Part shown: positions 1-64,000 of the stretch, one piece after another
How positions within the stretch are numbered: position 1 is the first letter of the stretch
How the letters are laid out: each line of letters begins with the position of its first letter
Source of the DNA: an uncultured delta proteobacterium
Lineage (GTDB): Bacteria > Desulfobacterota > Binatia > UBA9968
Assembly (NCBI GenBank): GCA_963745035.1
Contig: CAVUVW010000025.1
Coordinates: 131,646-195,645 of the forward strand
Length of the DNA stretch: 64,000 bases
Direction of reading: 5' to 3'
Made by a program: the position numbers and the translations under genes
The notes under the pieces: generated by a model
Seen by the model: only the letters and a program-made list of their open reading frames with translations
Told to the model about the DNA's origin: nothing
Databases searched by the model: none

Positions 1-155
1 GACAGCACGGTAGACTTGCCGCAGCCCGAATGGCCGATGATGCAGACAAACTCTCCTTCGGTCACCCGCAAGTTGAAATCCTTGACGATCACCGAGCGCC
101 CCTGCTCGGTATCGTAGCTCTTGCCCAACTGAGTGAGTTCGAGAAATGGCATCAT
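1..155 (-). CDS. Nitrate/nitrite ABC transporter ATP-binding subunit (NrtD-like), 5' part; runs off the window
   Basis: Manual translation [14 protein letters not shown]...[17 protein letters not shown] contains Walker A; ATGA overlap with the upstream ATPase stop. Confidence 0.8.
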
Positions 156-1006
156 TGCGAAATTCCTTCCAGCGCTAATTGAGTTGCGCGCTTGCGCCGG
201 GCAGGTCTTTGGTTCGAACCTTTTTGTCCCGCGACGAGAATGCCCACAGTCTCGCGCCGCGCCTTTTGATAATCCGCGCCGCGGCCAACTTCGGCGCGCG
301 AGCGCGGGTGCGGCGTCGCGATGCGCACCGGCGGTCCGAGGGTCGCGCCAGGACTCGAAGTCAGCGTGTAAATCGTATCGGCAAGCAAGATCGCCTCATC
401 GATATCGTTGGTGATCATCACCACCGTCTTTTGGGTTTCCATCCAGATGCGCGCCAGCTCTTCCTGCAACGTACCGCGGGTCAGCGCGTCGAGGGCGCTG
501 AATGGTTCGTCCATCAGCAGCACCTTAGGGTCCATCGCCAGGCCGCGGGCCACCGCCACTCGCTGGCGCATGCCGCCGGAAAGCTCGCGCGGCCGCTTGC
601 CGGAGGCGTTGCTGAGATTCACCAGCTTGATGTAATGCTCCGTGCGCTCACGTTTGTCTTTTTCCGCCAGATGCGGCGCCACCGCATCGACGGCGAGATG
701 GATGTTTTCGTAGACCGTCATCCAGGGCAGCAGTGAATAGTTTTGAAAAACGATGCCGCGCTCCGGGCCCGGACCTTGAATCGCTTTGCCTTCGAGCAAG
801 ATCTCGCCGTGATCCGGTTCCATCAAACCGGCGATCAGCGAGATCAAAGTCGTCTTGCCGGCGCCGGAGCGGCCGACGATACAAACGAACTCCCGTTCTT
901 CGATGGCGAGGTTGATGTCGCGCAGCACGGGCAGCACGTTCGCCGATTGGGCTTTGCCTCTGCCGTGGAATCCCTTGCTCACGCCGCAAATTTCCAGAAA
1001 AGCCAT
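152..1006 (-). CDS. Nitrate/nitrite ABC transporter ATP-binding subunit (NrtC-like)
   Basis: GRSGAGKT Walker A, LSGGMRQR signature, LLMDEPF Walker B; operon context. Confidence 0.9.
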
Positions 1007-1015
1007 GCGCATTCC

Positions 1016-1789
1016 TCAGGCGGTTTTGAACCGGCGCTCGACCACGCCCATTAACCGGTCCAGCGCGAAGCCGATCAGGCCAATGGTGATGATCGACAAG
1101 AGAATGTGCGAATAGACCAGGCTGTTGTATTCCTGCCAGAGAAAACCGCCGACGCCAGGAGCACCGGTGAGCATTTCCGAAGCGACGATGACCAGCCACG
1201 CCAAACCGAGGGACAGACGATAGCCGGTAAACACATAAGGCAGCGATCCCGGAATGATGATGCGCCGCAAGGTTTTCAGCCAGGAGAGTTTGAGCACCCG
1301 CCCAACGTTCAGATATTCCGGGTTGATGCTGCGTACGCCTACGGCCGTGTTGATCACGGTCGGCCACATGGCACAAAGCGCGATCGTGAAGATCGCCGCG
1401 GGCTCCGACTGCCGGAAGATAACCAAGCCCAGCGGCAGCCAGGCCAAGGGCGAGATCGGCCGCAGGATTTGGATCACTGGATCGAACGATTTGTAAAAGA
1501 ACGTCGACAATCCCAGGAGAAAGCCGATGGGCGTGCCAATCGCAATCGCCAGCAAGAAGCCCTTGGCGACGCGCATGAGACTCAGAAACGCGAAACGTCC
1601 GATGCCCTGGTTCATTTCGCCGTCTTTGAAAAACGGGTTGAGGATATACTGCTTGCTCTCTTCCCAGGTTTTCAGCGGCGACGGCAGATCCAGCGCCACG
1701 GTTGTGCTGATCATTGTCCAGAGGAGCAGCGTAAAGCCGATCCCTAGGAAAGGAAGAAACAGAGTAGCGAGATCGAGTCGTTTGGCCAT
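1016..1789 (-). CDS. nrtB: Nitrate ABC transporter permease
   Basis: Multi-TM; LRPISPLAWLP and GLAWLVIVASEM motifs typical of NrtB/CmpB. Confidence 0.88.
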   Translation of the reverse strand: MAKRLDLATLFLPFLGIGFTLLLWTMISTTVALDLPSPLKTWEESKQYILNPFFKDGEMNQGIGRFAFLSLMRVAKGFLLAIAIGTPIGFLLGLSTFFYKSFDPVIQILRPISPLAWLPLGLVIFRQSEPAAIFTIALCAMWPTVINTAVGVRSINPEYLNVGRVLKLSWLKTLRRIIIPGSLPYVFTGYRLSLGLAWLVIVASEMLTGAPGVGGFLWQEYNSLVYSHILLSIITIGLIGFALDRLMGVVERRFKTA

Positions 1790-1800
1790 GTTTTGTCCTT

Positions 1801-3084
1801 TCAGACGAGATTATGGACGGCGAATTTTTTCGCGTACTCTTCCGGCTTGGCCGGGTCGAACTCGATGCCGTCGAAGAGCGTCTCTCTCTTCATGTCTTCC
1901 TTGGGTACCGAGATGCTCATCTCCTTCGCGACCTCGCGAAAGATGTCCGGACGATGAACTTTGTCGACAACCCCCTTGTAATCGGGCGCTCCCTTCACCA
2001 TGCCCCAACGGCGGAACTGCGACAGCCACCAAACGCCGTGAGACTTTAGCGGAAAATTGGTGTTGCGCACGAAGAACGTCATGTAGTTGGGATCCTTTTC
2101 TTTGCGTCCATCGCCGTAGTCATAGTCGCCGAGCATGCGGCCGAGAATGATTTCCTTTTGCGTGTTGATGTACTGCGGCTTCGACACTACCTCGGCCATG
2201 TGCGCGCGGTTTTCCAGCTTATCGATGTGCTGGCTCGATTCGAGCATCGCGCGTAGGATCGCTTTGACCGTCTTGGGATTCTTGTCGGCGAACTCCTCGG
2301 TGAACGCGAGAACCTTTTCCGGATGGTCTTTCCACAACTGCTGTGTGGTGATCGCGGTGAAGCCGATGCCGTCGGCGATCGCCCGGGCGTTCCATGGCTC
2401 GCCGACGCAGAACCCGTCCATCTTGCCCACCTTCATGTTCGCGACCATCTGCGCCGGCGGTATGGTGATGAGCGTCACGTCCTTGTCCGGATTGATGCCG
2501 CCGGAGCCGAGCCAATAGCGCATCCACATGGCGTGAGTTCCGGGAGGGAAAGTCATGGCGAAAGTCATCGGGCTGCCCGCCTTCTTGGCTTGCTCGGCCA
2601 ACGGCTTGATCGCCTGCGGCGTCTTGGCGCCCTTGGCCAGCAACTCTTTGTCCAACGTGATCGCCTGCCCGTTGCGATTGAGATAAAAGGGAATGATCAT
2701 CGGTTTTTGCGGCGAGCCGAGCAGTCCCATAGTCGACGCGTAAGGCATGCCGATGAGCATATGCGTCGCCTGATTTTCTCCCAACGTGAGCCGGTCGCGA
2801 ATGACGGCCCAGGACGCTTCCTTCGAAATGGTCGACTCGATGCCGTATTTCTTGAACAGGCCGAGCTCGTGCGCCATGACGATGGAAGAGCAATCCGTAA
2901 GCGCGATGATGCCGAAGCGAACTTTGGTCGTCTCCGGCGCATCCGCGGCGTACACACCGCCCACCCATCCCTTCGGCATGCCGACGAGGAAGGCGCCCAC
3001 CGCACCCCCGGAGATCTTGAGAAAATTCCGCCGGTTTATTTTTCCAGTTTTGACGAATTGGTTTTTTCTAGCCACGATCCTCAT
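1801..3084 (-). CDS. nrtA: NrtA/CmpA-family nitrate-binding protein, Tat-exported
   Basis: NRRNFLK twin-arginine signal; IALTDC, TFPPGTH, GFCVGEPWN, WKDHPEK motifs. Confidence 0.88.
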   Translation of the reverse strand: MRIVARKNQFVKTGKINRRNFLKISGGAVGAFLVGMPKGWVGGVYAADAPETTKVRFGIIALTDCSSIVMAHELGLFKKYGIESTISKEASWAVIRDRLTLGENQATHMLIGMPYASTMGLLGSPQKPMIIPFYLNRNGQAITLDKELLAKGAKTPQAIKPLAEQAKKAGSPMTFAMTFPPGTHAMWMRYWLGSGGINPDKDVTLITIPPAQMVANMKVGKMDGFCVGEPWNARAIADGIGFTAITTQQLWKDHPEKVLAFTEEFADKNPKTVKAILRAMLESSQHIDKLENRAHMAEVVSKPQYINTQKEIILGRMLGDYDYGDGRKEKDPNYMTFFVRNTNFPLKSHGVWWLSQFRRWGMVKGAPDYKGVVDKVHRPDIFREVAKEMSISVPKEDMKRETLFDGIEFDPAKPEEYAKKFAVHNLV

Positions 3085-4938
3085 CCCTCCACCGTAACTT
3101 GTTCACCCTGCGCCACCAGCCGAAAGACTTTCACCTTCAAGCTCGGATCCGTCGAACAAGCGCCGGTTTTCAAGTCGAATTTATAGCCGTGCAGCGGACA
3201 GACGACCTCGCCGCCCTCGATCCAGCCCTTGCACAATTGGCCCCCTTCGTGCGGGCAAATGTTTTGAATGCCGTAGAGTTTTCCGTCGTTTTTGAAGACC
3301 GCCATCTCTTCTCCTTTCACGCGCACCAGTTTCGCCGCGCCTTCGGCGATCTCATCGCCGCGAAACGATGTCTTTGCCGCTTTGGTATCCGCAGGAGGTG
3401 GCTGCGTACCCAGCGCGGGTGGCTGGGAAATTTTGCGCAACTGTTGTCGCATCGCTTTGAAAGCGCCGTGCTTCGCCAGCCCGGCGATGGCGTCGGGCAA
3501 GTCCTCACACGGCACGTCTTCGAGAATCTTGATTGGAAAGTTGGCTTCGATGCCCGCGGCGCCGGCGGCGAAGACGTCCACCGCTTCGACCACTTCGCCG
3601 TTGATCTTGACGTTCTTTCCGAGGAGACCGATGTCCGAAACGGTGTGGTTGCCGCAGCTCGCCGGGCAGCCCGACCAGTGCATGCGCAGCGGCTGGGTCT
3701 TGCCGAGTTTGGCTTCCAGATGGCGCGCAGTCTTGAGCGCCCATCCCTTGGTGTCGATCAAGGCGAAATGGCAGTAATCCATCCCCGTGCAGCTCACCAG
3801 ACCGCGCATGACCTCCGAGGGATCGTAGCGCAGCTCCTCAAGCACGGGCTCTTCCGTGAGCGCGCCGATCCTGGAATCCGGCACGTTCGGAATAATGATG
3901 TTCTGGCCGACCGTGAGCCGAAGCTGGCCACTGCCGTAGTTTTCTGCCAAGTCTGCGATGCGCAGCATCTGCTCCGAGGTTATGCGTCCGACCGGCACGG
4001 CGAGACCGACGTAGTTGAGTCCCTGCTGCTTCTGGCGCAACACCCCGACGTGATCGGTGTGCTTCTGCGCGCGTTCATCCTTTCCCGCTGCTGTGAGCGG
4101 GCGGTCGACGCGGCGCTCCAATTCGGCGCGAAACTTTTCGATACCCCAGTTCTCGATCAAGAACGCCAAACGCGCCTTGGTGCGCAGCTCGCGGCGCGCC
4201 GTGGTCGCGAAAGATCATGACGATGTGGCTGCACAGCACAGCGGCCTCCTCCGGCGTCACGAAGAGGTTGAGCGGTGAGGCCATGCGAAAGCCGCCCGAG
4301 CCGAGCTTGCCGCCCACCGCGATGTTGAACCCGCACAGCTCGATCCCGCTGATTTCCTTGGTCGCAGGCGTCAAAGCCAGATCCTGCGACTCCGCGTGGG
4401 TGCAAACCTCTTTGCACGCGGTGATCGTGACGTTGAACTTGCGCGGCAGATTGGTGAACGCTTTGTTGCCGACGAAGATTTGCGTGAACTCGCGCACCAC
4501 GCCCGAGGCGTCGAACAGCTCGTTGGGCGTGAGACCGGCGACGGGGCAGCCGATCACGCCGCGGATATTATCCATGCCGGTCTGCAGCGAGATCAGCTCG
4601 ACAGCCGCGAGCCGCTCCCAGATTTCCGGCACGTCGGCAATCGTGAACCAGCGCAGTTGAATCTGCTGGCGGGTGGTGATGTCGGCGAAGCCCTTGCCGT
4701 ATTGGCCGCTGATTTGCCCGATGGCGCGGAGCTGCGTCGCGCTCAGGATGCCGTTGGGAATGCGCAGGCGCATCATGAAATGGCCGGGGGTTTGCCGCCG
4801 GAAAAACACGCCGGCCCACTTGAGGCGCTCCTTGTCGCCTTCGGTGATCGCCTGCCATCCCTCGGCCGCGTACCGCGGCACATCGCCGAGGATTTCCAGC
4901 CCATCCTTTTCTTTTTTGTATTCTTCGATCTTATTCAT
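3081..4938 (-). CDS. nirA: Ferredoxin-nitrite reductase with C-terminal Rieske (NirD-like) domain; frameshift near 4200
   Basis: ORFs 4075..4938 and 3081..4169 join into NirA (TTRQQIQ, NLPRKFN, CTGMDYC and GCPASCG cluster ligands), followed by CPH...CPLH Rieske motif. Confidence 0.88.
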
Positions 4939-5187
4939 GATCTCGCGAGCGCCGGTTCAAACCACAATGCGTTCGACATACGATGGCTATTTCCATAGCG
5001 GCCAGGATTTGCTGCGGAGCCGGCCGGCGCGGTTTGGCCTGGAAACTTCCAGATCGAAGCAGCGCGCCATCTCCAGCACGGGCAGCTTGGGGATGTCCCG
5101 ATCGGCCTGATCGCCGAACACTTCCGCCAGGAAAAGAATGTTCTCGAAAATCTTTCCGCTTGTTCTTTTTGCCCGCGCTTTTGCCAT
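4935..5187 (-). CDS. Small hypothetical protein, first gene of the nir/nrt operon (probably frameshifted)
   Basis: AGGAG RBS before ATG 5187; an alternate frame ends in a TGA overlapping the nirA ATG. Confidence 0.5.
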
Positions 5188-5201
5188 TTACGGCTCCTTG
5201 C

Positions 5202-5273
5202 AAAAATAAAAAGGCGCTCCATCGGATAACCGATGAGCGCCTTTGCTCAGCGAATGCGTCGTCGCGTTCGCTG
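5202..5273 (-). promoter_or_regulatory. ANTAR twin-hairpin element overlapping an intrinsic terminator
   Basis: Minus strand: P1 CAGCGAAcGC-GACGAC-GCaTTCGCTG; P2 GAGC-AAAGGC-GCTC (A1/G4 hexaloop), overlapping terminator AAAGGCGCTCATCGG..CCGATGGAGCGCCTTTTTATTTTT; ANTAR gene adjacent. Confidence 0.85.
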
Positions 5274-5283
5274 TTATGAATGA

Positions 5284-5298
5284 GCAATCGTTATGCCA
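5284..5298 (-). promoter_or_regulatory. Sigma54 -24/-12 promoter of the nir/nrt operon
   Basis: TGGCAT-AACGA-TTGC matches TGGCAC-N5-TTGC. Confidence 0.8.
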
Positions 5299-5379
5299 TG
5301 GACAAATGGAAATAAACCGACGTGATTCTGCCCTTTCGCGCCTGCGGCGTATCTCACTGCCTGCGGCGAAGTCAGGCGC

Positions 5380-5396
5380 TGCTTAGATAAGCGGCA
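5380..5396. promoter_or_regulatory. Putative NtrC-type enhancer site
   Basis: TGC-N11-GCA (tgcttagataagcggca) about 80-100 bp upstream of the sigma54 promoter. Confidence 0.4.
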
Positions 5397-5401
5397 GTCA
5401 C

Positions 5402-5989
5402 TCAATTTTTGTCTCCCTTCATAAATCCACCGGCCAAGATAATTGCCTGGGCGACTTCAACCATCGGTTTGCGCATATTCATGCTGGCTTTCTTGATCAA
5501 GGTGTACGCTTGATCTTCCGACAGATGGCGCTGCTGCATGATCAATCCCTTGGCGCGCTCGATGACTTTTCGCGCTTCCAAGGTTTCTTTCAGACTGGAG
5601 TTTTCCGCGCGCAGCGCGAGGAAATCCTGAAAACGTATGATCGCCAGCTCGACCGCAGGGCTGAGCTGTTCGGCCCTCAGCGGCTTGACGAGATAACCCA
5701 TCACTCCGGCGCGTTTGGCGCGCTCGACCGTCGCCTCGTCACAGTGGCTGGTGATGAGAACGATCGGCACGGGATGCGACCGCATGACGTCGTGAGAAGC
5801 TTCGATGCCGTCAACGTCGGACAGTCCCACGGCCATTAAAATAACGTCGGGAACCGCCCTGCGCGCCAGCGCCAGCGCAGTTTTGCCGCTTGCGCCCTCG
5901 CCCGCGATCTCGTATCCGCCGCTATTTAGGATCGAAAAAAGATGCCGGCGCGAGGGTGGATGATCATCTATGACCACGACCCTTCTCAT
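5402..5989 (-). CDS. ANTAR-domain antiterminator with receiver-like domain (NasT/AmiR-like)
   Basis: Receiver fold plus RKVIERAKGLIM...AYTLIKKASMNMRKPM ANTAR motif; phospho-Asp position reads Ala. Confidence 0.9.
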   Translation of the reverse strand: MRRVVVIDDHPPSRRHLFSILNSGGYEIAGEGASGKTALALARRAVPDVILMAVGLSDVDGIEASHDVMRSHPVPIVLITSHCDEATVERAKRAGVMGYLVKPLRAEQLSPAVELAIIRFQDFLALRAENSSLKETLEARKVIERAKGLIMQQRHLSEDQAYTLIKKASMNMRKPMVEVAQAIILAGGFMKGDKN

Positions 5990-6732
5990 GGGTCCGCTTG
6001 GCCTCCGTCTCCCTTGCGGTTACGCGACCGGCAGTTGCGTCGAACAAATTCTGAGAGGAATCTCTCGCCGTAGTATTTCAAATTGGGCGCATAGCTCTGC
6101 GTGTCGGCGATGATCTTGTCGGGAAGCACGTAGGGAGCCGCGGCTAGATCCTTGGAGCGCTCGTTGATCCACCGCTCAATCATGCGCGGCGTCACTTCGA
6201 GGTGGAACTGCAAGCCGTAGATGCTCTTGCCGACGCGAAAAGCCTGGGTGCTGTAGTGCGCCGAAGAAGCCAGACGAATTGCGCCGGCCGGCAAATCGAA
6301 GCCATCGGCGTGCCATTGGAACACGGTGGCGTTTTCCGGCAGATAGCCGAGCAGCGAGTCCATCTGCCCGTGCGGCGTGATGGATATCGGACTCCAGCCG
6401 ATTTCCCTGACCGCGCCGTGAAAAACTTGTGTTCCAAGAGCCTCAGCCAGGAGATGCGCGCCGAAACAAACGCCGAGGATCGGCACCGCTTCGTCGATCG
6501 CCGCGCGAATGATGCGTTTTTCCCAGCGCAGAAATGGAAAGTCGGCTTCGTCATCCACGCTCATGGAGCCGCCGAGAACGATTACGGCACTGACATTTTC
6601 CAATTCCCCCGCCGGCAACTCGCCGTGGAACAAGCGAAAAATTCGAAAATCCGTTCCTTGCTTTTCCAGTACCTCGGCGAAAAAGCCGAGATCCTCGAGC
6701 GGATCGTGCTGAAAAACCAGGACCTCTGACAT
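5986..6732 (-). CDS. Class I glutamine amidotransferase-like protein
   Basis: VLGGSMS, GVCFGAH (nucleophile Cys), QWHADGF, QFHLE (His-x-Glu). Confidence 0.88.
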   Translation of the reverse strand: MSEVLVFQHDPLEDLGFFAEVLEKQGTDFRIFRLFHGELPAGELENVSAVIVLGGSMSVDDEADFPFLRWEKRIIRAAIDEAVPILGVCFGAHLLAEALGTQVFHGAVREIGWSPISITPHGQMDSLLGYLPENATVFQWHADGFDLPAGAIRLASSAHYSTQAFRVGKSIYGLQFHLEVTPRMIERWINERSKDLAAAPYVLPDKIIADTQSYAPNLKYYGERFLSEFVRRNCRSRNRKGDGGQADP

Positions 6733-6751
6733 GGATCGTGCCGAGTAATAA

Positions 6752-6817
6752 GTGCTGAGGACTGAGGTTGCGTCGCAATTTCTCACCTCAGCCCTTTACC
6801 GCTCAGTCCTCAGTCCT
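6752..6817. repeat. Inverted arrangement of short heptamer repeats (GACTGAG/CTCAGTC)
   Basis: gtgctgaggactgagg ... cctcagccct ... ctcagtcctcagtcct. Confidence 0.55.
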
Positions 6818-6846
6818 ACTTCTCCGCTGCTTGTACCTTGCGCAAT

Positions 6847-6881
6847 GGCGGTGCTGCGGTGGAGGTCACCGCAGCACCGCC
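6847..6881 (-). terminator. Perfect 15-bp hairpin after amtB (terminator-like or mRNA-stabilising)
   Basis: ggcggtgctgcggtg-gaggt-caccgcagcaccgcc; no clear U-tract. Confidence 0.5.
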
Positions 6882-6909
6882 CAGGAGACCACGCGGCTCA
6901 ACCGAAATA

Positions 6910-8503
6910 TTAGACAGTTCCCTTGGAAAGCTCCGCCGCGCCGTAAGGCGCGGTTGATCCCGCCATTTTCCCCGATGGGTCAACCAGAGCGGAACCGCGC
7001 GCGGCCACCGTCACGAAATCAGGATAGGCGACGTTGCCGTGCTCGCCGATATCGAGGCCTTCGATCTCTTCGTCCGCCGGCACGCGGATGCCGACGGTCG
7101 CCGCGATGATTTTCCAGAAAATCAGCGATACGGTGAAGACAAATGCGCCTACACCCACGACGCCGACAAGCTGCTTCATCAGCAGCGCCGCGCCGCCGCC
7201 GAAGAACAAACCGTTGCCGGTGGTGTTGGGCGTGAAATGATCCTGCGCGAACAATCCCACGCACAACGTGCCGAAGATACCGCAGACCAGGTGCACCGAA
7301 GTGGCGCCGACCGGATCGTCGATCTTGATCTTGTCGAAAAACAGCACCGAGACAACAACCAAAAATCCGGCGATCAAGCCGATGATGAGCGAGCTGGGAA
7401 TGCTTACGAAGGCGCAGCCGGCGGTGATCGCGACAAGCCCCGCCAGAGCGCCGTTGAGAATCATGCTGAGATCAGGCTTGCCCAAGAGCAACCATGCGGT
7501 GAGCGAAGCGGAAATGGCTGCCGCCGCTCCGGCGGTGTTGGTCGCCACGGCGATGCGTCCGATAGCGCCGGCATCCGCAGCCATGGTGCTGCCTGGATTG
7601 AAACCAAACCAGCCGAACCAGAGAACGAACACACCGAGAGTCGCCAAAGCCATGCTGTGGCCGGGAAGCGGCAAGGCTTTACCATCTTTGCTGTACTTGC
7701 CGATGCGCGGGCCGAGCACGATAATGCCCGCCAACGCGGCCCAGCCGCCCACCGAATGCACCACCGTCGAACCGGCGAAGTCGAACATGCCGAGCTTGGC
7801 CACCCAACCACCGCCCCAGATCCAGTGGCCGGTGATCGGATAGATGATGCCGACCATCAAAAAGGTGAAAATGTAGAAGGAGCCGAATTTGATGCGCTCG
7901 GCGACGGCGCCGGAGACGATGGTCGCCGCCGTGCCGGCGAAAACCAGCTGGAAGAAAAACTTCGTCCACAGCGGCACGCCCGTCCAGTTAAGCGCGGAGT
8001 ACACTCCCTTGTAGGCATCGCCCATGGCGGGACTATTGTCGGCTCCGCCGACAAACCAAAGCCCCTGAGTTCCCATGAACGCATTGCCGTCGCCGAACAT
8101 CAGTCCCCAGCCGAGCGCCAAAAAAGCCAGAGAAGAAGCCGCGAAGACGATAAAGTTCTTGGCCAAAATTGTGACGGCGTTTTTCGCTCGACAAAGGCCG
8201 GACTCGACCGTCGCGAAGCCTAGGTTCATGAAGAAGACCAACATGCCCGCGATCAAGCGTCCACATGGTGTCCATCGCTACCTTGGCGCCGCCGATCTGC
8301 TCCAATAGTCCTTGTGTGAACTGCGCCGGCGCCGCACCCGGATCTTCTTTCTTCGCTTCAGCCGCCGGCGCTGCGGCGGGCGCTTCCACTTTGGACGGCT
8401 CACTCGGCGGCGGCTCCTGCGCGCGCGCAACGCTCGTGACGAGGAATATTCCCAACAAGGCCGTCAACGACGCGAACGCTAAATATTTCTTTGCCTGCTT
8501 CAT
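6910..8503 (-). CDS. amtB: Ammonium transporter with signal peptide; frameshift near 8257
   Basis: FFQLVFA, SGAVAER, DFAGSTVVH, LWFGWFGFN, DDPVGA..VH; N-terminus in ORF 8033..8503. Confidence 0.93.
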
Positions 8504-8538
8504 TGTTTTCTCCCTCCTCGGAGTTTTGAGCTGATTTC

Positions 8539-8991
<453 letters not shown>

Positions 8992-9061
8992 CTAGTCGGT
9001 GAATTCTTTACAGATTCTTTACGATGGTGACGAGGCGGGCTTTGCGGAACTTCATAGAGGC

Positions 9062-9098
9062 TGCTCAGAAATTAAGCCTGCCGCCTAAATTTCATGCA
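9062..9098. promoter_or_regulatory. Tandem NtrC-like enhancer sites
   Basis: tgctcagaaattaagcc and cgcctaaatttcatgca: 17-mers with AT-rich cores, 100-135 bp upstream of -24. Confidence 0.45.
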
Positions 9099-9188
9099 GC
9101 ACGAAATGGATCAGGACGGTGTTGTGCGATCTAAACGTTAAGGTAGCAGTAAGGCGCTACTGTGTCACGACTGGGTGAGAAGCTTTTT

Positions 9189-9225
9189 GCGGGGCACGGC
9201 GCCCGGCGGGACGCCGTGCCCCTAT
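9189..9225. repeat. REP-like palindrome (GTAG-family-like)
   Basis: ggggcacggcg-N10-cgccgtgcccc-ta. Confidence 0.55.
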
Positions 9226-9274
9226 CCCGACGTCCTGCACAGGAGGCACACACTGAACAGGGAATCCGAATCGA

Positions 9275-9460
9275 TTAGAGCTCGTCTTTATGGTTTCGCG
9301 CGAGTGCCTCGATTTGATCGGCAACTTCACGAAGCTCGCGCGCCAAACCTTGGAACCCGTCGCTGATCACTTCCGTCGATGCCGTCGTATAGTGCACATG
9401 TACTAACGATTCGGGTCCAAGACTGACTTCCCACTTTTTTCCTGAATGGCTGTCATCCAT
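9275..9460 (-). CDS. Small hypothetical protein
   Basis: 61 aa, GAAGGA RBS, helical-looking C-terminus. Confidence 0.5.
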   Translation of the reverse strand: MDDSHSGKKWEVSLGPESLVHVHYTTASTEVISDGFQGLARELREVADQIEALARNHKDEL

Positions 9461-9667
9461 TGTTTCGTTCCTTCACTGGCGCATTTTCGAATCAAATCGG
9501 CCCTCTCCACATGTTTGGCGGCGGACTCGGTCACCGATTTAAAACCGATAGCAATGTCTCTCGATCAGTGGTGATCGACAAAAGTAGCTGGCTGTCTGAA
9601 GACCTGAAAAGGCGGAGATGGCTGGCTGTAAAATTTTTCTTCCAACGCTTCGACTGACGCGCGAATG

Positions 9668-9958
9668 TTATTGGTCCTCCGTTACCTTTGCCGGCAGAGG
9701 AACCGCGCTCGACTCGCAGGCCTTGATCTGCCAGCGGACCGCACGCCCGCAGTATTCCTGCGCGATCGCCGATTCCATACTCGGGTCGTAGCGGAGCGCA
9801 AGAATCAGATAGTGCAGCGCAATCGCCATGGCGATCTTTTCACCCGGCGTCTTCGCGTGCTTCTCTTCGAGCCAAATGGTCGCCGTATGAATCGTCTCCA
9901 CCGGGAAACGCTCCGTATGTCGATATAAATCCCAAGCTTTCTTTACTAGAAGATCCAT
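9668..9958 (-). CDS. Hypothetical protein
   Basis: 96-aa ORF directly after the iron operon; AGGTGAG upstream. Confidence 0.55.
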   Translation of the reverse strand: MDLLVKKAWDLYRHTERFPVETIHTATIWLEEKHAKTPGEKIAMAIALHYLILALRYDPSMESAIAQEYCGRAVRWQIKACESSAVPLPAKVTEDQ

Positions 9959-9981
9959 CGCTCACCTGCCGATCTGCGGAA

Positions 9982-10657
9982 TCATTTCTCGTTCCAGCGG
10001 AGGCCGTCCTGTTGCACGAACGACAGCGACGAAATATGCCGCGTGCGATTGAATTTTTCGCTGCCGTTGCCGCCGGGCTTTTCTTCGAAGTGGGTGACCT
10101 CCAACACGTACCGCCCCGCCCATGGGGTCGGCAGCGTCACCTGACCCTTGGCATCGGTGGTCAACGGTTTCTGCCATTTGGCGGGTCCGACGATGGTCAC
10201 TTCGGCTTTTGACAGCGGCGCGCCGAGAAAGAAAAGCGTCATCGTATTGCCGTTGGCAGCGGTGGGTACCAACTCCAAGTCGAGCTTCGCTGCGGTCTCG
10301 CGTTCGGCCCGCTTTGGCGTAATAGATGGTTTTCGTTGCGCCGCCTTTCTCTTTGTCCTCGCGCGCCGGCATGCTGCTCTCGACCAGGCGCACATCGCCG
10401 CTCCCTTTGAGTTGAATCTCCAGATGATTTTCGTTCCTTTTGATCGGCAGCGGCTCGCCGCCGGCGAGGAAGACGCGCGGTGCTTTGATGCGATCGAGCA
10501 TTCCCCCGCTTTTTTCGCGGATGTCATCGATCCACTCTCCGAGGTACGCGCGCGCCGGTCCGTCGCCGTCGCGCTCGAGCCAGACGTAGTGAGCGCGCGC
10601 CTGAGTACTCATCAAAGAGGCGGCAAACAAAATGAGCAGCGTAAACCACTTCGCCAT
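9982..10657 (-). CDS. Periplasmic DUF4198-like protein; frameshift near 10300
   Basis: Signal peptide then AH(Y)VWLE; C-terminal TDAKGQVTL..PWAGRYVLEV in second frame. Confidence 0.7.
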
Positions 10658-10676
10658 GAGCGTTCCTCCTGCGAAT

Positions 10677-12484
10677 TTAGGCCGTCAAGGCAGCGCGCTC
10701 TTGCTGCTGCAGTGTTGCGGCCACGCCGTCGAACCAATGCTTGGACGGCACGTCGTATTCAGCGTCGCAATCAACCCGCGGGTAAAGTCGAATGCCGCCG
10801 TGCCGTTCCAACGCCGCGTCGAGATCTCGGCCGCACTTGCAGAACTGATCGTAAGTCGTGTTGCCGAGCGCGAGCACGGAAAACTTGACGCCACGCAGAT
10901 CGAGACCATTGCCGCGCACCACTGCTTCCCAAAAGGGCGCGGCATCATCGGGCGGCTCGCCGTCGCCATAAGTGCTCATGATGAACAGCACGCAGCTTGC
11001 TTGGCTCAGGACATCGGGCTGACAATGCGCCATGTCGCGCACACGCGCGACTATGCCTTGGCCGCGCAGTTTTGCGGCGAGCCGGTTTGCCAACCGCTCG
11101 GCGTTGCCGGTCACCGTGCCGTAGAGAATCAGCGGCGCATCGTCGTTGAACGGCGCGCTCCAGTCAGTGCGAGCCTCTTCGTGTCCGTTCTGGGCATGTC
11201 CGTTGGTGAAGCTGGTTGCTTGTTCCATGGCGGCGGTCGTGAGCTCCTTTGCTGTCTCAGAAATTTGCGGCACGGCTGATGAAGGAATGGACTGAATTTC
11301 GACAGGTGCGGTTTCGTAAGGAACGGTGGGCGCATCTTCGGCATCGCGTTTTCGGTAGCGGAAGCGCCGCCATGCCATCGCCACGCCGGTCCATACCAGG
11401 AAGCAGCCACCGAGCGACGCTAGACCGGCGACGGTCTGACCGATAAACCCGAGCGCTTCACCGGTGTGAAGGCCGCGCACCCAGACGCGGAGTTTGCGGC
11501 CGGTGCTGGCGGCGGCGTAGGGTTCCCACTTCACGATTTCGGCACTGGCTTGATTCAGCGTGAGCTGCGAGCGCGCGAAGATGTGCGGCGCGCTCGGTTC
11601 CTGGATCAAGACATTGATTGGCCCGTCGCCGCCTGGCGGCAGGCGCAGCATCATCATGACCCAACCCGGAGCTTGCTGCTCGGCGCGGGCGAGAAAGGCA
11701 TCGAAGCTTGCCAGCGGTTTGCGCTCGCGCGCCTCGCCTTCGCCGCGCCGCTGCTGCGCTTGAGCCATAGGACCACTCGCCGCTCTGCGGCGGCGGCTCG
11801 CTGCCGGTCAACGTATAAAGGAGATCGTTGGCCCACGGATAAGACATGACCGCAGCGGTGAGGGTCAGCACCACCAGCACGCCGGATGACCAGAAACCGA
11901 TAACGTTGTGCCAATTCCAATCGCGTGCTTTGCCGCGCAGGCGAGGATTGAAAAGGAGGCTGGATTTCAATCCTCGCCAGTGCCAACTGCGCGGCCACCA
12001 GAGATAAACTCCGGTGATGGCAAGCCAAAAGAAAGCAAGATTGCAGGCACCGGTGATGGCGCGCCCGGTGGCGCGCCCTTCGCCTTCCATGCCGAGCCAG
12101 CGGTGCCAATCGATCACGTCGTGAAACCAGTCGTGCAGCTTAGAGCCCTTGCCCAGGACTGCGCCGCTATAGGGGTTGACGTAGATCGCACCCTCGCGGC
12201 CGAAGCCGACGGCGACGGCGGCTGTCGGCTCGTTGCGCAGGACTACGCCCGTGGGGCGGGCATTCGGGATTTTGCGCGCGGGCGGCGGCTACGATTTGAT
12301 CCAGGCTCAGCTTCGCCGCGCCGGCCGGCGGCACCACTTCACGCACGTCACGCTCGGCGTACTCGACCATTTGGTGCTCGTACATGAGAATCACGCCGGT
12401 GGCCGACATGAGGAAAATCACCGCCCCGGCGACCACGCCAGCGATCAGATGAGACCAGAAAAGGATTTTATGCAGCAGCTTCAT
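10677..12484 (-). CDS. PepSY-associated TM-helix protein fused to a flavodoxin domain; about 2 frameshifts
   Basis: FWSHLIAG, WHRWLG, WNWHNVIGFW, GLHTGE PepSY-TM motifs; then ILYGTVTGNA..STYGDGEPPDD..LGNTTYDQFC flavodoxin. Confidence 0.82.
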
Positions 12485-12497
12485 GCCTCTCCCGGAG

Positions 12498-13028
12498 CTA
12501 GTCGGCCTTGCCCGCCTGCAAAACCCCCAGCTCGCTACGCAGCCAGTCGCGCAAAATTTCCTTCTCGTAGCGCAACGGGTCCTCACGCGGATAGTCGACG
12601 CGCAGTTGATAGTCGAGATCCGTCAGTTGGCGTTGACCTTCCTTGATGATTTGGTCGCCGGCATCGACGACGCGGAACTCGAATGCGATGCGCGGCGGAT
12701 AAATGCTCTTGTTCACGCGCACGTGCTCGAACTGGGGGCCGCGGAAGAGCTCGAAATCACCAGCCAGATCGATATCGGTGATCTTGATCTCGAGGCGCAT
12801 GGGCTCGGGCAGATACCGCGTACCGGTAGCCGCAATGAAGCGTTGCAGTTGCAGCAGGATCGCGGGCGAGCTCCTCTCGGTCTTCGCGTAACCGGCATCA
12901 GTGAACCCGTCCGGCTTGACGAAGACGACCGAAACTCGGGCGGGAGTCTCCGGCTCCGACGCTACGGCCGGCGCGCCTGCCGCCACAATCATCGCCGTCA
13001 AAAACCAACTGAGCAAAATGGTTCTCAT
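12498..13028 (-). CDS. DUF3016-like periplasmic protein
   Basis: Signal peptide; ITDIDLAG, YPPRI, LRYEK..LRDW motifs. Confidence 0.7.
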   Translation of the reverse strand: MRTILLSWFLTAMIVAAGAPAVASEPETPARVSVVFVKPDGFTDAGYAKTERSSPAILLQLQRFIAATGTRYLPEPMRLEIKITDIDLAGDFELFRGPQFEHVRVNKSIYPPRIAFEFRVVDAGDQIIKEGQRQLTDLDYQLRVDYPREDPLRYEKEILRDWLRSELGVLQAGKAD

Positions 13029-13032
13029 ACTC

Positions 13033-13713
13033 TCAAACCTCCGCGAAGCGCCGCAGCAAATTGTGATAGCAGTTGGTCAGCTCGACGACAGCGCCGTGAT
13101 TGGGTACCGCTTGATTCACCTTGTTGATGGCCATGTCGAGATCGAAGAGCAGGGTACGATTGCCGTCGTCGCGCACCATGCTTTGTACCCAGAAAAAGGA
13201 CGCGAGCCGGATGCCGCGCGTCACGGGCTTGACGTGGTGCAGGCTGCTCGCCGGATAGACCACCATGTCGCCGGCGGGAAGCTTGACCGCGTGCGCGCCG
13301 TACACATCGTCGATCACCAACTCGCCGCCGTCGTAGTCTTCCGGTGCGCTCAAAAACAGCGTTGCGGAGATATCCGTGCGCACGCGCAGCGGCGTGCCGG
13401 GAATTTGCCGGATCGAGTTGTCCAGATGAGCGCCGAACGATTCGCCGCCTTCGTAGCGATTGAAAAGCGGCGGGAACACCCGCAGCGGCAAGGTCGCCGT
13501 AATGAACAGCGGGTTGCGCTCCAGGGCTCCCACAATCATGTCGCCCAACTCGCGCGCTTCCGTACTGTTCTCCGGAAGCTGGCGGTTGTCTTTGACCTGA
13601 GACGATTGATGCCCCGCCGTCACCCGGCCGTCGACCCAGCTCGCGCGGTTCATCACTTCGCGGCAGCGCGCGACCTGCTCGGAGTTGAGGACATGGGGTA
13701 CTTGGACGATCAT
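13033..13713 (-). CDS. piuC: PKHD-type Fe(II)/2-oxoglutarate dioxygenase (PiuC/YbiX)
   Basis: [40 protein letters not shown]. Confidence 0.88.
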
Positions 13714-13729
13714 CTTTCCTAGAAGCTCC

Positions 13730-15902
13730 CTAAAACCTGAAACTCGCGGTGCCGATGAACGTGCGTCCGGCGGCAGGAAGTACGTGAGCCGGATGTGTGT
13801 TCTCGTAATGATGGTCATTGGTGAAGTTGAGTGCGTTGAGACGCAACTGGATTTTCGGTGTTATGTTGTACGCGATAGTCGAGTCCCATCTGACATAGCC
13901 AGGCGCGCGGTTCGTGTTATCGGCGTTCGCATATCGACTGCCAACGTAAGTCGGACCGCCGCCAATCTGAAACTTCTCGAGGAAGTCATAGGTGGTCCAG
14001 AAAGTCGCACTATGCTGCGGCACGTTTGCGAGTTCTTTGCCGACGTTGGATGGAGTCGTCGATTTGACCTGTTCGGTGTCCAGGTAAGTGTAGCTGGCGA
14101 AAACATTTAATCCGGTAAAAACCCGGCCGGCGACGCTCAGTTCGAAGCCTTGGGAGCGCTGTTTGCCGTCCGTAACGTTCGGCAAGGTGGGATCGATGGG
14201 ATTCGGCACGCGGGCGTTATCCTTGTTGATCCGGAATACCGCTGCTTGAACGTTGAGCGCTCCCTGAAAGAACTGCAACTTCGTACCGAATTCGAACATT
14301 TCATTTTCTTCGGGCGGAACGCCGTCAGTCGTATTTGTGACAGTGAGAGCCTCCGCCGACGGATTAAACGAAGTGGCATAGGAAAAATAGATGCTCTGAT
14401 TAGCCCATGGGTGGAAGATCAAGCCGCCGCGATAGCTGAACTCCTTGTCGATCTGGCTGCGGTCCGCGTTGGTCGCTAGTTTATCGTCTACGTCCGCGCC
14501 GAAATAATCCCAGCGCACGCCGCCGACGACTTCAAAGTATTCGTTGAGCTTGATCTGATCGGCGGCATAAATGCCGAAGCCGGTCGCCGTGACATCCGAA
14601 TTGAAGTTAGGCGCCGTGGCCGGTAGCAGCGGCGCATTGTTGTCCGGGTCGAGTATCGGAGTCGGCCCAGCCGCGTTCTTGTTCCAGCGCTTCGCGTCGT
14701 TTGTTTCGTGGGAAACTTCAATGCCGCTATTGAGAGTATGTTTGAAGCTCCACGTATCGAATTTGGCGATGAGGTCGGTCTGGTTGGTCAAAATAGTTTC
14801 CTGCGTCTCTCGATTTGGTCGGTTACGATTGACGTTTACTCCCACAAGGGAAGGGGGAACAGGCGTTCCCGCGATGCGCGGTGGGGTGACACCGGCATCG
14901 CGATTGACGAGCGTAAACCGCATATTATTGCGCAAACTCAATTGATCATTGAAACGATGATCGAATCTCACATTACCGACATTGGTAAAGGTGCGCTCAT
15001 GATCGACCTTGGGAAAGCCAAAGAAAGTGTCCCGGTCGATTTTCGGCGGCTCGCCAAAAATGTAAGGATGTCCGTAGTCGGGAACATTGTCCTCGTATTG
15101 GCCGAGATAGCTGATGATGACCTGAGTGGGTCTACCCAAACCGAAAGCGAACGAAGGGGCAAATCCAAACCGCATGCCTTCAATGTCGTCGCGCTCCACT
15201 ACATCCAGTCTTTGAGCCATGCCGTTGAGACGGAAGGCCATGGAATCGCCCACCGGCTGGTTGACATCGATGGTCCCTCGGACATAAAGACCGCTCCCCA
15301 TCCCGAAGGTGCCGCTATAGGCAGGGTCGAGAAGCGGCGTTTTGCTCACTTGGTTGATGATGCCGCCGGTGGAGCCGCGCCCGAAATAGAAGGATGAGGG
15401 GCCCTTCAGAACTTCCACCGCTTCGAGATTAAACACGTCGCGAATGTAGGAACCCTGATCATGCACGCCGTCAAGATACATGTCGTTGCGGGTGCTGAAA
15501 CCGCGCAAGGTAAAACTGTCACCTTGCGCGCCGCCACCTTCGCCCGGCTGCAATGCCGATGCCCGACACGTTTCGAAGAGCGTCCTTGAGACTCCAGCCG
15601 GCCTGTTCTTCGATCAGCTTGCGCGGAACGATGGTGATCGATTGCGGCACGTCTTGGAGCGGCACTGGTATACGCGACAGCGAAGATGTCGGCGGCACAT
15701 ACGGGTTGGTCTGGTCTTGCACCACCACCTGCGGCAAAGTGAACGTTTCTTCTTTCTTCGGCTCCGCGGCAATCGCGTTGCTCGCCAACGCGAAACTGAA
15801 AGCCACCGCTCGCCCGACTCCTTCCCCAGCCGCAAGGCTGATTTTGCGGAGCGCCTTCTCGCACTGTCTTCTATCGTTGGCGCGTTTTTCTTGTCGACTC
15901 AT
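13730..15902 (-). CDS. TonB-dependent siderophore receptor (Fiu/PiuA-like); frameshift near 15552
   Basis: [10 protein letters not shown] plug, EVLKGPSS, beta-barrel ending in Phe; upstream of piuC. Confidence 0.88.
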
Positions 15903-15972
15903 GATTCCTCCAGGTTGTGTTTTTCGCTGGCTGGCATGAGTCGTCTCATATGCTGGCTGGCTGGTTAATACT

Positions 15973-16164
15973 TCACTTTGTCAAAATCAGCTTGCCGTTT
16001 TTGGTGATGCGCAAGTTGTATTCTTCGTCATGATGCACGATTACGATTTCGCTGTTGCCCTGAAAAAGCCGCTGGCTCTCGATGCGCGGCTTTCTTCCGG
16101 CCGCGGTCGAGGTCGCCGCACCGGCAGGCGCCTCCGACGCGAAATTCATTCGGCTTTCTGCCAT
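15973..16164 (-). CDS. hemP: Hemin uptake protein HemP-like
   Basis: IESQRLFQG..EIVIVH..EEYNLRITKNGKLILTK. Confidence 0.85.
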   Translation of the reverse strand: MAESRMNFASEAPAGAATSTAAGRKPRIESQRLFQGNSEIVIVHHDEEYNLRITKNGKLILTK

Positions 16165-16172
16165 CGAATTCC

Positions 16173-16999
16173 TCAATGCAGCTCGAATTTCACCGGTAGC
16201 ATGACCCAGACCGATACCGGATCTTTGCCGCGCTTCGCCGGCTCGAACAGCCATTTCTTGACCGCTTCCGTCGCCGCCAGATCGAGATCGCGAAAGCCGG
16301 CCGACTGTTCGACAAGCACCTCGCCGACCCTGCCGTTTTCCAGCACGCGCACGCGCAGTGTCGTCACGCCTTGAGCGCCCGCTCTTCTCGCGGACTCCGG
16401 ATAGCGCGGCTTCACCTGGTAGCCGCCAAGGGGTCGAGCCAACCCTGAAAGCGCCTCTCCCGAACCCGAACCGCCGCCGGTGCCGTCGCCCTTGGCGCCC
16501 CGTCCCAAACCTGCCTTGCCTTTTCCGCCCCCGCCGCCGGCCACTCCGACATCGCCCCGGTCAAAGAGATTGCCGGCGCCGGCCGCGCTGCCTTCGGCCT
16601 CGGCCGCTTTGGAGCCGGTATTCAAGCCGGCCATGGCAGTGCCGAGCGTTTTCCAGCAGCGACGCAAGCGGCTGGGGCTCTTCGACCGGCTTCTCTTTGA
16701 TCTCTTCCTTCGTATTGCCGGTCGGCGGCAGCGGAGCTGGTTTCGAAAACCGGCTTCGATAACAACTTTGGCGCCGTGATGTTTTGCGGCTTGGGTTTTG
16801 GTTTCGGCGCCGGCGGTGGAGGGGGCGGCGCGACTTCAATTTTCTTTGGTTGCTCGACCCGCGGTACGTCGATCAACTCGATGGGCACGGTGACCGGCTT
16901 GATCGGTTTGGCGTGAATGATCAGCGCGGCGATGGGAATCAGCCCCAAATGAATCAACGACGACGCTGTGAAGGATGGAATCAGCCAGCGCTCGTTCAT
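16173..16999 (-). CDS. tonB: TonB energy transducer; frameshifted
   Basis: SSLIH TM motif, Pro/Lys-rich linker, PRYPESARR..QG...LD.AA.EAVKKW.FEPA. Confidence 0.85.
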
Positions 17000-17409
17000 T
17001 TTTTCTGCTCCTTGGGTTTCACCGCGATCGCCATCTTGGCGACGTTGGCGGCGCGCGCGATATCCATGACCTCGACCACTTGACCATGCGCCACGCCGTC
17101 GTCGGCGTTGATAACGACCAGCATGTCGGCATTCTTCGCGAGCTGCTGTTTCAAGGCATCGCTGAGCGCAGCCCTGTCGATAGCCTGCTGGTTGAGAAAC
17201 AGCCGCCCGTCCTTGTCGATCGTGATTGCCGCGCTTTCAGCAGGCGCTTGCTGACCCGAGGCGGCCTTGGGCAGATTGACCGGCATGCCCTTGAACTGAG
17301 TCATCGACAGGGTCGAGATCATGAAAAAGACCAGCAGAAAGAAGATCGTGTCGATCATCGGAATGATCTCGATGCGCGCTTTCTTGATGCTGCGGCGTTG
17401 CAGGCGCAT
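16996..17409 (-). CDS. exbD: Biopolymer transport protein ExbD
   Basis: IIPMIDTIFFLLVFFMI; VINAD...VVEVMD. Confidence 0.9.
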   Translation of the reverse strand: MRLQRRSIKKARIEIIPMIDTIFFLLVFFMISTLSMTQFKGMPVNLPKAASGQQAPAESAAITIDKDGRLFLNQQAIDRAALSDALKQQLAKNADMLVVINADDGVAHGQVVEVMDIARAANVAKMAIAVKPKEQKK

Positions 17410-18018
17410 CAGTGTTTCCCCGCGTGCTCGTGTAACAGCAGCTCGAGGGACGAGCTGTAGTGCTCCATGGCGTCCATTTCTTTCTCCACTCGGACGCTGA
17501 AGTAGTTGTAAGGAATCAGAGTCAAGATCGCGATCAGAAGGCCTGTAGCCGTGGCGATAAGCGCCTCGGCAACGCCGCCGGTGACGGCGTGCGGCTGCCC
17601 CATGCCGGCCTCCGACATGATATCGAAAGAACCGATCATGCCGACGACGGTGCCGAGCAGGCCGAGCAGCGGCGCCAAGGTGACGATCGTGTCCAACGTG
17701 CCGAGCCGGCTCTTGAGCGCGGGGACCTGTGCCTGCGCGGCGGCTTCCATGGCCTTGGCGGGCGCGGGGTTGCGATGCGCCAGTCCGGCGACAAGCACGC
17801 GCGCGATCGGATGCGGCGACTCCTTGCCGAGCTTCATGGCTTTGTCAAATTCACCGGCCTCGACCAGGCCGAGCATGCTTTGCAACGGTCCGTTGCGATT
17901 TGATTCTGGCCCAGAAGAACAGGCGCTCGATGGTGAGCGCGAGTGAGATGAGCGAGCAGGCGAGCAGCGGAATCATTACGATGCCGCCTTTGACGATGAT
18001 GGAAACGACTTCGGACAT
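17409..18018 (-). CDS. exbB: ExbB/MotA proton channel; frameshift near 17885
   Basis: GGIVMIPL..CS; APLLGLLGTVVGMI; GVAEALIATATGL. Confidence 0.88.
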
Positions 18019-18020
18019 TG

Positions 18021-18233
18021 CTATTGGACCAGACCTTTCTTGAGAGCGGGATGATGATCGATTAGCGCGCGCTCGGCGCCCTCCGCCACGCTCTGCATGG
18101 CGATGCCGAGATCGCGGAGATCCTCGCGCGAGATATGCAGAATGACGTTGCCGTAATGAAAGTGAGCGGTATCCTCGCTGCAGTTGCAAAGCGAAACCGA
18201 CCATCTGCCTTCGGGTGATTTGATTCCATGCAT
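18021..18233 (-). CDS. Small Cys/His-containing hypothetical protein
   Basis: GGAGG RBS; CNC...HFH...H...HH; first gene of the tonB operon. Confidence 0.65.
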   Translation of the reverse strand: MHGIKSPEGRWSVSLCNCSEDTAHFHYGNVILHISREDLRDLGIAMQSVAEGAERALIDHHPALKKGLVQ

Positions 18234-18245
18234 GGTGACCTCCGC

Positions 18246-18299
18246 AAAATAAAAAAGCCCGGAACACCCGCTGAAAATGTTTCAGCGAAACCCCGGGCT
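18246..18299 (-). terminator. Leader intrinsic terminator (attenuator candidate)
   Basis: AGCCCGG..CGCTGAAA-CAT-TTTCAGCG..CCGGGCTTTTTTATTTT immediately before the RBS. Confidence 0.65.
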
Positions 18300-18329
18300 C
18301 TGGATTCTCGATCGCTGGCCGCTACGTGG

Positions 18330-18360
18330 TTCGTTTATCGAAATATAAATTATTTGTCAA
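18330..18360 (-). promoter_or_regulatory. Promoter motif TTGACAAA-N15-TAAACGAA
   Basis: Same spacing as copies at 20584 and 23668. Confidence 0.7.
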
Positions 18361-18376
18361 GCCTAATGAATAATTA

Positions 18377-18390
18377 TTAGCTACAGCTAA
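18377..18390. promoter_or_regulatory. DtxR/MntR-like palindrome
   Basis: TTAGC-TACA-GCTAA. Confidence 0.5.
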
Positions 18391-18608
18391 ATCTAATCTA
18401 TAAGTTGTTGATCAATATTAGTTATCTATATTTCTCTGCATCACTGGGGCGGAGCGGAATCACCACGCGTGCGCTTGCAGCGGCGGCATTTGATCTCGAC
18501 CCCGTCCGGCACCACGCGCGCCAGCAGGCTGCCGCAATGGCAGCGCAGCGCATCATTTTCGCGCATCGCCGTCTCTCGACTGCCGCTCGCCTTGTCTCGC
18601 GCGCGCAT

Positions 18609-20579
18609 CTACGCCACCGCCTTCCGGCGTTCGAGCGCCATCCATAGCGAGCTGGCGATAAACACGCAGAGCAACAGCGCCTGCGCCGCCAGGGTCTCCA
18701 TCGTCGGATAGATGCCGAGCACCGGCACGGCAGGTGGAAAATCGAGCGGCGTCGCCGGAACCCAGCCGGCCGCCTGCAACTGATTGATGCCGGTGCCGGC
18801 GAAGATAAAAGCCATGATGTAGAGCAGAGTACCGGTGCCGGCGAAGAAGTATTTGAGCGGCATGCGCAGGCCGAGTTTGAAGATCGCAAAGGTCGCCGCG
18901 AGCATGGCAATGAGACCCGCGGCGAAGCCGAAGAGGATGGCATTGTGGCTGTTCTGGTTTTGCAGCCAGAGCGCCTGATAGAAAAGCACCACCTCGAAGG
19001 CTTCGCGATACACGGCGAAGAAAGAGATGCCGACCAAGCCAAGAATGCTCTTGCTCGAAAGCACGTTTTGGACTTTGTCCTGGATGAACGCCTGCCAGCG
19101 CCTGGCTTCGCTGCGCGTGTGCAGCCAGTAGCCGACGTAGAAGAGCGCCGCCGCGGCGAAGATCGAGATGAAGCCCTCCATGCTTTCGCGATGCTGGCCG
19201 CTGAACGTGAGCACCGTCTGGGCGGCGAGCCAGGTGACGACCCCGGCCAAGAGCGCGAGGATCCAGCCGAAGTGGATGTAGCGAACGGCGTGCGTCGCGC
19301 CCATGACTCGAAGCATGGCGATGATGGCGGCGAGAATCAGCGCCGCCTCGAGACCTTCGCGCAAAATGATCAGCGCCGAATTGAGAAACGCATAGTAGCC
19401 GGCGAAATCACTGGTCTCGCCCAGCATCTGCGCCGCCCGGTCTAGTCCGGTCTCGATCTCCAGGCGCTGCTTGTGAATCTCGTCCTTCGAAACTCCCTGG
19501 CGGATCGAATTGCGAAACTGCGTGAACTGGGCTTCGAGAGATCGTCCCAGAGATGCGTCCTTGGCGAAGAGCGCCGGCTCGGCCATTTCGAAGCCGTCGA
19601 GGTAGGCCTCTATCGCTTTCTGATAGGCTTTCTCTTTGTCGCCTTGGCTGTAGATCGTCGCGGCTTCGCCGAGCAGGGTACGGGCGATCAGCAGCGGATC
19701 GGTGGATTTCTTCTCCAAAAGGCCGCGCCTGAGATAGGCGAGCATTTCATTTACCGGCGCACCCGGGAGACTTTTCTTGATTTTCTCGGTGAGCTCATCA
19801 TCGGACGAGGTCGCCAAGGTCGCAATGCTCGTAAGATCGGCCGGCGGGGTTTTGCCCTTCAGCCATGCCTCCCCCGTATTGGCCGCATCGGCGGGAAATC
19901 GCAGCGCCATCACGTAGAAGGCGACTTGCCAGCGCTGGTCGTCCGGCAGCGCCGCGAAAGACGCCATCGCCGTGTTGTCGATGCCGAACGTGGTGGTGTT
20001 ATAGACTTTGAAAGGCGAGAGCCCCGCCATGAAATCCGCGTCGGTGAAATTGGCCGGCGGCGGGGTCTTTGGATTCATCGACTCGCGGCCGGGACCGTCG
20101 CCTTTGCCGCTGTCGCCGTGGCACTGCGCGCAATTCTGCATGTAAACTGGTTTCGCGCCCGCGAAGTTGGGCAGCGCATTGGGGTAAGTCGCGATGGAGT
20201 AGGTCTTGATCAAGCGCTCTTTGATCTGCTGCGCCAACTGCGGCACCGCGTCGTCGCCGGTCTTGTTTTTTATGTGCGCGGCGAGCGCGTGTAGATCTTT
20301 TTCGATGCCCGCCTTGTCGCCTTCGGCGGATTTGAGCTGCTTGAACAGCTCCAGGCTGCGCGCGGAAAACTCGGTCATCTCCGTATACTCGTCCGCGTTG
20401 ACGACTTTGCCGTCTTGCACGGCGTTCCGATAATCGCCGCCGATATAGTCGATCAAAGCGACGACCCTTTTCGCCTCGTCGGCCGCCCACAAAGCGGGGC
20501 TGTGCGCCAAGAGCATCAGCAAGGCGCCGAGGAGCGCTTTCCTGCTGCGGGAACAAATAGTTGGCACCATGGAAGTCAC
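18609..20579 (-). CDS. Cytochrome c-FTR1 iron permease fusion
   Basis: CAQCH heme motif; REGLE and REAFE FTR1 motifs. Confidence 0.9.
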   Translation of the reverse strand: MTSMVPTICSRSRKALLGALLMLLAHSPALWAADEAKRVVALIDYIGGDYRNAVQDGKVVNADEYTEMTEFSARSLELFKQLKSAEGDKAGIEKDLHALAAHIKNKTGDDAVPQLAQQIKERLIKTYSIATYPNALPNFAGAKPVYMQNCAQCHGDSGKGDGPGRESMNPKTPPPANFTDADFMAGLSPFKVYNTTTFGIDNTAMASFAALPDDQRWQVAFYVMALRFPADAANTGEAWLKGKTPPADLTSIATLATSSDDELTEKIKKSLPGAPVNEMLAYLRRGLLEKKSTDPLLIARTLLGEAATIYSQGDKEKAYQKAIEAYLDGFEMAEPALFAKDASLGRSLEAQFTQFRNSIRQGVSKDEIHKQRLEIETGLDRAAQMLGETSDFAGYYAFLNSALIILREGLEAALILAAIIAMLRVMGATHAVRYIHFGWILALLAGVVTWLAAQTVLTFSGQHRESMEGFISIFAAAALFYVGYWLHTRSEARRWQAFIQDKVQNVLSSKSILGLVGISFFAVYREAFEVVLFYQALWLQNQNSHNAILFGFAAGLIAMLAATFAIFKLGLRMPLKYFFAGTGTLLYIMAFIFAGTGINQLQAAGWVPATPLDFPPAVPVLGIYPTMETLAAQALLLCVFIASSLWMALERRKAVA

Positions 20580-20583
20580 GGCA

Positions 20584-20614
20584 TTCGTATATGCAAATGA
20601 AAAAAGTTTGTCAA
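20584..20614 (-). promoter_or_regulatory. Promoter motif TTGACAAA-N15-TATACGAA
   Basis: Predicted +1 falls at about the GTG at 20579. Confidence 0.7.
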
Positions 20615-20790
20615 ATCATCCGACGCTTCACAACCGGCACTCTTTTTGGCGCTTAGCTTCGGCTATCGGGATGCTCGTAAATCCAAGCAAAATAACTGCG
20701 AGGCGGGCTTTAGAAAATTTTCAGAAGTAACCCGGACGCTTCCGCGGGTTGAGGGATCATGCTGCTCACCGCAAAGAACTGGAACGGGGG

Positions 20791-22485
20791 CTAGGACGAC
20801 TTATTGAGACTCGAGCGGGCGATCTGGCGCGAGAGCAGGATGAGCGGCAGCAAAGCGATGCCCACCATCACCAGCGACGGCACGGCGGCTTCGGCAATGC
20901 GCTCGTCTTTGGCGAGATTATAGGCTTCGACCGCCAAGGTATCGAAGTTGAACGGCCGCATAGCGAAGGTGGCGGGCAGTTCTTTCATGACGTCGACGAA
21001 CACGAGCAGCGCCGCGGTGGCGAGACTGCCCCACACGATCGGCACGTGCACGCGCGCCAGGGTGCGCGCCGGCGAGAGGCCGAGGCTGCGCGCGGCGTCG
21101 TCCATCGACAGCGTCACCCGCGTGAGCCCGGCCTCGACGGTTTGAAACGCGACGGCGAGAAAGCGCACGACGTAGGCGTAGACCAGCGCGGTCATCGAAC
21201 CGGTGAGCAGCAGGCCGGTCTTGATACCGAATTGCTCTTGCGTCCAGGCGGCGAGGAGATTATCGAATTTTCCCAGTGGTAAGAGAATGCCGACGGCGAT
21301 GACCGCGCCGGGGAGAGCATAGCCGAGCACGGCGAGCCGGTTGGCGCCGTGGACCAGCGGATGCTTGACGGTCCGCGCGGCATAGGCGAGCAGCAAGGCC
21401 ACGATCACGGCGGCCAGGGCGGCGACTCCGGCCAAGGTGAAGGTGTTCATTACCAATCCGTAGATCCGCGCGCTGAAGCGCGCGAGAGGGTCGGCGGCGG
21501 CAAGCTTGATCAGGACCGCGGCGGGCACGAGAAACCCGAAGGTGACGGGGACAGCGCAGGTGATCCAAGCGGCCGCGGCGGCGCCGCCGCGCAGCGGTTG
21601 AGGCGGCATCGGCGTGCGCTTGGCTGCATAGCGGGCACCGCCCCGATGCCGCCGCTCCAAAGAAAGCATCAGAAGGACGAATACCAAAAGGCAGGTGGCG
21701 AGTTGACCCGCCGCAACCGGGTCGCCGAGCGACAACCAGGCGCGATAGATGCCGGCGGTGAACGTATTTACGGCGAAGTAGGACACCGTGCCGAAGTCGG
21801 CGAGCGCCTCCATGAGCGCCAAGGCGGTGCCGGCGACGATGCCGGTGCGCGCCAGCGGCAGTGCCACTCGCCAGAATCTGCCCCAGGCACCGTAGCCGGC
21901 GAGCCGCGCCGCTTCCATGGTCGTGCGCGACTGTTCGAGAAAGGCGTTACGCGCCAGTAGATAGACGTAGGGGTAAAGCGCGAACGACAACATAGCCGCA
22001 GCGCCGGGCAGGGAGCGGATCTCCGGAAACCAATACTCGCGCACTTTCCAGCCGGTGAGATCGCGCAGCAGTGCCTGCACCGGTCCGGCCGCCTGCAGCC
22101 AGTCTGTATAAGCGTAAGCCATGACGTAGGCCGGCATCGCCAGCGGCAGGAGCAGCGCCCACTCAAGAAACCGTTGGCCGGGAAAGCGATAGGCGGTGAC
22201 TAGCCAGGCCGCGCTCACTCCAAAAAAGATCACCCCCACCGCCACCAGAGAAATCAACAGCAGTGTGTTCCAGATGTACTCGGGTAGAACGGTGGATAGA
22301 AGATGGGGCCAGGTGGCTTCGCTCGGTAGAAAGACGTTGAACACGACCGCGGCGATGGGCGCGAGCACGAGTACTGCGGTGAGCACCGACACCCGACCCA
22401 GCCAGCCGAGCCGGGCGACGGTGAGACCGTTGGAGATCCGGTCAAGGACAGCGACGGCGCCGGTCATCGTTCGCGGTGAGTCCAA
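20791..22485 (-). CDS. Fe3+ ABC transporter permease (FbpB/FutB-like)
   Basis: Two permease modules; LPLAMPAY, ADFGTV, KELPAT..RPFNFDTLA. Confidence 0.9.
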   Translation of the reverse strand: MDSPRTMTGAVAVLDRISNGLTVARLGWLGRVSVLTAVLVLAPIAAVVFNVFLPSEATWPHLLSTVLPEYIWNTLLLISLVAVGVIFFGVSAAWLVTAYRFPGQRFLEWALLLPLAMPAYVMAYAYTDWLQAAGPVQALLRDLTGWKVREYWFPEIRSLPGAAAMLSFALYPYVYLLARNAFLEQSRTTMEAARLAGYGAWGRFWRVALPLARTGIVAGTALALMEALADFGTVSYFAVNTFTAGIYRAWLSLGDPVAAGQLATCLLVFVLLMLSLERRHRGGARYAAKRTPMPPQPLRGGAAAAAWITCAVPVTFGFLVPAAVLIKLAAADPLARFSARIYGLVMNTFTLAGVAALAAVIVALLLAYAARTVKHPLVHGANRLAVLGYALPGAVIAVGILLPLGKFDNLLAAWTQEQFGIKTGLLLTGSMTALVYAYVVRFLAVAFQTVEAGLTRVTLSMDDAARSLGLSPARTLARVHVPIVWGSLATAALLVFVDVMKELPATFAMRPFNFDTLAVEAYNLAKDERIAEAAVPSLVMVGIALLPLILLSRQIARSSLNKSS

Positions 22486-22506
22486 GCCGGCATGGATATG
22501 CCTTGG

Positions 22507-23562
22507 CTATTTCCAGCCGACTTTGTCGGCGATGCGCTGAGCGGCGGCTTGGGATTTGCCGAGGTTCGCCAGCGGCAGCGAATCGGTTTTGAATTGACCT
22601 AGCGATTCGAGAGCCGGGTTATTCAGCTTGGCGCCTTTGACGATTGGCCACTCGTTGTTCCCGTTGGCGAACAGGGTCTGCGCCGAGTCGCTCGCCAGGT
22701 ATTCGAGGAATTTGACCCCGGCGTCCCGATTCGGCGCACTCTGCAGCAGGCCGCCGCCGGAGATATTGATGTGGGTGCCGCGGTCCGCCTGGTTGGGCCA
22801 AATGATGCCCACTTTTTCGACCAGGGCCCGCTCTTCTGGTTTCTCCGAGCGCATCATACGGAGATAATAGTAATGATTGGAGATCGCGATGGAGCACTCG
22901 CCGACCTCAACCCCTTTGAGTTGGTCGGTATCGCCTCCCCGCGGCGGCCGGGCGAGATTCGCCGTGACGCCACGCGCCCAGTCCGTGGCTTTCTCTTCGC
23001 CAAGATGGCTGATCAGGCTGGATATCAGCGAAAGATTATAAGGATGGCTGCTGGGACGAACGCAAATCTGACCTTTCCACTTGGCGTTGGCCAGATCCTC
23101 GTAACGCGCCAGTTCGGCCGGCTTGATTTTGCTTTTGTCGTAAGCGATCACACGCGCGCGCGCGGAGAAGCCGAACCACTTGTTGTCGGCGCCGCGCGAC
23201 GCGGCCGGTATGCGCTTGTCGATCGTCTCTGATTTCAGCGGCGCGAAGATGCCGGCTTGCTCGGCGCGCCAGAGGCGGGCGGCGTCCACGGTCAAAAAGA
23301 CGTCCGCCGGGCTATTGGCACCTTCCGCTTTGATGCGCTCGAAAAGCGCGTCCTCGCCGCCTTCGATACGGTTGATCTTGATGCCGGTCGCTTTGGTATA
23401 GCCGGTGTAAAACGCCTCGTCGGTCGAGTAGTGCCGCGCGGTATAAAGGTTGAGCACTTTTTCTTGGGCGGCCGATTCACCGGCAAAGAAGGCGGCGAAG
23501 ACGAACATTGCGGCGAACAAAGTCTTCGCGCGCGCTTGACCCGGTTCCGTTAAAAATTGCAT
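22507..23562 (-). CDS. Fe3+ ABC substrate-binding protein (FutA/FbpA-like)
   Basis: YTARHY, SPADVFLTVDA, GGDTDQ, NHYYY; AGGAGG RBS. Confidence 0.9.
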   Translation of the reverse strand: MQFLTEPGQARAKTLFAAMFVFAAFFAGESAAQEKVLNLYTARHYSTDEAFYTGYTKATGIKINRIEGGEDALFERIKAEGANSPADVFLTVDAARLWRAEQAGIFAPLKSETIDKRIPAASRGADNKWFGFSARARVIAYDKSKIKPAELARYEDLANAKWKGQICVRPSSHPYNLSLISSLISHLGEEKATDWARGVTANLARPPRGGDTDQLKGVEVGECSIAISNHYYYLRMMRSEKPEERALVEKVGIIWPNQADRGTHINISGGGLLQSAPNRDAGVKFLEYLASDSAQTLFANGNNEWPIVKGAKLNNPALESLGQFKTDSLPLANLGKSQAAAQRIADKVGWK

Positions 23563-23667
23563 TGCTAGATCCTCCTGAGCCAATGCTCCGAAAAATGTTT
23601 AGGAGCGGACAATATCAATTGTAAGACGATGGCACTGGTTCACTTTTGTATCACCCAAAACTCGATA

Positions 23668-23698
23668 TTCGAATAGTGAAATAATATATCTTTGTCAA
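23668..23698 (-). promoter_or_regulatory. Promoter motif TTGACAAA-N15-TATTCGAA
   Basis: Third exactly spaced copy. Confidence 0.7.
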
Positions 23699-23918
23699 GA
23701 CCGACCAAAGTTCTGCTAACGTGCGTTCCGCCAAGGTCGTACCGTGCCAATAGCTGCCACAGAGCGATGTGATCTCATCTCCAGGACCGCTGCCTGCGGC
23801 GAAGTTTCTCATTAATATGAAATGAATAGAGGTGAGCCGACGGCTTGAGGAGAATCGTCGCTAAGGCGAACTGACGCTCGGCGCCACGGACGCTATCCCT
23901 TGCGCGTAATTACCTTGC

Positions 23919-24971
23919 TTAGTTGCCGTTCTCAGTGGACGGGACAGGGAAGACGACGACGTTGGGCAGATGGACTTCTACGGGGACTTGGTGCCCCACC
24001 GGCCAGTGAACGGGCCGGCGCTGCTCCAAATGGACGGTCGATCCGGAAGGAAGACGCAGCCGGTAAAGAATCTCACCGCCGAGAAACTCACGCTCCTCCA
24101 CGGTGGCCAGGATGCCGCCAGCTTTGGTATTCACCGACTCGTGCCGAATCATCACTTTCACAGGTCCGGCGGGGAAATCAGGCGGCGAAGGAAAAACGCC
24201 TATCTCGGTACGGACCTCGCTCCCCAAAATCACTCCCGGAATGAAATCCGCATGGCCGACAAAGTTGGCGACGAAGGGCGTGGTCGGTGAATAGTAAATG
24301 TCCTCCGGCGTGCCGACTTGCTGGACTTCACCGTTTCGGATCACGGCGACCTGGTCGGCCATCCCGAGGGCTTCTTCCTGGTCGTGGGTGACAAGCACCG
24401 CTGCCGTACCCAAATGGCGCAAGATTCGCGCGACTTCCCGGCGCATCTGCGGCCGCAGATCGGGATCCAAACCGTTAAAGGGCTCATCCAGAAGAACCAC
24501 ACCGGGGCGCGGGGCGAGCGCCCGCGCCAAAGCGACGCGCTGCTGTTGACCACCGGACAACTCGTGCGGATAGCGCTCGCCGTAGGGAAACAGCTCAGTC
24601 AACCGCAGCAGCTCTTCGACCCGACTTTGACGAGCGCTTTTACTGCCGTTGCGCAGGCCGAAGCGCACGTTTTGCGCCACGGTCAAGTGCGGGAAGAGGG
24701 CGTAGTCTTGGAAAACCATGCCGACGCCGCGTTCTTCAGCGGGCACCCAAACGGCGGCGGCGACGTCGACCATTGCGCGGTCGTTAATAACGACTCGTCC
24801 CTCGTCCGGACGCTCGAATCCGGCAATCAGCCTGAGCAGCGTCGTCTTGCCCGAACCGGACGGGCCCAGGAGAGCGAGGATTTCGCCAGAGGCAACCTGC
24901 AAGTCGCAATTTTTTACCGCGACGGTTTGGTCGTAACGCTTGCTGACGCGATGGACTTCGATGACCGCCAT
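23919..24971 (-). CDS. Fe3+ ABC ATP-binding protein (FbpC-like)
   Basis: GPSGSGKT, FQDYALFPH, LSGGQQQR; TOBE-like C-terminus. Confidence 0.88.
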   Translation of the reverse strand: MAVIEVHRVSKRYDQTVAVKNCDLQVASGEILALLGPSGSGKTTLLRLIAGFERPDEGRVVINDRAMVDVAAAVWVPAEERGVGMVFQDYALFPHLTVAQNVRFGLRNGSKSARQSRVEELLRLTELFPYGERYPHELSGGQQQRVALARALAPRPGVVLLDEPFNGLDPDLRPQMRREVARILRHLGTAAVLVTHDQEEALGMADQVAVIRNGEVQQVGTPEDIYYSPTTPFVANFVGHADFIPGVILGSEVRTEIGVFPSPPDFPAGPVKVMIRHESVNTKAGGILATVEEREFLGGEILYRLRLPSGSTVHLEQRRPVHWPVGHQVPVEVHLPNVVVFPVPSTENGN

Positions 24972-25071
24972 GGGTGCCCCGTCCGGGATAAATACCTGAA
25001 ACAGGTGGACAGTTCCAGATGACCGTTCGCGCTTCGCTCCCCTTTCGCACGGTGAAGAAGAAATCCGCGTG

Positions 25072-25115
25072 TTCGCCCAGGCTAACTTGAACTTCACATA
25101 TTCCTGCAATAACAT
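25072..25115 (+). promoter_or_regulatory. Sigma70 promoter of the regulator gene with adjacent DtxR-like box
   Basis: TTCGC-CCAG-GCTAA abutting TTGAAC-N17-TAACAT. Confidence 0.55.
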
Positions 25116-25187
25116 GCCGTCGTTGTTCGAAGAGGATTCGACAGCAAAAACCCAAGCCGCGTTTTTCGCTGAGGAATTGTCACGCTA

Positions 25188-25853
25188 ATGGAACCGCATA
25201 AAGTAACGCACGCGCTGGAGGATTATCTGAAGGCGATCTACCAGCTTTCAGAGGAAGCGCGTCCGGTGATCGCCGCGCGGATCGCCGCGGAGACAGGCGT
25301 GTCCGCGTCGACGATTTTCGCCACTTTGCGCCGTCTGGCCAAAGAAGGCTATGTGACCATCAACCGACGCAAGGAAATTCACTTGACCAACGACGGCAAA
25401 CGGGTCGCGGAGAACATTGTCCGGCGCCATTTTCTGACCGAGCGGTTTCTTACCGACTTGCTGGGGCTCGATTGGGTCAAGGCGCACCAGGAAGCGCATC
25501 GCCTCGAACATGCGATCTCTCAAGAAGTGGAGGAGCGCCTGGCAAAATTGCTCAGCCACCCGACCACCTGTCCGCACGGCAATCCGATCCCCGGAGCAAG
25601 CAAGACCCCGGCTCCGAAGACCATGCCGCTCAATGAAGCCGTCGATGGACAGCATGTCGAGCTCGATTATATTACCGAGGGAGGAGAGCGAGATGTGCGG
25701 CTCTTAAGCTATCTGCAGGATCATGGACTGCGGCCGGGCGCGAAAGTTCATGTAGTCGATGTTGCGCCCTCACTCGGCATGATGACCTTGAAGGTAGACG
25801 GCGATCAGTTTTCGTTGGGGATTGAGGCGGCCAAGAAAATCCGCGTCCATTGA
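25188..25853 (+). CDS. DtxR/MntR-family metal-dependent regulator with FeoA domain
   Basis: EDYLKAIY, RRH.LTE.FL, HQEAHRLEH, CPHGNPIP. Confidence 0.92.
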   Translation: MEPHKVTHALEDYLKAIYQLSEEARPVIAARIAAETGVSASTIFATLRRLAKEGYVTINRRKEIHLTNDGKRVAENIVRRHFLTERFLTDLLGLDWVKAHQEAHRLEHAISQEVEERLAKLLSHPTTCPHGNPIPGASKTPAPKTMPLNEAVDGQHVELDYITEGGERDVRLLSYLQDHGLRPGAKVHVVDVAPSLGMMTLKVDGDQFSLGIEAAKKIRVH

Positions 25854-25876
25854 ACGCGAACCTTGGCGTTAATTTT

Positions 25877-26155
25877 TTAAGAATCGTCCGGAATAACTTG
25901 CGCCGCTTGCGAGACCGACTCTGCGCCGGTTTCCCGTTCGGCCAATTCACCGGTGAGAAATTCGATTTGATCGCCGATGCGCGCGTCGCGGTCGATCAAG
26001 ATCACGTCCTGCCCTTTGAACCGGCAGCTGCCACTCCTGGCGCGATACCCCGACTCGCGCAGAAGCTTCTCGGTGCGCACCTGGATATTGCGCCGCCGGG
26101 CGCTGAGAATGAGGTCCTGCAGACGGGCTTCCTGTTTGTTTTTTGGCGGGGCCAT
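25877..26155 (-). CDS. Small hypothetical protein
   Basis: 92 aa; IQVRTEK...SGSCRFKG..VILIDR. Confidence 0.6.
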   Translation of the reverse strand: MAPPKNKQEARLQDLILSARRRNIQVRTEKLLRESGYRARSGSCRFKGQDVILIDRDARIGDQIEFLTGELAERETGAESVSQAAQVIPDDS

Positions 26156-26322
26156 CGATGGATAAATCGCTCAGCGGATTATCTACAAATTCTCCTCTTT
26201 TGTAAACTGTCTCGAGGGTTTTTCCTTGCAAAAAGGACGTTCCCTGTTATCGTACACGCGCGGAGTCGTCCGTTTATTGAGCGGGATCGTGTCGTCACTC
26301 GGTCGCCTAATCGGAGGTAGAT

Positions 26323-27159
26323 ATGTTTAAGAACGTCCTGGTGCCGGTGGACGGTTCGGAACATTCGCAGGCGGCGGTCGACTACGCGCTTTGGATCACG
26401 CAAAAATTCGACGGCACGCTGTTCGGCCAGCATATTGTCGACACCATCTCCCTCGAAGGGACGTTTTTTCACGACATCTCCGGTTCTCTCGGGTTCGAGC
26501 CTTATCTGGATTTCTCCAGCAAGATGCGCGAAATCCTCGACGAGCGCGGCAAGACCATCCTCGACGACTTCGCCGCCCGCTGCGAGAAGCAAAAAGTTCG
26601 CTACACGACTTTTCTCGACATGGGTCTGATCGCCAACGAAATCTGCGAGCGCGCCAAGGTCGCCGATCTGGTGGTGATCGGCCACCGCGGCGTCAACGAG
26701 GAATTCTCGACCGGCCTGCTCGGCACGACCGCGGAAACCATCACCCGAAAATGCCCGCGGCCGATTTTCGTTTCGACCAAGCAATTCACCTCCATTGAAA
26801 ACCCGCTGCTGGCTTACGACGGCAGCCAGCGCGCCAGCTCGGCGATGGAGTCGGCCGCCGAATTCTGCGCGAGACTCGGTCTGCCGCTCACCGTGCTCAC
26901 GGTCGCCAAGGACGACGCCATCGCGCGCAATAATCTCCAGCAGGCACGCTCGTATCTGTCCAGTTACGCGATCGAAACCAGTTATGAAAGCGTGCAGGGC
27001 TATCCGGAGCAAAAAATCATTGAGCATCTCGTAAACCACCGTCATGACCTGCTTTTCATCGGCGCCTACGGTCACCGGCGGATCATCGAAATGGTTCTCG
27101 GCAGCACGACCGAGTACGTGCTGCGCAACGCTCCGTGCCCGGTGTTTCTCAATCGATAA
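26323..27159 (+). CDS. Tandem-domain universal stress protein
   Basis: VPVDGSEHS, DLVVIG, AYDGS, GAYGH..LGSTT. Confidence 0.92.
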   Translation: MFKNVLVPVDGSEHSQAAVDYALWITQKFDGTLFGQHIVDTISLEGTFFHDISGSLGFEPYLDFSSKMREILDERGKTILDDFAARCEKQKVRYTTFLDMGLIANEICERAKVADLVVIGHRGVNEEFSTGLLGTTAETITRKCPRPIFVSTKQFTSIENPLLAYDGSQRASSAMESAAEFCARLGLPLTVLTVAKDDAIARNNLQQARSYLSSYAIETSYESVQGYPEQKIIEHLVNHRHDLLFIGAYGHRRIIEMVLGSTTEYVLRNAPCPVFLNR

Positions 27160-27177
27160 TTCAAGGTTCCAAACACC

Positions 27178-27984
27178 GTGAAATTTCTTGCTGCCGCCGT
27201 TCAGATGGTCGCCTCCGATGACAAGGCGGCCAATCTGAAAGAAGCCGAGCGCTGGGTGCGCCGAGCCGCAGGCCAAGGAGCCAGCCTCGTTGCGCTGCCG
27301 GAAGTTTTCATCTGGCGCGGCGGCAAAAAGTCGGAGAGGGAAAACGCCGAAGCGATTGCCGGCCCGACGTCGGACGCCATGGCGGCGCTCGCCGCCGAGT
27401 TAAAAATCTATCTCCTCGCCGGATCGATTCTTGAAGCGATTCCCGGGAGCGAAAAGTCTTTCAACACGAGCCTACTCTTCGATCGGTCCGGCAAGATCGT
27501 CGCCGCCTACCGGAAGATCCATCTTTTCGATGTCGATCTCGCCAACGGCTTGTCGCTGCGCGAATCCGCCACGCGCGCCCATGGCGAAGCCGTCGCCGTG
27601 GCGCGAAGCGAGCTTTGCGCGATGGGGCTGAGCGTCTGCTACGATCTCCGTTTTCCCGAGCTTTATCGCGACTTGGCGAGAGAAGGAGCGGAGCTTATTT
27701 TCGTGCCCGCGGCGTTCACCGCGTTTACCGGAGCGGCACATTGGCGCCCATTGCTGCGCGCCCGCGCGATCGAAAATCAAGTTTATGTCGTCGCGCCGGC
27801 CCAGTTTGGTCAGAGCCGCGCCAGCTTCGAAACCCACGGCCACACGATGATCGTCGATCCGTGGGGAAAAATTCTCGCTGAGCTGGCCGACGGTGCCGGG
27901 ATCGTCACTGCCGAAATTGATTTGGATTACCTGGAGAAAGTGCGCGCCGAGCTGCCGGCGTTGAAGCATCGAAGGCTGATTTGA
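27178..27984 (+). CDS. Carbon-nitrogen hydrolase (Nit1/deaminated glutathione amidase-like)
   Basis: LPE, YRKIHLFD, CYDLRFPE, RARAIENQ. Confidence 0.9.
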   Translation: MKFLAAAVQMVASDDKAANLKEAERWVRRAAGQGASLVALPEVFIWRGGKKSERENAEAIAGPTSDAMAALAAELKIYLLAGSILEAIPGSEKSFNTSLLFDRSGKIVAAYRKIHLFDVDLANGLSLRESATRAHGEAVAVARSELCAMGLSVCYDLRFPELYRDLAREGAELIFVPAAFTAFTGAAHWRPLLRARAIENQVYVVAPAQFGQSRASFETHGHTMIVDPWGKILAELADGAGIVTAEIDLDYLEKVRAELPALKHRRLI

Positions 27985-28071
27985 CCTGCAATTCAAGCGC
28001 CTCGGTCGGAATTTGCAACCGGCCGAGTGCTGCCTCGCAATCGGTAAGGTGCCCTGCTCTCGAAGCGGCGA

Positions 28072-28599
28072 CTAAGGATCGTGATAATTAGTCTCGTTGT
28101 GCTGGATCGTGTTTACGAAAAATAGCGCGAGCGGCCGTCCGGCGATCTTCGCCAAATTGAGCAGGCGAGCGACCGCTTCGCTTCTAGGAAAAACCGTTCG
28201 ATAGCCCAAGCTCTCGTAGGCGCTTTTCTCGGGCAGGTTTCGCGCGTAGATGATCGCCGCGTGATCGCCGATCAGATTCGCGGCTAAACTTCGCGCCAGC
28301 GGCAGGCCCTGGCCCGCATTGTTGCCGAAAAGCACGTAATCGACCGCGCCGTCCAGCTCGGCCAAACCCCGCGCAATTGCCGGCCAGGAAACTTCATCCC
28401 AATTTCTCATCTCGAACTTGGCTTGCTCAGCCGTCAATACGGCGGGATATCCGTCCGCGACTTGAAAGATTCCGTTGCTCTGGATGAAGCGCGTCCAGGG
28501 AAGCGGAGGCGTCGTGACGAATTCTCCCACCGTCACCTCGTTATCCAAGATTAATGCACGGAACCGGCCGTTGCCGAAGCGTCGCAGCTCGTCTTTCAT
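28072..28599 (-). CDS. Hypothetical protein
   Basis: 175-aa ORF with protein-like composition filling the gap. Confidence 0.6.
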   Translation of the reverse strand: MKDELRRFGNGRFRALILDNEVTVGEFVTTPPLPWTRFIQSNGIFQVADGYPAVLTAEQAKFEMRNWDEVSWPAIARGLAELDGAVDYVLFGNNAGQGLPLARSLAANLIGDHAAIIYARNLPEKSAYESLGYRTVFPRSEAVARLLNLAKIAGRPLALFFVNTIQHNETNYHDP

Positions 28600-28735
28600 A
28601 GTTCGACTTTATCACGCTGGCGCACCTCGAGAATAGCGGCGCCAACTTGGAAATCCATTGCCGGTTCGGCTCCTTCCTGCCATCATATAATTCGACGGGA
28701 AACTTCGTTAACAGGTCGCCGATAGGAGAACAGCC

Positions 28736-30052
28736 ATGACGAATGGATCACTTGAGAACAATCGCGTGGGAATACTCGTCGGCGGAGGTCCCGCCCCCGG
28801 CATCAACGGCACCATCGGCGCGGTGACCCTCGAGGCAGGGAATCGCGGTCATGAGGTTGTCGGTATTTACGACGGCTTCGCGCATTTGATGGAAGGTCGA
28901 GCCGATCGGATCAACATCCTTCAGCGCGACGATGTTTCGCGCATTCATTTCCAAGGCGGATCGATTCTCGCCACGTCGCGCGCCAATCCTACTAAGAATC
29001 CCGAGCATCTGAAAAACGTGCTCCGGAGTCTTAAAGCTTTGGGCATTCGCTATCTGGTTACGATAGGCGGCGACGATACCATGTATGCCGCCAGCCAGGT
29101 GAGCGCCGCTTCCTCCGGGCAGATTCGCGTATGTCATGTGCCCAAGACGATCGACAATGATCTGCCGCTGCCGGGTGAAACGCCGACTTTCGGCTTCGAG
29201 ACGGCGCGTCAGGTCGGTTTCGAAATCGTGCGTAATCTGATGGAAGATTCGCGCACGACGGGGCGATGGTACTTCGTCGTGGTGATGGGGCGAACCGCGG
29301 GACACCTGACGCTCGGCGTCGGCAAATCCGCGGGCGCGACCTTGGCCGTAATACCGGAAGAGTTTCCCGGCCCCGCGCATCTGGAAACCATCGGTGACAT
29401 CTTGGAAGGAGCGATCCTCAAGCGCCGCGCGCTTTGGGAGCGCAACGACGGCGTCGCATTGATCGCCGAAGGTCTGCTTGAACGCATGCCCGTCGAGGAA
29501 TTGACCGCCATCGAGGGCGTGCAAATTCAACACGACAGCTACGGTCACCTGCGATTGGCCGAGCTCGACCTCGCCTACATTTTGAAGAATTTGGTGGAAC
29601 GCCGCTTCACCGCACGCGGCGAGAGCTTTACTATCGTGCACAAGACGGTGGGCTATGAACTGCGCTGCGCGCCACCGGTCGCGTTCGACTGCGATTACGT
29701 CAAAAATCTCGGCTACGGCGCCGTGGAGTTTTTGCTCAACCCGAACGAACAGAGCGCGAAAATCGATGGCGCTCTCGTGTGTATCGTCAACGCCGAGTTG
29801 CAATATTTGAAATTCACCGACCTGTTGGATCCTAAAACCAAGAAGACCTCGGTGCGCACCGTCGATCTCGCCAAGCCTTCGTACAAAGTCGCGCGCGAAT
29901 ATATGATCCGATTGGAAAAAGAAGATTTTGCGACACCCGCGCTGCTGGAAAAATTAGCGCGCGCGGCTTCGAACCCGGAGAAGCCGATTTCCGCGGACCA
30001 ATTCAAAAAGCAGTTCGAGCCGGTGGTAAGCCAGCTCCGCGGCGGATTATAA
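28736..30052 (+). CDS. pfp: Pyrophosphate-dependent phosphofructokinase
   Basis: GGGPAPG, GGDD and PKTIDND (PPi-type residues), MGR, GYELRCA. Confidence 0.9.
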   Translation: MTNGSLENNRVGILVGGGPAPGINGTIGAVTLEAGNRGHEVVGIYDGFAHLMEGRADRINILQRDDVSRIHFQGGSILATSRANPTKNPEHLKNVLRSLKALGIRYLVTIGGDDTMYAASQVSAASSGQIRVCHVPKTIDNDLPLPGETPTFGFETARQVGFEIVRNLMEDSRTTGRWYFVVVMGRTAGHLTLGVGKSAGATLAVIPEEFPGPAHLETIGDILEGAILKRRALWERNDGVALIAEGLLERMPVEELTAIEGVQIQHDSYGHLRLAELDLAYILKNLVERRFTARGESFTIVHKTVGYELRCAPPVAFDCDYVKNLGYGAVEFLLNPNEQSAKIDGALVCIVNAELQYLKFTDLLDPKTKKTSVRTVDLAKPSYKVAREYMIRLEKEDFATPALLEKLARAASNPEKPISADQFKKQFEPVVSQLRGGL

Positions 30053-30120
30053 GCGCGCGCAATCGCGCCAGGTTGGGCCGGTGCGTTTCTTGATAGGAGA
30101 CGTGACCCACGATCCGCGCT

Positions 30121-30891
30121 TCAAATCCCGAAGAGAGTCTCGACGTTCGCGCTCGTGCTTCGCGCCACGTCATCGACGGGCACATTTTTCACGGCAGCGA
30201 TGGTCTCGGCAACAAAGCGGACGTAGGCCGGCTCGTTGCGCCGGCCGCGATGCGGCACCGGCGTGAGATAGGGCGAATCTGTTTCGACGAGCATGCGATC
30301 GAGCGGCGCTTTACGAACCACTTCCCGCAGTGCCGCGGCGTTTTTGAACGTGATGATGCCGGTAAAGGAAATGTAAAAACCCAGGTCCAGGTAGGCGCAA
30401 GCGGCTTCATAGCTGCCGGTGAAACAGTGGATCACGCCGCGCAGCTTGCCAGCGCCTTCGTCGCGCAGCAACTCGGCGGCCTCGCGCGCGGCGTCGCGTT
30501 CATGAACGACGAGCGGCAGAGCGGTCTCGAGCGCCATGTGAATGAATTGCGCGAACACTCGGCGCTGCACGTCACGGGCGGAGTGATTGTAGTAGTAGTC
30601 GAGCCCGGATTCCCCCACGGCGACCACTTTCGCGTGCGCCGCCAGGTTTTTAAGTGTGTCCAACTCGTCGGCGCCGACGTCTTTGGCATCGTGCGGATGC
30701 ATGCCTACCGTGGCGAAGACTGCGGGAAATGAATCCGCCAACGCCACCGCCTCGGTGTTGCTCGACATATCCCCGGCGCCGCCGACGGCGATGATCTTTT
30801 TCACTCCGGCGGCGCGCGCGCGTTCGATGACCGCCGCAGCCTCGCCGGCGTACTCCTTGCCTTGGATGTGCGCGTGGCTGTCGATCAGCAT
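30121..30891 (-). CDS. tatD: TatD family DNase
   Basis: DSHAH, GMHPH, GESGLDY, HCF, ETDSPY. Confidence 0.92.
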   Translation of the reverse strand: MLIDSHAHIQGKEYAGEAAAVIERARAAGVKKIIAVGGAGDMSSNTEAVALADSFPAVFATVGMHPHDAKDVGADELDTLKNLAAHAKVVAVGESGLDYYYNHSARDVQRRVFAQFIHMALETALPLVVHERDAAREAAELLRDEGAGKLRGVIHCFTGSYEAACAYLDLGFYISFTGIITFKNAAALREVVRKAPLDRMLVETDSPYLTPVPHRGRRNEPAYVRFVAETIAAVKNVPVDDVARSTSANVETLFGI

Positions 30892-30901
30892 GCGGGCGCC
30901 C

Positions 30902-32437
30902 TCATTTCTTGTCGCCGGTTTCGATGCGTGGGAACAAAACTTTGGGTGGCTGGACCTTGTGACCGGCGGCAAAACCCTGGCCCCAAGGCGCGCGCAAAGC
31001 GTCGTCGTTCAATGCCAGGAGATCGCGCAACGCGCGCGCCGTGTCCGGCATGAACGGCGTAAGCAGACGGGCCAGCGTCCGGACGACTTCCAACAGATGA
31101 TGCAGCACTGCGCCGACGCGCGCTTGCTTCGCTGGGTCTTTGATCAACGTGAACGGCGCGGTCTGGACGATGTAGCGGTTGGCGTAATCGAGCGCCGACC
31201 AGAGCGATTCCAGCGCGCGGTGAAACTGCAGCTCGATCATGGAGTTCCGAATATCGCTTTCCGCTTGCGCAAAGCGGTCGTGCAAATCGGTGTCTTCCGC
31301 GGCCCAGGCGCCGTTCAACGGCTGCACCACCCTGCCGAAATATTTCTCCTGCATGGCCAATACGCGGCTCACCAGATTGCCAAGATTGTTGGCGAGATCG
31401 GCGTTGATCCGGGTGACCAGCGCCTCTTCGGAAAATTTGGCGTCCTGTCCGAACGCCATCTCGCGCAGCAAAAAATAGCGAAACGCATCCATGCCGAAGC
31501 GCGCCTTCATGTCCAGCGGGCGAATGACGTTGCCCAAGCTCTTCGACATCTTGCCCGAATCCATCACCCAATAGCCATGCACGCGCAGATGATCGTAGAG
31601 CGGCAGGCCGGCGGCCATCAGCATCGTCGGCCAGTAAATCGCATGCGGCTTCAGAATGTCCTTGGCGATCAGGTGCTGCGCCGTCGGCCAAAACGACGCG
31701 ACAAAGTCTCCGCCGCGGTGCTCCAAGGCGCTCACGTAGTTGAGCAAGGCATCGAACCACACGTAGGTGACGTAGTTGGCGTCGAAAGGCAGCGGAATGC
31801 CCCACTGCAACCGGCTCATCGGACGGGAAATGCAGAGATCTTCGAGCGGTTCGCGGAGAAACGCCAAGACTTCGGTCCGGTAGCGCTCCGGGCGAATCCA
31901 ATCGGGTTTGGACTGGATCGCCGCAATCAATCGTTCCTGGTACCGGCTCATGCGGAAGAAATAATTCTTTTCGCTGATGTAGTCGGGCACCACCTGATGG
32001 TCGGGGCATTTTCCGTCGATCAGCTCCTTCTCGGTATAGAAGCGCTCGCAGCCATAGCAGTAAAAGCCGCCGTACTCGCCGAAGTAGATGTCCCCCGCGT
32101 CGTAGATTTTTTGCAGGATCTTCCGCACGTAATTTCGGTGATACTCGTCGGTGGTGCGAATGAAATGATCGTAGTCGATGCCGCAGGCCTGCCAAGTCGA
32201 GCGAAACAGAGCGCTGATCCGGTCGGCGTACTCCTGCGGAGTTGTCTCGTTGGCGGCGGCCGCCCGGGCGATCTTGTCGCCGTGCTCATCGGTGCCCGTG
32301 AGTAAAAAGGCTTCACGGCCGACGGAACGCCAGTAGCGCTTCAGCGTATCGGCCACCACGGTCGTGTAGGTGTGCCCCAGGTGCGGCTCGGCGTTGACGT
32401 AATAGAGTGGCGTCGTAATGTAGACTTTTTCCATCAA
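30902..32437 (-). CDS. metG: Methionyl-tRNA synthetase
   Basis: HLGH, GTDEHG, YVWFDAL, KMSKS. Confidence 0.96.
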   Translation of the reverse strand: MMEKVYITTPLYYVNAEPHLGHTYTTVVADTLKRYWRSVGREAFLLTGTDEHGDKIARAAAANETTPQEYADRISALFRSTWQACGIDYDHFIRTTDEYHRNYVRKILQKIYDAGDIYFGEYGGFYCYGCERFYTEKELIDGKCPDHQVVPDYISEKNYFFRMSRYQERLIAAIQSKPDWIRPERYRTEVLAFLREPLEDLCISRPMSRLQWGIPLPFDANYVTYVWFDALLNYVSALEHRGGDFVASFWPTAQHLIAKDILKPHAIYWPTMLMAAGLPLYDHLRVHGYWVMDSGKMSKSLGNVIRPLDMKARFGMDAFRYFLLREMAFGQDAKFSEEALVTRINADLANNLGNLVSRVLAMQEKYFGRVVQPLNGAWAAEDTDLHDRFAQAESDIRNSMIELQFHRALESLWSALDYANRYIVQTAPFTLIKDPAKQARVGAVLHHLLEVVRTLARLLTPFMPDTARALRDLLALNDDALRAPWGQGFAAGHKVQPPKVLFPRIETGDKK

Positions 32438-33417
32438 CGGCCCTCGACCACCGCGAACAGAAATTTCTCCAGGACCATGCGGCGATTCAAGTTGCGTTGG
32501 ATGGCGGCCATTGCCGCGCCGGCCTGCGCGAGCGCCGGAAGGGCGCGAACGCCGCCCGAACGCGGGCTCTGTTGCTCAATTTGCGCCAGCATGTCGAGGT
32601 TCACCAAATCATCGCGCTCGCCGGTCACGCCGTGCACCAGCAAGTCTCGATACCAACTTTCCGCCCAGCGGAGAAACTCCAAGGCTCCTTCGCGGTCTGC
32701 GGCGAGCGGCTCCGCGGCTGCTACGGCGCCTTGATAATCGCCGCGTTTCAAATCGGCCAACATCCCGCTCCAAAACCGGCGCTTTTCGACCAACGATTGA
32801 TCGAGAGCGAGCGCCGCACCGATGCTGCCCATGCTCATCGCCCCCAAAAGCTCCGCGTCGCCGCTCTCCACGTTCCGTCTCGCCCGTAAAAAGGTCGCCA
32901 CTTGGGCTCGGGAAAGCGGCGCGAAGGAAAGCCGCAGACAACGCGAGCGCAAGGTCGGCAGGAGCTCGCCCGCATTGAACGCAATGAGGATGATCAGGGA
33001 GTTTTCCGGCGGCTCTTCCAAGGTTTTGAGCAGAGCGTTTTGCGCCGGCGCATTCATTGCTCCCGCCGCGTCCACGATCGCGATCTTGCGCCGTCCGCCG
33101 AACGAGCGGTAGCGCAGCTCGCGCTCGATTTCGCGCACTTGCTGGATGCTGATCTCCTTCTTGCCTTCGAGAGGATGAACAACTCGGACATCGGGGTGAT
33201 TGCCGTCTTTAACGCGCGCGCACTCGGCGCAGCGGCCGCAGCCGTCGCCCGTTGCCTCCGCACAGTGGACCGCCTGCGCGAGCGCCATGGCGATCGTGCG
33301 TTTGCCGATTCCTGAGGGGCCAACGAAAAGATAGGCATGGTGCAGCCGCCGGCTCGTCAGCGCCGCGCGCAGCGGCTCCAGTTGCCGGGAATGACCAATA
33401 ATTTCGCCAAAGCCCAT
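32434..33417 (-). CDS. holB: DNA polymerase III delta' subunit
   Basis: HAYLF.GP.GIGK, Zn-binding Cys, NALLKTLEEPP, SRC. Confidence 0.93.
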   Translation of the reverse strand: MGFGEIIGHSRQLEPLRAALTSRRLHHAYLFVGPSGIGKRTIAMALAQAVHCAEATGDGCGRCAECARVKDGNHPDVRVVHPLEGKKEISIQQVREIERELRYRSFGGRRKIAIVDAAGAMNAPAQNALLKTLEEPPENSLIILIAFNAGELLPTLRSRCLRLSFAPLSRAQVATFLRARRNVESGDAELLGAMSMGSIGAALALDQSLVEKRRFWSGMLADLKRGDYQGAVAAAEPLAADREGALEFLRWAESWYRDLLVHGVTGERDDLVNLDMLAQIEQQSPRSGGVRALPALAQAGAAMAAIQRNLNRRMVLEKFLFAVVEGR

Positions 33418-34053
33418 TCAGGCAAGCTCCCTACTCAGTATTTCTCGGATCTGTTCGGCTGTCTCGATCGCCGAGCGCGATGCGTCGATCACGCGAAAAC
33501 GTTCGGGCTCGGCGCGAGCCATTTCGAGAAAGCCGCTTCGGACTCTTTGATGAAACTCCAACTCCTCGCGCTCGAATCGATCTTCGCACGTCTGGCCGGT
33601 TTGATCGCGCCGCCCGGCCGCGCGCGCCAAGCCCGTTTCCACCGGACAGTCCAATAGAAGGGTCAAGTGCGGGCGCAATCCGCCGCTGGCAGTGTCGTTC
33701 AGTCGCCGCAGCCACACGAGGTCGATGCCACGACCATATCCCTGATAGGCCAGGGTTGAATCGGTAAACCGATCGCAAAGCACGATCCTACCCTCGGCCA
33801 GTGCTGGAGCGACGACTTGTTTCACATGCTGGGCCCGGTCGGCCAGGTACAAGAAAAGCTCTGTGGAAGCCGCGATCTCGCTTTCGCCCACTTCTAATAA
33901 GACCTTACGGATGAGCTTGCCGAGCGCGGTGCCACCCGGTTCGCGCGTCGTCAAACACGATTTGCTGCGTTGGCGCAAGTAGTTTTCAGCGGCGTTAACT
34001 TGCGTGGTTTTGCCGGTCCCGTCCCCGCCTTCGAACGAAATAAATTGGCTCAT
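33418..34053 (-). CDS. tmk: Thymidylate kinase
   Basis: FEGGDGTGKTTQ, REPGGT, DRF.DS..AYQG. Confidence 0.95.
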   Translation of the reverse strand: MSQFISFEGGDGTGKTTQVNAAENYLRQRSKSCLTTREPGGTALGKLIRKVLLEVGESEIAASTELFLYLADRAQHVKQVVAPALAEGRIVLCDRFTDSTLAYQGYGRGIDLVWLRRLNDTASGGLRPHLTLLLDCPVETGLARAAGRRDQTGQTCEDRFEREELEFHQRVRSGFLEMARAEPERFRVIDASRSAIETAEQIREILSRELA

Positions 34054-34152
34054 TCAGTAAAACAATGAAGAAAACCGGCAGAAGATGCAAATCACGAAAA
34101 ACGAGATCTCGATGCGAAAATGGCTGGAAGCAGTCGAGCAGACGGGCAGGGT

Positions 34153-34536
34153 TCAGGCTTTGCCTTCGCCCAAAAGCAGATTGATGCCGTTCACCAACTG
34201 GGTGCTGGTGAATGGCTTGGTGATGTAGTAATCGGCGCCGAGCTTGTAGCCGCCCAGAACGTCTTCGTATTGCACCTTGGCGGTGAGGAGAATGACGGGG
34301 ATGGTGGCCGTTTCATTTTTCCCTTTAAGCCGGGTTAAAACCTCCAGGCCATCCATTTCCGGCATCATGATGTCCAAAATGATCAGATCCGGCCTCTGGG
34401 TAGGCAGCAGGTTCAACAGTTCCGGACCGCTGGCGGCACTGAAAACAGTATAGCCGCGGCCCTCCAAAATGGTCTTGACGATCGTGATAATATCGGGGTT
34501 ATCGTCAACCACCATTATGGTCTTCTTTGTATCCAT
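34153..34536 (-). CDS. Single-domain response regulator
   Basis: VVDD, LDIMMP, LTAK, YITKPF. Confidence 0.9.
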   Translation of the reverse strand: MDTKKTIMVVDDNPDIITIVKTILEGRGYTVFSAASGPELLNLLPTQRPDLIILDIMMPEMDGLEVLTRLKGKNETATIPVILLTAKVQYEDVLGGYKLGADYYITKPFTSTQLVNGINLLLGEGKA

Positions 34537-34718
34537 GCTTGCTCCCTCTAACGCCTGATCCGTGTTCATTGTCATCTAACTAGCCTTAGAAACGAGCGCG
34601 CCGTCATGACCAAGTTAGCAGAACCGTCACGGGACTATTTGGGTTTCCAAAGCTTTGTAGATTGGGAATTTAGCATCTTGCGGCCGTCTTGTAAATTACA
34701 GTTTTCATGTCGCTCGGG

Positions 34719-35885
34719 CTATTGTGTAATGCTCCGCCAGTAATCTTGTGAAATTCCCGAAGGTAGCGATTCATAAGCAATATTAGCCGTTGCGGAAGGA
34801 ACGAGATGACTTGCCTGACTCAGTGCCCGACGGCTAAAGAGGATACGAATAGTGCCTTCAAATTCCACAATCTTCCGGCCCGCTACCGGGATGCCCGCTT
34901 CGTGCACGACCGCGGCCCCTAAAAGTTCCTTGGTATCTAATCCAATCGTCTTCAAACTCACGTCGTTTCCCGTCACCAGGACAAGCCCTAACCAGCGGAA
35001 TGCGCCGCTGAGAACCAAATCGGCATTCTTGATCACCAGGATTCCTGCGCCGGTGACGTTCCCTGCCATTGTCGCAGCATCCCCTGGGCCGGATATCCCC
35101 TCCATGCAATGCAATTGGGGCGCGGCCGGAGTGCCCCAGCTTTGGTTCTCGATCGTCAAGCCACCGCTCGATATGGCATGCACCGAGGCCGTGGCCGAGC
35201 CGCAAAGATCAGTGGCTAATTGGGTGATTAGGTCGGCGGGAAGATAGCCGCTTGTTGCTGTCGCAGGCATGTCGGCAGTCCCGTGAAGGATTCCATGCCG
35301 CGGCGGGGTTCCGAGCGCCCCCAAGACAAGCTCGCGCATTGCGTCGGCTGCGGCGGAGACCGAGCTGAGCGACTTTGCACCAGTCGCGCTGCCGGTGGCA
35401 GGATCGTGATCGGCTCCGGAAATGAAAATGGCATCGGCGTTAAGGCTGATCTGGGCGGCATTGCCCCGAAGAGCCAAGGCGGCATCGGCCAGATCGTAGG
35501 ATTTGGTCAATTGGGCGTGAACGACGTTCTGCGTGCCGTGGCTTGTGCCGGTGGAGTGAACGATCATCCGAGCGGTTAGTGGGCCGGTCATCGTTGAAGG
35601 CAGAAACGACACGGCGAATTGGCCGGTCGAAAACGGCTTGGACTGATTCGACGGCGCCGGCGGAAAGCTAGTCGCGCCGGCGATCTCGCTCTTGGCCCAT
35701 TCGACTCCGGCGACGGAAATATAGAACGCCTCCGTTCCGCCCCGAAGGTTGCTCAATACGCGAAAATCATTTTGCAACATTACTCCCGCACCGATGCCCG
35801 CGGCCATGAGCACGGACAAGAGCGTCAGGGAGTTCACCAGAACCATGCCTTGTCGACCGTAGAGAAATCCACCGCGGTGTTTCAT
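34719..35885 (-). CDS. PilX-like minor pilin with large C-terminal domain (set 1)
   Basis: G|MVLVN leader without E5, AFY...AGVEWA, terminal YWR. Confidence 0.75.
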   Translation of the reverse strand: MKHRGGFLYGRQGMVLVNSLTLLSVLMAAGIGAGVMLQNDFRVLSNLRGGTEAFYISVAGVEWAKSEIAGATSFPPAPSNQSKPFSTGQFAVSFLPSTMTGPLTARMIVHSTGTSHGTQNVVHAQLTKSYDLADAALALRGNAAQISLNADAIFISGADHDPATGSATGAKSLSSVSAAADAMRELVLGALGTPPRHGILHGTADMPATATSGYLPADLITQLATDLCGSATASVHAISSGGLTIENQSWGTPAAPQLHCMEGISGPGDAATMAGNVTGAGILVIKNADLVLSGAFRWLGLVLVTGNDVSLKTIGLDTKELLGAAVVHEAGIPVAGRKIVEFEGTIRILFSRRALSQASHLVPSATANIAYESLPSGISQDYWRSITQ

Positions 35886-35894
35886 GATCGAGAG

Positions 35895-36551
35895 TTAGTT
35901 ACGAAATTCGACGCTGCTCGAGAGCAGGGAGGTCAATTGGTCGTTGAGCTTGGGATCGGGGCTCCTTGTTTGAACCGCAAACTCGATTCGCACTCGCCTG
36001 ATGGCTTCCCGTCCCGGCACGCTGCCGAGATCGGCTCCATGAGCATCGAAAAAAGTGAAAATTTTGCCGCCGCTCGCAGGTACGACACTGGCCACTAAAC
36101 AGTCGCCGTTACGTCGTATGATATAAGGGCCCGGGCACGTGGACGTGGGTCCGGTCAGCTCGTAACGAATACTCTCGCGGGGGTCAGCGTCATTGCAGTT
36201 GCCGTTGCCGTTTAGGTCCATCTGAACGTGAATCATTCCGGTGCCGGCGGCATAGACCCGATTGCAGACCGCATCGGCGTCATTGCTCGGATCGTCGGCG
36301 CCGCCAACCTCGGGTGGCGCGCTTCCGCCGCCGTCGCCCCACGAACCCGCGTTCTTCAAATCGCGAATCATGATGTCTAAAGCGCCGCGCGCGTCTTCGA
36401 GAACACTGGTCTTCGCTTCCAGGATGAGCGTGTTGTAGAGCTCCGAACGGAAAAAGCCGTAGAGGGAAATCATCATGATCGACCCGATCAGCAACGCCGC
36501 TATTTGCTCAATGAATGTGACTCCACGTGGGCAAACGATGTACCGGATCAT
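35895..36551 (-). CDS. PilW-like minor pilin (set 1)
   Basis: G|VTFIE; AR.ALDIMIRDLKNAG; terminal FRN. Confidence 0.8.
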   Translation of the reverse strand: MIRYIVCPRGVTFIEQIAALLIGSIMMISLYGFFRSELYNTLILEAKTSVLEDARGALDIMIRDLKNAGSWGDGGGSAPPEVGGADDPSNDADAVCNRVYAAGTGMIHVQMDLNGNGNCNDADPRESIRYELTGPTSTCPGPYIIRRNGDCLVASVVPASGGKIFTFFDAHGADLGSVPGREAIRRVRIEFAVQTRSPDPKLNDQLTSLLSSSVEFRN

Positions 36552-36558
36552 TTCCCTG

Positions 36559-36993
36559 CTATTCCCCAACGAAAGTGAGGGTGGTGAGCGTCGTTTCATG
36601 GACTTCGTGATCCCGCCAAGCAACTGTAACGTCGATCTGCTTCAGGCCCGCTGCGAGATTTGAAGGCGCGATTCTCCAGCAGCGATTGAAGACTCCGGCA
36701 ACGCCCCTTTTTGCCGAGAGACCTCGATCGCCGCCATCAGGGCAAAGATTGACATCCGCCAATGGCCGGTGCGCCTGCAACTCCTCCATTTTGTCTTGGG
36801 CCAGGTTAATTGCCACCGTTGCATTATCGCTCACGACCTGGCGGCGAATGAGATGAAGGCTGGTCACAGAAGTACTCACGACAACAAACGTCACGAGGCC
36901 TATGGTCACTAGAAGTTCATTGAAAGTGAAACCGTCGTCTCCGCCATGGCGCATATACGATCTCGTCCTTTGCGTCAGCAGTCCTCCGCGCAA
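36559..36993 (-). CDS. PilV-like minor pilin (set 1)
   Basis: G|FTFNE; A.NLAQDKMEEL; LKQIDVTVAW; start uncertain. Confidence 0.8.
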   Translation of the reverse strand: MRGGLLTQRTRSYMRHGGDDGFTFNELLVTIGLVTFVVVSTSVTSLHLIRRQVVSDNATVAINLAQDKMEELQAHRPLADVNLCPDGGDRGLSAKRGVAGVFNRCWRIAPSNLAAGLKQIDVTVAWRDHEVHETTLTTLTFVGE

Positions 36994-37421
36994 CTTGTCG
37001 GCGTACAGATCCTGATCCTCCCCGTTGAGCTTACGACGACTTGCTTACACGCTCCCATCTCGCTGCGCAGCCGCACCCTGTTTCCGCTCGCCGTGCCGCG
37101 TGGCGAGAGCAATATCGTGCCTTCTTTGGTAATGATGGTTTTGCCCGATAAAGGCTTGGTGACCAGAGTCTGAGAATCTCTCTGAATCGTGTAACTGTTC
37201 GCCCCCGCCGTGTACGCGAGCTGGAATCCTACTTTCTCGGCGGCGGCGCGCATCTTGATATTGTGGAGTTCGGATTGTACCTGACGCACGGCGCTGTCCA
37301 GGTGAACGGAAGGTAAAAGCTTGCTCCAGCCGGGAAATGCGATCGCCGCGATAATTGCCATCAGCGCCAAGGCGCCGAGTACTTCGAGCAGAGAAAATCC
37401 GTGCTGGTCCGTGTAGCCCAT
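36975..37421 (-). CDS. FimT/FimU (GspH-like) minor pilin (set 1)
   Basis: G|FSLLE; V.STGRIR C-terminus; GGAGG RBS. Confidence 0.82.
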   Translation of the reverse strand: MGYTDQHGFSLLEVLGALALMAIIAAIAFPGWSKLLPSVHLDSAVRQVQSELHNIKMRAAAEKVGFQLAYTAGANSYTIQRDSQTLVTKPLSGKTIITKEGTILLSPRGTASGNRVRLRSEMGACKQVVVSSTGRIRICTPTSCAEDC

Positions 37422-37438
37422 AGCTCCTCCGGGGGCGG

Positions 37439-37466
37439 ACAATACTCGTCCGTTAAAGATTGTCAA
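37439..37466 (-). promoter_or_regulatory. Sigma70-type promoter of pilin set 1
   Basis: TTGACA-N16-TATTGT. Confidence 0.55.
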
Positions 37467-37775
37467 TAGCAGAATGCAGAGGCGGGTTTTCAGTCCTGCC
37501 ATGTGGGACACCGCCCAGTCTGCGATCGGCCTCAGGCGGGCGGATCGGGGACTATCCCCATGGGGGAAGTCCGAGACACCGGAAACTACTTCTGGACACT
37601 CGCGAAAAGAAGATATGCAGGCTGTAGCGAAATTAGATCCGCAATGAGGGTGGGTTATGAAAAGGACATCGGGTATGTAAGTTCATACCCGTCTTTACTG
37701 GCGCCGCCGCGCCGTCGTCGACACGACGTTTAACGCCGATTTTCGCGCGGCGCATATTGTATCTGTCACTCAAGG

Positions 37776-38656
37776 TTAGAAGATATCTCGCCAGCTTTCC
37801 GGCACCATCTTCGCGGTCGACGTGCCGCAAGCCGCATGAGTACAGTTGACCGAGCAGCCGTACGTTATTTTGGAATTTCCTGAAAATGATGAGAGGTCAA
37901 AGTGGTTATTACCGCTGGTGGCGTTCGGAGAACGGATCGCCGGTCCAGGTGGGACTGCCGTTGCCGATCTGGATAAATCCGTTGAGATTGGGATTGCCGC
38001 TCACGCCGATCTGCTGATGGACCAGAATCGCGCCCTCGTGACCGACCATGCCGATGTTGCCGCTTATTTAAGATCATTGCCCGATGACGACATGGAATAA
38101 TAGTTGCAGGTCCGGATCGCTTGCTGGGTTGAAGGGTTTACCGATGGATTGCCGCTCCACTCAACCGAGTCCCGGGCGATGGATGGTCGATTGCCAAGGC
38201 GTACTGGTCGTTCCTGGATTGCCGCTGATGGTTACGTGTGTTTCAGCATAGAATATCCCGTCTGCTGCGCTATTGCCGGATACCTTCCAGCTAGTCCCAT
38301 CCCACTCCCAGCCTGCGGGTTTGGTCACTTCCGTTCGCGTGCAAGTTTGGTTCCACACGTCGCACCAACGGTAACTTTGCCGTCACTATTCAGGATGTAT
38401 CCTTTGTTGGCCAAGCCCAGTTTAGCGATTACGCTGGGCGAAGTCGGCCGGGTTGATCGCGGGTACCGGCCTATTGGGTTGGTTCTGATTGGCGGCCTCG
38501 TAGGCGTTCCTCTCACCGTTGGAGTCGTACCCGTACGGCGATGGATGTGATTCGGTGGCGCAACTCGCATGGCCGACGCCAGGGTTACCGGAAACAACAT
38601 CCATGGTTCCGGAGCTGCGCCCCGGGATTTCCGCTGATGTCACCGTTGGTATGGAG
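37776..38656 (-). pseudogene. Orphan PilX-like C-terminal domain (long copy), frameshifted, no prepilin N-terminus
   Basis: Stitched frames LHTNGDISGNP...ADGIFYAETHVTISGNPG...GAILVHQQIGVSGNP...KITYGC...ESWRDIF*. Confidence 0.65.
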
Positions 38657-38718
38657 AGAATTTTCTGACTCGTGGGTACGCGGCTAGGGCGAAGCTCATT
38701 GCGGAGCGGAGAGTCTAG

Positions 38719-39123
38719 CTAGCGGGTCATCGCCTCGCCAGCATAGTTCAGTGATAGATATCGGCGCGCTACCTCTTGAAACGTTTTCAAGGGAGTGGGC
38801 TTGTGTAATATCTCCGAAGCTCCGGCTGCGATAGCACGCTCCACCTGCACTGCCCCATGGGAAAAGGCGGTATTGACGACCACCGGGATGTGTCTCGTGG
38901 ATTCGTCTGCTTTAAGCCGCGCCGTTGCTTCATCTCCTGTCATTCCCGGTAACCCGAGATCCATAAAAATGAGGTCGGGACGCTTCGCATGGACTTGTTC
39001 TATAGCATCGAGACCGGTGGCCGCTTCGGCAATCTCGTACCCCGAACGCCTGAGAATAAGCGCCAGCAAATTGCGGGAGTCACGGTCATCTTCGACCACG
39101 AGAATCCTCTTTGTGGCAGCCAT
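38719..39123 (-). CDS. Single-domain response regulator (CheY/DivK-like)
   Basis: VVEDD, MDLGLPG, TAF, KP. Confidence 0.88.
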   Translation of the reverse strand: MAATKRILVVEDDRDSRNLLALILRRSGYEIAEAATGLDAIEQVHAKRPDLIFMDLGLPGMTGDEATARLKADESTRHIPVVVNTAFSHGAVQVERAIAAGASEILHKPTPLKTFQEVARRYLSLNYAGEAMTR

Positions 39124-39285
39124 GGCGTTTCTAGTACGCACGAATGATGCCCGCCGTGATCCATCGGTCCGTGCGCGCGATGAAGGGGATCGCCTGGCGG
39201 GTTTAGGACGTTTTTGCCCCCACATGGACAATATGGGAGCCAGTGTCGGTGCGCGGTGTTCGACTAATATTGACCACGGCAGGAC

Positions 39286-39480
39286 CTAAACGAGCGGCAA
39301 TTGTCCCGGCCGGCAGTAGCCCGGCGGGAGCGGCTTGATACATGCCGGAGAGTCGTTCTCGGGCGCATTCACGAAGTTCGATACATCATGCGCTTGCATC
39401 TGCTCTGCCGGCCACGGTCGTAGCAACGATGGAGCGCCATTGTAGTGCTCAAGCCAGGCGCGGGAATCGGCGGCGCAACG
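39286..39480 (-). pseudogene. C-terminal fragment of an SOS response-associated peptidase (SRAP/YedK-like)
   Basis: AWL....LLRPWPAEQMQAH.VS.FVN.PENDSP.CI. Confidence 0.65.
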
Positions 39481-39809
39481 GTAATACGTTGGTGGTTCAA
39501 AGGAGGACAACAGGGCCAAGCCACCCTACCTAGGCAAGCGCGTTGAAGTCAAAATTCTCACTGACATGTACAAGATTCGCCGACCCTTATTCGCGCCACT
39601 AGCGGACACCTGCGAAAAATGGCACGCGAGTGGGCGTGGCAGTTGATTGAACTCAACGCCCGCGTTTTTCGCCATGCGTTGTGGATTGCAGTTATCGGCT
39701 GGCGTGGATCGTGATTAAAGGCAAACGTTTTTTAGCCGGAAAGAGCCACTGGGCCAATGTGAAAGGAATCTAACCGTCGATCCGGAAGCGTACCCTGTAA
39801 CTATCATTG

Positions 39810-40181
39810 TTAATGAGCTTGAAACGGTGGCTGCGAGATGACGGCTTGCCACGCACACTGCGCCGGTGTCATTTCCCTGATCTTCTGTCGAAGCTCTATC
39901 AGGACCAATTGCTTCTGATTTTCCTCGCGTAGCGACACGTTTGAGTATTCTTCGAGGTTCTTCACAAAGCGGTCGTAATCCTTTGCCGGGAACGTTTTAT
40001 GGGCTACTTCTTTCAACAACTCCACGTCGGCTTGGTGATGCTTTTCCGCCAATCGGTTATGATGATCTTTTTGTCTGACGATCAAGATTTCGCACGGGTG
40101 CACCGCGCCAAAGAACAGCCACGTCGACGATACATACCCCAGGATTACGATAACAAGGATCGTTAGGGTTTTGACGGTCAT
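39810..40181 (-). CDS. Hypothetical membrane-anchored protein
   Basis: N-terminal TM segment, PC...C pair. Confidence 0.6.
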   Translation of the reverse strand: MTVKTLTILVIVILGYVSSTWLFFGAVHPCEILIVRQKDHHNRLAEKHHQADVELLKEVAHKTFPAKDYDRFVKNLEEYSNVSLREENQKQLVLIELRQKIREMTPAQCAWQAVISQPPFQAH

Positions 40182-40460
40182 AGGACTAGGACTTGGTGCA
40201 AACTAGCTCCTCGCAGGCGGTTATTATGGAATCTTGGGGCGACAATGTCTACTTTTTTGGATATCTACCGGGAAGCTGCTTGGTTCGTTAAGAGTCGCGG
40301 ATTGTATGAGAAATCGCGGAATGCTTCGGCGATAAATGCCGCGTGCGCCTCTGGCAACACGCTGTTACCCCACTACCAGACACTCCGCTGCCTTGTGCTG
40401 CTGGATTGTGCGACCATTCCAGCAAAACGATTGCCTTGACAAGCTAGTATCGGGCGTACG

Positions 40461-40736
40461 ATGATTCGCGGCATGTGGAAAAGAGTGCTTGCCGCACTGA
40501 TCCTTCTCGGCTGGATCAGCCTTTCAGGTTTCGACGTTGTTGAAGACCTGGACGAAGTACCTGGCCAAAGTCAGCTTTCGGAACCGCTTCCGAACAACAC
40601 CATCGAGTCGGCGAGCCGAACCAAAGCGCCTACGATTGAGGCGGTCACCTTTTCACCGATCATTTTTTACTATCTGCGTCCTGCCGAGTTTCGCAAACAC
40701 TCCCTTCATAAACTTTTTCACGTTTTTCTGATCTAG
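40461..40736 (+). CDS. Small hypothetical protein with hydrophobic N-terminus
   Basis: MWKRVLAALILLGWISLSG...LHKLFHVFLI. Confidence 0.5.
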   Translation: MIRGMWKRVLAALILLGWISLSGFDVVEDLDEVPGQSQLSEPLPNNTIESASRTKAPTIEAVTFSPIIFYYLRPAEFRKHSLHKLFHVFLI

Positions 40737-41614
40737 AAAGCGGTTCCTGCATATTTCTTTCCGGTGCCGGCATTAACCTATGCCGTGCATTCCTATTTTA
40801 TTACGCGAGAATGAGTTTGGCTTTGCCCCGGACTCAATGGAGAAACCATCGTGGAAGATTTCCCCATTTGGCTAAAGTTGCTGGTGTGGCTGGTTATTGG
40901 GGGTACAGTGGTGTACGCAGCCAGCGCAGCAATCTTGAATGCAATCAGTGGGTAAGTGCCGGTGATCAGCTCGGTGCTGTACTTGTTTATCGAATTTTCC
41001 CGCTCGACTAGCTCTGTACGCGCTCATCGAGGGACTCATAGGCCCTGCGGCGCTTGAGCTGGTGCGCGTAGCGGAGGCTACGGAGCCTGTATATATCATC
41101 TCAGTGATGTTGCTCCTATGAGCCGGTATCTGCGTTGCTTTCGCGTTTAACACTTTCCGGTTGGAGGACTCTGTCGTGCATAAGATCGAAGGGGAGATCG
41201 CGCTCCTGATCGCGACGGTGGCGATCGTCGGTGTGGGCATCATCGAGGCGGTGAAGAAAAAGCGGCAAGGGCGAGCAAAAAGATTGAATGTACGTCCACG
41301 ACCCGACGATCGAGCGGCTTTACAAGGGCTACCGACTCGGGGGCAGCGCGGAAAGCGTGCACAACGATTCGAAGAGTTGGTTTGCGGTGGGCATGTGACG
41401 CTCTGTATGCCGTGCCATTCGGTTCTCGATACGGTGAAAGAGAGCATCTTACGGAGCGACGATCCCGCCGTCGCCGCGTGGATCGTCTTTTCCTCGCCGA
41501 AACCTCCGTCGATCACCTCATCCTGCCGCCGCAGTATTTTTTGACACACCTAGTACATGGCAAAGTCGTCAAGCATGCGCGCAGAACCCCGTCGGCTTTG
41601 TTTTTCACGAAGCC

Positions 41615-41970
41615 TTAGAAGACGTCCCGCCAGCTCCCCGGCACCATCTTCGCGGTCGACATGTCGCAAGCCACATGAGTACAGTTGACCGAGCAGCCGT
41701 AGGTTATTTTGGAATTTCCTGAAAATGATGAGAGGTCAAAGTAGTTCTTACCGCTGGTGGCGCTCGGAAACGGATCGCCGGTCCAGGTCGGGCTGCCATT
41801 GCCGATCTGGATAAGTCCGTGGAAGTAGGGATTGCCGCTCACGCCGATCTGCTGATGAACCAGGATCGCGCCTTCTTGGCCGGCCATGCCAATATTGCCG
41901 CTTATTTTAGGTCGTTTACCGTGGCGACATGATTATGCTGCAGGTTCGGACCGGCTGCGGGTTAAAGGCA
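41615..41970 (-). pseudogene. Orphan PilX-like C-terminal fragment (short copy); direct repeat of about 37776-38135
   Basis: EGAILVHQQIGVSGNP...KITYGC...GSWRDVF*; roughly 85-90% nt identity to the long copy by eye. Confidence 0.7.
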
Positions 41971-42079
41971 TGGTGCAGTTCAGGGCCTGTCAAGAACTGT
42001 CGCCTCTTTCATCGATAAAAACTAAATTTGACCCAGCGAGATTCGGTGATAAAATGCGATTTTATTAGACGGAGTCACG

Positions 42080-42631
42080 ATGCGAAAAATGGTAGCGGTA
42101 TTATTCCTGTGGATCACCACCGGCCTGGAGGTGACCGATGCCGCGTATATCATTAAGCTCAAAAACGGCAATGAATATTTAACGGAAAGTTACTGGCAGG
42201 AAGGTAGCCAGGTACTATTCAATACATACGGCGGAATATTTGGTGTCGACAAAACGTTCATCGCCAAAATTGAGAAATCCCTTCAAACCAGTCGAATCGC
42301 TTCCGCCAAAGATCCAGTTGGCGCTCGGACTAACGCAGAGATTCAGAATAAGGATTCCGCCGATCCTACGCCTGGATCTAAACCGAAGGCTGAAAAAAAG
42401 CGCGATCCTAATGATCCAGTTGTGAGCGAATACAATCGATTGAGGGATAGAGCAAGAGAAGTCAACGGGCTGTTGACAAGTGAGATCCGCGAGCTTTTAA
42501 AAGAAATTACAGCTTTTAAGAACAAGCTTTCGCGCGACAGCAAGCTATTTATAGAGTACGGACGAGAATTCAATGGCGCCCATGAAATCGGAGACACTGT
42601 GGAATCTGCGTTGCGATCGCGCACTCAGTAG
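42080..42631 (+). CDS. Secreted hypothetical protein
   Basis: Signal peptide; IKLKNG...YW.EG..V.F...GG; helical C-terminus. Confidence 0.7.
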   Translation: MRKMVAVLFLWITTGLEVTDAAYIIKLKNGNEYLTESYWQEGSQVLFNTYGGIFGVDKTFIAKIEKSLQTSRIASAKDPVGARTNAEIQNKDSADPTPGSKPKAEKKRDPNDPVVSEYNRLRDRAREVNGLLTSEIRELLKEITAFKNKLSRDSKLFIEYGREFNGAHEIGDTVESALRSRTQ

Positions 42632-43785
42632 TCTTGCTTCCAATTCACAACCTTAAGCGGCTGGCTCGATAAAGCTTTCTTTACATTACAGCTATTGTAC
42701 CCAATGGTAATGCTGCCGCTAATCGCCGTGTCTCCCAGCGCGGAGCTGCCGCTGTAGATTTGACCCTGGATATTTTTGGCATTTGAACCTCCGCCGGAGG
42801 ACTTAAGAATTCCGGTCACGATGATAATCCCGTTCCAGTTTGTATCGCCGGCGAGTTCCAAATTTCCCTTGACCAGAAGAATTCCGTAACCATTCACGTT
42901 ATTGAGCTTCAGCTCCCCGTCGGCTTGAGTACCGGCGGCATCAGCATATACCGTCACAAAATTGGTTGCGCTCCCGAAAGTGGAATTCGATGAATCCGAT
43001 GTAAGCGTATGGTTCGCGCTTCCTTTAAGCATGTCCACATACCCTTGCAGATCGATATCAATAGTTCCATTCTGCGGCGCGGCCGGATTGCCGGACAGAC
43101 TGGGGCTACCGTTTGTCGTGGTTGTGGCCGGATCTTTGGTGTAGACCGATGCTAAGTTTCCACCAGCGCACGAGCTACCGTCATTGCCGTTGACACTGAT
43201 CGAAGTACCACTAAGAGTAACGTTGTCCTTTGAGTAAATGACTGCGGGACTGCTCGTCGAAAATGAATAGAGTTGCACGGTGGTTTGCACGATTGCCTTG
43301 GTGTTCCCGGGACCCGTTGCCACCGATGTAATCATTACTTTGCCGTTGTTGTCGGTGGTACTCGACGAACCCTCGCTTGCATCGTTTGTCAAATAGGCCG
43401 TGTAAATGTATCCAGGGACGAAGGTACTTGAAGAGGTGAGCGCCGAATCATCAGTCGACGATGTGTAGCCGTTGAGCACGCCGTTGGCGCCTACCTGTGC
43501 GGCGAGCTCCTCGCTGAAATTGGCTGAGTTTGTGCTCGACACATTAGCAGCTCTAAGCGTTTGACGGGCCTGCTCCGCGCCGGCCATCGCCACCTGCAGT
43601 GCTTTTTGATTCGTTTGGAAGTTAGCGCCGATTTTCACGTCGGTCGATGCCACGATGAAAGCCGTGGCCCCTACAAGGGTCAGCGCCGCCAGAAGAGTCA
43701 GAGCAGCGATTAGAATGACGCCCGACTCACTATTCTTAAGCATGTCGCCCGTGCGGCCTTGATCGTTTCGCGGAAAGTTCTTCAC
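42625..43785 (-). CDS. PilX-like minor pilin with large C-terminal domain (set 2)
   Basis: G|VILIA without E5; ALQVAMAGAEQA; terminal NWKQ; start may be 43743. Confidence 0.8.
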   Translation of the reverse strand: MKNFPRNDQGRTGDMLKNSESGVILIAALTLLAALTLVGATAFIVASTDVKIGANFQTNQKALQVAMAGAEQARQTLRAANVSSTNSANFSEELAAQVGANGVLNGYTSSTDDSALTSSSTFVPGYIYTAYLTNDASEGSSSTTDNNGKVMITSVATGPGNTKAIVQTTVQLYSFSTSSPAVIYSKDNVTLSGTSISVNGNDGSSCAGGNLASVYTKDPATTTTNGSPSLSGNPAAPQNGTIDIDLQGYVDMLKGSANHTLTSDSSNSTFGSATNFVTVYADAAGTQADGELKLNNVNGYGILLVKGNLELAGDTNWNGIIIVTGILKSSGGGSNAKNIQGQIYSGSSALGDTAISGSITIGYNSCNVKKALSSQPLKVVNWKQDY

Positions 43786-43798
43786 CTAAAACTCCTCG

Positions 43799-44404
43799 CT
43801 ACAGAGACAGATTTGGCGGAGTTACGTCAGCAGTTATCTGATACGTTCTATAGCCGTTATTGGTTGGGTAACTGGGGTCTGGATTTGCTGTCCGCGCGGT
43901 CATGTTGATAGTTACCCTTCTCACTGCAGTGTTCGTCGTAGTTGACGCGCCGTTGGCATCCAAATACGTAAATGCGAATGCTGTAATATTGTCTGCAAGG
44001 GTGGCACTTGACGCTGAATTATTCAGAGTTCTGGTTATGACACCCGTAGAGTTGTCAAAAACGTACGAAATGTCGTCATTCGTTCCATCCGTTTCGACGC
44101 CGGACGAATCAAGATCAATCTTTATCCGTAACGTCGTCGCTGTTGATGTGTGTATGCCGTTGAAGGAGCCACCCGCTGGCTTGTAACCTGCCATCTGGAT
44201 TTCACGGATCATCAGATCCAAAGCAGCGCGGACATTTTGTTGCATCTGGCCAATTTGTTCTTCAGCATTGTTCTGCCGGTTCTGAAGAGTAAACGAGCCG
44301 GCGATTGCTGCAAGAATTACCAAACTGATGGTCATCGAGACCATCAGCTCGATAAGCGTAAAACCCTTGCTTTCTTCGACCATTCTCGATGACAATTGAC
44401 TCAT
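43799..44404 (-). CDS. PilW-like minor pilin (set 2)
   Basis: G|FTLIEL; MQQNVRAALDLMIREIQMAGY. Confidence 0.85.
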   Translation of the reverse strand: MSQLSSRMVEESKGFTLIELMVSMTISLVILAAIAGSFTLQNRQNNAEEQIGQMQQNVRAALDLMIREIQMAGYKPAGGSFNGIHTSTATTLRIKIDLDSSGVETDGTNDDISYVFDNSTGVITRTLNNSASSATLADNITAFAFTYLDANGASTTTNTAVRRVTINMTARTANPDPSYPTNNGYRTYQITADVTPPNLSL

Positions 44405-44832
44405 GATGCCGCCATTATAGTTTTCAGCGTAACGGATTTTGTTCCCACTGCACCTTCGGACCAAGTGAGAATGACCGTAAGAGTCTTAATGTTTGTTACG
44501 GATGTGTCGATGGCGAGATTCCGCGTAAACGTAACTCCACCGGAAACCACTGTTGCGTTTCCTGTAATACAATTATTAGCGCCGCCCGATGGAACAGATC
44601 CTGCACTTGAGTAACCCACCCGACGATTTTCCTCAAAACACGACTGCGCGATCGCCGTCGCGGTCGTAACGTTCCTAGCGGCTACGTTGCCACGCACGAC
44701 CCCCGTCGTTAACACAGCCGTACCAAGTAAGCCAATCGTTAACAAAACGAGAGCCGTGAGCATCTCTATGAAAGTAAATCCGCTCTCCTCTCCGTTGATG
44801 CTTCCAACGAGAATCTTTGACGAGTTCATCAT
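44401..44832 (-). CDS. PilV-like minor pilin (set 2)
   Basis: G|FTFIEM; KTLTVILTW. Confidence 0.82.
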   Translation of the reverse strand: MMNSSKILVGSINGEESGFTFIEMLTALVLLTIGLLGTAVLTTGVVRGNVAARNVTTATAIAQSCFEENRRVGYSSAGSVPSGGANNCITGNATVVSGGVTFTRNLAIDTSVTNIKTLTVILTWSEGAVGTKSVTLKTIMAAS

Positions 44833-45275
44833 CAGCTGATACTCGCTGAGCCGGTAATTCTCACCGTGACAGTTTTGCTTCCGGCTGGATTGCTTAAAGT
44901 AATTGTTGGAGCAACACTAGCGGTTCCTCGCGAGGAAAACGTTATTGTTGTGGCCGTCGATGTGAGCGTGACGTCAGAGTACTCTGTCTGAATGTTGACT
45001 GTCTTGGTCGTAGAACCCGCGATCTGCATGGTTTGATTAGTGGGGAATGTGACTACGTATGCGCTGTTCTCGTTAACGGCTTTCGATCTTGCCCACATGA
45101 GTTCACTGTAAATCTGGCGGGCGGCGCCGTTGAGTCGGTTTTTTGGACGGAACGCAACGAACTGCGGAACCGCGACAGCTGAAAGCAACCCGAAAATCAC
45201 GACAGCGACCAAAACCTCGGCGAGACTAAATCCACGTTGGCTCACAAGACGACGTCGATACATGCAATCAAACAT
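44832..45275 (-). CDS. FimT/FimU (GspH-like) minor pilin (set 2)
   Basis: G|FSLAE; AARQIYSELMWARSKAV; ITFSSRG. Confidence 0.82.
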   Translation of the reverse strand: MFDCMYRRRLVSQRGFSLAEVLVAVVIFGLLSAVAVPQFVAFRPKNRLNGAARQIYSELMWARSKAVNENSAYVVTFPTNQTMQIAGSTTKTVNIQTEYSDVTLTSTATTITFSSRGTASVAPTITLSNPAGSKTVTVRITGSASIS

Positions 45276-45508
45276 AACGTGACCACCAAAACGTATCGAA
45301 ATTGGTTTAAACACGTGCCTGAAACTCGGAACCTGCCAAGGACGACCGGTTAAAGTGCAATTCGCGCACCATGCAAGGCGCACGGCAAAGGGCTATTGCC
45401 TGCGAAGAATATGTATGGGCAGGGGCAAGAACTTACCAGAAGTTCTCACGCACAATACAGTCAATATGTGACAGGGTGACGAAAAATGTAAATTTTGTGG
45501 AACTGGTG

Positions 45509-46298
45509 TCAAACCGCCCGCAAGTAAAATTGAATGAGCGCGTCGCCAAAAAAGATGAACAATACGGCGCCTGAGCACAGGAATGGGGCAAAGGGTAAGG
45601 CCAGCCGTCGGCCCGCGCCGGTGAGAAGCATACAAGTCAGCCCGACAACCGAACCGATCAAAGAAGCAATGAACAAAGTGAAGGGGACCGACGGCCAGCC
45701 CAGAAACGCTCCGATCATGGCCAGCAGCTTGATATCACCACCACCCATGCCATCGACGCCTGTAATTTTCTCGTAAAGCCATGCCGTCGTAAGTAGAAAG
45801 CCGCCGCCCGCGATCATGCCAATGAGTGAACTCAAAGGGGACGGAAGCAAATCACCCTCGCCGCCGATGACGAAATAGCCCGCCACCGACAGCACCAGTC
45901 CGCAGATGATTCCGGGCAAGCTGATCACGTCCGGAACGATACGCACGTCGAGATCAATAAATGAAATCACAATCAGCGCAGCGATGAACACAAAGCCAAC
46001 GAAAAACTCAAAACCAAGCCCAAACTGATAATACAACGCGAGCGCCATCACTCCCATGAGCAACTCGACAAGAAAATAGCGCGGCGAAATCGGCTGCGAG
46101 CAAGTACGGCAACGGCCGCGCAGAAAGACATAGCTGAGCAGCGGTATGTTACAGTAAAAAGGAATCGCCAGCCTTGCATTTCGGACAATGAGACGGCGGA
46201 TGAACAACCGACTCGTCATTGGGGATCCTGCCGATGCAGACGTTGAGAAAACTGCCGACGATGGCGCCGAGGATAAAAATTACAAATGGGAGGAGCAT
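45509..46298 (-). CDS. pilD: Prepilin peptidase/N-methyltransferase; frameshift near 46170
   Basis: [37 protein letters not shown]. Confidence 0.9.
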
Positions 46299-46641
46299 GT
46301 TATTGTCGTAAGTTTTTTACTAACCGCGACGAATATTGAGGAATCTCGCACACTACACGACCACTCGCCAATCTTTGCAACAGGAAGCGTTCAAAAGATT
46401 TTTCCTGACCTTCGAAAAGCGATCGCGGAGCGAGAAATCCTCGCGATCACATCCAACAGCCTACAAGACGTTTTCAACGCGTACGCCCTCATTCGCCTGA
46501 CGGCGCACGCGCAAACCGATGGAAAAATTGGCTAACTCCATTTTATCGTGATCTAACCAACCATGCAGCTGGATTGATGAAACTGAAGCACACGTATGCT
46601 ATCGCGGGACTCTAATGCAGGATCAATTCTCATTGTGATAG

Positions 46642-47532
46642 CTACAACCAATCTCCGAGCCGCCAGGAATAACCAGCCTCCTTCATGAACTTTCGGGTAC
46701 TCCGCCAGACTTTGTACTTCTCATAAATCGACAAGTCCGACTTCCAGACCTCGGGTCTGGCTCTGCCAATGAAACCGCGAGGCAGCTTCGCCACTTGTCC
46801 CATGCATGCCCTGACCTCGCCGTATACCGGTATCGGGGTGCCGCCACTTTCCATTACCACGGCCTTGTTATTCTCGATTGCAACATTTATGGCATCGTCG
46901 CTCCACGAGAGGTCGAGGAATTTCGCCAGGCCGTTCAGCGTGTCGAGTGGAGATTTCCAAAGATCTTCATAGCGGATCTCGCGAAATTCTTGAGGAGATA
47001 GGTTTTTTGCCGCAACCTTAGCTGCGTCCACGTGCTGCGCCCACATGGCCGCAGCAAGTTCCACGCTGCTCGGCGCCCAGCTCGCGCCCCAACCTTGCGA
47101 AGCAGTCATCAGCGATGCGACCACGTCTCGACAATCGCGTACCAGGTGAATGAACCGGCTGTCGGGCAACAGTTGCTTAATCTCTGGAATGTATAATGCG
47201 TGTGATGGGGTCTTCTCCAGAAACCATTCGTCCGGCTGTAAATCATTGATTGCGGGTTTGAGCAAAGCCGCTAGGTAGTTTTTCAGAATGGCGAGAAATT
47301 CTTCCTCGCGGAAATAGGCCGGCGGACCCGCCGCATGACCCATTCCGCCATTGAAGTGTCGCGTCTTCTGGTCGTTCCACGAACGGAGCTGAGGCCCGAC
47401 ATATAAGCTGAAAAAGTGCGACTCTTCCCCGGAGCGAACTTTTGGATGACTGGCCAAAAGCTTTTGAAGCCATGTCGTGCCGCTGCGCGGGCAGCCGACA
47501 AGAAACACTATATTCTTGCCCGTGTACTCCAT
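46642..47532 (-). CDS. Sulfotransferase
   Basis: GCPRSGTT (5'-PSB), EKTP, RD.RDVVAS (3'-PB), RYEDL. Confidence 0.9.
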   Translation of the reverse strand: MEYTGKNIVFLVGCPRSGTTWLQKLLASHPKVRSGEESHFFSLYVGPQLRSWNDQKTRHFNGGMGHAAGPPAYFREEEFLAILKNYLAALLKPAINDLQPDEWFLEKTPSHALYIPEIKQLLPDSRFIHLVRDCRDVVASLMTASQGWGASWAPSSVELAAAMWAQHVDAAKVAAKNLSPQEFREIRYEDLWKSPLDTLNGLAKFLDLSWSDDAINVAIENNKAVVMESGGTPIPVYGEVRACMGQVAKLPRGFIGRARPEVWKSDLSIYEKYKVWRSTRKFMKEAGYSWRLGDWL

Positions 47533-47561
47533 CGCTGATCGACTATAACATCGACGCAAAC

Positions 47562-48419
47562 TCACCGGACCGGCCTATCGGCCGGCGCATAGAGAAATCC
47601 GGGATATCTTTCCTGCACTCCTCCGGTTTTTCGCGCGAGCGCAAAAATTGTATCCCCGCGTTCGCTCCCCTTTAAAAAACCCAGGCTGAGAAAGCTTCCA
47701 AGTTTGAGCAAAGTTTTCATCTGCAGCGTCAATAGACGGCCGAACTGTTGATCGTGATAAACATCGACCGTTTCGAACTCGCTGCTGGTAAAGCCGGAAA
47801 GCGCGAGTAGCTCTCTAACTTCCCATGGGACGTATTCATGGTTGTGACGATCGGTAGAGGGCCGGCGTTGATAAACTGGATAGATGTTCGGGTTGCCGCC
47901 GCGGAGAATCCTTAGGACGGATCGAACCGAGGCGCAATTGGGCGTCGATAACAGTAGATACCCCCCGGTCTTCGTAATTCGGTTGATCTCCGACATGGTC
48001 TGCGACGGATCGCGGCTAAGATGCTCCAGAACTTCGGTGAAGATAACGATGTCGAAACGCCCATCCTCGTACGGAAACGGCCCTTCAATGTCGAAGCGGT
48101 CAACGTGAACCGGATACCGCGCTCCATTTCCGGCATTTTGCAGGAAGCTGTCTTCGCTTTCCGGTTTTTGCTCGTGCAAAGGCTCCGTCAATGTAATCGC
48201 GTTTGCGCCGAGAATATCCCGAAGCGCGGGCACGAGACTGCCGTAAGACCCAAGGTCGATAATGCGCATGCCTGGCCGAACGATGGGCTGGAGCAATCTG
48301 ATGGTCTCGGTAAAACGGCTCATGTGAACTTTCAGATAATTGCTCACGTAGCACGGAGAATTATAGTCCGGCTCGAGCACGGCGCTTTCGACCCTTTGCC
48401 GCAGCTCAGAAGGATTCAT
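47562..48419 (-). CDS. Class I SAM-dependent methyltransferase
   Basis: IDLGS, FD...FTEVLEHL, GGYLLLSTPN, H.HEY. Confidence 0.85.
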   Translation of the reverse strand: MNPSELRQRVESAVLEPDYNSPCYVSNYLKVHMSRFTETIRLLQPIVRPGMRIIDLGSYGSLVPALRDILGANAITLTEPLHEQKPESEDSFLQNAGNGARYPVHVDRFDIEGPFPYEDGRFDIVIFTEVLEHLSRDPSQTMSEINRITKTGGYLLLSTPNCASVRSVLRILRGGNPNIYPVYQRRPSTDRHNHEYVPWEVRELLALSGFTSSEFETVDVYHDQQFGRLLTLQMKTLLKLGSFLSLGFLKGSERGDTIFALARKTGGVQERYPGFLYAPADRPVR

Positions 48420-48673
48420 GGATTAGGGAACAATTCAACGGCTTAAGGGTGTTAAGGCTCAAGCCTCGTTCTTCGGAATAGTCAGTCTTATTGAATTTCA
48501 CGATACGGGCCGATTGTGTTATATGAGACAACGTTCGAGTTCATGCGAATCATAGCATAACCGCGGGAGATTTTCCGAGATTCTCAGCTAGGCCTCAACG
48601 TCAACACACCTCGAAGTAAGTCTATGCTCGCTGCGCGGAAACGCGAAAATCCCCAGCAGACTCTGAGGGGGTT

Positions 48674-49939
48674 ATGACCTCTCCCCCTTGCGCTGTTCGA
48701 TCCGGCCGACAAATCGCAATCATCTGCGATACGGTTCCGTATCCACCGCGGTCCGGCGACAATCAGCGCATCGCCGAGCTGATCAGCGTGTTGCGGGAAC
48801 AAGGCTGGTACGTACACTTGGTGTTGTGCGGTCTGGTGGAGCGCAGGTTCAAAAAACTTTGCCGTTCCCACGTCGATGCCCTGCATATCTACAGCGGCGC
48901 GGGCATGAAGACTCGGCTCCGAAACGGGCTGCGCCGTGTGGTTAGATGGCTCGATCGAGCCGGCAAAGTCTTCGGTCTAGCGCCGATGGAAACCATAGCC
49001 GGCCGCCTGCTCGGTCGTCCCATTGCTCCGCTCATGATTAACTATTGGCAGCGCTATCCCCAGGGCCTGAGCGAGTTCGTCGCGGAGCTGCAAATGAGTT
49101 TTGCTTGGAACGCGATCATAGTCGAGTACATCTGGCTGCACCGGTCCATCGATAAACTGAAGAACGGAACCGTTCGGCTCCTCGACACACACGACATTCA
49201 GTACAAGCGAGTCGAGGAGTTCGCCTCCCGCGGCATGGTGTTTCCCTTGGAAATTACCCGGGACGAAGAGCGGCGAATCTTCGATCGGTTCGACGCGGTG
49301 ATCGCCATTCAAGCCGCCGAAGCGAGCATCATGAGAGAAATGTCCCCGCGCACGCGGGTGCTGACGGTCGGTTCGTCGGGATATTTTCCGGCCTGCGCAT
49401 CGATGCATCCCGTAGACGGGCGCCTGCTTTACATCGGCGGCTACAACGGCGCGAATATCGACGGACTCCGCCGCTTTCTACATGGCGCATGGCCGAAGGT
49501 GCTCCGGCAGATTCCGGGCGCACATTTGCATGTCTGCGGCCACATTCAGCGAGCGTTTACTGGGCAGCGATTCGAGAACGTCACCTTTCTCGGACACAAG
49601 GAAAGTCTCCATGAGGAATACGCCGAGGCCGTGGTGGTGATCAATCCGGCTTGGATCGGCACCGGATTGAAAATCAAAACAATCGAGGCGCTAAATCGCG
49701 GCAAGCCACTGGTCACGACACCCAAAGGGATCGATGGCCTGCCTCAGGCAGCCGCGCAAAGCGCATCAATCGTGGAGGACGACGAGAGCTTTGCCCGAGC
49801 CATTATCCGGCTTATGACCGATGGCGAATCACGACAGGCTCTATCGCGGTCGGCCCTGGCTTTTGCGAACGCTTACCTGAACAAGCGCGCGGTCTATCAA
49901 GAGCTCTTTCAGTTTCTCGAGCAAGCCCGCGGGAACTAG
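48674..49939 (+). CDS. Glycosyltransferase (GT4-like)
   Basis: PYPPRSG; GTGLKIKTIEAL..GKPLVTT. Confidence 0.85.
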   Translation: MTSPPCAVRSGRQIAIICDTVPYPPRSGDNQRIAELISVLREQGWYVHLVLCGLVERRFKKLCRSHVDALHIYSGAGMKTRLRNGLRRVVRWLDRAGKVFGLAPMETIAGRLLGRPIAPLMINYWQRYPQGLSEFVAELQMSFAWNAIIVEYIWLHRSIDKLKNGTVRLLDTHDIQYKRVEEFASRGMVFPLEITRDEERRIFDRFDAVIAIQAAEASIMREMSPRTRVLTVGSSGYFPACASMHPVDGRLLYIGGYNGANIDGLRRFLHGAWPKVLRQIPGAHLHVCGHIQRAFTGQRFENVTFLGHKESLHEEYAEAVVVINPAWIGTGLKIKTIEALNRGKPLVTTPKGIDGLPQAAAQSASIVEDDESFARAIIRLMTDGESRQALSRSALAFANAYLNKRAVYQELFQFLEQARGN

Positions 49940-51156
49940 ACAGCTGTGATCCACTCGCACGGCATGGTGAAGACTCCCGCTCCGTCGATCATCTCGCTTT
50001 CCAAATGAATACCGATCGCAGTAGTCATTTGATGAATCGGCAATTCGTCGTATTGGGAGTCCAGCACCGCAACGCGCACCCAATAGTCGCCGCCAAGCAG
50101 GCAGAGGTCGGGGTAGCGCAACATGATTTTTCCGTTCCCGAGAACCTCACCGCATTCGATGCCGTGGCGTTCCGTGTTCATGCCGTGGCAGAACAATCCG
50201 TCGCTTCGAAAGATTTGGACTCTAACTACCGGGTTCAAGATCGGCCGATGGGCTTTGAACCCGATCATCACCCACATTTCGTCGTGGCTTCGAAAACATT
50301 TTTCGGACGCCGTCGCCGCCGCATAACTCAACGGCTGTGACTTCGATCGCAGGTTCACCTGTCGCTGCACCGAATTCTTCCCGCCGCAAAATTTTGCTAT
50401 TCAGCAGGTTCATGTAGCTCCCGATGACTTCATCCGGCCGGCCGTCGGCGCGAACGATACCGTGATCAAGAAAAAGCATCCGCCGAGCAATTTTCTCGAT
50501 TTCCTGCAGATTATGAGTCACGACAATGATCGTTTTGCCGGCCTGGAGAAAAGCTTGGATTTGATCCAGGCAGCGCTTTCTGAACGTCGCGTCTCCCACT
50601 GCCATGGATTCATCAATGATCAGTATATCCGGGTCGATGCTTACCGCGACCGCGAAGCCGAGCCGCACATACATTCCCGAAGAGTATTGCTTCACCGGTG
50701 TATCGATAAATTCTTCGAGCCCGGAAAATTCCACGATGGAATCAAACTTGTTCGCCATCTCCTCTTTGCTCAGCCCCAGGATCGCCCCGCTCAAATGAAT
50801 ATTTTCTCGGCCGGTGAGCATCGGATGAAAGCCAGCGCCCAACTCCAGCAGAGCGCCGATGCGTCCGCTCATTCGAACAGATCCCTGATCGGGCAGCGTG
50901 ACGCCATTCATTAGTTTCAACAACGTACTCTTGCCGGCGCCGTTCGGCCCAATCAGACCAACGCATTCGCCCCGTTTGACTTCAAAGAAACGCCGTTCAC
51001 GGCCCAAAATTCATCCCGGCGCAAACTGGTCAAATGCCCCGTCAGGCCCAACATGTCGCAGGCGACGTCCCTGACGCCGTAAAGCATCGTGCGTTTCAGT
51101 GAGCGGCAAAACTTCTTGCTCACTCCTTCCATGCGAACGACGACATCGGCGGTCAT
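49936..51156 (-). CDS. wzt: Polysaccharide ABC ATPase with Wzt C-terminal domain; frameshifted
   Basis: GPNGAGKST, LELGAGFHP, YSSGM..RLGFA. Confidence 0.85.
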
Positions 51157-51170
51157 GACTCGGTCCAACT

Positions 51171-52072
51171 TCAAGCGTACCCGAGCACGCGTACGATGGT
51201 GATTCGAAACGCGCGCCAGCCGGCAAGAAACAAGATCACGGAGAAAACACAGGCTGCGGCAAACATATTAGGTCGGGTCAAAAAACCCTCGGCGACCAGA
51301 TCCTGGCTCGCGGCCAATAGCGGGCTCAGTGGATTGCAGAGATTGATCAAATAAAATGGCCAGCGGACTGGCGGCGGGTAGAGTACAGGCGTGAGAAACA
51401 TGCCGATGGTCAGCGCGGTTCCGAGCGCGTTGGCCGTGTCGCGAATAACCAGGTTAGCGATCGACAACACAAACCCCAAGCCAAGCGCCAAGAGCACGAC
51501 CGGCACAAGCAGCAGAGGCATGAACATGCTTTCCCGGGATGGCAGGACGCTGCACCAGATGAACACGGCGACAATCGGGATCAAACGAATGACGAAATCG
51601 AAGGCCGGCTGGCCCAAAGCCGCGATCACCAAAGCTTCGCGCGGAAAATTGATTTTCGTTACCAGCGAACCCGAGGCCGTCAAACTGTTGGCGCAGTTCG
51701 TGAGACATCCCGCGAAGAACTGCCAGATACTGATCCCCCAGAGAGAATACGCAATGTAAGGAATCTTGGTTTCGCCGATCGGGAGGACTCGAGAGGCGTG
51801 AAGAAAAGCAAACACCGCCACCGTGGCGGTTTGGCGGCACAACCGCCCAGACGTATCCGAGAATCGATTGACGATAGCGTATGGATAGATCACGCAATAT
51901 AAGCAGCCAAATGAGTCGACGGCTCTCCACCAGCTCCAGAAACATGATGGTCCAGCCGCCGGCGCCGCCGCGCCGCACGCCCTGCGGCGTGTACACAACG
52001 TCCACGGTGTGGCGGTGCACTTCTATACTCAGGAGCGCTCGCCGCCTCATGCGACAGAACGTTTTCGTCCAT
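51171..52072 (-). CDS. wzm: Polysaccharide ABC permease; frameshifted
   Basis: RDLSIRYRQSILG..W; LVTKINFPRE; TPVLYP; start uncertain. Confidence 0.85.
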
Positions 52073-52258
52073 TCCGGTTTCCGCCAGGTTCAATAAAAAC
52101 GTCACCTATTATACTGCGCGGCGATTGTCATTGCTATTTTTTGTCAAAATCGAACCCGAAGGCGCTCACTTCACCGCTGCGGCTTGCCCATCTGTGGTTC
52201 AGATCAACAAAGAAAGCTTCATTCGGGTATACTGGGGCATTTCCTCAAAGGCTAGCGG

Positions 52259-53410
52259 ATGAAAATTCTCGTTCTGGCCAAGCGCCAGTACATGGGCAAA
52301 GACCTCCTGGATGACTGCTTCGGACGATTCTGGGAGTTGCCGCTGGAATTGGCCCGCCGCGGTCATGAGCTTCAGGGAATCGCTCTGAGCTATCGAGCGA
52401 GAGCGGAAGGCAAGTTCACTCCCCGGACGGATGTCAAACCGGGAAGCCTCGACTGGCATGGAGTCAATCTTTTACGGGGACCCTGGCCGAGCCCGCGCAA
52501 TTATCTTCGTTTGGCGGCGAAGATCGCGCGACGTTTCGGCCGGATATCATATGGGCTTGCTCCGATGCCTTTCATGCAATCTTCGGCCATCGGTTGGCAA
52601 AACGCTCCGGGATAAAATTGGTCGTCGATCTCTACGATAATTTCGAAAGCTACCCCGCGACGAAGATTCCCGGGGTGCGATTTCTGTTTAAACGCGCATT
52701 GAAAGCTGCCCACGGCATTACTTTCGTGAGTTCGCAGCTGGAACACTACATGCGGGGTAACTATCGAAGTCGCTGCGCCGGCTTTGGTCTTGGAAAATGC
52801 GATTCGAGCGGATCTTTTTCATCCCATGAAACGTCAAGCATGTCGTAGGCGATTGCGGTTGCCTCAGACGCAAAAATCATCGGCACGGCAGGCGCATTGT
52901 TTCCCAGCCGAGGGATCGATACGCTCTATCGCGCATTTCAGACCTCGCCGCCGGAATCCCAAATTTCATCTTGCGCTCGCGGGACCAAGGCGGATCGTCA
53001 GCGGGATCCCGCAGGGCGAATGCATGCACGATTTCGGCGTCCTGTCGGTAGACCAGGTATCGTTTTTTTTCAACGCCCTCGATGTGGCAGTAGTCTGTAA
53101 TCGCGATTCGTCGTTTGGCCGCTACAATTTTCCGCAAAAAGCGCGAGAGCTCATTGCCTGCCATACCGCGCTGGTTGCTGCTGACGTTGGCGCCATGAAA
53201 GACATCTTGCGCGACCATCGCCAATGTTTATTTATACCCGATGATCCGGACAGCCTGGCAGCCGCCATTCGCATGACAATTGGCGCAGCCGACGAAATCG
53301 ATGCCAAGGTTCCTGCTTGGTCGGATTTGGCCGCGCAGCTTGAAGCATTCTTCCAAACATCCAGCACAACCCCGCATGAGCCAGTGGGCCATCAAAAGTT
53401 CTCTTTCTAG
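52259..53410 (+). CDS. GT4 glycosyltransferase; several frameshifts
   Basis: MKILVLAKR.YM.KD; FPQK..E..AC...V.ADVG. Confidence 0.72.
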
Positions 53411-54599
53411 CTTCGAGCTACCCCGCGTCGAAGAAGACACAGCTTCGGTATTCTTACGCTATCTGGCCGAACACTTGGCCGACTGCGCGTTGACGTGCAT
53501 GTGGCCGCCCCAGCGGCTGGGAAGGCGAGACCGTGTGAGGGCAAAGTCACGGTCCATCGGTTTCAATATTTTCCCGCAACGCTGCAGGGCTTGGCTTACG
53601 GTTCAGGAATGCTGCCGAATCTCAAGCGCGCGCGAGGGCTCTGGCTGCAAGTGCCATTCTATTTAATAGCGATGACGTACTCGCTTCTGCGTCTGCTAAC
53701 CACGCAACGCTTCGACATGATCCACGCTCACTGGATCCTGCCTCAAGGCATGGTCGGACTGCGCGGCGGCCGGACTTTTTAGTGTGCCGCTTATTGTCAG
53801 CGTCCACGGCACGGACGCTTTCGCACTGCGCGGACGATTTGCCCAGACTCTAAAAGATCTAACCCTCAGCCGCAGCATTGCTTGGACGGCGAATACAGCG
53901 AGCACGGCCGCAGCGGTCACGCGCGACTCTCGCCGGCCTCAAGCGCGCATCATTCCGATGGGGGTCGATATCGCGCTCTTCTCGAGCGGCGATCCCGCCG
54001 CGCTACGCCGCGAGCTTTCCGAAGGCGAGAATCTTGTGCTGTATGTCGGCAGACTGATCGAGAACAAAGGCTGCGACGACTTGCTACAGGCGGTCGCTCT
54101 TTTACCTGCCAAAACCCGAGCCCGTACCACGCTCTGTATCGTCGGCGACGGCGAGCAGAGGGAACAACTGGAGCGCGCCGCCCAGGCTCTAAGCGTTGGC
54201 AAAAAAGTGCGATTCTTCGGCACTGTGAACCAGCAGCGCCTGCCGGAGTTCTATGCGGCCGCTGATTTGGTGCCATACCGTCCAAGGTCGGTTCTCCGGT
54301 GAAACAGAGGGCAAGCAGTGGTCGTTTTGGAGGCGTTCGCCGCTCGTGCTTGCGTAGTAGCAACTGCGATCGGCGGCATCCCCTCAATGGTGCGAGATCA
54401 TGTTACGGGAGTGCTCGTCGAACCCGCCAATCCGAGAGCGCTGCCAGCGCCATCGAAACAGCTACTAGAGCTGCCCGCCCTTCGCCAACAGCTTGCGAAA
54501 ATCGCTTTTGCTGATGTGTAGCGAACAATATGGCTGGCCCAACGTGGCGCGCCGCATTTGCAAAGCTTTATCGGAGAAATAGCTCAGCGCCGCCACTAA
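53376..54599 (+). CDS. GT4 glycosyltransferase; several frameshifts
   Basis: SSYP, HAHWILPQG, VHGTD, VGRLIENKG, EAFAA...GGIP. Confidence 0.72.
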
Positions 54600-55510
54600 A
54601 GGAGATTTCCTCTAGGACTGCCTATCCGTCGTCGTGCCTGCGACCACTTTGTTGCCGTTCCATGCGCAGCAGCGCGATCTGTTCGGAAATCAACCCGAGC
54701 ATGAACATAATCACCGCGGCCGTGAACATAAGCGCCGACATATTGGTGAAGCGATGCTCCGTGTAATAAGGTATAGGCGTAATTGGCCATACCCGCGAGA
54801 AAAAACATGATGCTCACCGGCAGGAACACTCGGAAGGGTGAAAACAACGTGGCGATCTTGGCGATGATCAGAAAAAACCGCACCCCATCGGTCACCAGGG
54901 TGATTTTACTTTGTCCGGAACGGTAGAGCGTTTGAATCGGGACGTATTTGACCGTAAGTCCCGAGCGCAGGAACGCGAGCGTGAGCGTGGTCGGGTAGGA
55001 GAATGTATTGGGTAACAAATCGATGAATCGCAGCGCATCGCGCCTCGACAGGACACGAAAGCCGGAGGTGAGATCCGACACTTTGAATTTCGTTACGTAG
55101 GAAGCGAACAGGTTATAAACCGAGTTGGCGACGTTGCGATGGAACCGCAGCTTCGAGCCTTTGGCGCGCGACCCGACTACCATATGATACTTGCCGGCTT
55201 TTGCCAACAGTTGCGGAATATCCTCGGGTTTGTGTTGACCGTCGCCATCCATCAGGACGATCAATCGGCCTTGCGCTGCTCTAATTCCGCTCTTCACCGC
55301 CGCCCCGTTGCCGATATTGTACGGATGCCGAACCACGTTGGCGCCGGCGGCCAGCGCAACCTCAGCGCTGCCGTCGGTCGAGCCGTCATCGATCACGATA
55401 ATTTCCGCCCGCGGCAGCTCGAGCGCTTCGATCCGGCCGAGCAGCGCCTTCAGGTTTTCAGCTTCGTTGTAGACCGGAATGACGATCGAGGTCTCAATGC
55501 GACTAGTCAT
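54596..55510 (-). CDS. GT2 polyprenol-phosphate glycosyltransferase; 3' frameshift
   Basis: IPVYNE, DDGSTD, DGDGQH, DLTSGFR. Confidence 0.88.
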   Translation of the reverse strand: MTSRIETSIVIPVYNEAENLKALLGRIEALELPRAEIIVIDDGSTDGSAEVALAAGANVVRHPYNIGNGAAVKSGIRAAQGRLIVLMDGDGQHKPEDIPQLLAKAGKYHMVVGSRAKGSKLRFHRNVANSVYNLFASYVTKFKVSDLTSGFRVLSRRDALRFIDLLPNTFSYPTTLTLAFLRSGLTVKYVPIQTLYRSGQSKITLVTDGVRFFLIIAKIATLFSPFRVFLPVSIMFFLAGMANYAYTLLHGASLHQYVGAYVHGRGDYVHARVDFRTDRAAAHGTATKWSQARRRIGSPRGNLL

Positions 55511-57281
55511 GGAGTTGATAGACGGCATGACCGCGGTCGCGAAATTTGACTTCGAGCGCGCTCTGAACGAATTGGTTCCACATCGCCACTTGGGCCGTGG
55601 TCAACGTGTGCAACAAATATCGGACCAGAAGATCCTCGCGAGCCAAGAGGTGGGTGATTTGCCTGCGGCGGAGCGCCCGCGCAATTTCCTCGGGGCTTTT
55701 CGCGCCGCGGATCGCGGCAACAAGGTACTCGGGCAGCTCGCCGCCATCATGAAAGTATTCCCGGTCGCAATAATACGCTCTCCGGCCGATAAAGAGAAGA
55801 TAAATTTTCGCGGCAGAGCCGGTGCGCTGATTGATGTACTGCAATGACGTGTACTCAGACAGCTTGCGGGACAGATAGGCCGCTTGGCTTTCCGCCCCGG
55901 TTAGATACCCTAGCGGGCTTGCATCCTGGACATAGCGCCAAAGATACCCGCCGTGCCAAGCGGCAAAAAAAACCAGACCGGCAAAGATCAAGACCGGCCG
56001 CCGGATCCGGAGGTACATGTTGAACACGCCGTAGACCGCCAGGATGACCAGCGGGGGAACAATTGGAAGAACATAGCGAATCCGCATATCGACGAGAAAT
56101 AAGGCGTAGAGCAGGAACAGCACCGCAAAGGCGGCGAGAAATTTCTTGTCGTCCAGCCATTTTCCTTTAAAAGCCCACGGCAACAGGATCGCCAGTATCG
56201 GCGTCAGCACGCCGTCGAAGAATTGAGGATTGTCATCCCGACCAGAGAAGAAGATGCGCAGGGGCAATCCGACGATCTGCCATACGTTTTCGCCGTAGAG
56301 GAGCTCTCGTCTGGCGAAAATACCAAGCCCGCCTCCACCGCCTCCTCCGTGCTCCGGCGATGACGCGAATAGGCTGCCGAGCAGGGGAAAAAAGGGGTTG
56401 CCGGTATAAAGCCAGTTCTTGATCAGCCAGGGCAAAAACGGCAGCAGCATCAGAGCGCCGAACCAAAACGTCTCGCGGCCAATCCGGCCTAGGCTCTTTC
56501 TTGGCGGCGCGACAATAACGAGCAAAAAAAGAAAACCAACCAGGAGTGCCACGACCAGGCCGTTCGGTTTCGTGGCAAGGGCAAACCCCAGCGACAACGC
56601 GGCAACACTTAGCCAGCGAAGGTCGCCTCTTTCTTCGCGCCAGAGCAGCAAGGCGAGCAGCGCCGCGGTCGTGTAAAACGTGATGCCGAGATCGATATAG
56701 CCCCAATGGCTCAAGCGCGCGATCGCTGGAGTCGAAACGAAAAGAAAAAAACCCAGGAGCCCATAGACCGCATTCATGCGGCGCCCGAGATAGGCGAAGA
56801 GCAATAAACCGGTCAAGTAGCCGTACAAGGCGTGGATCAGCTTCGGCACAAAGTCATAGCCCCAGTACACCCAGGGCGTATAGAGCATATCGAGCAGCAT
56901 GGGATAGTAGGCATAAGGAGCAATCGGCACTTCAATGATCCGTCCGGCCTTGGCGTAGAGCTTCGGAATAGCCAGGTGGTGCGTGAGCTCGTCGCGGCTG
57001 ATCGGCGGCAGGAAGCCGAGCACGACTTCGGTGACTAGATAAATGAGGATTGCGAACCAAAGGATGCGGCCCAACCGGTTTGTCTGCGCCGGGAGCGCGA
57101 AAAAACTTACCAGAAGGAAAACCGCGCTCGCCAGGAGCACGGCGGCAACGCTAAAATTCAGCACTGCATTGTGAACGTATCCGGCCAGCCCGAACAGAAA
57201 GTAAATCGTCGCGGCAAATCCCAAAAGACAGCCCACCCAACCCGTGCGATACAAGAGCGGGGTAAACCGGTCTTCCATCAT
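55503..57281 (-). CDS. GT-C (ArnT/PMT-like) membrane glycosyltransferase
   Basis: Multi-TM; D...HHL.IPK, YID, A.ATK.NG, PW.IKN...TGNPFFP. Confidence 0.8.
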   Translation of the reverse strand: MMEDRFTPLLYRTGWVGCLLGFAATIYFLFGLAGYVHNAVLNFSVAAVLLASAVFLLVSFFALPAQTNRLGRILWFAILIYLVTEVVLGFLPPISRDELTHHLAIPKLYAKAGRIIEVPIAPYAYYPMLLDMLYTPWVYWGYDFVPKLIHALYGYLTGLLLFAYLGRRMNAVYGLLGFFLFVSTPAIARLSHWGYIDLGITFYTTAALLALLLWREERGDLRWLSVAALSLGFALATKPNGLVVALLVGFLFLLVIVAPPRKSLGRIGRETFWFGALMLLPFLPWLIKNWLYTGNPFFPLLGSLFASSPEHGGGGGGGLGIFARRELLYGENVWQIVGLPLRIFFSGRDDNPQFFDGVLTPILAILLPWAFKGKWLDDKKFLAAFAVLFLLYALFLVDMRIRYVLPIVPPLVILAVYGVFNMYLRIRRPVLIFAGLVFFAAWHGGYLWRYVQDASPLGYLTGAESQAAYLSRKLSEYTSLQYINQRTGSAAKIYLLFIGRRAYYCDREYFHDGGELPEYLVAAIRGAKSPEEIARALRRRQITHLLAREDLLVRYLLHTLTTAQVAMWNQFVQSALEVKFRDRGHAVYQLHD

Positions 57282-57482
57282 GCTTTACGGAGGAACACGG
57301 GATGAATGGCGCTACAGGTAGAGGCTACCGCAAGTTCGATGGCCTCACGAGAGCGCAAGCACCAAAGAGATGAAGACTCTGAGATCAACGTGAGACTTTC
57401 CAGTTAGAGCGCGCGTAATCGGGCTCTAACTGCGATTTACGGGCAAGATTCGCGAGTAAGACATGGACGAGTCTGGAACCGG

Positions 57483-57731
57483 TCAGTCCGGCTTTTCGAC
57501 CACGGCGACTGCCGCGCCGAACTTGACGAAGTCACCCTCCGCGCGCATGACCTCCTGAAGCTCGCCCTCGTCAGGCGACTCGATCTCCACGTTCACTTTA
57601 TCGGTTTCCACCTCGAGCAGCGCCTCGCCCTTCTGCACTTGGGCGCCCTCGGCCTTTAGCCAGCGGAGAATGCGCACCTCGTCGCTTTCATCGCTGGATC
57701 CCAGCCTGGGAATGATCACGGTTTTTTTCAT
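57483..57731 (-). CDS. Stand-alone lipoyl-carrier domain protein
   Basis: P.LG...E..I..WL..EG...EVETDKV..EIESP..G. Confidence 0.85.
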   Translation of the reverse strand: MKKTVIIPRLGSSDESDEVRILRWLKAEGAQVQKGEALLEVETDKVNVEIESPDEGELQEVMRAEGDFVKFGAAVAVVEKPD

Positions 57732-57738
57732 GAATGCG

Positions 57739-58338
57739 TCAGAGCGATTGCGCTTCGAAACTATCCGCAAGCGACTTGAGCTTCAGGGTTTGGCGCATGT
57801 TCTCCATAAACGCGTTGACGTTTTTGTACTTCGCGGGGATTTCGTACTTGATCGTCGTGTAGAGATAGTGGAGCTGGGAAAAGATCGCCATGTCGGCGAT
57901 GGTCATGCGGTCGAAAATGAATTTCTTGCCGGAATAGATTTGGTCGAGCGTGTTGAAATGGGCATCCCACTGCTCCTCTGCCTTCTTGCGCGCTTCCGGA
58001 GTATCGGCGCGACGCATGGCATGGTTGGCGTGAATTAACACTTCGTCCGACCAATCTTCCAATGCCAAGCAAAGACCCTTGTTGGCCGCGCCCTCGGGAT
58101 AGATACTGTTGCTCGGGTGATCTTTCTCCAGACGGGCCGAAATGATCGTCGAGTCGATCACGCATTCGCCGTTGTAGTTCATTGTCGGCACTTTTCGCTG
58201 GTTGGTATACTCGAGCAGCGATTTGCGTTCGTCTTTGCGCACGTCGACGATTTCGTAGGGAACTTTTTTCAGCGCAAAGACGATCCGCACCTTCTCGCAA
58301 AACATCGAGGTTTGGGATTGAAAGAGTTTCACGGCCAT
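57739..58338 (-). CDS. Glutathione S-transferase family protein
   Basis: SMFCEKVR, KVP, DST, TIADMA. Confidence 0.85.
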   Translation of the reverse strand: MAVKLFQSQTSMFCEKVRIVFALKKVPYEIVDVRKDERKSLLEYTNQRKVPTMNYNGECVIDSTIISARLEKDHPSNSIYPEGAANKGLCLALEDWSDEVLIHANHAMRRADTPEARKKAEEQWDAHFNTLDQIYSGKKFIFDRMTIADMAIFSQLHYLYTTIKYEIPAKYKNVNAFMENMRQTLKLKSLADSFEAQSL

Positions 58339-58520
58339 GGATTAGCCCCTCCTATGAGATCGCAAGCTCCTGACATCTGTTACCAATGCAACAAATTCGC
58401 TCATTTCTCAACCCTATTCACGCGTTGAAGAGTTGACCTTGTCGCCGTTGGCAAGTATTGTTTTTTGCGACCGTAATGGCCGCCACGTAAAATCCGTCTG
58501 CGCGGGAGGAAAGGACATAG

Positions 58521-58730
58521 ATGGCGAAATATCTACAATGCAGCGAGTGCGGCAAGCTGGCGTTTTACTACGACGACTTTGTCGGCACGGAGAAGCCGTT
58601 TTACCGCCGTTTTATGCGCTATCCGGAAGGCGAAGCGAAATACGAGCCGCCGCGCTGCTTTACCTGCGGCGGCGTGCCGCGCCTGATCCACGAAAATATC
58701 AAGGAAGAAAAAGCGACCGCCAAGCACTGA
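58521..58730 (+). CDS. Small putative zinc-ribbon protein
   Basis: CSEC...CFTC; AAGGA RBS. Confidence 0.65.
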   Translation: MAKYLQCSECGKLAFYYDDFVGTEKPFYRRFMRYPEGEAKYEPPRCFTCGGVPRLIHENIKEEKATAKH

Positions 58731-58750
58731 TCCACGGCAAAGGGGCGCCG

Positions 58751-58784
58751 AAAAAACAAAAGGCGGGTGAATCACCCGCCTTTT
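58751..58784. terminator. Bidirectional intrinsic terminator
   Basis: aaaaggcgggtga-a-tcacccgcctttt. Confidence 0.75.
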
Positions 58785-58790
58785 CTAAAA

Positions 58791-58807
58791 TGGTGGAGGC
58801 AGTGGGA
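58791..58807 (-). mobile_element. Displaced tmRNA/tRNA 3'-end fragment (putative att site)
   Basis: Minus strand TCCCACTGCCTCCACCA followed by a terminator; no intact RNA gene upstream. Confidence 0.55.
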
Positions 58808-59179
58808 CAGTGTAAAGAACCGCTTTTAGAGGTGTCTTTTTCGTTGGTCTGAAGCGGCGGGGCAACCGTACTCTGGGTGTAACTAAACGTGATGATTGAT
58901 GTTTATCGTTGCGAAATGCCGCATGCCCCCAAAGTTTCCCATAATGTGTATTGGCTTTAGTTGGACAACTTCAGACTATGCTGGACATGGGAACGCGTAC
59001 CGCGAATCAAATCAATCGTCGGGCGACTGCACAGAAACGGCAAAGTGTAATCAGCAGCGCCTGCTGCATCAATAGAAACATCATTCCCCTGTATCGTTTC
59101 AAGGCGGGCTCTGAGCTCCTGCTCGGGAACCTTGTGACAGTTCTGAGAGGCGCGGCCGCGACCTGACGATGGAGCGCCG

Positions 59180-59405
59180 GTCGCCCCTGATCGACGCTTT
59201 GAAGAAGGCGAAAGCCGCCGGCAAGTTACGACAAACAGCTCGACGCCGCGCGCAACTTGCAGCGCAAGGCGCAGTTCTATTTCGACTTCGTCGAAGCGAA
59301 GAACTCCACCGGCTTTCACGCGCCCCCAGGAAGCCGCGCGCATTCTCGGCGAGTCGATCGATGCGTCACGCAAAGGCCAACTCGCCGTGGGGAACGCCAA
59401 ATAAA
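59180..59405 (+). pseudogene. nrfA: C-terminal remnant of cytochrome c nitrite reductase
   Basis: Stitched [35 protein letters not shown].SRKGQ. Confidence 0.72.
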
Positions 59406-59749
59406 AAGGGTTAAAGGTCAGGCTCTGGCAGTCCGGTACCGCCGATCGGATCTAGTCGATTCGAGATCGGCAGTTCGCACTGAAGGTCGATGGGATTGAC
59501 AGACGGGAATTGCTTGCGGGCTCAGGAGGGAGATTCAGATGGAGGGGTGATTGCGGGTTCTGTTCTTTTCTGGTCCGCCCAGACGACGCAACAGTATCAA
59601 AGTTCGTGTCTGCAGCCATCGAGCAGGGAAAACGCACAGATCGGTTTGCATGGATAAGCCGGAGTTCCGGTCGCACCCGGCAATTCTTCGCGTACGCGAC
59701 TCACGCGCCCAGCCGACGCCGCGACGGGTACGGACTCTCCGGGGCTTCC

Positions 59750-61813
59750 TTAAATCTCTGCGAAGAGGACGATCACCGACCGGGGTTCCGCCCGTACGGC
59801 GGATGAAGATACCGGTAGAGCAGCTTCCCAATGAACGATGTCCTGCGGCGCGTCGAGCGCAGTGTTGATCCAGCGTCGCCATGCGTTTTCTCGACGGTCG
59901 ACCTGCGGCAGCTCGAACTCGAGAGCTTCCCAGTAGGCGTTCACGATCAGGTGAATCCTTAATCTCTCGTCGCGCATTTCCACGGTGAGCGCGATACTGT
60001 GCGAAGATGTGGCCCACTCGGGCTGGCCAACTTTGACTCCATGCCATGTCAAGTTGGCCCCGCGAAGAAGCCGGTTGAGGCTTATGCGCTGGCGTTCGAT
60101 CATCGTACTCCGCAAACGGCGCCGCGCGTTGAGCAGCGTAACGAACCGGTGGACATCTGTATGCTTCTCAACCAGTCGCCAATCGAACCAGCTGAGTTCA
60201 TTATCCTGGCAGTAGGCATTGTTGTTTCCGTACTGCGTCCGCCGCACCTCATCGCCCATGAGAATCATCGGGATCCCCGCAGATAGCATCGTGACGGTTA
60301 AAAAGTTTTTTACTTGGCGTTTTCTGATTTTTTCGACCGCGCGATCATCGCTCGGACCTTCGATGCCGCAATTCCAGCTTCGGTTATCGTCTGTGCCGTC
60401 GCGGTTGTTCTCCCCGTTCCCATCGTTGTGTTTGTGGGTGTAGGAGACGAGGTCGTTCAGGGTAAATCCGTCGTGGCATGTGACGTAGTTGACGCTCTGC
60501 TCGACCTCGCGTTCCTCATGGGCGTAAATCGCCGGGCTGCCCAGCAAGCGGTCAGCAAAGTATCCTACGAAGCCCTCATCGCCACGTAAGAAACTCCGTA
60601 CGTCGTCTCGGAATCGTCCGTTCCACTCTTTCCAACTGTCGCCCAGAAAGCTGCCGACCTGGTAGAGCCCCGCCGCGTCCCAGGCTTCGGCGATGAGCTT
60701 GGTACCGGCGAATGCCGGATCCGATTCGATGTCCCACAACACGGGCGGGTTTCTTATCGGTTGGCCCGCATCGTCGCGCTGGAGGATCGCAGCGAGATCG
60801 AAGCGGAATCCATCCACGTGCATCTGTTCGACCCAGTAGCGGAGGCTGTCGATGATCATCCGGCGAACGATCGGATGGTTGGCGTTGAGCGTGTTTCCCG
60901 TGCCGCTGTAGTCGGCGTAACGGGAGCGATCCCGTTCAAGAATATAATACGTGCTGTTATCGAGGCCGCGGAAACTCAGCGTTGGCCCGCCATGGTCGCC
61001 TTCCGCTGTATGGTTGAAGACCACGTCGAGAATGACCTCGATGCCGGCGCGATGCAGTGCCTTGACCATGTCGCGGAACTCGTCCAGCGGGCCGAGCGGG
61101 TTCGGTCGCGAGCTGTAGGCCTGGTGCGGCGCAAAGAACGAGACCGGCGCGTAACCCCAGTAATTGACCAGCCCGGGCGGAGCATCCTGGGCATCGAACT
61201 GAAACACGGGCATCAGTTCGACGGCCGTCACGCCGAGCTCACGCAGATATGGAATTTTCTCGATTAGACCTGCATACGTGCCTCGCTTCTCTTCGGCGAC
61301 ACCGGAACTGGGATGACGCGTAAAACCGCGCACGTGCATCTCGTAAATGATCGTCCGGGAGGACGGCCGGTGTAGCGGCGCGTCGCCTTCCCAATCGTAC
61401 GCAGCCGGATCCGCCACCACGCTTTTCATGGCCGTTGCGGTATTGTCGCCTTTCTGTCGCGCAGCCTCGCGGCTGTAATTTTGCGGCACAACGGCAGCGA
61501 GCCCGTAAGGATCGAGAAGAAGCTTTGGCGCGATCGAACCGCATTCCGTTCGCGGGATCGAACGGCCCTGAACTCGATACCCGTAGATCTGCCCAGCCTT
61601 CACGCCCGGCACAAACACGTGCCAATAGTGATAGGTGCGGTTCGTCGCCGGATCGATGCGAATGACACGCGCGGGGCGAGCATCATCGACGCGATCAAAA
61701 AACAGCAGATCGATTCCGGTCGCGTGCTTCGAGTAGACGCTGAAGTTTACTCCTTCACGAGAAACGGTCGCGCCTAACGGAGAACTCCGGGCTTTTGTGT
61801 TTTCTTCCAGCAT
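59750..61813 (-). CDS. glgX: Glycogen debranching enzyme (GH13)
   Basis: PLGAT, IYEMHVRGFT, NYWGY, DVVFNH, DGFRFD, AEAWD, HDGFTL. Confidence 0.93.
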   Translation of the reverse strand: MLEENTKARSSPLGATVSREGVNFSVYSKHATGIDLLFFDRVDDARPARVIRIDPATNRTYHYWHVFVPGVKAGQIYGYRVQGRSIPRTECGSIAPKLLLDPYGLAAVVPQNYSREAARQKGDNTATAMKSVVADPAAYDWEGDAPLHRPSSRTIIYEMHVRGFTRHPSSGVAEEKRGTYAGLIEKIPYLRELGVTAVELMPVFQFDAQDAPPGLVNYWGYAPVSFFAPHQAYSSRPNPLGPLDEFRDMVKALHRAGIEVILDVVFNHTAEGDHGGPTLSFRGLDNSTYYILERDRSRYADYSGTGNTLNANHPIVRRMIIDSLRYWVEQMHVDGFRFDLAAILQRDDAGQPIRNPPVLWDIESDPAFAGTKLIAEAWDAAGLYQVGSFLGDSWKEWNGRFRDDVRSFLRGDEGFVGYFADRLLGSPAIYAHEEREVEQSVNYVTCHDGFTLNDLVSYTHKHNDGNGENNRDGTDDNRSWNCGIEGPSDDRAVEKIRKRQVKNFLTVTMLSAGIPMILMGDEVRRTQYGNNNAYCQDNELSWFDWRLVEKHTDVHRFVTLLNARRRLRSTMIERQRISLNRLLRGANLTWHGVKVGQPEWATSSHSIALTVEMRDERLRIHLIVNAYWEALEFELPQVDRRENAWRRWINTALDAPQDIVHWEAALPVSSSAVRAEPRSVIVLFAEI

Positions 61814-61959
61814 CGATGTAATGCGTGATCGAATGTCCTCCGCGCTGGGTTTCTCGTGCGCTTCGAGGGATACGTCAACTTCACCTGCCTGATGCGATGC
61901 AAATCACTTTCGGTACGGCTTGGGCGAACTGAACCTCCCGCGGCAATTAGTACTTTTGC

Positions 61960-62862
61960 TCAGGTGTTCGAGGCGTCGTAGATACTTTGAACGGAGCGAT
62001 CGAGCTCCGCGTCGAACTCGGCATCCGATTGCCGCGCCGAAAGTCCTTCGACCAGAGCGCGGGAAAAGCTCGCCACGATTCCATGATTCCGCCGCAGCTT
62101 TTCGTTGGCTTGTTCCCGCGTGTAACCGCCCGACAGAGCAACGACCCTCAAGACATTGGGGTGTTTAATGCAATCTGCGTAAAAGTCGTCCTGATCCGGC
62201 AGCGTGATCTTAAGCATGACCCACGCACCGGCCGGGAGTTCGTTGAGGTTCTTAACCATCTCCGCGTGTAATAATTCTTCCGCCTTGCCTTTCAGCGGGC
62301 AATGAATATCCACTTCCGGCTCGATGATCGGCACGAGGCCGGCGTCGATGATCTCGCGCGCGACTTCGAACTGCTGGCTCACTATGTCCTTGATACCGAA
62401 TCCGTTGCATTGTTTGATGACCGATCGCATCTTGGTTCCAAAGATGCGTTTCGCTTTGGCCTTGTCGAGCAGCGCGGCAAGACCTGTCATCGGCTTCATC
62501 AGCTGAACGCCGTCTTTCTCCGCTGCCAGTCCTTTGTCTATCTTGAGGAAGGGCACAACGCGTTTGACCTTCCAGAGATAATCCGCCGTGGGCTGCCCTT
62601 CGATGTCTCTATCCATCGTGTTCTCGAAAAGAATCGCGCCAATAATCCGCTCCCCAGTAAAGGCCGGGCTGCTGATGATGCGCATCCGCATCTGATGGAC
62701 CAGCGCAAACATCTCTTCTTCGTTGGACCACGCATTCTCTTTGAGCCCGTAAGCTTTCAGCGCGCCTGGCGTGCTGCCTCCGCTTTGATCCAGAGCGGCG
62801 ATGAAGCCCGGCTGTGTCTTTACTTTTTGAAGTTGTGATTCATTCAACTCGCGATAGTTCAT
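61960..62862 (-). CDS. fda: Class I fructose-bisphosphate aldolase
   Basis: [41 protein letters not shown]. Confidence 0.93.
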
Positions 62863-64000
62863 AACGCCTCCTTCGATCTTCGGTAACGCCGAATCAGATT
62901 ATTTGTCGAACTGTCGTGGTTCCGAGCCGGCTCACCCGTGCTCTCGAGCTCCGAGATAATGCGCTGAGCCAAGACTTTTCCCAGCTCGACGCCCCACTGG
63001 TCAAAAGAGTCGATGTTCCAAATGACGCCTTGCGTAAACACTGAGTGTTCGTAGAGAGCCACGAGCTTGCCGAGACTCTCGGGCGTGAGTCGGTCGGCGA
63101 GGATCGTGTTCGATGGACGGTTGCCTTGGAAAACGCGATGGGACACGAGCCAATCCGGGGTGCCTTCAGCTTTGACTTCCTCGGCGGTTTTCCCGAAGGC
63201 CAGCGCTTCGGTTTGAGCAAACACGTTGGCGATCAGGATATCGTGGTGGCGGCCGAGCGGATTGAGTGTTTTGCTGAACGCGATAAAATCGCACGGAATC
63301 AATCTCGTCCCCTGATGAATCAACTGGTAAAACGAATGCTGGCCATTGGTTCCCGGCTCGCCCCAGTAGATTGCGGCCGTGTCGTAATTGACTCTTGTGC
63401 CATCTAGAGTCACGTGTTTGCCGTTGCTCTCCATCGTTAACTGCTGCAGATAGGCCGGAAATCGCTTCAGGTATTCTTCATAGGGGAGAACCGCGACCGT
63501 CTGTGCGCCGAAAAAGTCGCTGTACCATATAGCGAGCAACCCCAGGAGCACCGGCAGATTGCGCTCGAATGGAGTAGTGCGAAAGTGCTCGTCCATCTGA
63601 TGAAAACCGTCGAGCATCGCGCGGAAGTTATCCGGCCCGATGGCAATCATCGTTGAAAGGCCGATGGCCGAATCCATCGAGTAACGGCCGCCCACCCAGT
63701 CCCAGAATCCAAACATGTTGGCGGTATCGATGCCGAACTTCGCCACTTCCTCGGTATTGGTCGATACCGCGACAAAATGCTTCGCTACCGACTTTTCATC
63801 GCCGTCGAAAGCTGCCAGCGACCATCGTCGCGCCGTCTGCGCATTGGTCATCGTCTCGAGCGTCGTGAACGTTTTCGAGGAAATGATGAAAAGAGTCTCC
63901 GCAGGATCCAAATCCTGAACCGTCTCGGCGAAGTCGGTGGCATCAACGTTGGAAACGAACCGGAACGTCATCGCCCGCTCGCTGTAATGCTTCAGCCCTT
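62859..64000 (-). CDS. pgi: Glucose-6-phosphate isomerase; 5' end outside the window
   Basis: [34 protein letters not shown]. Confidence 0.95.

Follow-up and report, generated by a model that had tools for sequence, protein, structure and literature searches.

Antiterminators carrying an ANTAR domain are widespread, but their controlling signal has been worked out in only a handful of cases, in which AmiC, NasS, an NIT domain or kinases are involved. The locus analysed here raises the question of how such a regulator is controlled when its receiver domain lacks the phospho-acceptor aspartate, and what part is played by the glutamine amidotransferase-fold protein (GATase) encoded immediately upstream. 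The locus lies in a stretch of 64,000 nucleotides, called the window below, from the genome of an uncultured member of the Binatia.

Organization of the locus

All genes of the locus are on the minus strand (Table 1). The earlier note on this DNA had placed the gene pair between glnK-amtB and an ANTAR-controlled operon, and this arrangement stands, with glnK and amtB upstream and nirA and nrtABC downstream. Exact matches to the sigma-54 motif TGGCAYN5TTGC occur only twice in the 64 kb window, where 0.41 would be expected by chance; both are on the gene strand, one before glnK and the other before the leader of the downstream operon. The former is presumed to be the promoter of glnK-amtB-GATase-regulator. 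The exact start of amtB is uncertain owing to single-base indels at 8257/8258 in relatives. Genomes of the order with orthologs of the regulator fall into three families, and in most loci of all three, glnK or glnK-amtB is found near the regulator gene; glnK is directly upstream of it in locus L105 and directly downstream in L112.

Table 1. Features of the locus in window coordinates
Feature	Position	Strand	Remarks
nrtC	152-1012	-	part of nrtABC, nitrate/nitrite ABC transporter (152..3084)
nrtB	1016-1789	-	Pfam BPD_transp_1 / ABC_tran matches in nrtABC
nrtA	1801-3084	-	Tat signal; Pfam NMT1_2 317.7 bits
nirA	3081..4938	-	ferredoxin-nitrite reductase with C-terminal Rieske/NirD-like domain; two ORFs in the window
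orf66	4987..5187	-	conserved 66-aa ORF, first gene after the terminator; AAGGAG ribosome-binding site
Intrinsic terminator	5200..5244	-	15-bp stem, then U tract; competes with P2
Leader hairpin P2	5235..5248	-	GAGC-AAAGGC-GCUC; hexaloop with A at position 1 and G at position 4
Leader hairpin P1	5249..5272	-	9-bp stem, hexaloop GACGAC
Putative sigma-54 type -24/-12 promoter	5284..5298	-	TGGCATAACGATTGC; exact motif match, regulated operon
Two inverted repeats	5359..5397	-	CTGCC-N9-GGCAG and GCCTG-N9-CAGGC, ~65-110 nt upstream of the -24 element
REC-ANTAR antiterminator	5402..5989	-	195 aa; aspartate-less receiver, Ala53 (codon 5831-5833)
GATase	5986..6732	-	248 aa; standalone class I glutamine amidotransferase-fold protein; Cys89, His177, Glu179
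amtB	6910..8256	-	ammonium transporter; Pfam Ammonium_transp 397 bits
glnK	8539..8877	-	PII protein; Pfam P-II 116.9 bits; GAGGAG ribosome-binding site, ATG at 8877
Putative sigma-54 type -24/-12 promoter	8948..8962	-	TGGCACCGCCGTTGC; exact motif match upstream of glnK

The downstream operon starts with orf66. Of the 20 other ortholog loci with a regulator gene, 19 have orf66 downstream of it. The small ORF keeps its place even where nirA is kilobases away or was not found (G015), and it is absent from some loci, e.g. L082. Its product is 46-77% identical in relatives and has no Pfam match. In a protein atlas, its hits were integrase N-terminal SAM-like domains (0.89-0.92, with few shared features), which are weak leads only. 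The nirA gene is split in the window by one extra base near 4196, the frame changing after ...FRDHGA. It forms a single 617-aa ORF in G014, and a 97%-identical DNA contig from an independent run is free of the frameshift, lacking one base at 4196. The frameshift is probably an assembly error or strain-specific. A genus-wide split of nirA into two ORFs was rejected, as the gene is a single open frame of ~618 aa in both G014 and G083. The Tat signal previously noticed on NrtA is recognizable as a twin-arginine motif (RRNFLK, in the start ...KINRRNFLK...), with a Pfam TAT_signal score of 20.3 bits that falls below the cut-off of 22.7.

In two studies, metatranscriptome libraries contain contigs that map to the regulator, GATase, amtB and orf66 genes. 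This is a weak hint that the locus is expressed, since DNA may occur in such libraries.

An aspartate-less regulator and its leader RNA

The regulator has the N-terminal receiver (Pfam Response_reg, 77 bits, residues 4-113) and the C-terminal ANTAR domain (75.5 bits, residues 133-184) of the REC-ANTAR group (COG3707; AmiR/NasT/GnfR/PdtaR). Its best full-length structure matches are 1s8n (E 1.6e-38) and 6wsh (E 4e-37), the structures of PdtaR (Rv1626) of Mycobacterium, from the PdtaS-PdtaR pair, and of EutV of Enterococcus. In the alignment to PdtaR, Ala53, encoded by GCC, stands opposite the phospho-acceptor Asp of PdtaR (PDVILMAVGLS versus PDLVIMDVKMP). The Ala first noticed at this site is therefore borne out by alignment, and the regulator is an aspartate-less receiver (ALR), i.e. 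it has the receiver fold without the Asp that canonical response regulators carry at the end of beta-strand 3. The remaining pocket residues D8, D9, T80 and K102 are retained. The orthologs have a mean column identity of 70%; D8, D9 and K102 do not vary among them, and T80 is conserved to at least 90%. PdtaR and EutV have the same DD, T and K residues in their pockets, but they are phosphorylated, with an acceptor Asp and cognate kinases, where the Binatia regulator has Ala.

The substitution proved to be conserved, as the earlier note had asked. At position 53, the 43 other ortholog-bearing genomes of the order have Ala (37) or Ser (4), and Asp in none; one sequence was unalignable and one was unexamined. 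A possible read error at this codon, GCC instead of GAC, is countered by Ala or Ser in 41 of the 42 genomes examined and by independent contigs with the same codon. One of them, a DNA contig of 1286 bases from an independent run, covers 5772-7057 with a single difference, at 6606, and two others come from metatranscriptome (RNA) libraries. All four sequence runs compared consist of contigs, in which stretches without cover carry no meaning. Judging from its sequence, the receiver can no longer be phosphorylated: having Ala or Ser in place of the acceptor Asp, it would make phosphotransfer of the GnfK type impossible. According to a survey of ALRs, these are enriched among ANTAR proteins and 9% of them have Ala; retained pocket residues are proposed there to stabilize the fold, and coordination of small molecules in altered pockets is raised as a possibility (PMC4395418).

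The downstream operon was also searched for an RNA target. P1, P2 and an overlapping terminator are present in 20/20 leaders, in line with the ANTAR control assumed for this operon in the earlier note. The ANTAR target that Ramesh et al. reportedly described in 2012 comprises two hairpins whose hexaloops have A in the first and G in the fourth position; the second hairpin competes with a terminator. In P1, the hexaloop is AACGAC in most relatives; position 1 is A or G across leaders (G in the window), and position 4 is always G. Over the 20 leaders, 84% of the P1 cells are paired, with compensatory changes on both sides in 4/9 pairs. The four stem pairs of P2 are invariant and 100% paired in all 20 leaders, and hence yield no covariation information; its loop and 3' arm belong to the 5' arm of the terminator. 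When the 3' partners were slid by 1-3 columns as a control, pairing of P1 and P2 together fell from 89% to 34-46%. The terminator, a strong hairpin in the single-sequence fold, has 96% of its cells paired and two covarying pairs, compared with 29-65% pairing in the slid controls. It was found by folding and comparison, having been missed by a generic terminator scan because a bulge interrupts its stem. Rfam models matched 4800-9600 at chance level only (E<=5), with no curated family over the leader. We conclude that the leader is a conserved dual-hexaloop ANTAR target overlapping a terminator. The sigma-54 motif precedes the ANTAR site at a fixed distance in 20/20 orthologous leaders examined. 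The inverted repeats further upstream are candidate sites for a sigma-54 activator, and visual inspection revealed similar elements in leaders of orthologous loci.

We compared this system with those known to use REC-ANTAR proteins. GnfK/GnfR of Geobacter sulfurreducens is a two-component ANTAR antitermination system in a sigma-54 nitrogen cascade; its kinase, GnfK, is considered constitutive, and the authors found no sensor domain in it (PMC2995071). The Binatia regulator shares with GnfR the REC-ANTAR architecture, the position of regulator gene and targets behind sigma-54 promoters (here motif matches), the leader terminator overlapped by a conserved site (CAGGCAANGGCGCC for GnfR, GAGCAAAGGCGCUC here) and, presumably in our case too, induction by nitrogen limitation (PMC2995071). 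P2 itself resembles the GnfR recognition sequence CAGGCAANGGCGCC (PMC2995071). The two sigma-54 motifs, together with a terminator overlapped by a GGCAANGGCGCC-like site, fit a cascade of the GnfK/GnfR type; a regulator without an acceptor Asp does not fit GnfK phosphotransfer. The Binatia system differs from GnfR in having Ala or Ser for the acceptor Asp, in targeting nitrite/nitrate assimilation rather than nif genes (PMC2995071), and in the translational coupling of the regulator to a GATase, the word 'amidotransferase' having 0 occurrences in PMC2995071. The nearest Asp-bearing relatives are GnfR-like regulators of Thermodesulfobacteriota-labelled metagenome-assembled genomes (MAGs), which are 46% identical and precede leaders with AGGCAAAGGCGCC and a terminator.

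The NasS-NasT complex of Paracoccus and Azotobacter, which mediates nitrate/nitrite-responsive antitermination (PMC3795266), is similar in using a REC-ANTAR protein to control the genes of a nitrate/nitrite assimilation operon at a terminator in their leader, independently of phosphorylation (PMC3795266). In addition, the regulator gene overlaps its neighbour by 4 nt in both systems (nasT-nasS in loci L040-L042). The regulator itself is nevertheless not of the NasT type. It shares only 30-33% identity with three NasT proteins encoded in nasT-nasS loci, and its pocket shows the opposite pattern, as NasT keeps the Asp but is without the conserved Lys and Thr. Its neighbour is a GATase, upstream, rather than an NrtA-like binding protein, downstream. 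The apparent lack of a NasS in the window, remarked on before, extends to the source genome: a NasS query from a Methylocystis nasT-nasS locus matched only the Tat-signal NrtA of the window (35% identity; next hits E 2e-7). Among 151 NMT1_2 matches in the genome, only this NrtA scores high (319.5 bits, the next 85). A search of the genome for NIT-domain proteins found no match, which is weak evidence as the same search was positive in no control genome. Nor was a second ANTAR protein found, the 92.6% complete genome having a single ANTAR match. On sequence grounds, the system thus appears to resemble that of Geobacter more closely than NasT, a likeness established through GnfR-like relatives rather than the GnfR sequence itself.

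In the amide-responsive AmiC-AmiR system of Pseudomonas aeruginosa, an aspartate-less pseudo-receiver fused to an ANTAR domain is sequestered by a ligand-binding partner. AmiR therefore offers a likeness in architecture and a model for the partner hypothesis discussed below. However, its receiver pocket is degenerate, whereas the Binatia regulator keeps every pocket residue except the Asp. AmiC is an amide sensor with the fold of periplasmic binding proteins, not a GATase, and there is no AmiC-like gene beside the Binatia regulator.

The amidotransferase and its association with the regulator

The GATase stands alone, with neither a synthase domain nor an adjoining synthase gene. The ATG at its 5' end is also the start in its orthologs. 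It scores 61.8 bits with Pfam GATase (PF00117) and 207.3 bits with the NCBIfam PRK07053 'glutamine amidotransferase' equivalog, less than the curated cut-off of 250. It has the fold of class I glutamine amidotransferases, with the nucleophile-elbow Cys, the His and the Glu, so the report of an intact triad holds. His177 and Glu179 are invariant among 31 Binatia orthologs, whose mean column identity is 80%, and Cys89 (codon 6466-6468) is present in 28. The remaining three have Gly instead, and two of them (G061 and G062) are still coupled to the regulator. The protein is most likely an active hydrolase of glutamine or a gamma-glutamyl amide. Our analysis gave no indication that the GATase senses nitrate or nitrite.

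The solved structures nearest to the GATase, i.e. TM1158 (1o1y; E 3.5e-46 with the GATase profile), 9xfs, 3l7n and 3m3p, are all uncharacterized. They are named merely 'glutamine amidotransferase' or 'hypothetical protein', and none is described with a link to an RNA-binding regulator. These TM1158 / PRK07053-type proteins and the gamma-glutamyl peptidase GGP1 of Arabidopsis (9k7i) have the same fold, length and Cys-His-Glu triad as the GATase, and a C-terminal helical extension is common to them all. Unlike its TM1158 / PRK07053-type relatives, the window GATase falls into a subclade associated with glnK, amtB, glnA and ANTAR loci. In our tree, a single clade (SH-aLRT 91) unites the Binatia group, an ANTAR-linked Thermodesulfobacteriota group and a group linked to amtB-glnK, with generic GATase paralogs branching outside. 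This subfamily of standalone class I GATases thus recurs in nitrogen-limitation loci, even without ANTAR genes.

We determined how constant the association of the two genes is. The stop codon of the GATase gene and the ATG of the regulator gene overlap as ATGA at 5986-5989, as described in the earlier note, and such an overlap is found in 22 of 24 adjacent pairs of the order. Of the 26 genomes of the order in which both genes occur, 24 have them side by side. The pair is also conserved outside the order: in a Thermodesulfobacteriota-labelled class, i.e. a second phylum, 28 of 30 loci examined have a homologous bicistron with the gene order reversed and the Asp of the regulator kept. Across the phyla, the regulators are 46% and the GATases 39% identical. 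In that class, the GATase is found in 86 of 96 genomes, the genes of the pair overlap by 4 nt in at least two loci (L148 and L151), and the triad is intact in 7/7 ANTAR-linked GATase partners sampled (7 of 35, by alignment). A sigma-54 motif lies 5' of the regulator in 27/28 bicistron loci; an ANTAR site between the two genes was found in 0/28, whereas a second sigma-54 motif and an ANTAR site follow the GATase, before X-glnK-amtB, in 24/28. No paper describing a GATase-ANTAR pair was found in the literature searched, as judged from titles and the openings of abstracts.

Each gene also occurs without the other. In 18 genomes, an Ala/Ser regulator is present without a GATase ortholog, only a ~40% identical paralog being found elsewhere in those genomes. 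Fourteen of these loci were examined; in them, the regulator gene follows glnA (L110, L111, L113), amtB (L100, L102) or glnK (L105), or it precedes nrtABC or glnK-amtB. Conversely, eight genomes hold the GATase but neither the regulator nor nirA. With a query that matched in 4/5 regulator-positive control genomes, nirA was absent (E<=1e-30) from all eight and from G008, whose regulator gene is broken. Among these genomes, nirA is missing wherever the regulator is lost or broken, i.e. the regulator tracks its target. The idea that partnership with the GATase caused the loss of the Asp did not survive these comparisons. Because Ala/Ser regulators occur without a GATase and GATase-paired regulators elsewhere keep the Asp, the loss is independent of the GATase.

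In one MAG, assembled into few contigs (G084), GATase and regulator are read as one ORF of 442 aa, an apparent fusion that depends on one extra base. A search of longer proteins for GATase-REC-ANTAR fusions gave three hits, all of them hybrid histidine kinases, which is weak evidence against such fusions. Prediction of a complex between regulator and GATase, from alignments of 37 and 31 rows, scored 0.00 against a mark of 0.32 and speaks neither for nor against binding.

Control of the regulator

To the reading that we put first we give roughly an even chance. The regulator would be a kinase-independent antiterminator of the GnfR type, controlled by its abundance under nitrogen limitation, and the GATase a companion in the nitrogen regulon. 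Its gene is the last in a presumably co-transcribed, sigma-54-driven operon (glnK-amtB, followed in most relatives by glnA, then GATase and regulator), so that the regulator would accumulate only when fixed nitrogen is scarce. It would be active whenever present, control being exerted through the amount made. It would bind the two hexaloop hairpins in the leader of a second, probably also sigma-54-dependent, transcript, and thereby block the overlapping terminator and allow read-through into orf66-nirA-nrtABC. The output would be nitrite reduction and nitrate/nitrite uptake. Such a two-tier cascade would be like that from GnfL/M to GnfK/R in Geobacter, minus the kinase step, and the GATase would be co-produced with the regulator through translational coupling.

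Several observations sit uneasily with control by abundance. We infer the constitutive activity, and where the mechanism of an aspartate-less ANTAR regulator is known, as for AmiR, a ligand-binding protein does the gating. A pocket without function would hardly account for the strict conservation of D8, D9, T80 and K102. Abundance by itself would not give the nitrate/nitrite specificity that known nas systems have, and the sigma-54 promoters are motif matches only. Moreover, a coupled pair in two phyla, located in the regulator's own operon and not among the targets, exceeds what simple co-regulation needs, and a purely enzymatic role of the GATase fits poorly with the orthologs that have Gly for the catalytic Cys, two of which remain coupled to the regulator.

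These last points lead to the possible but distinctly less probable reading that the GATase is a ligand-sensing co-regulator. It would bind or hydrolyse glutamine or another amide and, depending on its occupancy, sequester or release the REC-ANTAR protein, in the manner of AmiC with AmiR and of NasS with NasT, providing a fast feedback of nitrogen status onto read-through. In Binatia, control by a partner together with abundance would then have replaced phosphorylation. The constancy of the pair is in favour of this proposal, with the genes adjacent in 24/26 genomes, the ATGA overlap in 22/24 and the reversed pair in 28/30 loci of the second phylum. There, the GATase occupies the slot of a sensor, as judged from the sigma-54 motif (27/28), the lack of an ANTAR site between the genes and the ANTAR site that follows (24/28). 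The Cys-to-Gly replacement in 3/31 orthologs allows for a non-catalytic role, the more so as G061 and G062 keep the coupling. The apparent fusion in G084 would point the same way, but it hinges on one base, and the window's own assembly shows single-base indels. That neither NasS nor another ANTAR protein was found in the genome also favours a partner of another kind, and a GnfK without a sensor domain leaves room for another input (PMC2995071). On the other side are the 18 genomes with an Ala/Ser regulator and no GATase ortholog, the eight that keep the GATase after loss of regulator and nirA, and the related GATases that sit with amtB-glnK without any ANTAR gene. A triad intact in 28/31 Binatia orthologs and 7/7 partners of the other phylum fits an enzyme equally well, and the three hybrid kinases found in place of a true fusion tell weakly against this role.

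A gate other than the GATase is rather unlikely. GlnK, a sensor of 2-oxoglutarate and ATP/ADP, would be one candidate, as it is the most constant neighbour of the regulator, although the glnK-amtB neighbourhood is equally explained by shared transcriptional control. Feedback by the orf66 product would agree with its place after regulator and leader in 19/20 other loci, but this protein is without a recognizable family and is absent from some loci (L082). A small anion or metabolite might also bind in the receiver pocket, which, despite the loss of the acceptor Asp, has kept D8, D9 and K102 without exception and T80 to at least 90%. In the ALR survey, small-molecule coordination in altered pockets is raised as a possibility, but the pocket residues may just stabilize the fold (PMC4395418).

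That the Ala codon or the gene pair reflects an assembly error or a decaying, non-functional locus is very improbable and largely refuted: the genome is a MAG with 5.8% contamination, the window nirA has a one-base frameshift, and single-base indels relative to relatives occur at 4196, 5423, 8257/8258 and 8511, but Ala or Ser is found in 41/42 other genomes and the same codon in DNA and RNA-library contigs of independent origin, neither ORF is interrupted and both are well conserved (70% for the regulators, 80% for the GATases), the leader is conserved with covariation, and the 97%-identical independent contig lacks the frameshift.

Taking the two phyla together, we tentatively propose, with less confidence than we have in control by abundance, that the GATase might be a dedicated nitrogen-status sensor for GnfR-type antiterminators. 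The pair would be an ancient two-gene sigma-54 module common to the Binatia and the Thermodesulfobacteriota-labelled class, in which partner control might have made phosphorylation dispensable and so permitted the loss of the Asp. If this is true, the GATase would join AmiC and NasS as a new class of ligand-binding partners for ANTAR regulators, and the amidotransferase fold would have been put to a new regulatory use. The GATase might also supply the sensor that, as the authors of the Geobacter study remarked, is missing for GnfK/GnfR (PMC2995071). Should the GATase be a co-expressed enzyme and nothing more, what remains is a known regulatory design in a well-described variant.

Our analysis sets apart the kinase-independent, GnfR-like regulators of Binatia as a clade and describes their RNA target and putative sigma-54 wiring. 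The coupled GATase companion found in two phyla offers a testable route by which glutamine status may reach an RNA-binding regulator. Near-identical Binatia sequences occur in soil and rhizosphere metagenome runs, and for this uncultured phylum, the locus provides a concrete model of how nitrite and nitrate assimilation may be switched on.

Locus layout and the aspartate-less receiver

All genes in positions 1-9000 of the window lie on the minus strand, and they are listed in the order of transcription in the table. As the earlier note had read, the stop codon of the gene for the class I glutamine amidotransferase-fold protein (GATase) overlaps the start codon of the REC-ANTAR regulator gene (ATGA), and the N-terminus of NrtA is a twin-arginine signal (RRNFLK).

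Features of the glnK-nrtABC region and of the leader RNA, in window coordinates
Feature	Position	Strand	Remarks
Second exact sigma-54 match	8948-8962	minus	just upstream of glnK
glnK	8539-8877	minus	
amtB	6910-8256	minus	
Class I GATase	5986-6732	minus	248 aa
REC-ANTAR regulator	5402-5989	minus	195 aa
Non-coding stretch		minus	214 nt, regulator to orf66
Sigma-54 type -24/-12 element	5284-5298	minus	motif match
Hairpin P1	5249-5272	minus	9-bp stem and hexaloop, ~25 nt past the sigma-54 element
Hairpin P2	5235-5248	minus	GAGC-AAAGGC-GCUC, directly 3' of P1
Terminator	5200-5244	minus	5' arm made of P2 loop and 3' arm
orf66	4987-5187	minus	66-codon ORF
nirA	3081-4938	minus	C-terminal Rieske domain
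nrtA, nrtB, nrtC	152-3084	minus	

The typical order in the genus is glnK-amtB-glnA-GATase-regulator-orf66, and glnA is missing from that slot in the window. In the amtB-GATase spacer (6733-6909, minus strand), where glnA sits in most relatives, GGCGGTGCTGCGGTG...CACCGCAGCACCGCC forms a long and perfect hairpin and the elements GACTGAGG/CCTCAGTC recur; these features may represent a rearrangement scar or a processing or attenuation site. Contigs of other runs have single-base deletions relative to the window at 5423, 8257/8258 and 8511. This suggests scattered one-base indel errors in the window assembly, which may alter the start of amtB and the final codons of the regulator gene. In the window, nirA is split into an ORF at 4075-4938 and an overlapping one at 3081-4169 (minus strand) owing to one extra base in GCGCCGCG (4190-4205), right after ...FRDHGA. 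Two other genomes (G014 and G083) have the gene uninterrupted, with about 618 aa coding for a NirA-Rieske fusion, and a contig of an independent DNA run has one base fewer at 4196; the split probably reflects an indel in the assembly or a frameshift specific to the strain.

Alignments with Rv1626/PdtaR (1s8n) and with the structure 6wsh placed Ala53 of the regulator at the phospho-acceptor position and showed that D8, D9, T80 and K102 of the receiver pocket are retained. The order that includes the source genome comprises 123 genomes with it, and 43 others encode an ortholog of the regulator. The acceptor residue is Ala in 37 of them, Ser in four (all of one genus) and Asp in none; of the remaining two, one (38% identity) is unalignable at this site and one was left out of the examination. 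The substitution reported in the earlier note is thus kept across genomes. A sequencing error, which that note had allowed for, is ruled out by the order-wide Ala/Ser together with contigs of other origins: a 1286-base contig of an independent DNA run spans 5772-7057 with a sole difference at 6606, and the acceptor codon is unchanged in two metatranscriptome contigs. Receivers without the Asp have been described as a class in PMC4395418, which reports that ANTAR proteins are enriched for them and that Ala is among the known replacements.

The source genome (a MAG of 7.4 Mb, 92.6% complete) was searched for other components of such systems. No second ANTAR protein was found in it, nor any NasS that could explain the regulation from elsewhere, as the NasS of a Methylocystis nasT-nasS locus matched periplasmic NrtA only. 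The genome contains 151 matches to NMT1_2, an ABC-transporter substrate-binding family, which is a very large expansion; the NrtA of the window alone has a high score, and it is the only nitrate-type protein among them.

Leader RNA and likeness to known antiterminators

The spacer between the regulator gene and orf66 is conserved in all 20 orthologous loci examined. In the leader alignment, P1 shows 84% pairing with compensatory changes in four of its nine pairs, and the fourth base of its hexaloop is G in all leaders. P2 is invariant, and the terminator has 96% pairing with two covarying pairs; as a control, sliding the partners by 1-3 columns gave 29-65%. This leader is a dual-hexaloop ANTAR substrate as that motif is generally defined. 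The exact sigma-54 motif occurs twice in the 64-kb window, versus 0.41 matches expected by chance. In one relative (G063, locus L101, ~7034, minus strand), a sigma-54 motif, a GAGCAAAGGCGC site and a terminator are found upstream of the regulator gene itself, so that the regulator of this lineage may well control its own gene through antitermination. The first gene past the ANTAR-controlled terminator, orf66, codes for a conserved protein of 66 aa that matched no Pfam family. It stays beside the regulator gene even at loci where kilobases separate them from nirA, and it lies beside the GATase gene in G013, from which the regulator has been deleted (L059).

The regulator is 30-33% identical to three NasT proteins from nasT-nasS loci, which have kept the Asp but miss the conserved Lys and Thr. 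In contrast, its full-length identity to REC-ANTAR proteins from MAGs labelled as Thermodesulfobacteriota is 46%. The leaders downstream of these regulators harbour a sigma-54 motif, a hexaloop hairpin, AGGCAAAGGCGCC and a terminator, and this AGGCAAAGGCGCC matches the recognition sequence of Geobacter GnfR given in PMC2995071, CAGGCAANGGCGCC. The same paper describes a sigma-54/GnfL-GnfM tier that induces the two-component system GnfK/GnfR, which antiterminates nitrogen genes and whose kinase is thought to be constitutive. On sequence grounds, the system of the window would work like a GnfR cascade directed at nitrite/nitrate assimilation, with a non-phosphorylatable receiver.

Association of the GATase with the regulator

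Searching the 123 genomes of the order for the GATase yielded two separate groups, orthologs with 57-83% identity in 34 genomes, all of one family, and a paralog with ~35-42% identity in nearly every genome, including the source genome. Both genes are present in 26 genomes and adjacent in 24, being on different contigs in G008 and 1.7 kb apart in G114; eight genomes have the GATase ortholog only and 18 the regulator only. Of the 24 pairs that are adjacent, 22 share a base, the last sense base of the GATase gene being the A of the regulator ATG. In G084 (L087/L067), an additional base located 3-6 nt ahead of the regulator ATG generates a single 442-aa ORF; this may be a fusion that exists in nature or an erroneous indel in this MAG, which was assembled into few contigs.

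Outside Binatia, a REC-ANTAR gene lies immediately upstream of the GATase gene in 7 of 63 loci with more distant GATase homologs. We followed this up in a class of Thermodesulfobacteriota-labelled genomes (96 genomes of ~2 Mb each), 86 of which encode a GATase. The regulator gene is directly upstream on the same strand in 28 of the best 30 loci (of the other two, one has no regulator and the second is truncated where its contig ends), and all 28 regulators have kept the Asp. Conservation of the gene pair across genomes, which the earlier note had proposed to check, was thus borne out in both groups. Of these 28 pairs, 27 have a sigma-54 motif ahead of the regulator, none has an ANTAR site between the two genes, and 24 have such a site past the GATase gene, mostly right after a second sigma-54 motif. 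In two such leaders taken in full, the site lies ahead of genes for a signal-peptide protein, GlnK and AmtB. The signal-peptide protein (L148 1873-2688, L151 3470-4291 and relatives), of ~270 aa, is encoded by the first gene past the ANTAR-controlled leader, before glnK-amtB, and may form a channel in the outer membrane through which ammonium or some other source of nitrogen passes.

The catalytic residues Cys89, His177 and Glu179 are present in the GATase, in line with the earlier reading of an intact triad. All of 31 orthologs have the His and the Glu; the Cys is kept in 28 and replaced by Gly in three (LGIGLGAQ; L109 in G061, L082 in G062 and L081 in G107). The latter proteins are otherwise still conserved, including His177 and Glu179, and in G061 and G062 the gene remains ATGA-coupled to that of the regulator. 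The triad is intact in all seven aligned partners from the second phylum. In a tree of 81 GATases, four clades form one group (SH-aLRT support 91) apart from the generic paralogs, namely those of Binatia (support 100), those linked to Thermodesulfobacteriota ANTAR genes (support 97), those of Nitrospirota and those linked to amtB-glnK; the tree is from a quick search and does not resolve the branching order within the group.

The loss of the Asp is common to the whole regulator orthogroup and the GATase is found in part of it only, because the 18 regulator-only genomes carry Ala/Ser without a GATase ortholog. In those genomes the regulator gene directly follows glnA, amtB or glnK, or precedes nrtABC. 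A tie between Asp loss and the GATase partner does not hold, given these 18 regulators and the Asp kept in the second-phylum pairs. The eight GATase-only genomes are scattered within the regulator-linked clade of the GATase tree, a pattern that suggests that the regulator was lost secondarily more than once. No nirA was detected at E<=1e-30 in these eight genomes or in G008; the same query gave matches in four of five regulator-positive control genomes. Four genomes are flagged as unpublished: G005 (one of the eight GATase-only genomes without nirA), G093 (in the set of 18 regulator-only genomes and, as L111, among the three glnA-regulator examples), and G076 and G079 (paralogs of the GATase search only). 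The conclusions are unchanged without them.

Possible control of the antiterminator

We give roughly an even chance to an abundance-controlled, kinase-independent antiterminator of the GnfR type; the GATase would then be a nitrogen-regulon enzyme expressed alongside it. The GATase might instead be a ligand-sensing co-regulator of the antiterminator, which we regard as possible but doubtful. Its coupling to the regulator is conserved in two phyla and appears tighter than expected, its gene takes the operon slot in which a regulator usually has its sensor, and two of the three Cys-to-Gly orthologs are still regulator-coupled. However, either gene occurs alone (the 18 and eight genomes), the triad is mostly intact, and no fused forms were found in a search among longer proteins, although the latter is weak evidence; the GATase gene is also found with amtB-glnK where an ANTAR gene is absent. 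Gating by GlnK, by orf66 or by a ligand bound in the retained receiver pocket is improbable. The observation made in the earlier note was confirmed as a whole, and its interpretation that the GATase gates the antiterminator is partly supported.

A literature search, with supplements outside its reach, returned no description of a GATase-ANTAR pair. The system is a variant of a known design, in which a GnfR-like ANTAR regulator has an aspartate-less receiver and is accompanied by a conserved GATase. The finding is of moderate interest, and the role of this companion is a clear hypothesis open to experiment.

Follow-up and report, generated by a model that had tools for sequence, protein, structure and literature searches.

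In the pilE/pilS antigenic variation system of Neisseria, promoterless and N-terminally truncated copies of a pilin gene lie on one strand near pilus genes. In the R64 shufflon, the Rci recombinase switches the C-termini of the PilV tip adhesin, and at cdiA/rhs loci displaced C-terminal modules lie as orphans behind the full-length gene. For ComZ of Thermus thermophilus, the nearest folds are GspK and FfIBP, and a place at the pilus tip is argued in its description (PMC6561018). Here we describe two 5'-truncated gene fragments, cassettes A and B, in a window of 64,000 nucleotides from an uncultured member of the Binatia, and conclude that they are probably non-functional pseudogene relics of one more PilX-like minor-pilin gene, of a class with proteins of ~470 aa. 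Among the papers listed in a search on minor pilins, PilX and pseudogenes, no title or abstract dealt with such fragments.

Both cassettes lie on the minus strand in the ~4.6 kb between fimT1 and orf183 (37512..42079), together with a copied segment and small ORFs that have weak paralogues on contigs C13, C17, C19 and C20. On one side is minor-pilin set 1 (34719..37511, minus strand), comprising fimT1 (36975-37511), pilV1 (36559-36993), pilW1 (35895-36623) and pilX1 (34719-35885, 388 aa). On the other is orf183 (42080..42631, plus strand), which has no family match and adjoins pilX2 in genus relatives, with 57-58% amino acid identity. It is followed by minor-pilin set 2 (42625..45383, minus strand), with pilX2 (42625-43785, 386 aa), pilW2 (43799-44464), pilV2 (44401-44832) and fimT2 (44832-45383), and by a prepilin peptidase gene (45509-46219). 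Cassette A runs from 38659 to 37776 (884 nt; it can also be bounded as 37776..38657) and is the 5'-truncated 3' part of a ComZ/PilX-like minor-pilin gene. Its roughly 295 codons are the counterpart of residues ~167-471 of P0001, an intact relative; they open at SLHTNG and end in SWRDIF and a TAA stop codon (37778-37776). Cassette B, a shorter 3' fragment (~41968 to 41615, ~355 nt), corresponds to P0001 residues ~357-471 and ends in SWRDVF and a TAA stop codon (41617-41615). Its 5' end fades gradually, its final 98 codons share one frame, and it contains a 90-aa ORF (41887 to 41615), which is P0007 in the protein collection. An earlier note, made from the DNA letters, had described two same-strand copies of about 880 and 355 bp, the longer opening at an HTNG motif, with SWRD[I/V]F ends and 85-90% identity by eye; this description holds throughout, the identity by blastn being 86.9% over 360 columns (37776-38135 against 41615-41968, E 5e-117).

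A repeat search divided this alignment into two blocks with a one-base offset between them, 37776-37929 against 41615-41768 (92%) and 37931-38083 against 41769-41921 (86%). The homology between A and B ends exactly at the stop codon, as does that between A and its closest DNA relative, in genome G068. Neither a protein search (next match E 0.4) nor blastn found a third copy in the 7.4 Mb genome. Within their last 95 codons, A and B show 28 differences, distributed 6/6/16 by codon position, and the change is synonymous in 13 of the 26 differing codons. The NG86 dN/dS is 0.25 (Fisher p 7e-4), and the third-position excess had p 0.006-0.023 in neutral simulations. This purifying-selection footprint indicates that much of the A-B divergence arose under protein-level constraint, since a duplicated dead gene would not yield such a ratio, and it bears out the earlier reading of the many synonymous differences as past selection for protein. 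The low ratio would go back to a time at which the precursors of A and B still belonged to working genes or alleles.

Neither copy is able to make a pilin, because each lacks both a start codon and an N-terminal helix. With intact relatives as queries, tblastn matched C-terminal residues only, reaching P0001 at ~167-471 (A) and ~357-471 (B), in agreement with the reported lack of a prepilin N-terminus; the hydrophobic N-terminal helix with the PilX_N signature is found in neither cassette, and Pfam matched no family on the 98 aa of cassette B. In the present assembly, frame-aware alignment placed seven frameshifts in cassette A, at 38430 (+1), 38344 (-1), 38181 (+1), 38140 (-1), 38085 (+1), 38065 (-1) and 37929 (+1), and an additional break at ~38616, between the HTNG piece and SSGTM. 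The corrected frames contain no stop codon and share 78% amino acid identity with P0002 (213 of 273 aligned codons). Cassette B has one frameshift, with degenerate, stop-containing sequence upstream of a missing A nucleotide. That both copies are one A short between DLK and ISG (38065/66 in cassette A, 41903 in cassette B) had been reported before and is true of the present assembly, but the deletion is not fixed in cassette A: contigs from three other studies restore the A at place 38066. In cassette B the A is also missing in run X6, which aligns there without gaps over 41665-42200.

Intact proteins of this class are encoded elsewhere. The query pieces share 67-74% identity with P0001 (471 aa) and P0004 (487 aa), which carry PF14341 (PilX_N), so that the domain is joined to PilX N-termini in these proteins and the initial assignment of the fragments as PilX-like C-termini stands. 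The partial protein P0002 (343 aa) shares 76% identity with B and 88% with the searched piece of A (54 aa), and among 5.8 billion proteins no intact gene was nearer to either. P0002 was matched in 14 of 122 other genomes of the order, mostly in open frames of 470-529 aa, and the full-length pilX genes with such a C-terminus that the earlier note had proposed to look for in relatives were found as 20 full-length ORFs that open with a hydrophobic N-terminal helix. In the sister genera (G106, G100, L013) the full-length relative is the fourth gene, after fimT-pilV-pilW and before RR1-tmk; the cassettes do not occupy this position, both being intergenic between two operons. The closest DNA relative, G068:C741, has two frameshifts and lies outside any pilin operon; its surroundings lack pilin genes, and the ORF upstream looks TPR-like in translation.

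We further characterized the class through a structural model. The AlphaFold model of P0001 (pLDDT 86.1) consists of an N-terminal pilin module followed by a beta-solenoid, of which the cassettes span a part. Foldseek ranked ComZ (6qvi, E 3.3e-7, probability 1.0) as the top PDB match, followed by ice-binding beta-helices. Intact relatives thus appear to resemble ComZ in their N-terminal hydrophobic helix, GspK-like pilin domain and large, predicted beta-solenoid similar to ice-binding proteins, whereas sequence identity is 12-13%, the whole-chain TM-score is 0.26-0.30, and the window holds headless fragments but no ComZ-like gene. Like the PilX/GspK core minor pilins of type IVa pili and type II secretion, the class has PF14341 and, in the sister genera, the fourth-gene position; the N-terminal part that defines these proteins is missing from the fragments, and the C-terminal ~300 residues of the class matched no Pfam or NCBIfam family. 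The N-terminus of P0001 gave a weak match to the GspK model NF037980 (E 1e-4, 21.9 bits, cut-off 130). This uncharacterised family of ~470-aa minor pilins in the PilX position, with a ComZ-like beta-solenoid, is common in the order, and its occurrence in 14 of 122 genomes, often as the fourth minor-pilin operon gene, suggests that ComZ-type tip proteins occur well outside Thermus. Since the tip-gene slot is held by the 470-aa class or by the 388-aa class in sister genera, the pilus tip appears to be evolutionarily changeable in this group.

The present genome contains no full-length gene of the cassette class, as a protein search with B found only A and B. Comparison of 37300-42200 with the genome (blastn, word size 11, E 1e-3) revealed no DNA common to the cassettes and pilX1 or pilX2, and hhalign linked the ~470-aa class to pilX1 and pilX2 solely via the N-terminal residues ~1-155/166, a region that the cassettes lack. 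Thus, neither copy can donate to an expressed gene here, there being no recipient with common DNA. An evolutionary C-module swap was also considered and rejected: an N-module tree (25 rows, 139 columns), to which a long-branch warning applies, showed no discordance, with the rows of the ~470-aa class (X470) on one side of a branch (82/90) and pilX1 on a long branch outside.

The location of the cassettes is lineage-specific. In G006 and G015, the two genus relatives studied in detail, the order is tmk-RR1-pilX1-pilW1-pilV1-fimT1, a short spacer and orf183-pilX2-pilW2-pilV2-fimT2-pilD, the spacer measuring 149 bp in G006 and the matches lying ~100 bp apart in G015. P0002 was unmatched at E ≤ 1e-5 in all 30 genomes of the genus, and no genus DNA match fell inside either cassette among the matches listed. 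Next to cassette A lies the copied segment (38658..39456, minus strand), with a response-regulator gene (38719-39231, Pfam Response_reg) and an ORF fragment (39286-39519). The segment is 97.9% identical to positions 91080-91880 of contig C14 of the same genome, with 17 differences in 801 columns; 10 of these lie beyond 39423, and the 0.77 kb up to that point is ~99% identical. The left edge of this C14-like copy coincides exactly with the 5' end of cassette A, at 38657/38658. The C14 locus holds a longer form of the neighbouring ORF, and neither this form nor the fragment 39286-39519 matched Pfam or NCBIfam; the idea that the fragment is a piece of an SOS-response peptidase (SRAP) found no support in these databases and was dropped. 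No signs of a mobile element were seen: scans found neither tRNAs (25000-55000) nor Rfam families (33000-47000), and there were no terminal inverted repeats and no recombinase domain in the 17 ORFs scanned (34.7-46.2 kb). The only inverted repeats found were a palindrome at 37549-37572 and an 18-nt pair at 38582/38938. A target duplication or exact insertion breakpoints were sought by comparing the G006 and G015 spacers with both flanks, and were rejected, as no sequence was shared between the flanks; a ~25-nt promoter-proximal match was found on the orf183 side only.

The stretch or part of it is held by 20 runs in 7 studies, and contigs from these runs bridge every junction. The 3' end of cassette A is bridged in X1 (37300-37828) and X6 (37300-37855), its junction with the copied segment in X6 (38038-38838) and X1 (37876-38698), the 3' end of cassette B in X1 (40630-41660) and X6 (41399-41694), and the 5' side of B to orf183 in X6 (41665-42200) and X12 (41717-42200). 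Parts of X1 and X2 outside contig cover (39432-40415 and beyond) were not scored as absence. Cassette A varies among these samples. X1 differs from the present assembly at 28 letters and 14 gap positions in 823 nt of the cassette, in comparison to 2 differences in 529 nt of one flank and 1 plus one gap in 1030 nt of another. X1, X6 and X12 carry an opposite indel at or near five of the seven frameshift sites (37930, 38066, 38084, 38145 and 38174). At codon 38236-38238, the present assembly encodes H and X1/X6 encode P, as in the FYAETPV of P0001-P0003, and at codon 38122-38124 it encodes A, in contrast to P in X1/X6/X12. This variation far exceeds what neutral decay in place would give, which indicates either recombination with a divergent allele or consensus errors in the assembly.

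The cassettes had initially been viewed as silent donors or displaced tips of a pilus-tip diversification system. Such promoterless C-terminal stores would recombine into an expressed pilX, as in pilE/pilS, and both cassettes are likewise promoterless, N-terminally truncated, on one strand and near pilus genes. Cassette A opens ~10 residues past the end of the N-module common to pilX1 and pilX2 and runs from this module boundary to the stop codon, so that it equals the variable C-module and looks like a true cassette; its site between two minor-pilin operons, the A-B dN/dS and strain differences far above those of the flanks point the same way. In contrast to Neisseria, the genome has no expression locus for this class, the cassettes have no tracts in common with pilX1 or pilX2, they number only two and are of a single type, one of them is heavily frameshifted, the class is unmatched in the 30 other genomes of the genus, and nothing in the N-module tree suggests that pilX1 arose from an X470 gene by a tail swap. 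Neither pilX/cassette joints nor a deletion form between the repeats, both envisaged by the earlier note, occurred in the contigs of 4 runs from 4 studies, although contigs drop rare variants. For the present genome the silent-donor reading is therefore largely refuted and highly unlikely, and a pilS-like donor role is unsupported. The shufflon likewise stores alternative C-terminal segments of a pilus-tip protein beside the gene, whereas A and B are direct repeats with no flanking inverted repeat of at least 16 nt and no recombinase among the scanned ORFs. As in cdiA/rhs orphan modules, the 3' ends of genes are displaced, the 5' parts are missing and the homology stops with the stop codon; the analogy with orphan toxin modules fails in that the cassettes do not lie downstream of a full-length family gene, A being upstream of fimT1 and B on the far side of a conserved gene of the opposite strand, and they have no junction motif in common with the resident pilX genes, which share N-module protein similarity only. 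That the repeat is a chimeric join or collapsed repeat of a metagenome-assembled genome might be suspected from a completeness of 92.6%, a contamination of 5.8%, the segment 98% identical to another contig, and an indel-rich difference of A that could partly be consensus error. With contigs of at least two other studies running across each of the four junctions, flanks that match apart from 1 gap in 1030 nt, and most of the seven frameshift sites outside long homopolymers (by eye), such an artefact is extremely improbable.

Two readings give the strain variation of cassette A more weight. The fragments may recombine with intact genes of the ~470-aa class in co-occurring strains or species, the locus being a landing pad caught here in a dead state. 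The A variants nearer the family consensus at 38236-38238, 38122-38124 and 38066, an A-B divergence like that between working alleles, and the presence of the gene in unrelated contexts (G068) would fit. We nevertheless regard this as unlikely, since the nearest intact gene is only 76% identical to B and 88% over the 54-aa piece of A, every strain contig extending to the 5' edge shows the truncation seen here, and X1 appears still to carry an unbalanced +1 at 38160 among the indels listed. In a live form, the beta-solenoid module would be exchanged by homologous recombination between strains or species, with the resident fragments as anchors. This traffic would fit the exact match of A to the variable module, the dN/dS of 0.25, and sister-strain A copies that lack several frameshifts within near-identical flanks, yet we consider it quite improbable. 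Should the strain differences in A stem from recombination with functional alleles, the locus would offer a natural example of how tip modules turn over in soil bacteria. The 90-codon tail, in B and in A of other strains, might instead be a small gene in its own right: its frame is intact in B, gene calls in other assemblies include ORFs of equal length (B-type P0005, 91% identical; A-type P0006 and the cluster member P0008), so that a small product might be expressed, dN/dS is low, and A-B identity drops sharply upstream of the ATG region. This is very unlikely, as no Shine-Dalgarno-like motif was seen by eye within 20 bases upstream of the 41887 ATG, neither a signal peptide nor a membrane helix is apparent in the sequence, a frameshift interrupts the A version at 37929 in the present assembly, its M is a conserved internal residue in P0001-P0004, no holder run is recorded as RNA, and in the model the tail forms the last few beta-solenoid rungs, which would probably not fold alone.

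The relic reading therefore remains the probable one. A gene of the ~470-aa class, acquired or retained, would once have stood in the divergent intergenic region between the minor-pilin operons; a partial duplication of its 3' end would have given copy B, copy A would have lost its 5' part where the 0.77 kb piece from another chromosomal locus now sits, and the frameshifts in copy A would have accumulated afterwards. We infer this order of events (gene present, duplication, 5' loss, frameshifts) from the present arrangement. The simple decay offered earlier as an equal possibility is the closest of the original readings, but the word simple does not quite fit a rearranged, lineage-specific patchwork with a strain-variable copy A. 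As gene debris, the locus would have little bearing on the workings of the organism.

Several observations stand beside this account. The dN/dS of 0.25, the homology end at the stop codon and the strain-variable frameshifts are not accounted for by plain decay. The start of cassette A, though module-like, is fixed by the copied segment, which is recent. As a source of the shared missing A nucleotide, gene conversion of cassette A by B was considered and rejected. Cassette A of the present assembly equals B at five of eight strain-differing substitution sites, and four of these five also equal the outgroup G068. The stretch around the shared missing A is where the two cassettes differ most.

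Every pilin-set, prepilin peptidase and fragment gene considered here lies on the minus strand, with orf183 (42080-42631) on the plus strand. The prepilin peptidase gene (46219 to 45509) is directly followed by minor-pilin set 2 (fimT2, pilV2, pilW2 and pilX2; 45383 to 42625). Minor-pilin set 1 (fimT1, pilV1, pilW1 and pilX1; 37511 to 34719) is followed by a response regulator (RR1), tmk, holB and metG. Pfam backs the N-methyl, GspH, PilX_N (weak) and peptidase A24 assignments at this locus. Between the sets, an insert of 4.57 kb, reaching from the start of fimT1 (37511) to orf183, holds two fragments of a PilX-like gene, copy A (37776-38659) and copy B (41615 to about 41968). We consider it probable that A and B are what is left of a ComZ/PilX-like tip-pilin gene, without its 5' part and partly frameshifted, in a rearranged, lineage-specific stretch.

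The presence of two fragments, as read in the earlier note, was confirmed. A repeat search matched 37776-37929 to 41615-41768 (92%) and 37931-38083 to 41769-41921 (86%), and blastn aligned A with B at 86.9% identity over 360 columns (E 5e-117). The homology stops exactly at both TAA stop codons. A protein search and blastn of the 7.4 Mb, 28-contig genome (G000) found no third copy. We aligned both copies, allowing for frameshifts, against two longer relatives, P0002 and P0001. A spans P0001 residues 190-471, plus an SLHTNG piece at residues 167-186, and matches P0002 with 78% identity (213 of 273 codons). It carries seven frameshifts (38430, 38344, 38181, 38140, 38085, 38065 and 37929) and an additional break with a deletion near 38616; its corrected frames are free of stop codons. 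The frameshifts alternate strictly between +1 and -1 from 38430 to 37929, such that only two frames are used, a pattern with a chance of about 1 in 64 for randomly drawn signs. B spans P0001 residues 357-471 with a single frameshift (41903), upstream of which its real frame has stops. A start codon and an N-terminal helix are absent from both.

The fragment structure is real. All or part of the stretch is contained in 20 runs from 7 studies (soil, rhizosphere and winery metagenomes), and contigs from runs X1, X6 and X12 span the A 3' end, the junction of A with the copied segment described below, the B 3' end and the B 5' side. Among contigs of 4 runs from 4 studies, none joined the two repeats over the intervening 3.8 kb, though rare forms could escape contigs.

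A protein-collection search with the 98 in-frame codons of B retrieved three longer proteins: P0001 (471 aa, PF14341 PilX_N; 74% identical to B), P0002 (343 aa, partial; 76% identical to B and 88% to a 54-aa piece of A) and P0003 (221 aa, named by NCBI as a Candidatus Binatia MAG protein; 72% identical to B). The 54-aa piece of A also retrieved P0004 (487 aa, PF14341). P0002 has matches in 14 of 122 other genomes of the order, a tally that takes in the unpublished genome G005, and these are mostly open frames of 470-529 aa, a class that we call X470; it has none in 30 genomes of the same genus (E<=1e-5). A metagenome-contig scan added 12 loci at 36-44% identity. All 20 extracted full-length ORFs have a hydrophobic N-terminal helix and a W-x-x-x-F type tail. 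In the AlphaFold model of P0001 (pLDDT 86.1, pTM 0.74; alignment of 19 sequences), a long helix at the N-terminus leads into a small sheet, beyond which short strands wind into a solenoid. The top PDB match of the model is Thermus ComZ (6qvi; E 3.3e-7, probability 1.0), with a whole-chain TM-score of just 0.26-0.30; ice-binding beta-helices rank next. According to the ComZ paper, a beta-solenoid similar to the ice-binding protein FfIBP is inserted into a GspK-like pilin domain, and the authors make a case for a location at the pilus tip (PMC6561018). The likeness to ComZ concerns the predicted fold of the intact relative P0001. The P0001 N-terminus also has a weak GspK match, far under the curated cut-off.

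In two relatives of the same genus (G006 and G015), the genes tmk-RR1-pilX1-pilW1-pilV1-fimT1 are separated by a short spacer (149 bp in G006) from orf183-pilX2-pilW2-pilV2-fimT2-pilD. A 12.9 kb DNA query against the genus genomes matched sets 1 and 2 and skipped query positions ~3960 to 8737. By these comparisons, the insert location is peculiar to the G000 lineage. Further insert pieces have weak paralogs on contigs C13, C17, C19 and C20 of the same genome, and 40459-40625, where a 91-aa membrane-like ORF begins, is 80-85% identical to G000:C19:30044-30258. Searches for tRNAs, Rfam families and terminal inverted repeats found nothing at the insert, which therefore bears no mark of a known mobile-element kind.

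The 5' edge of A adjoins a copied segment (38658-39456) that is 97.9% identical to G000:C14:91080-91880 (L050 5081-5881), with 7 differences in 766 nt up to 39423 (about 99%). Since the C14 copy carries a response regulator and a longer adjoining ORF, of which the window copy has only part, C14 is the likely source; the ORFs beside it read as TadE/TadG-like from their N-termini alone. The junction (38657/38658) falls inside the codon preceding LHTNG. A protein search with intact relatives did not find the N-terminal part of the gene beyond the far side of the segment, indicating that the 5' part was replaced, not merely interrupted. A starts about 10 residues past the end of the sole region common to pilX1/pilX2 and the X470 class (hhalign probability 97.5% for residues 1-145 and 95.8% for residues 2-158). 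Because its edge was set by a recent copy, we treat this match to a module boundary as a coincidence (roughly 4% by position).

The earlier note had proposed silent pilS-like donors or tips displaced by C-terminal swapping, or simple decay. A donor role is unsupported, and impossible in G000, which has no recipient gene. Decay is the nearest reading, with a possible part for allele exchange between strains; plain decay leaves the selection footprint and the strain differences in A unaccounted for. Alignment of the copies, suggested in the earlier note, gave a dN/dS of 0.25 over the last 95 codons (Sd 14 on 63.7 sites, Nd 14 on 221.3 sites; Fisher p 7e-4). The 28 differing sites are distributed 6/6/16 by codon position, a third-position excess (p 0.006 with uniform mutation, 0.016-0.023 with G/C sites mutating 2-3 times faster). 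Polarized by the G068 copy, a distant outgroup, a hand count placed 8 synonymous and 7 non-synonymous changes on the B branch, and 2 and 5 on the A branch.

Relative to G000, copy A of X1 shows 28 letter changes and 14 gap positions over 823 nt, and that of X6 shows 15 and 26 over 783 nt. The differences in the flanks are 2 in 529 and 1 (plus one gap) in 1030 for X1 and about 0.8-0.9% for X6. Among the listed indels, those at or beside five of the seven G000 frameshifts (37930, 38066, 38084, 38145 and 38174) have the opposite sign. On our reading of these indels, X1 retains an unbalanced +1 at 38160, so copy A may not be open there. A-type 90-aa ORFs in other assemblies (P0006 and P0008) are in frame through the 37929 site, and another assembly holds a B-type 90-aa ORF (P0005; 91% identical). 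The single missing nucleotide (an A) reported for both copies is indeed shared in G000, but copy A has it in X1, X6 and X12; copy B of X6, gap-free over 41665-42200, retains the loss. At overlap substitutions, G000 A agrees with B at 5 of 8 sites and with G068 at 4 of those 5, so the derived letters there are carried by the other strains; at the indels, G000 is the derived side. This is most simply explained if a divergent allele of the fragment entered one lineage by homologous recombination. Consensus errors in the G000 assembly could also produce differences in A, a lesser possibility given that indels hardly differ in the flanks.

The fragments form a separate sub-group of X470 with P0001, P0002, P0004 and the G068 copy (L056, G068:C741, 1453-2893). 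The latter, their closest DNA relative, is full-length, has two frameshifts, one near 1690 and one near 2160-2200, and adjoins an ORF read as TPR-like, not pilin genes; its homology to A likewise stops at the stop codon. In other genera of the family (G106, L051; G100, L052) and a metagenome locus (L013), X470 is the fourth gene of a set-1-type operon, fimT-pilV-pilW-X470-RR1-tmk, and it sits ~4 kb ahead of RR1-tmk in G029, L018 and L009. The fourth slot in the genus of G000 is occupied by the 388-aa pilX1 (34719-35885), whose tail is unrelated to X470. Genera within one family thus have different kinds of fourth set-1 gene, and RR1 and tmk follow either kind. An N-module tree puts pilX1 outside the X470 group and so does not support a tail-only swap at pilX1. 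In G029 (L007 1-1455, minus strand) and G031 (L006 1835-2503, plus strand), the next ORF after X470 is much larger and likewise begins with a PilX-like helix; it exceeds 485 aa, runs off the locus end and is possibly a second tip protein. Pfam and NCBIfam searches gave no matches for orf183. In the genus relatives (57-58% amino acid identity) it keeps its head-to-head orientation to fimT1 and its tail-to-tail orientation to pilX2, and so may be part of the pilus locus.
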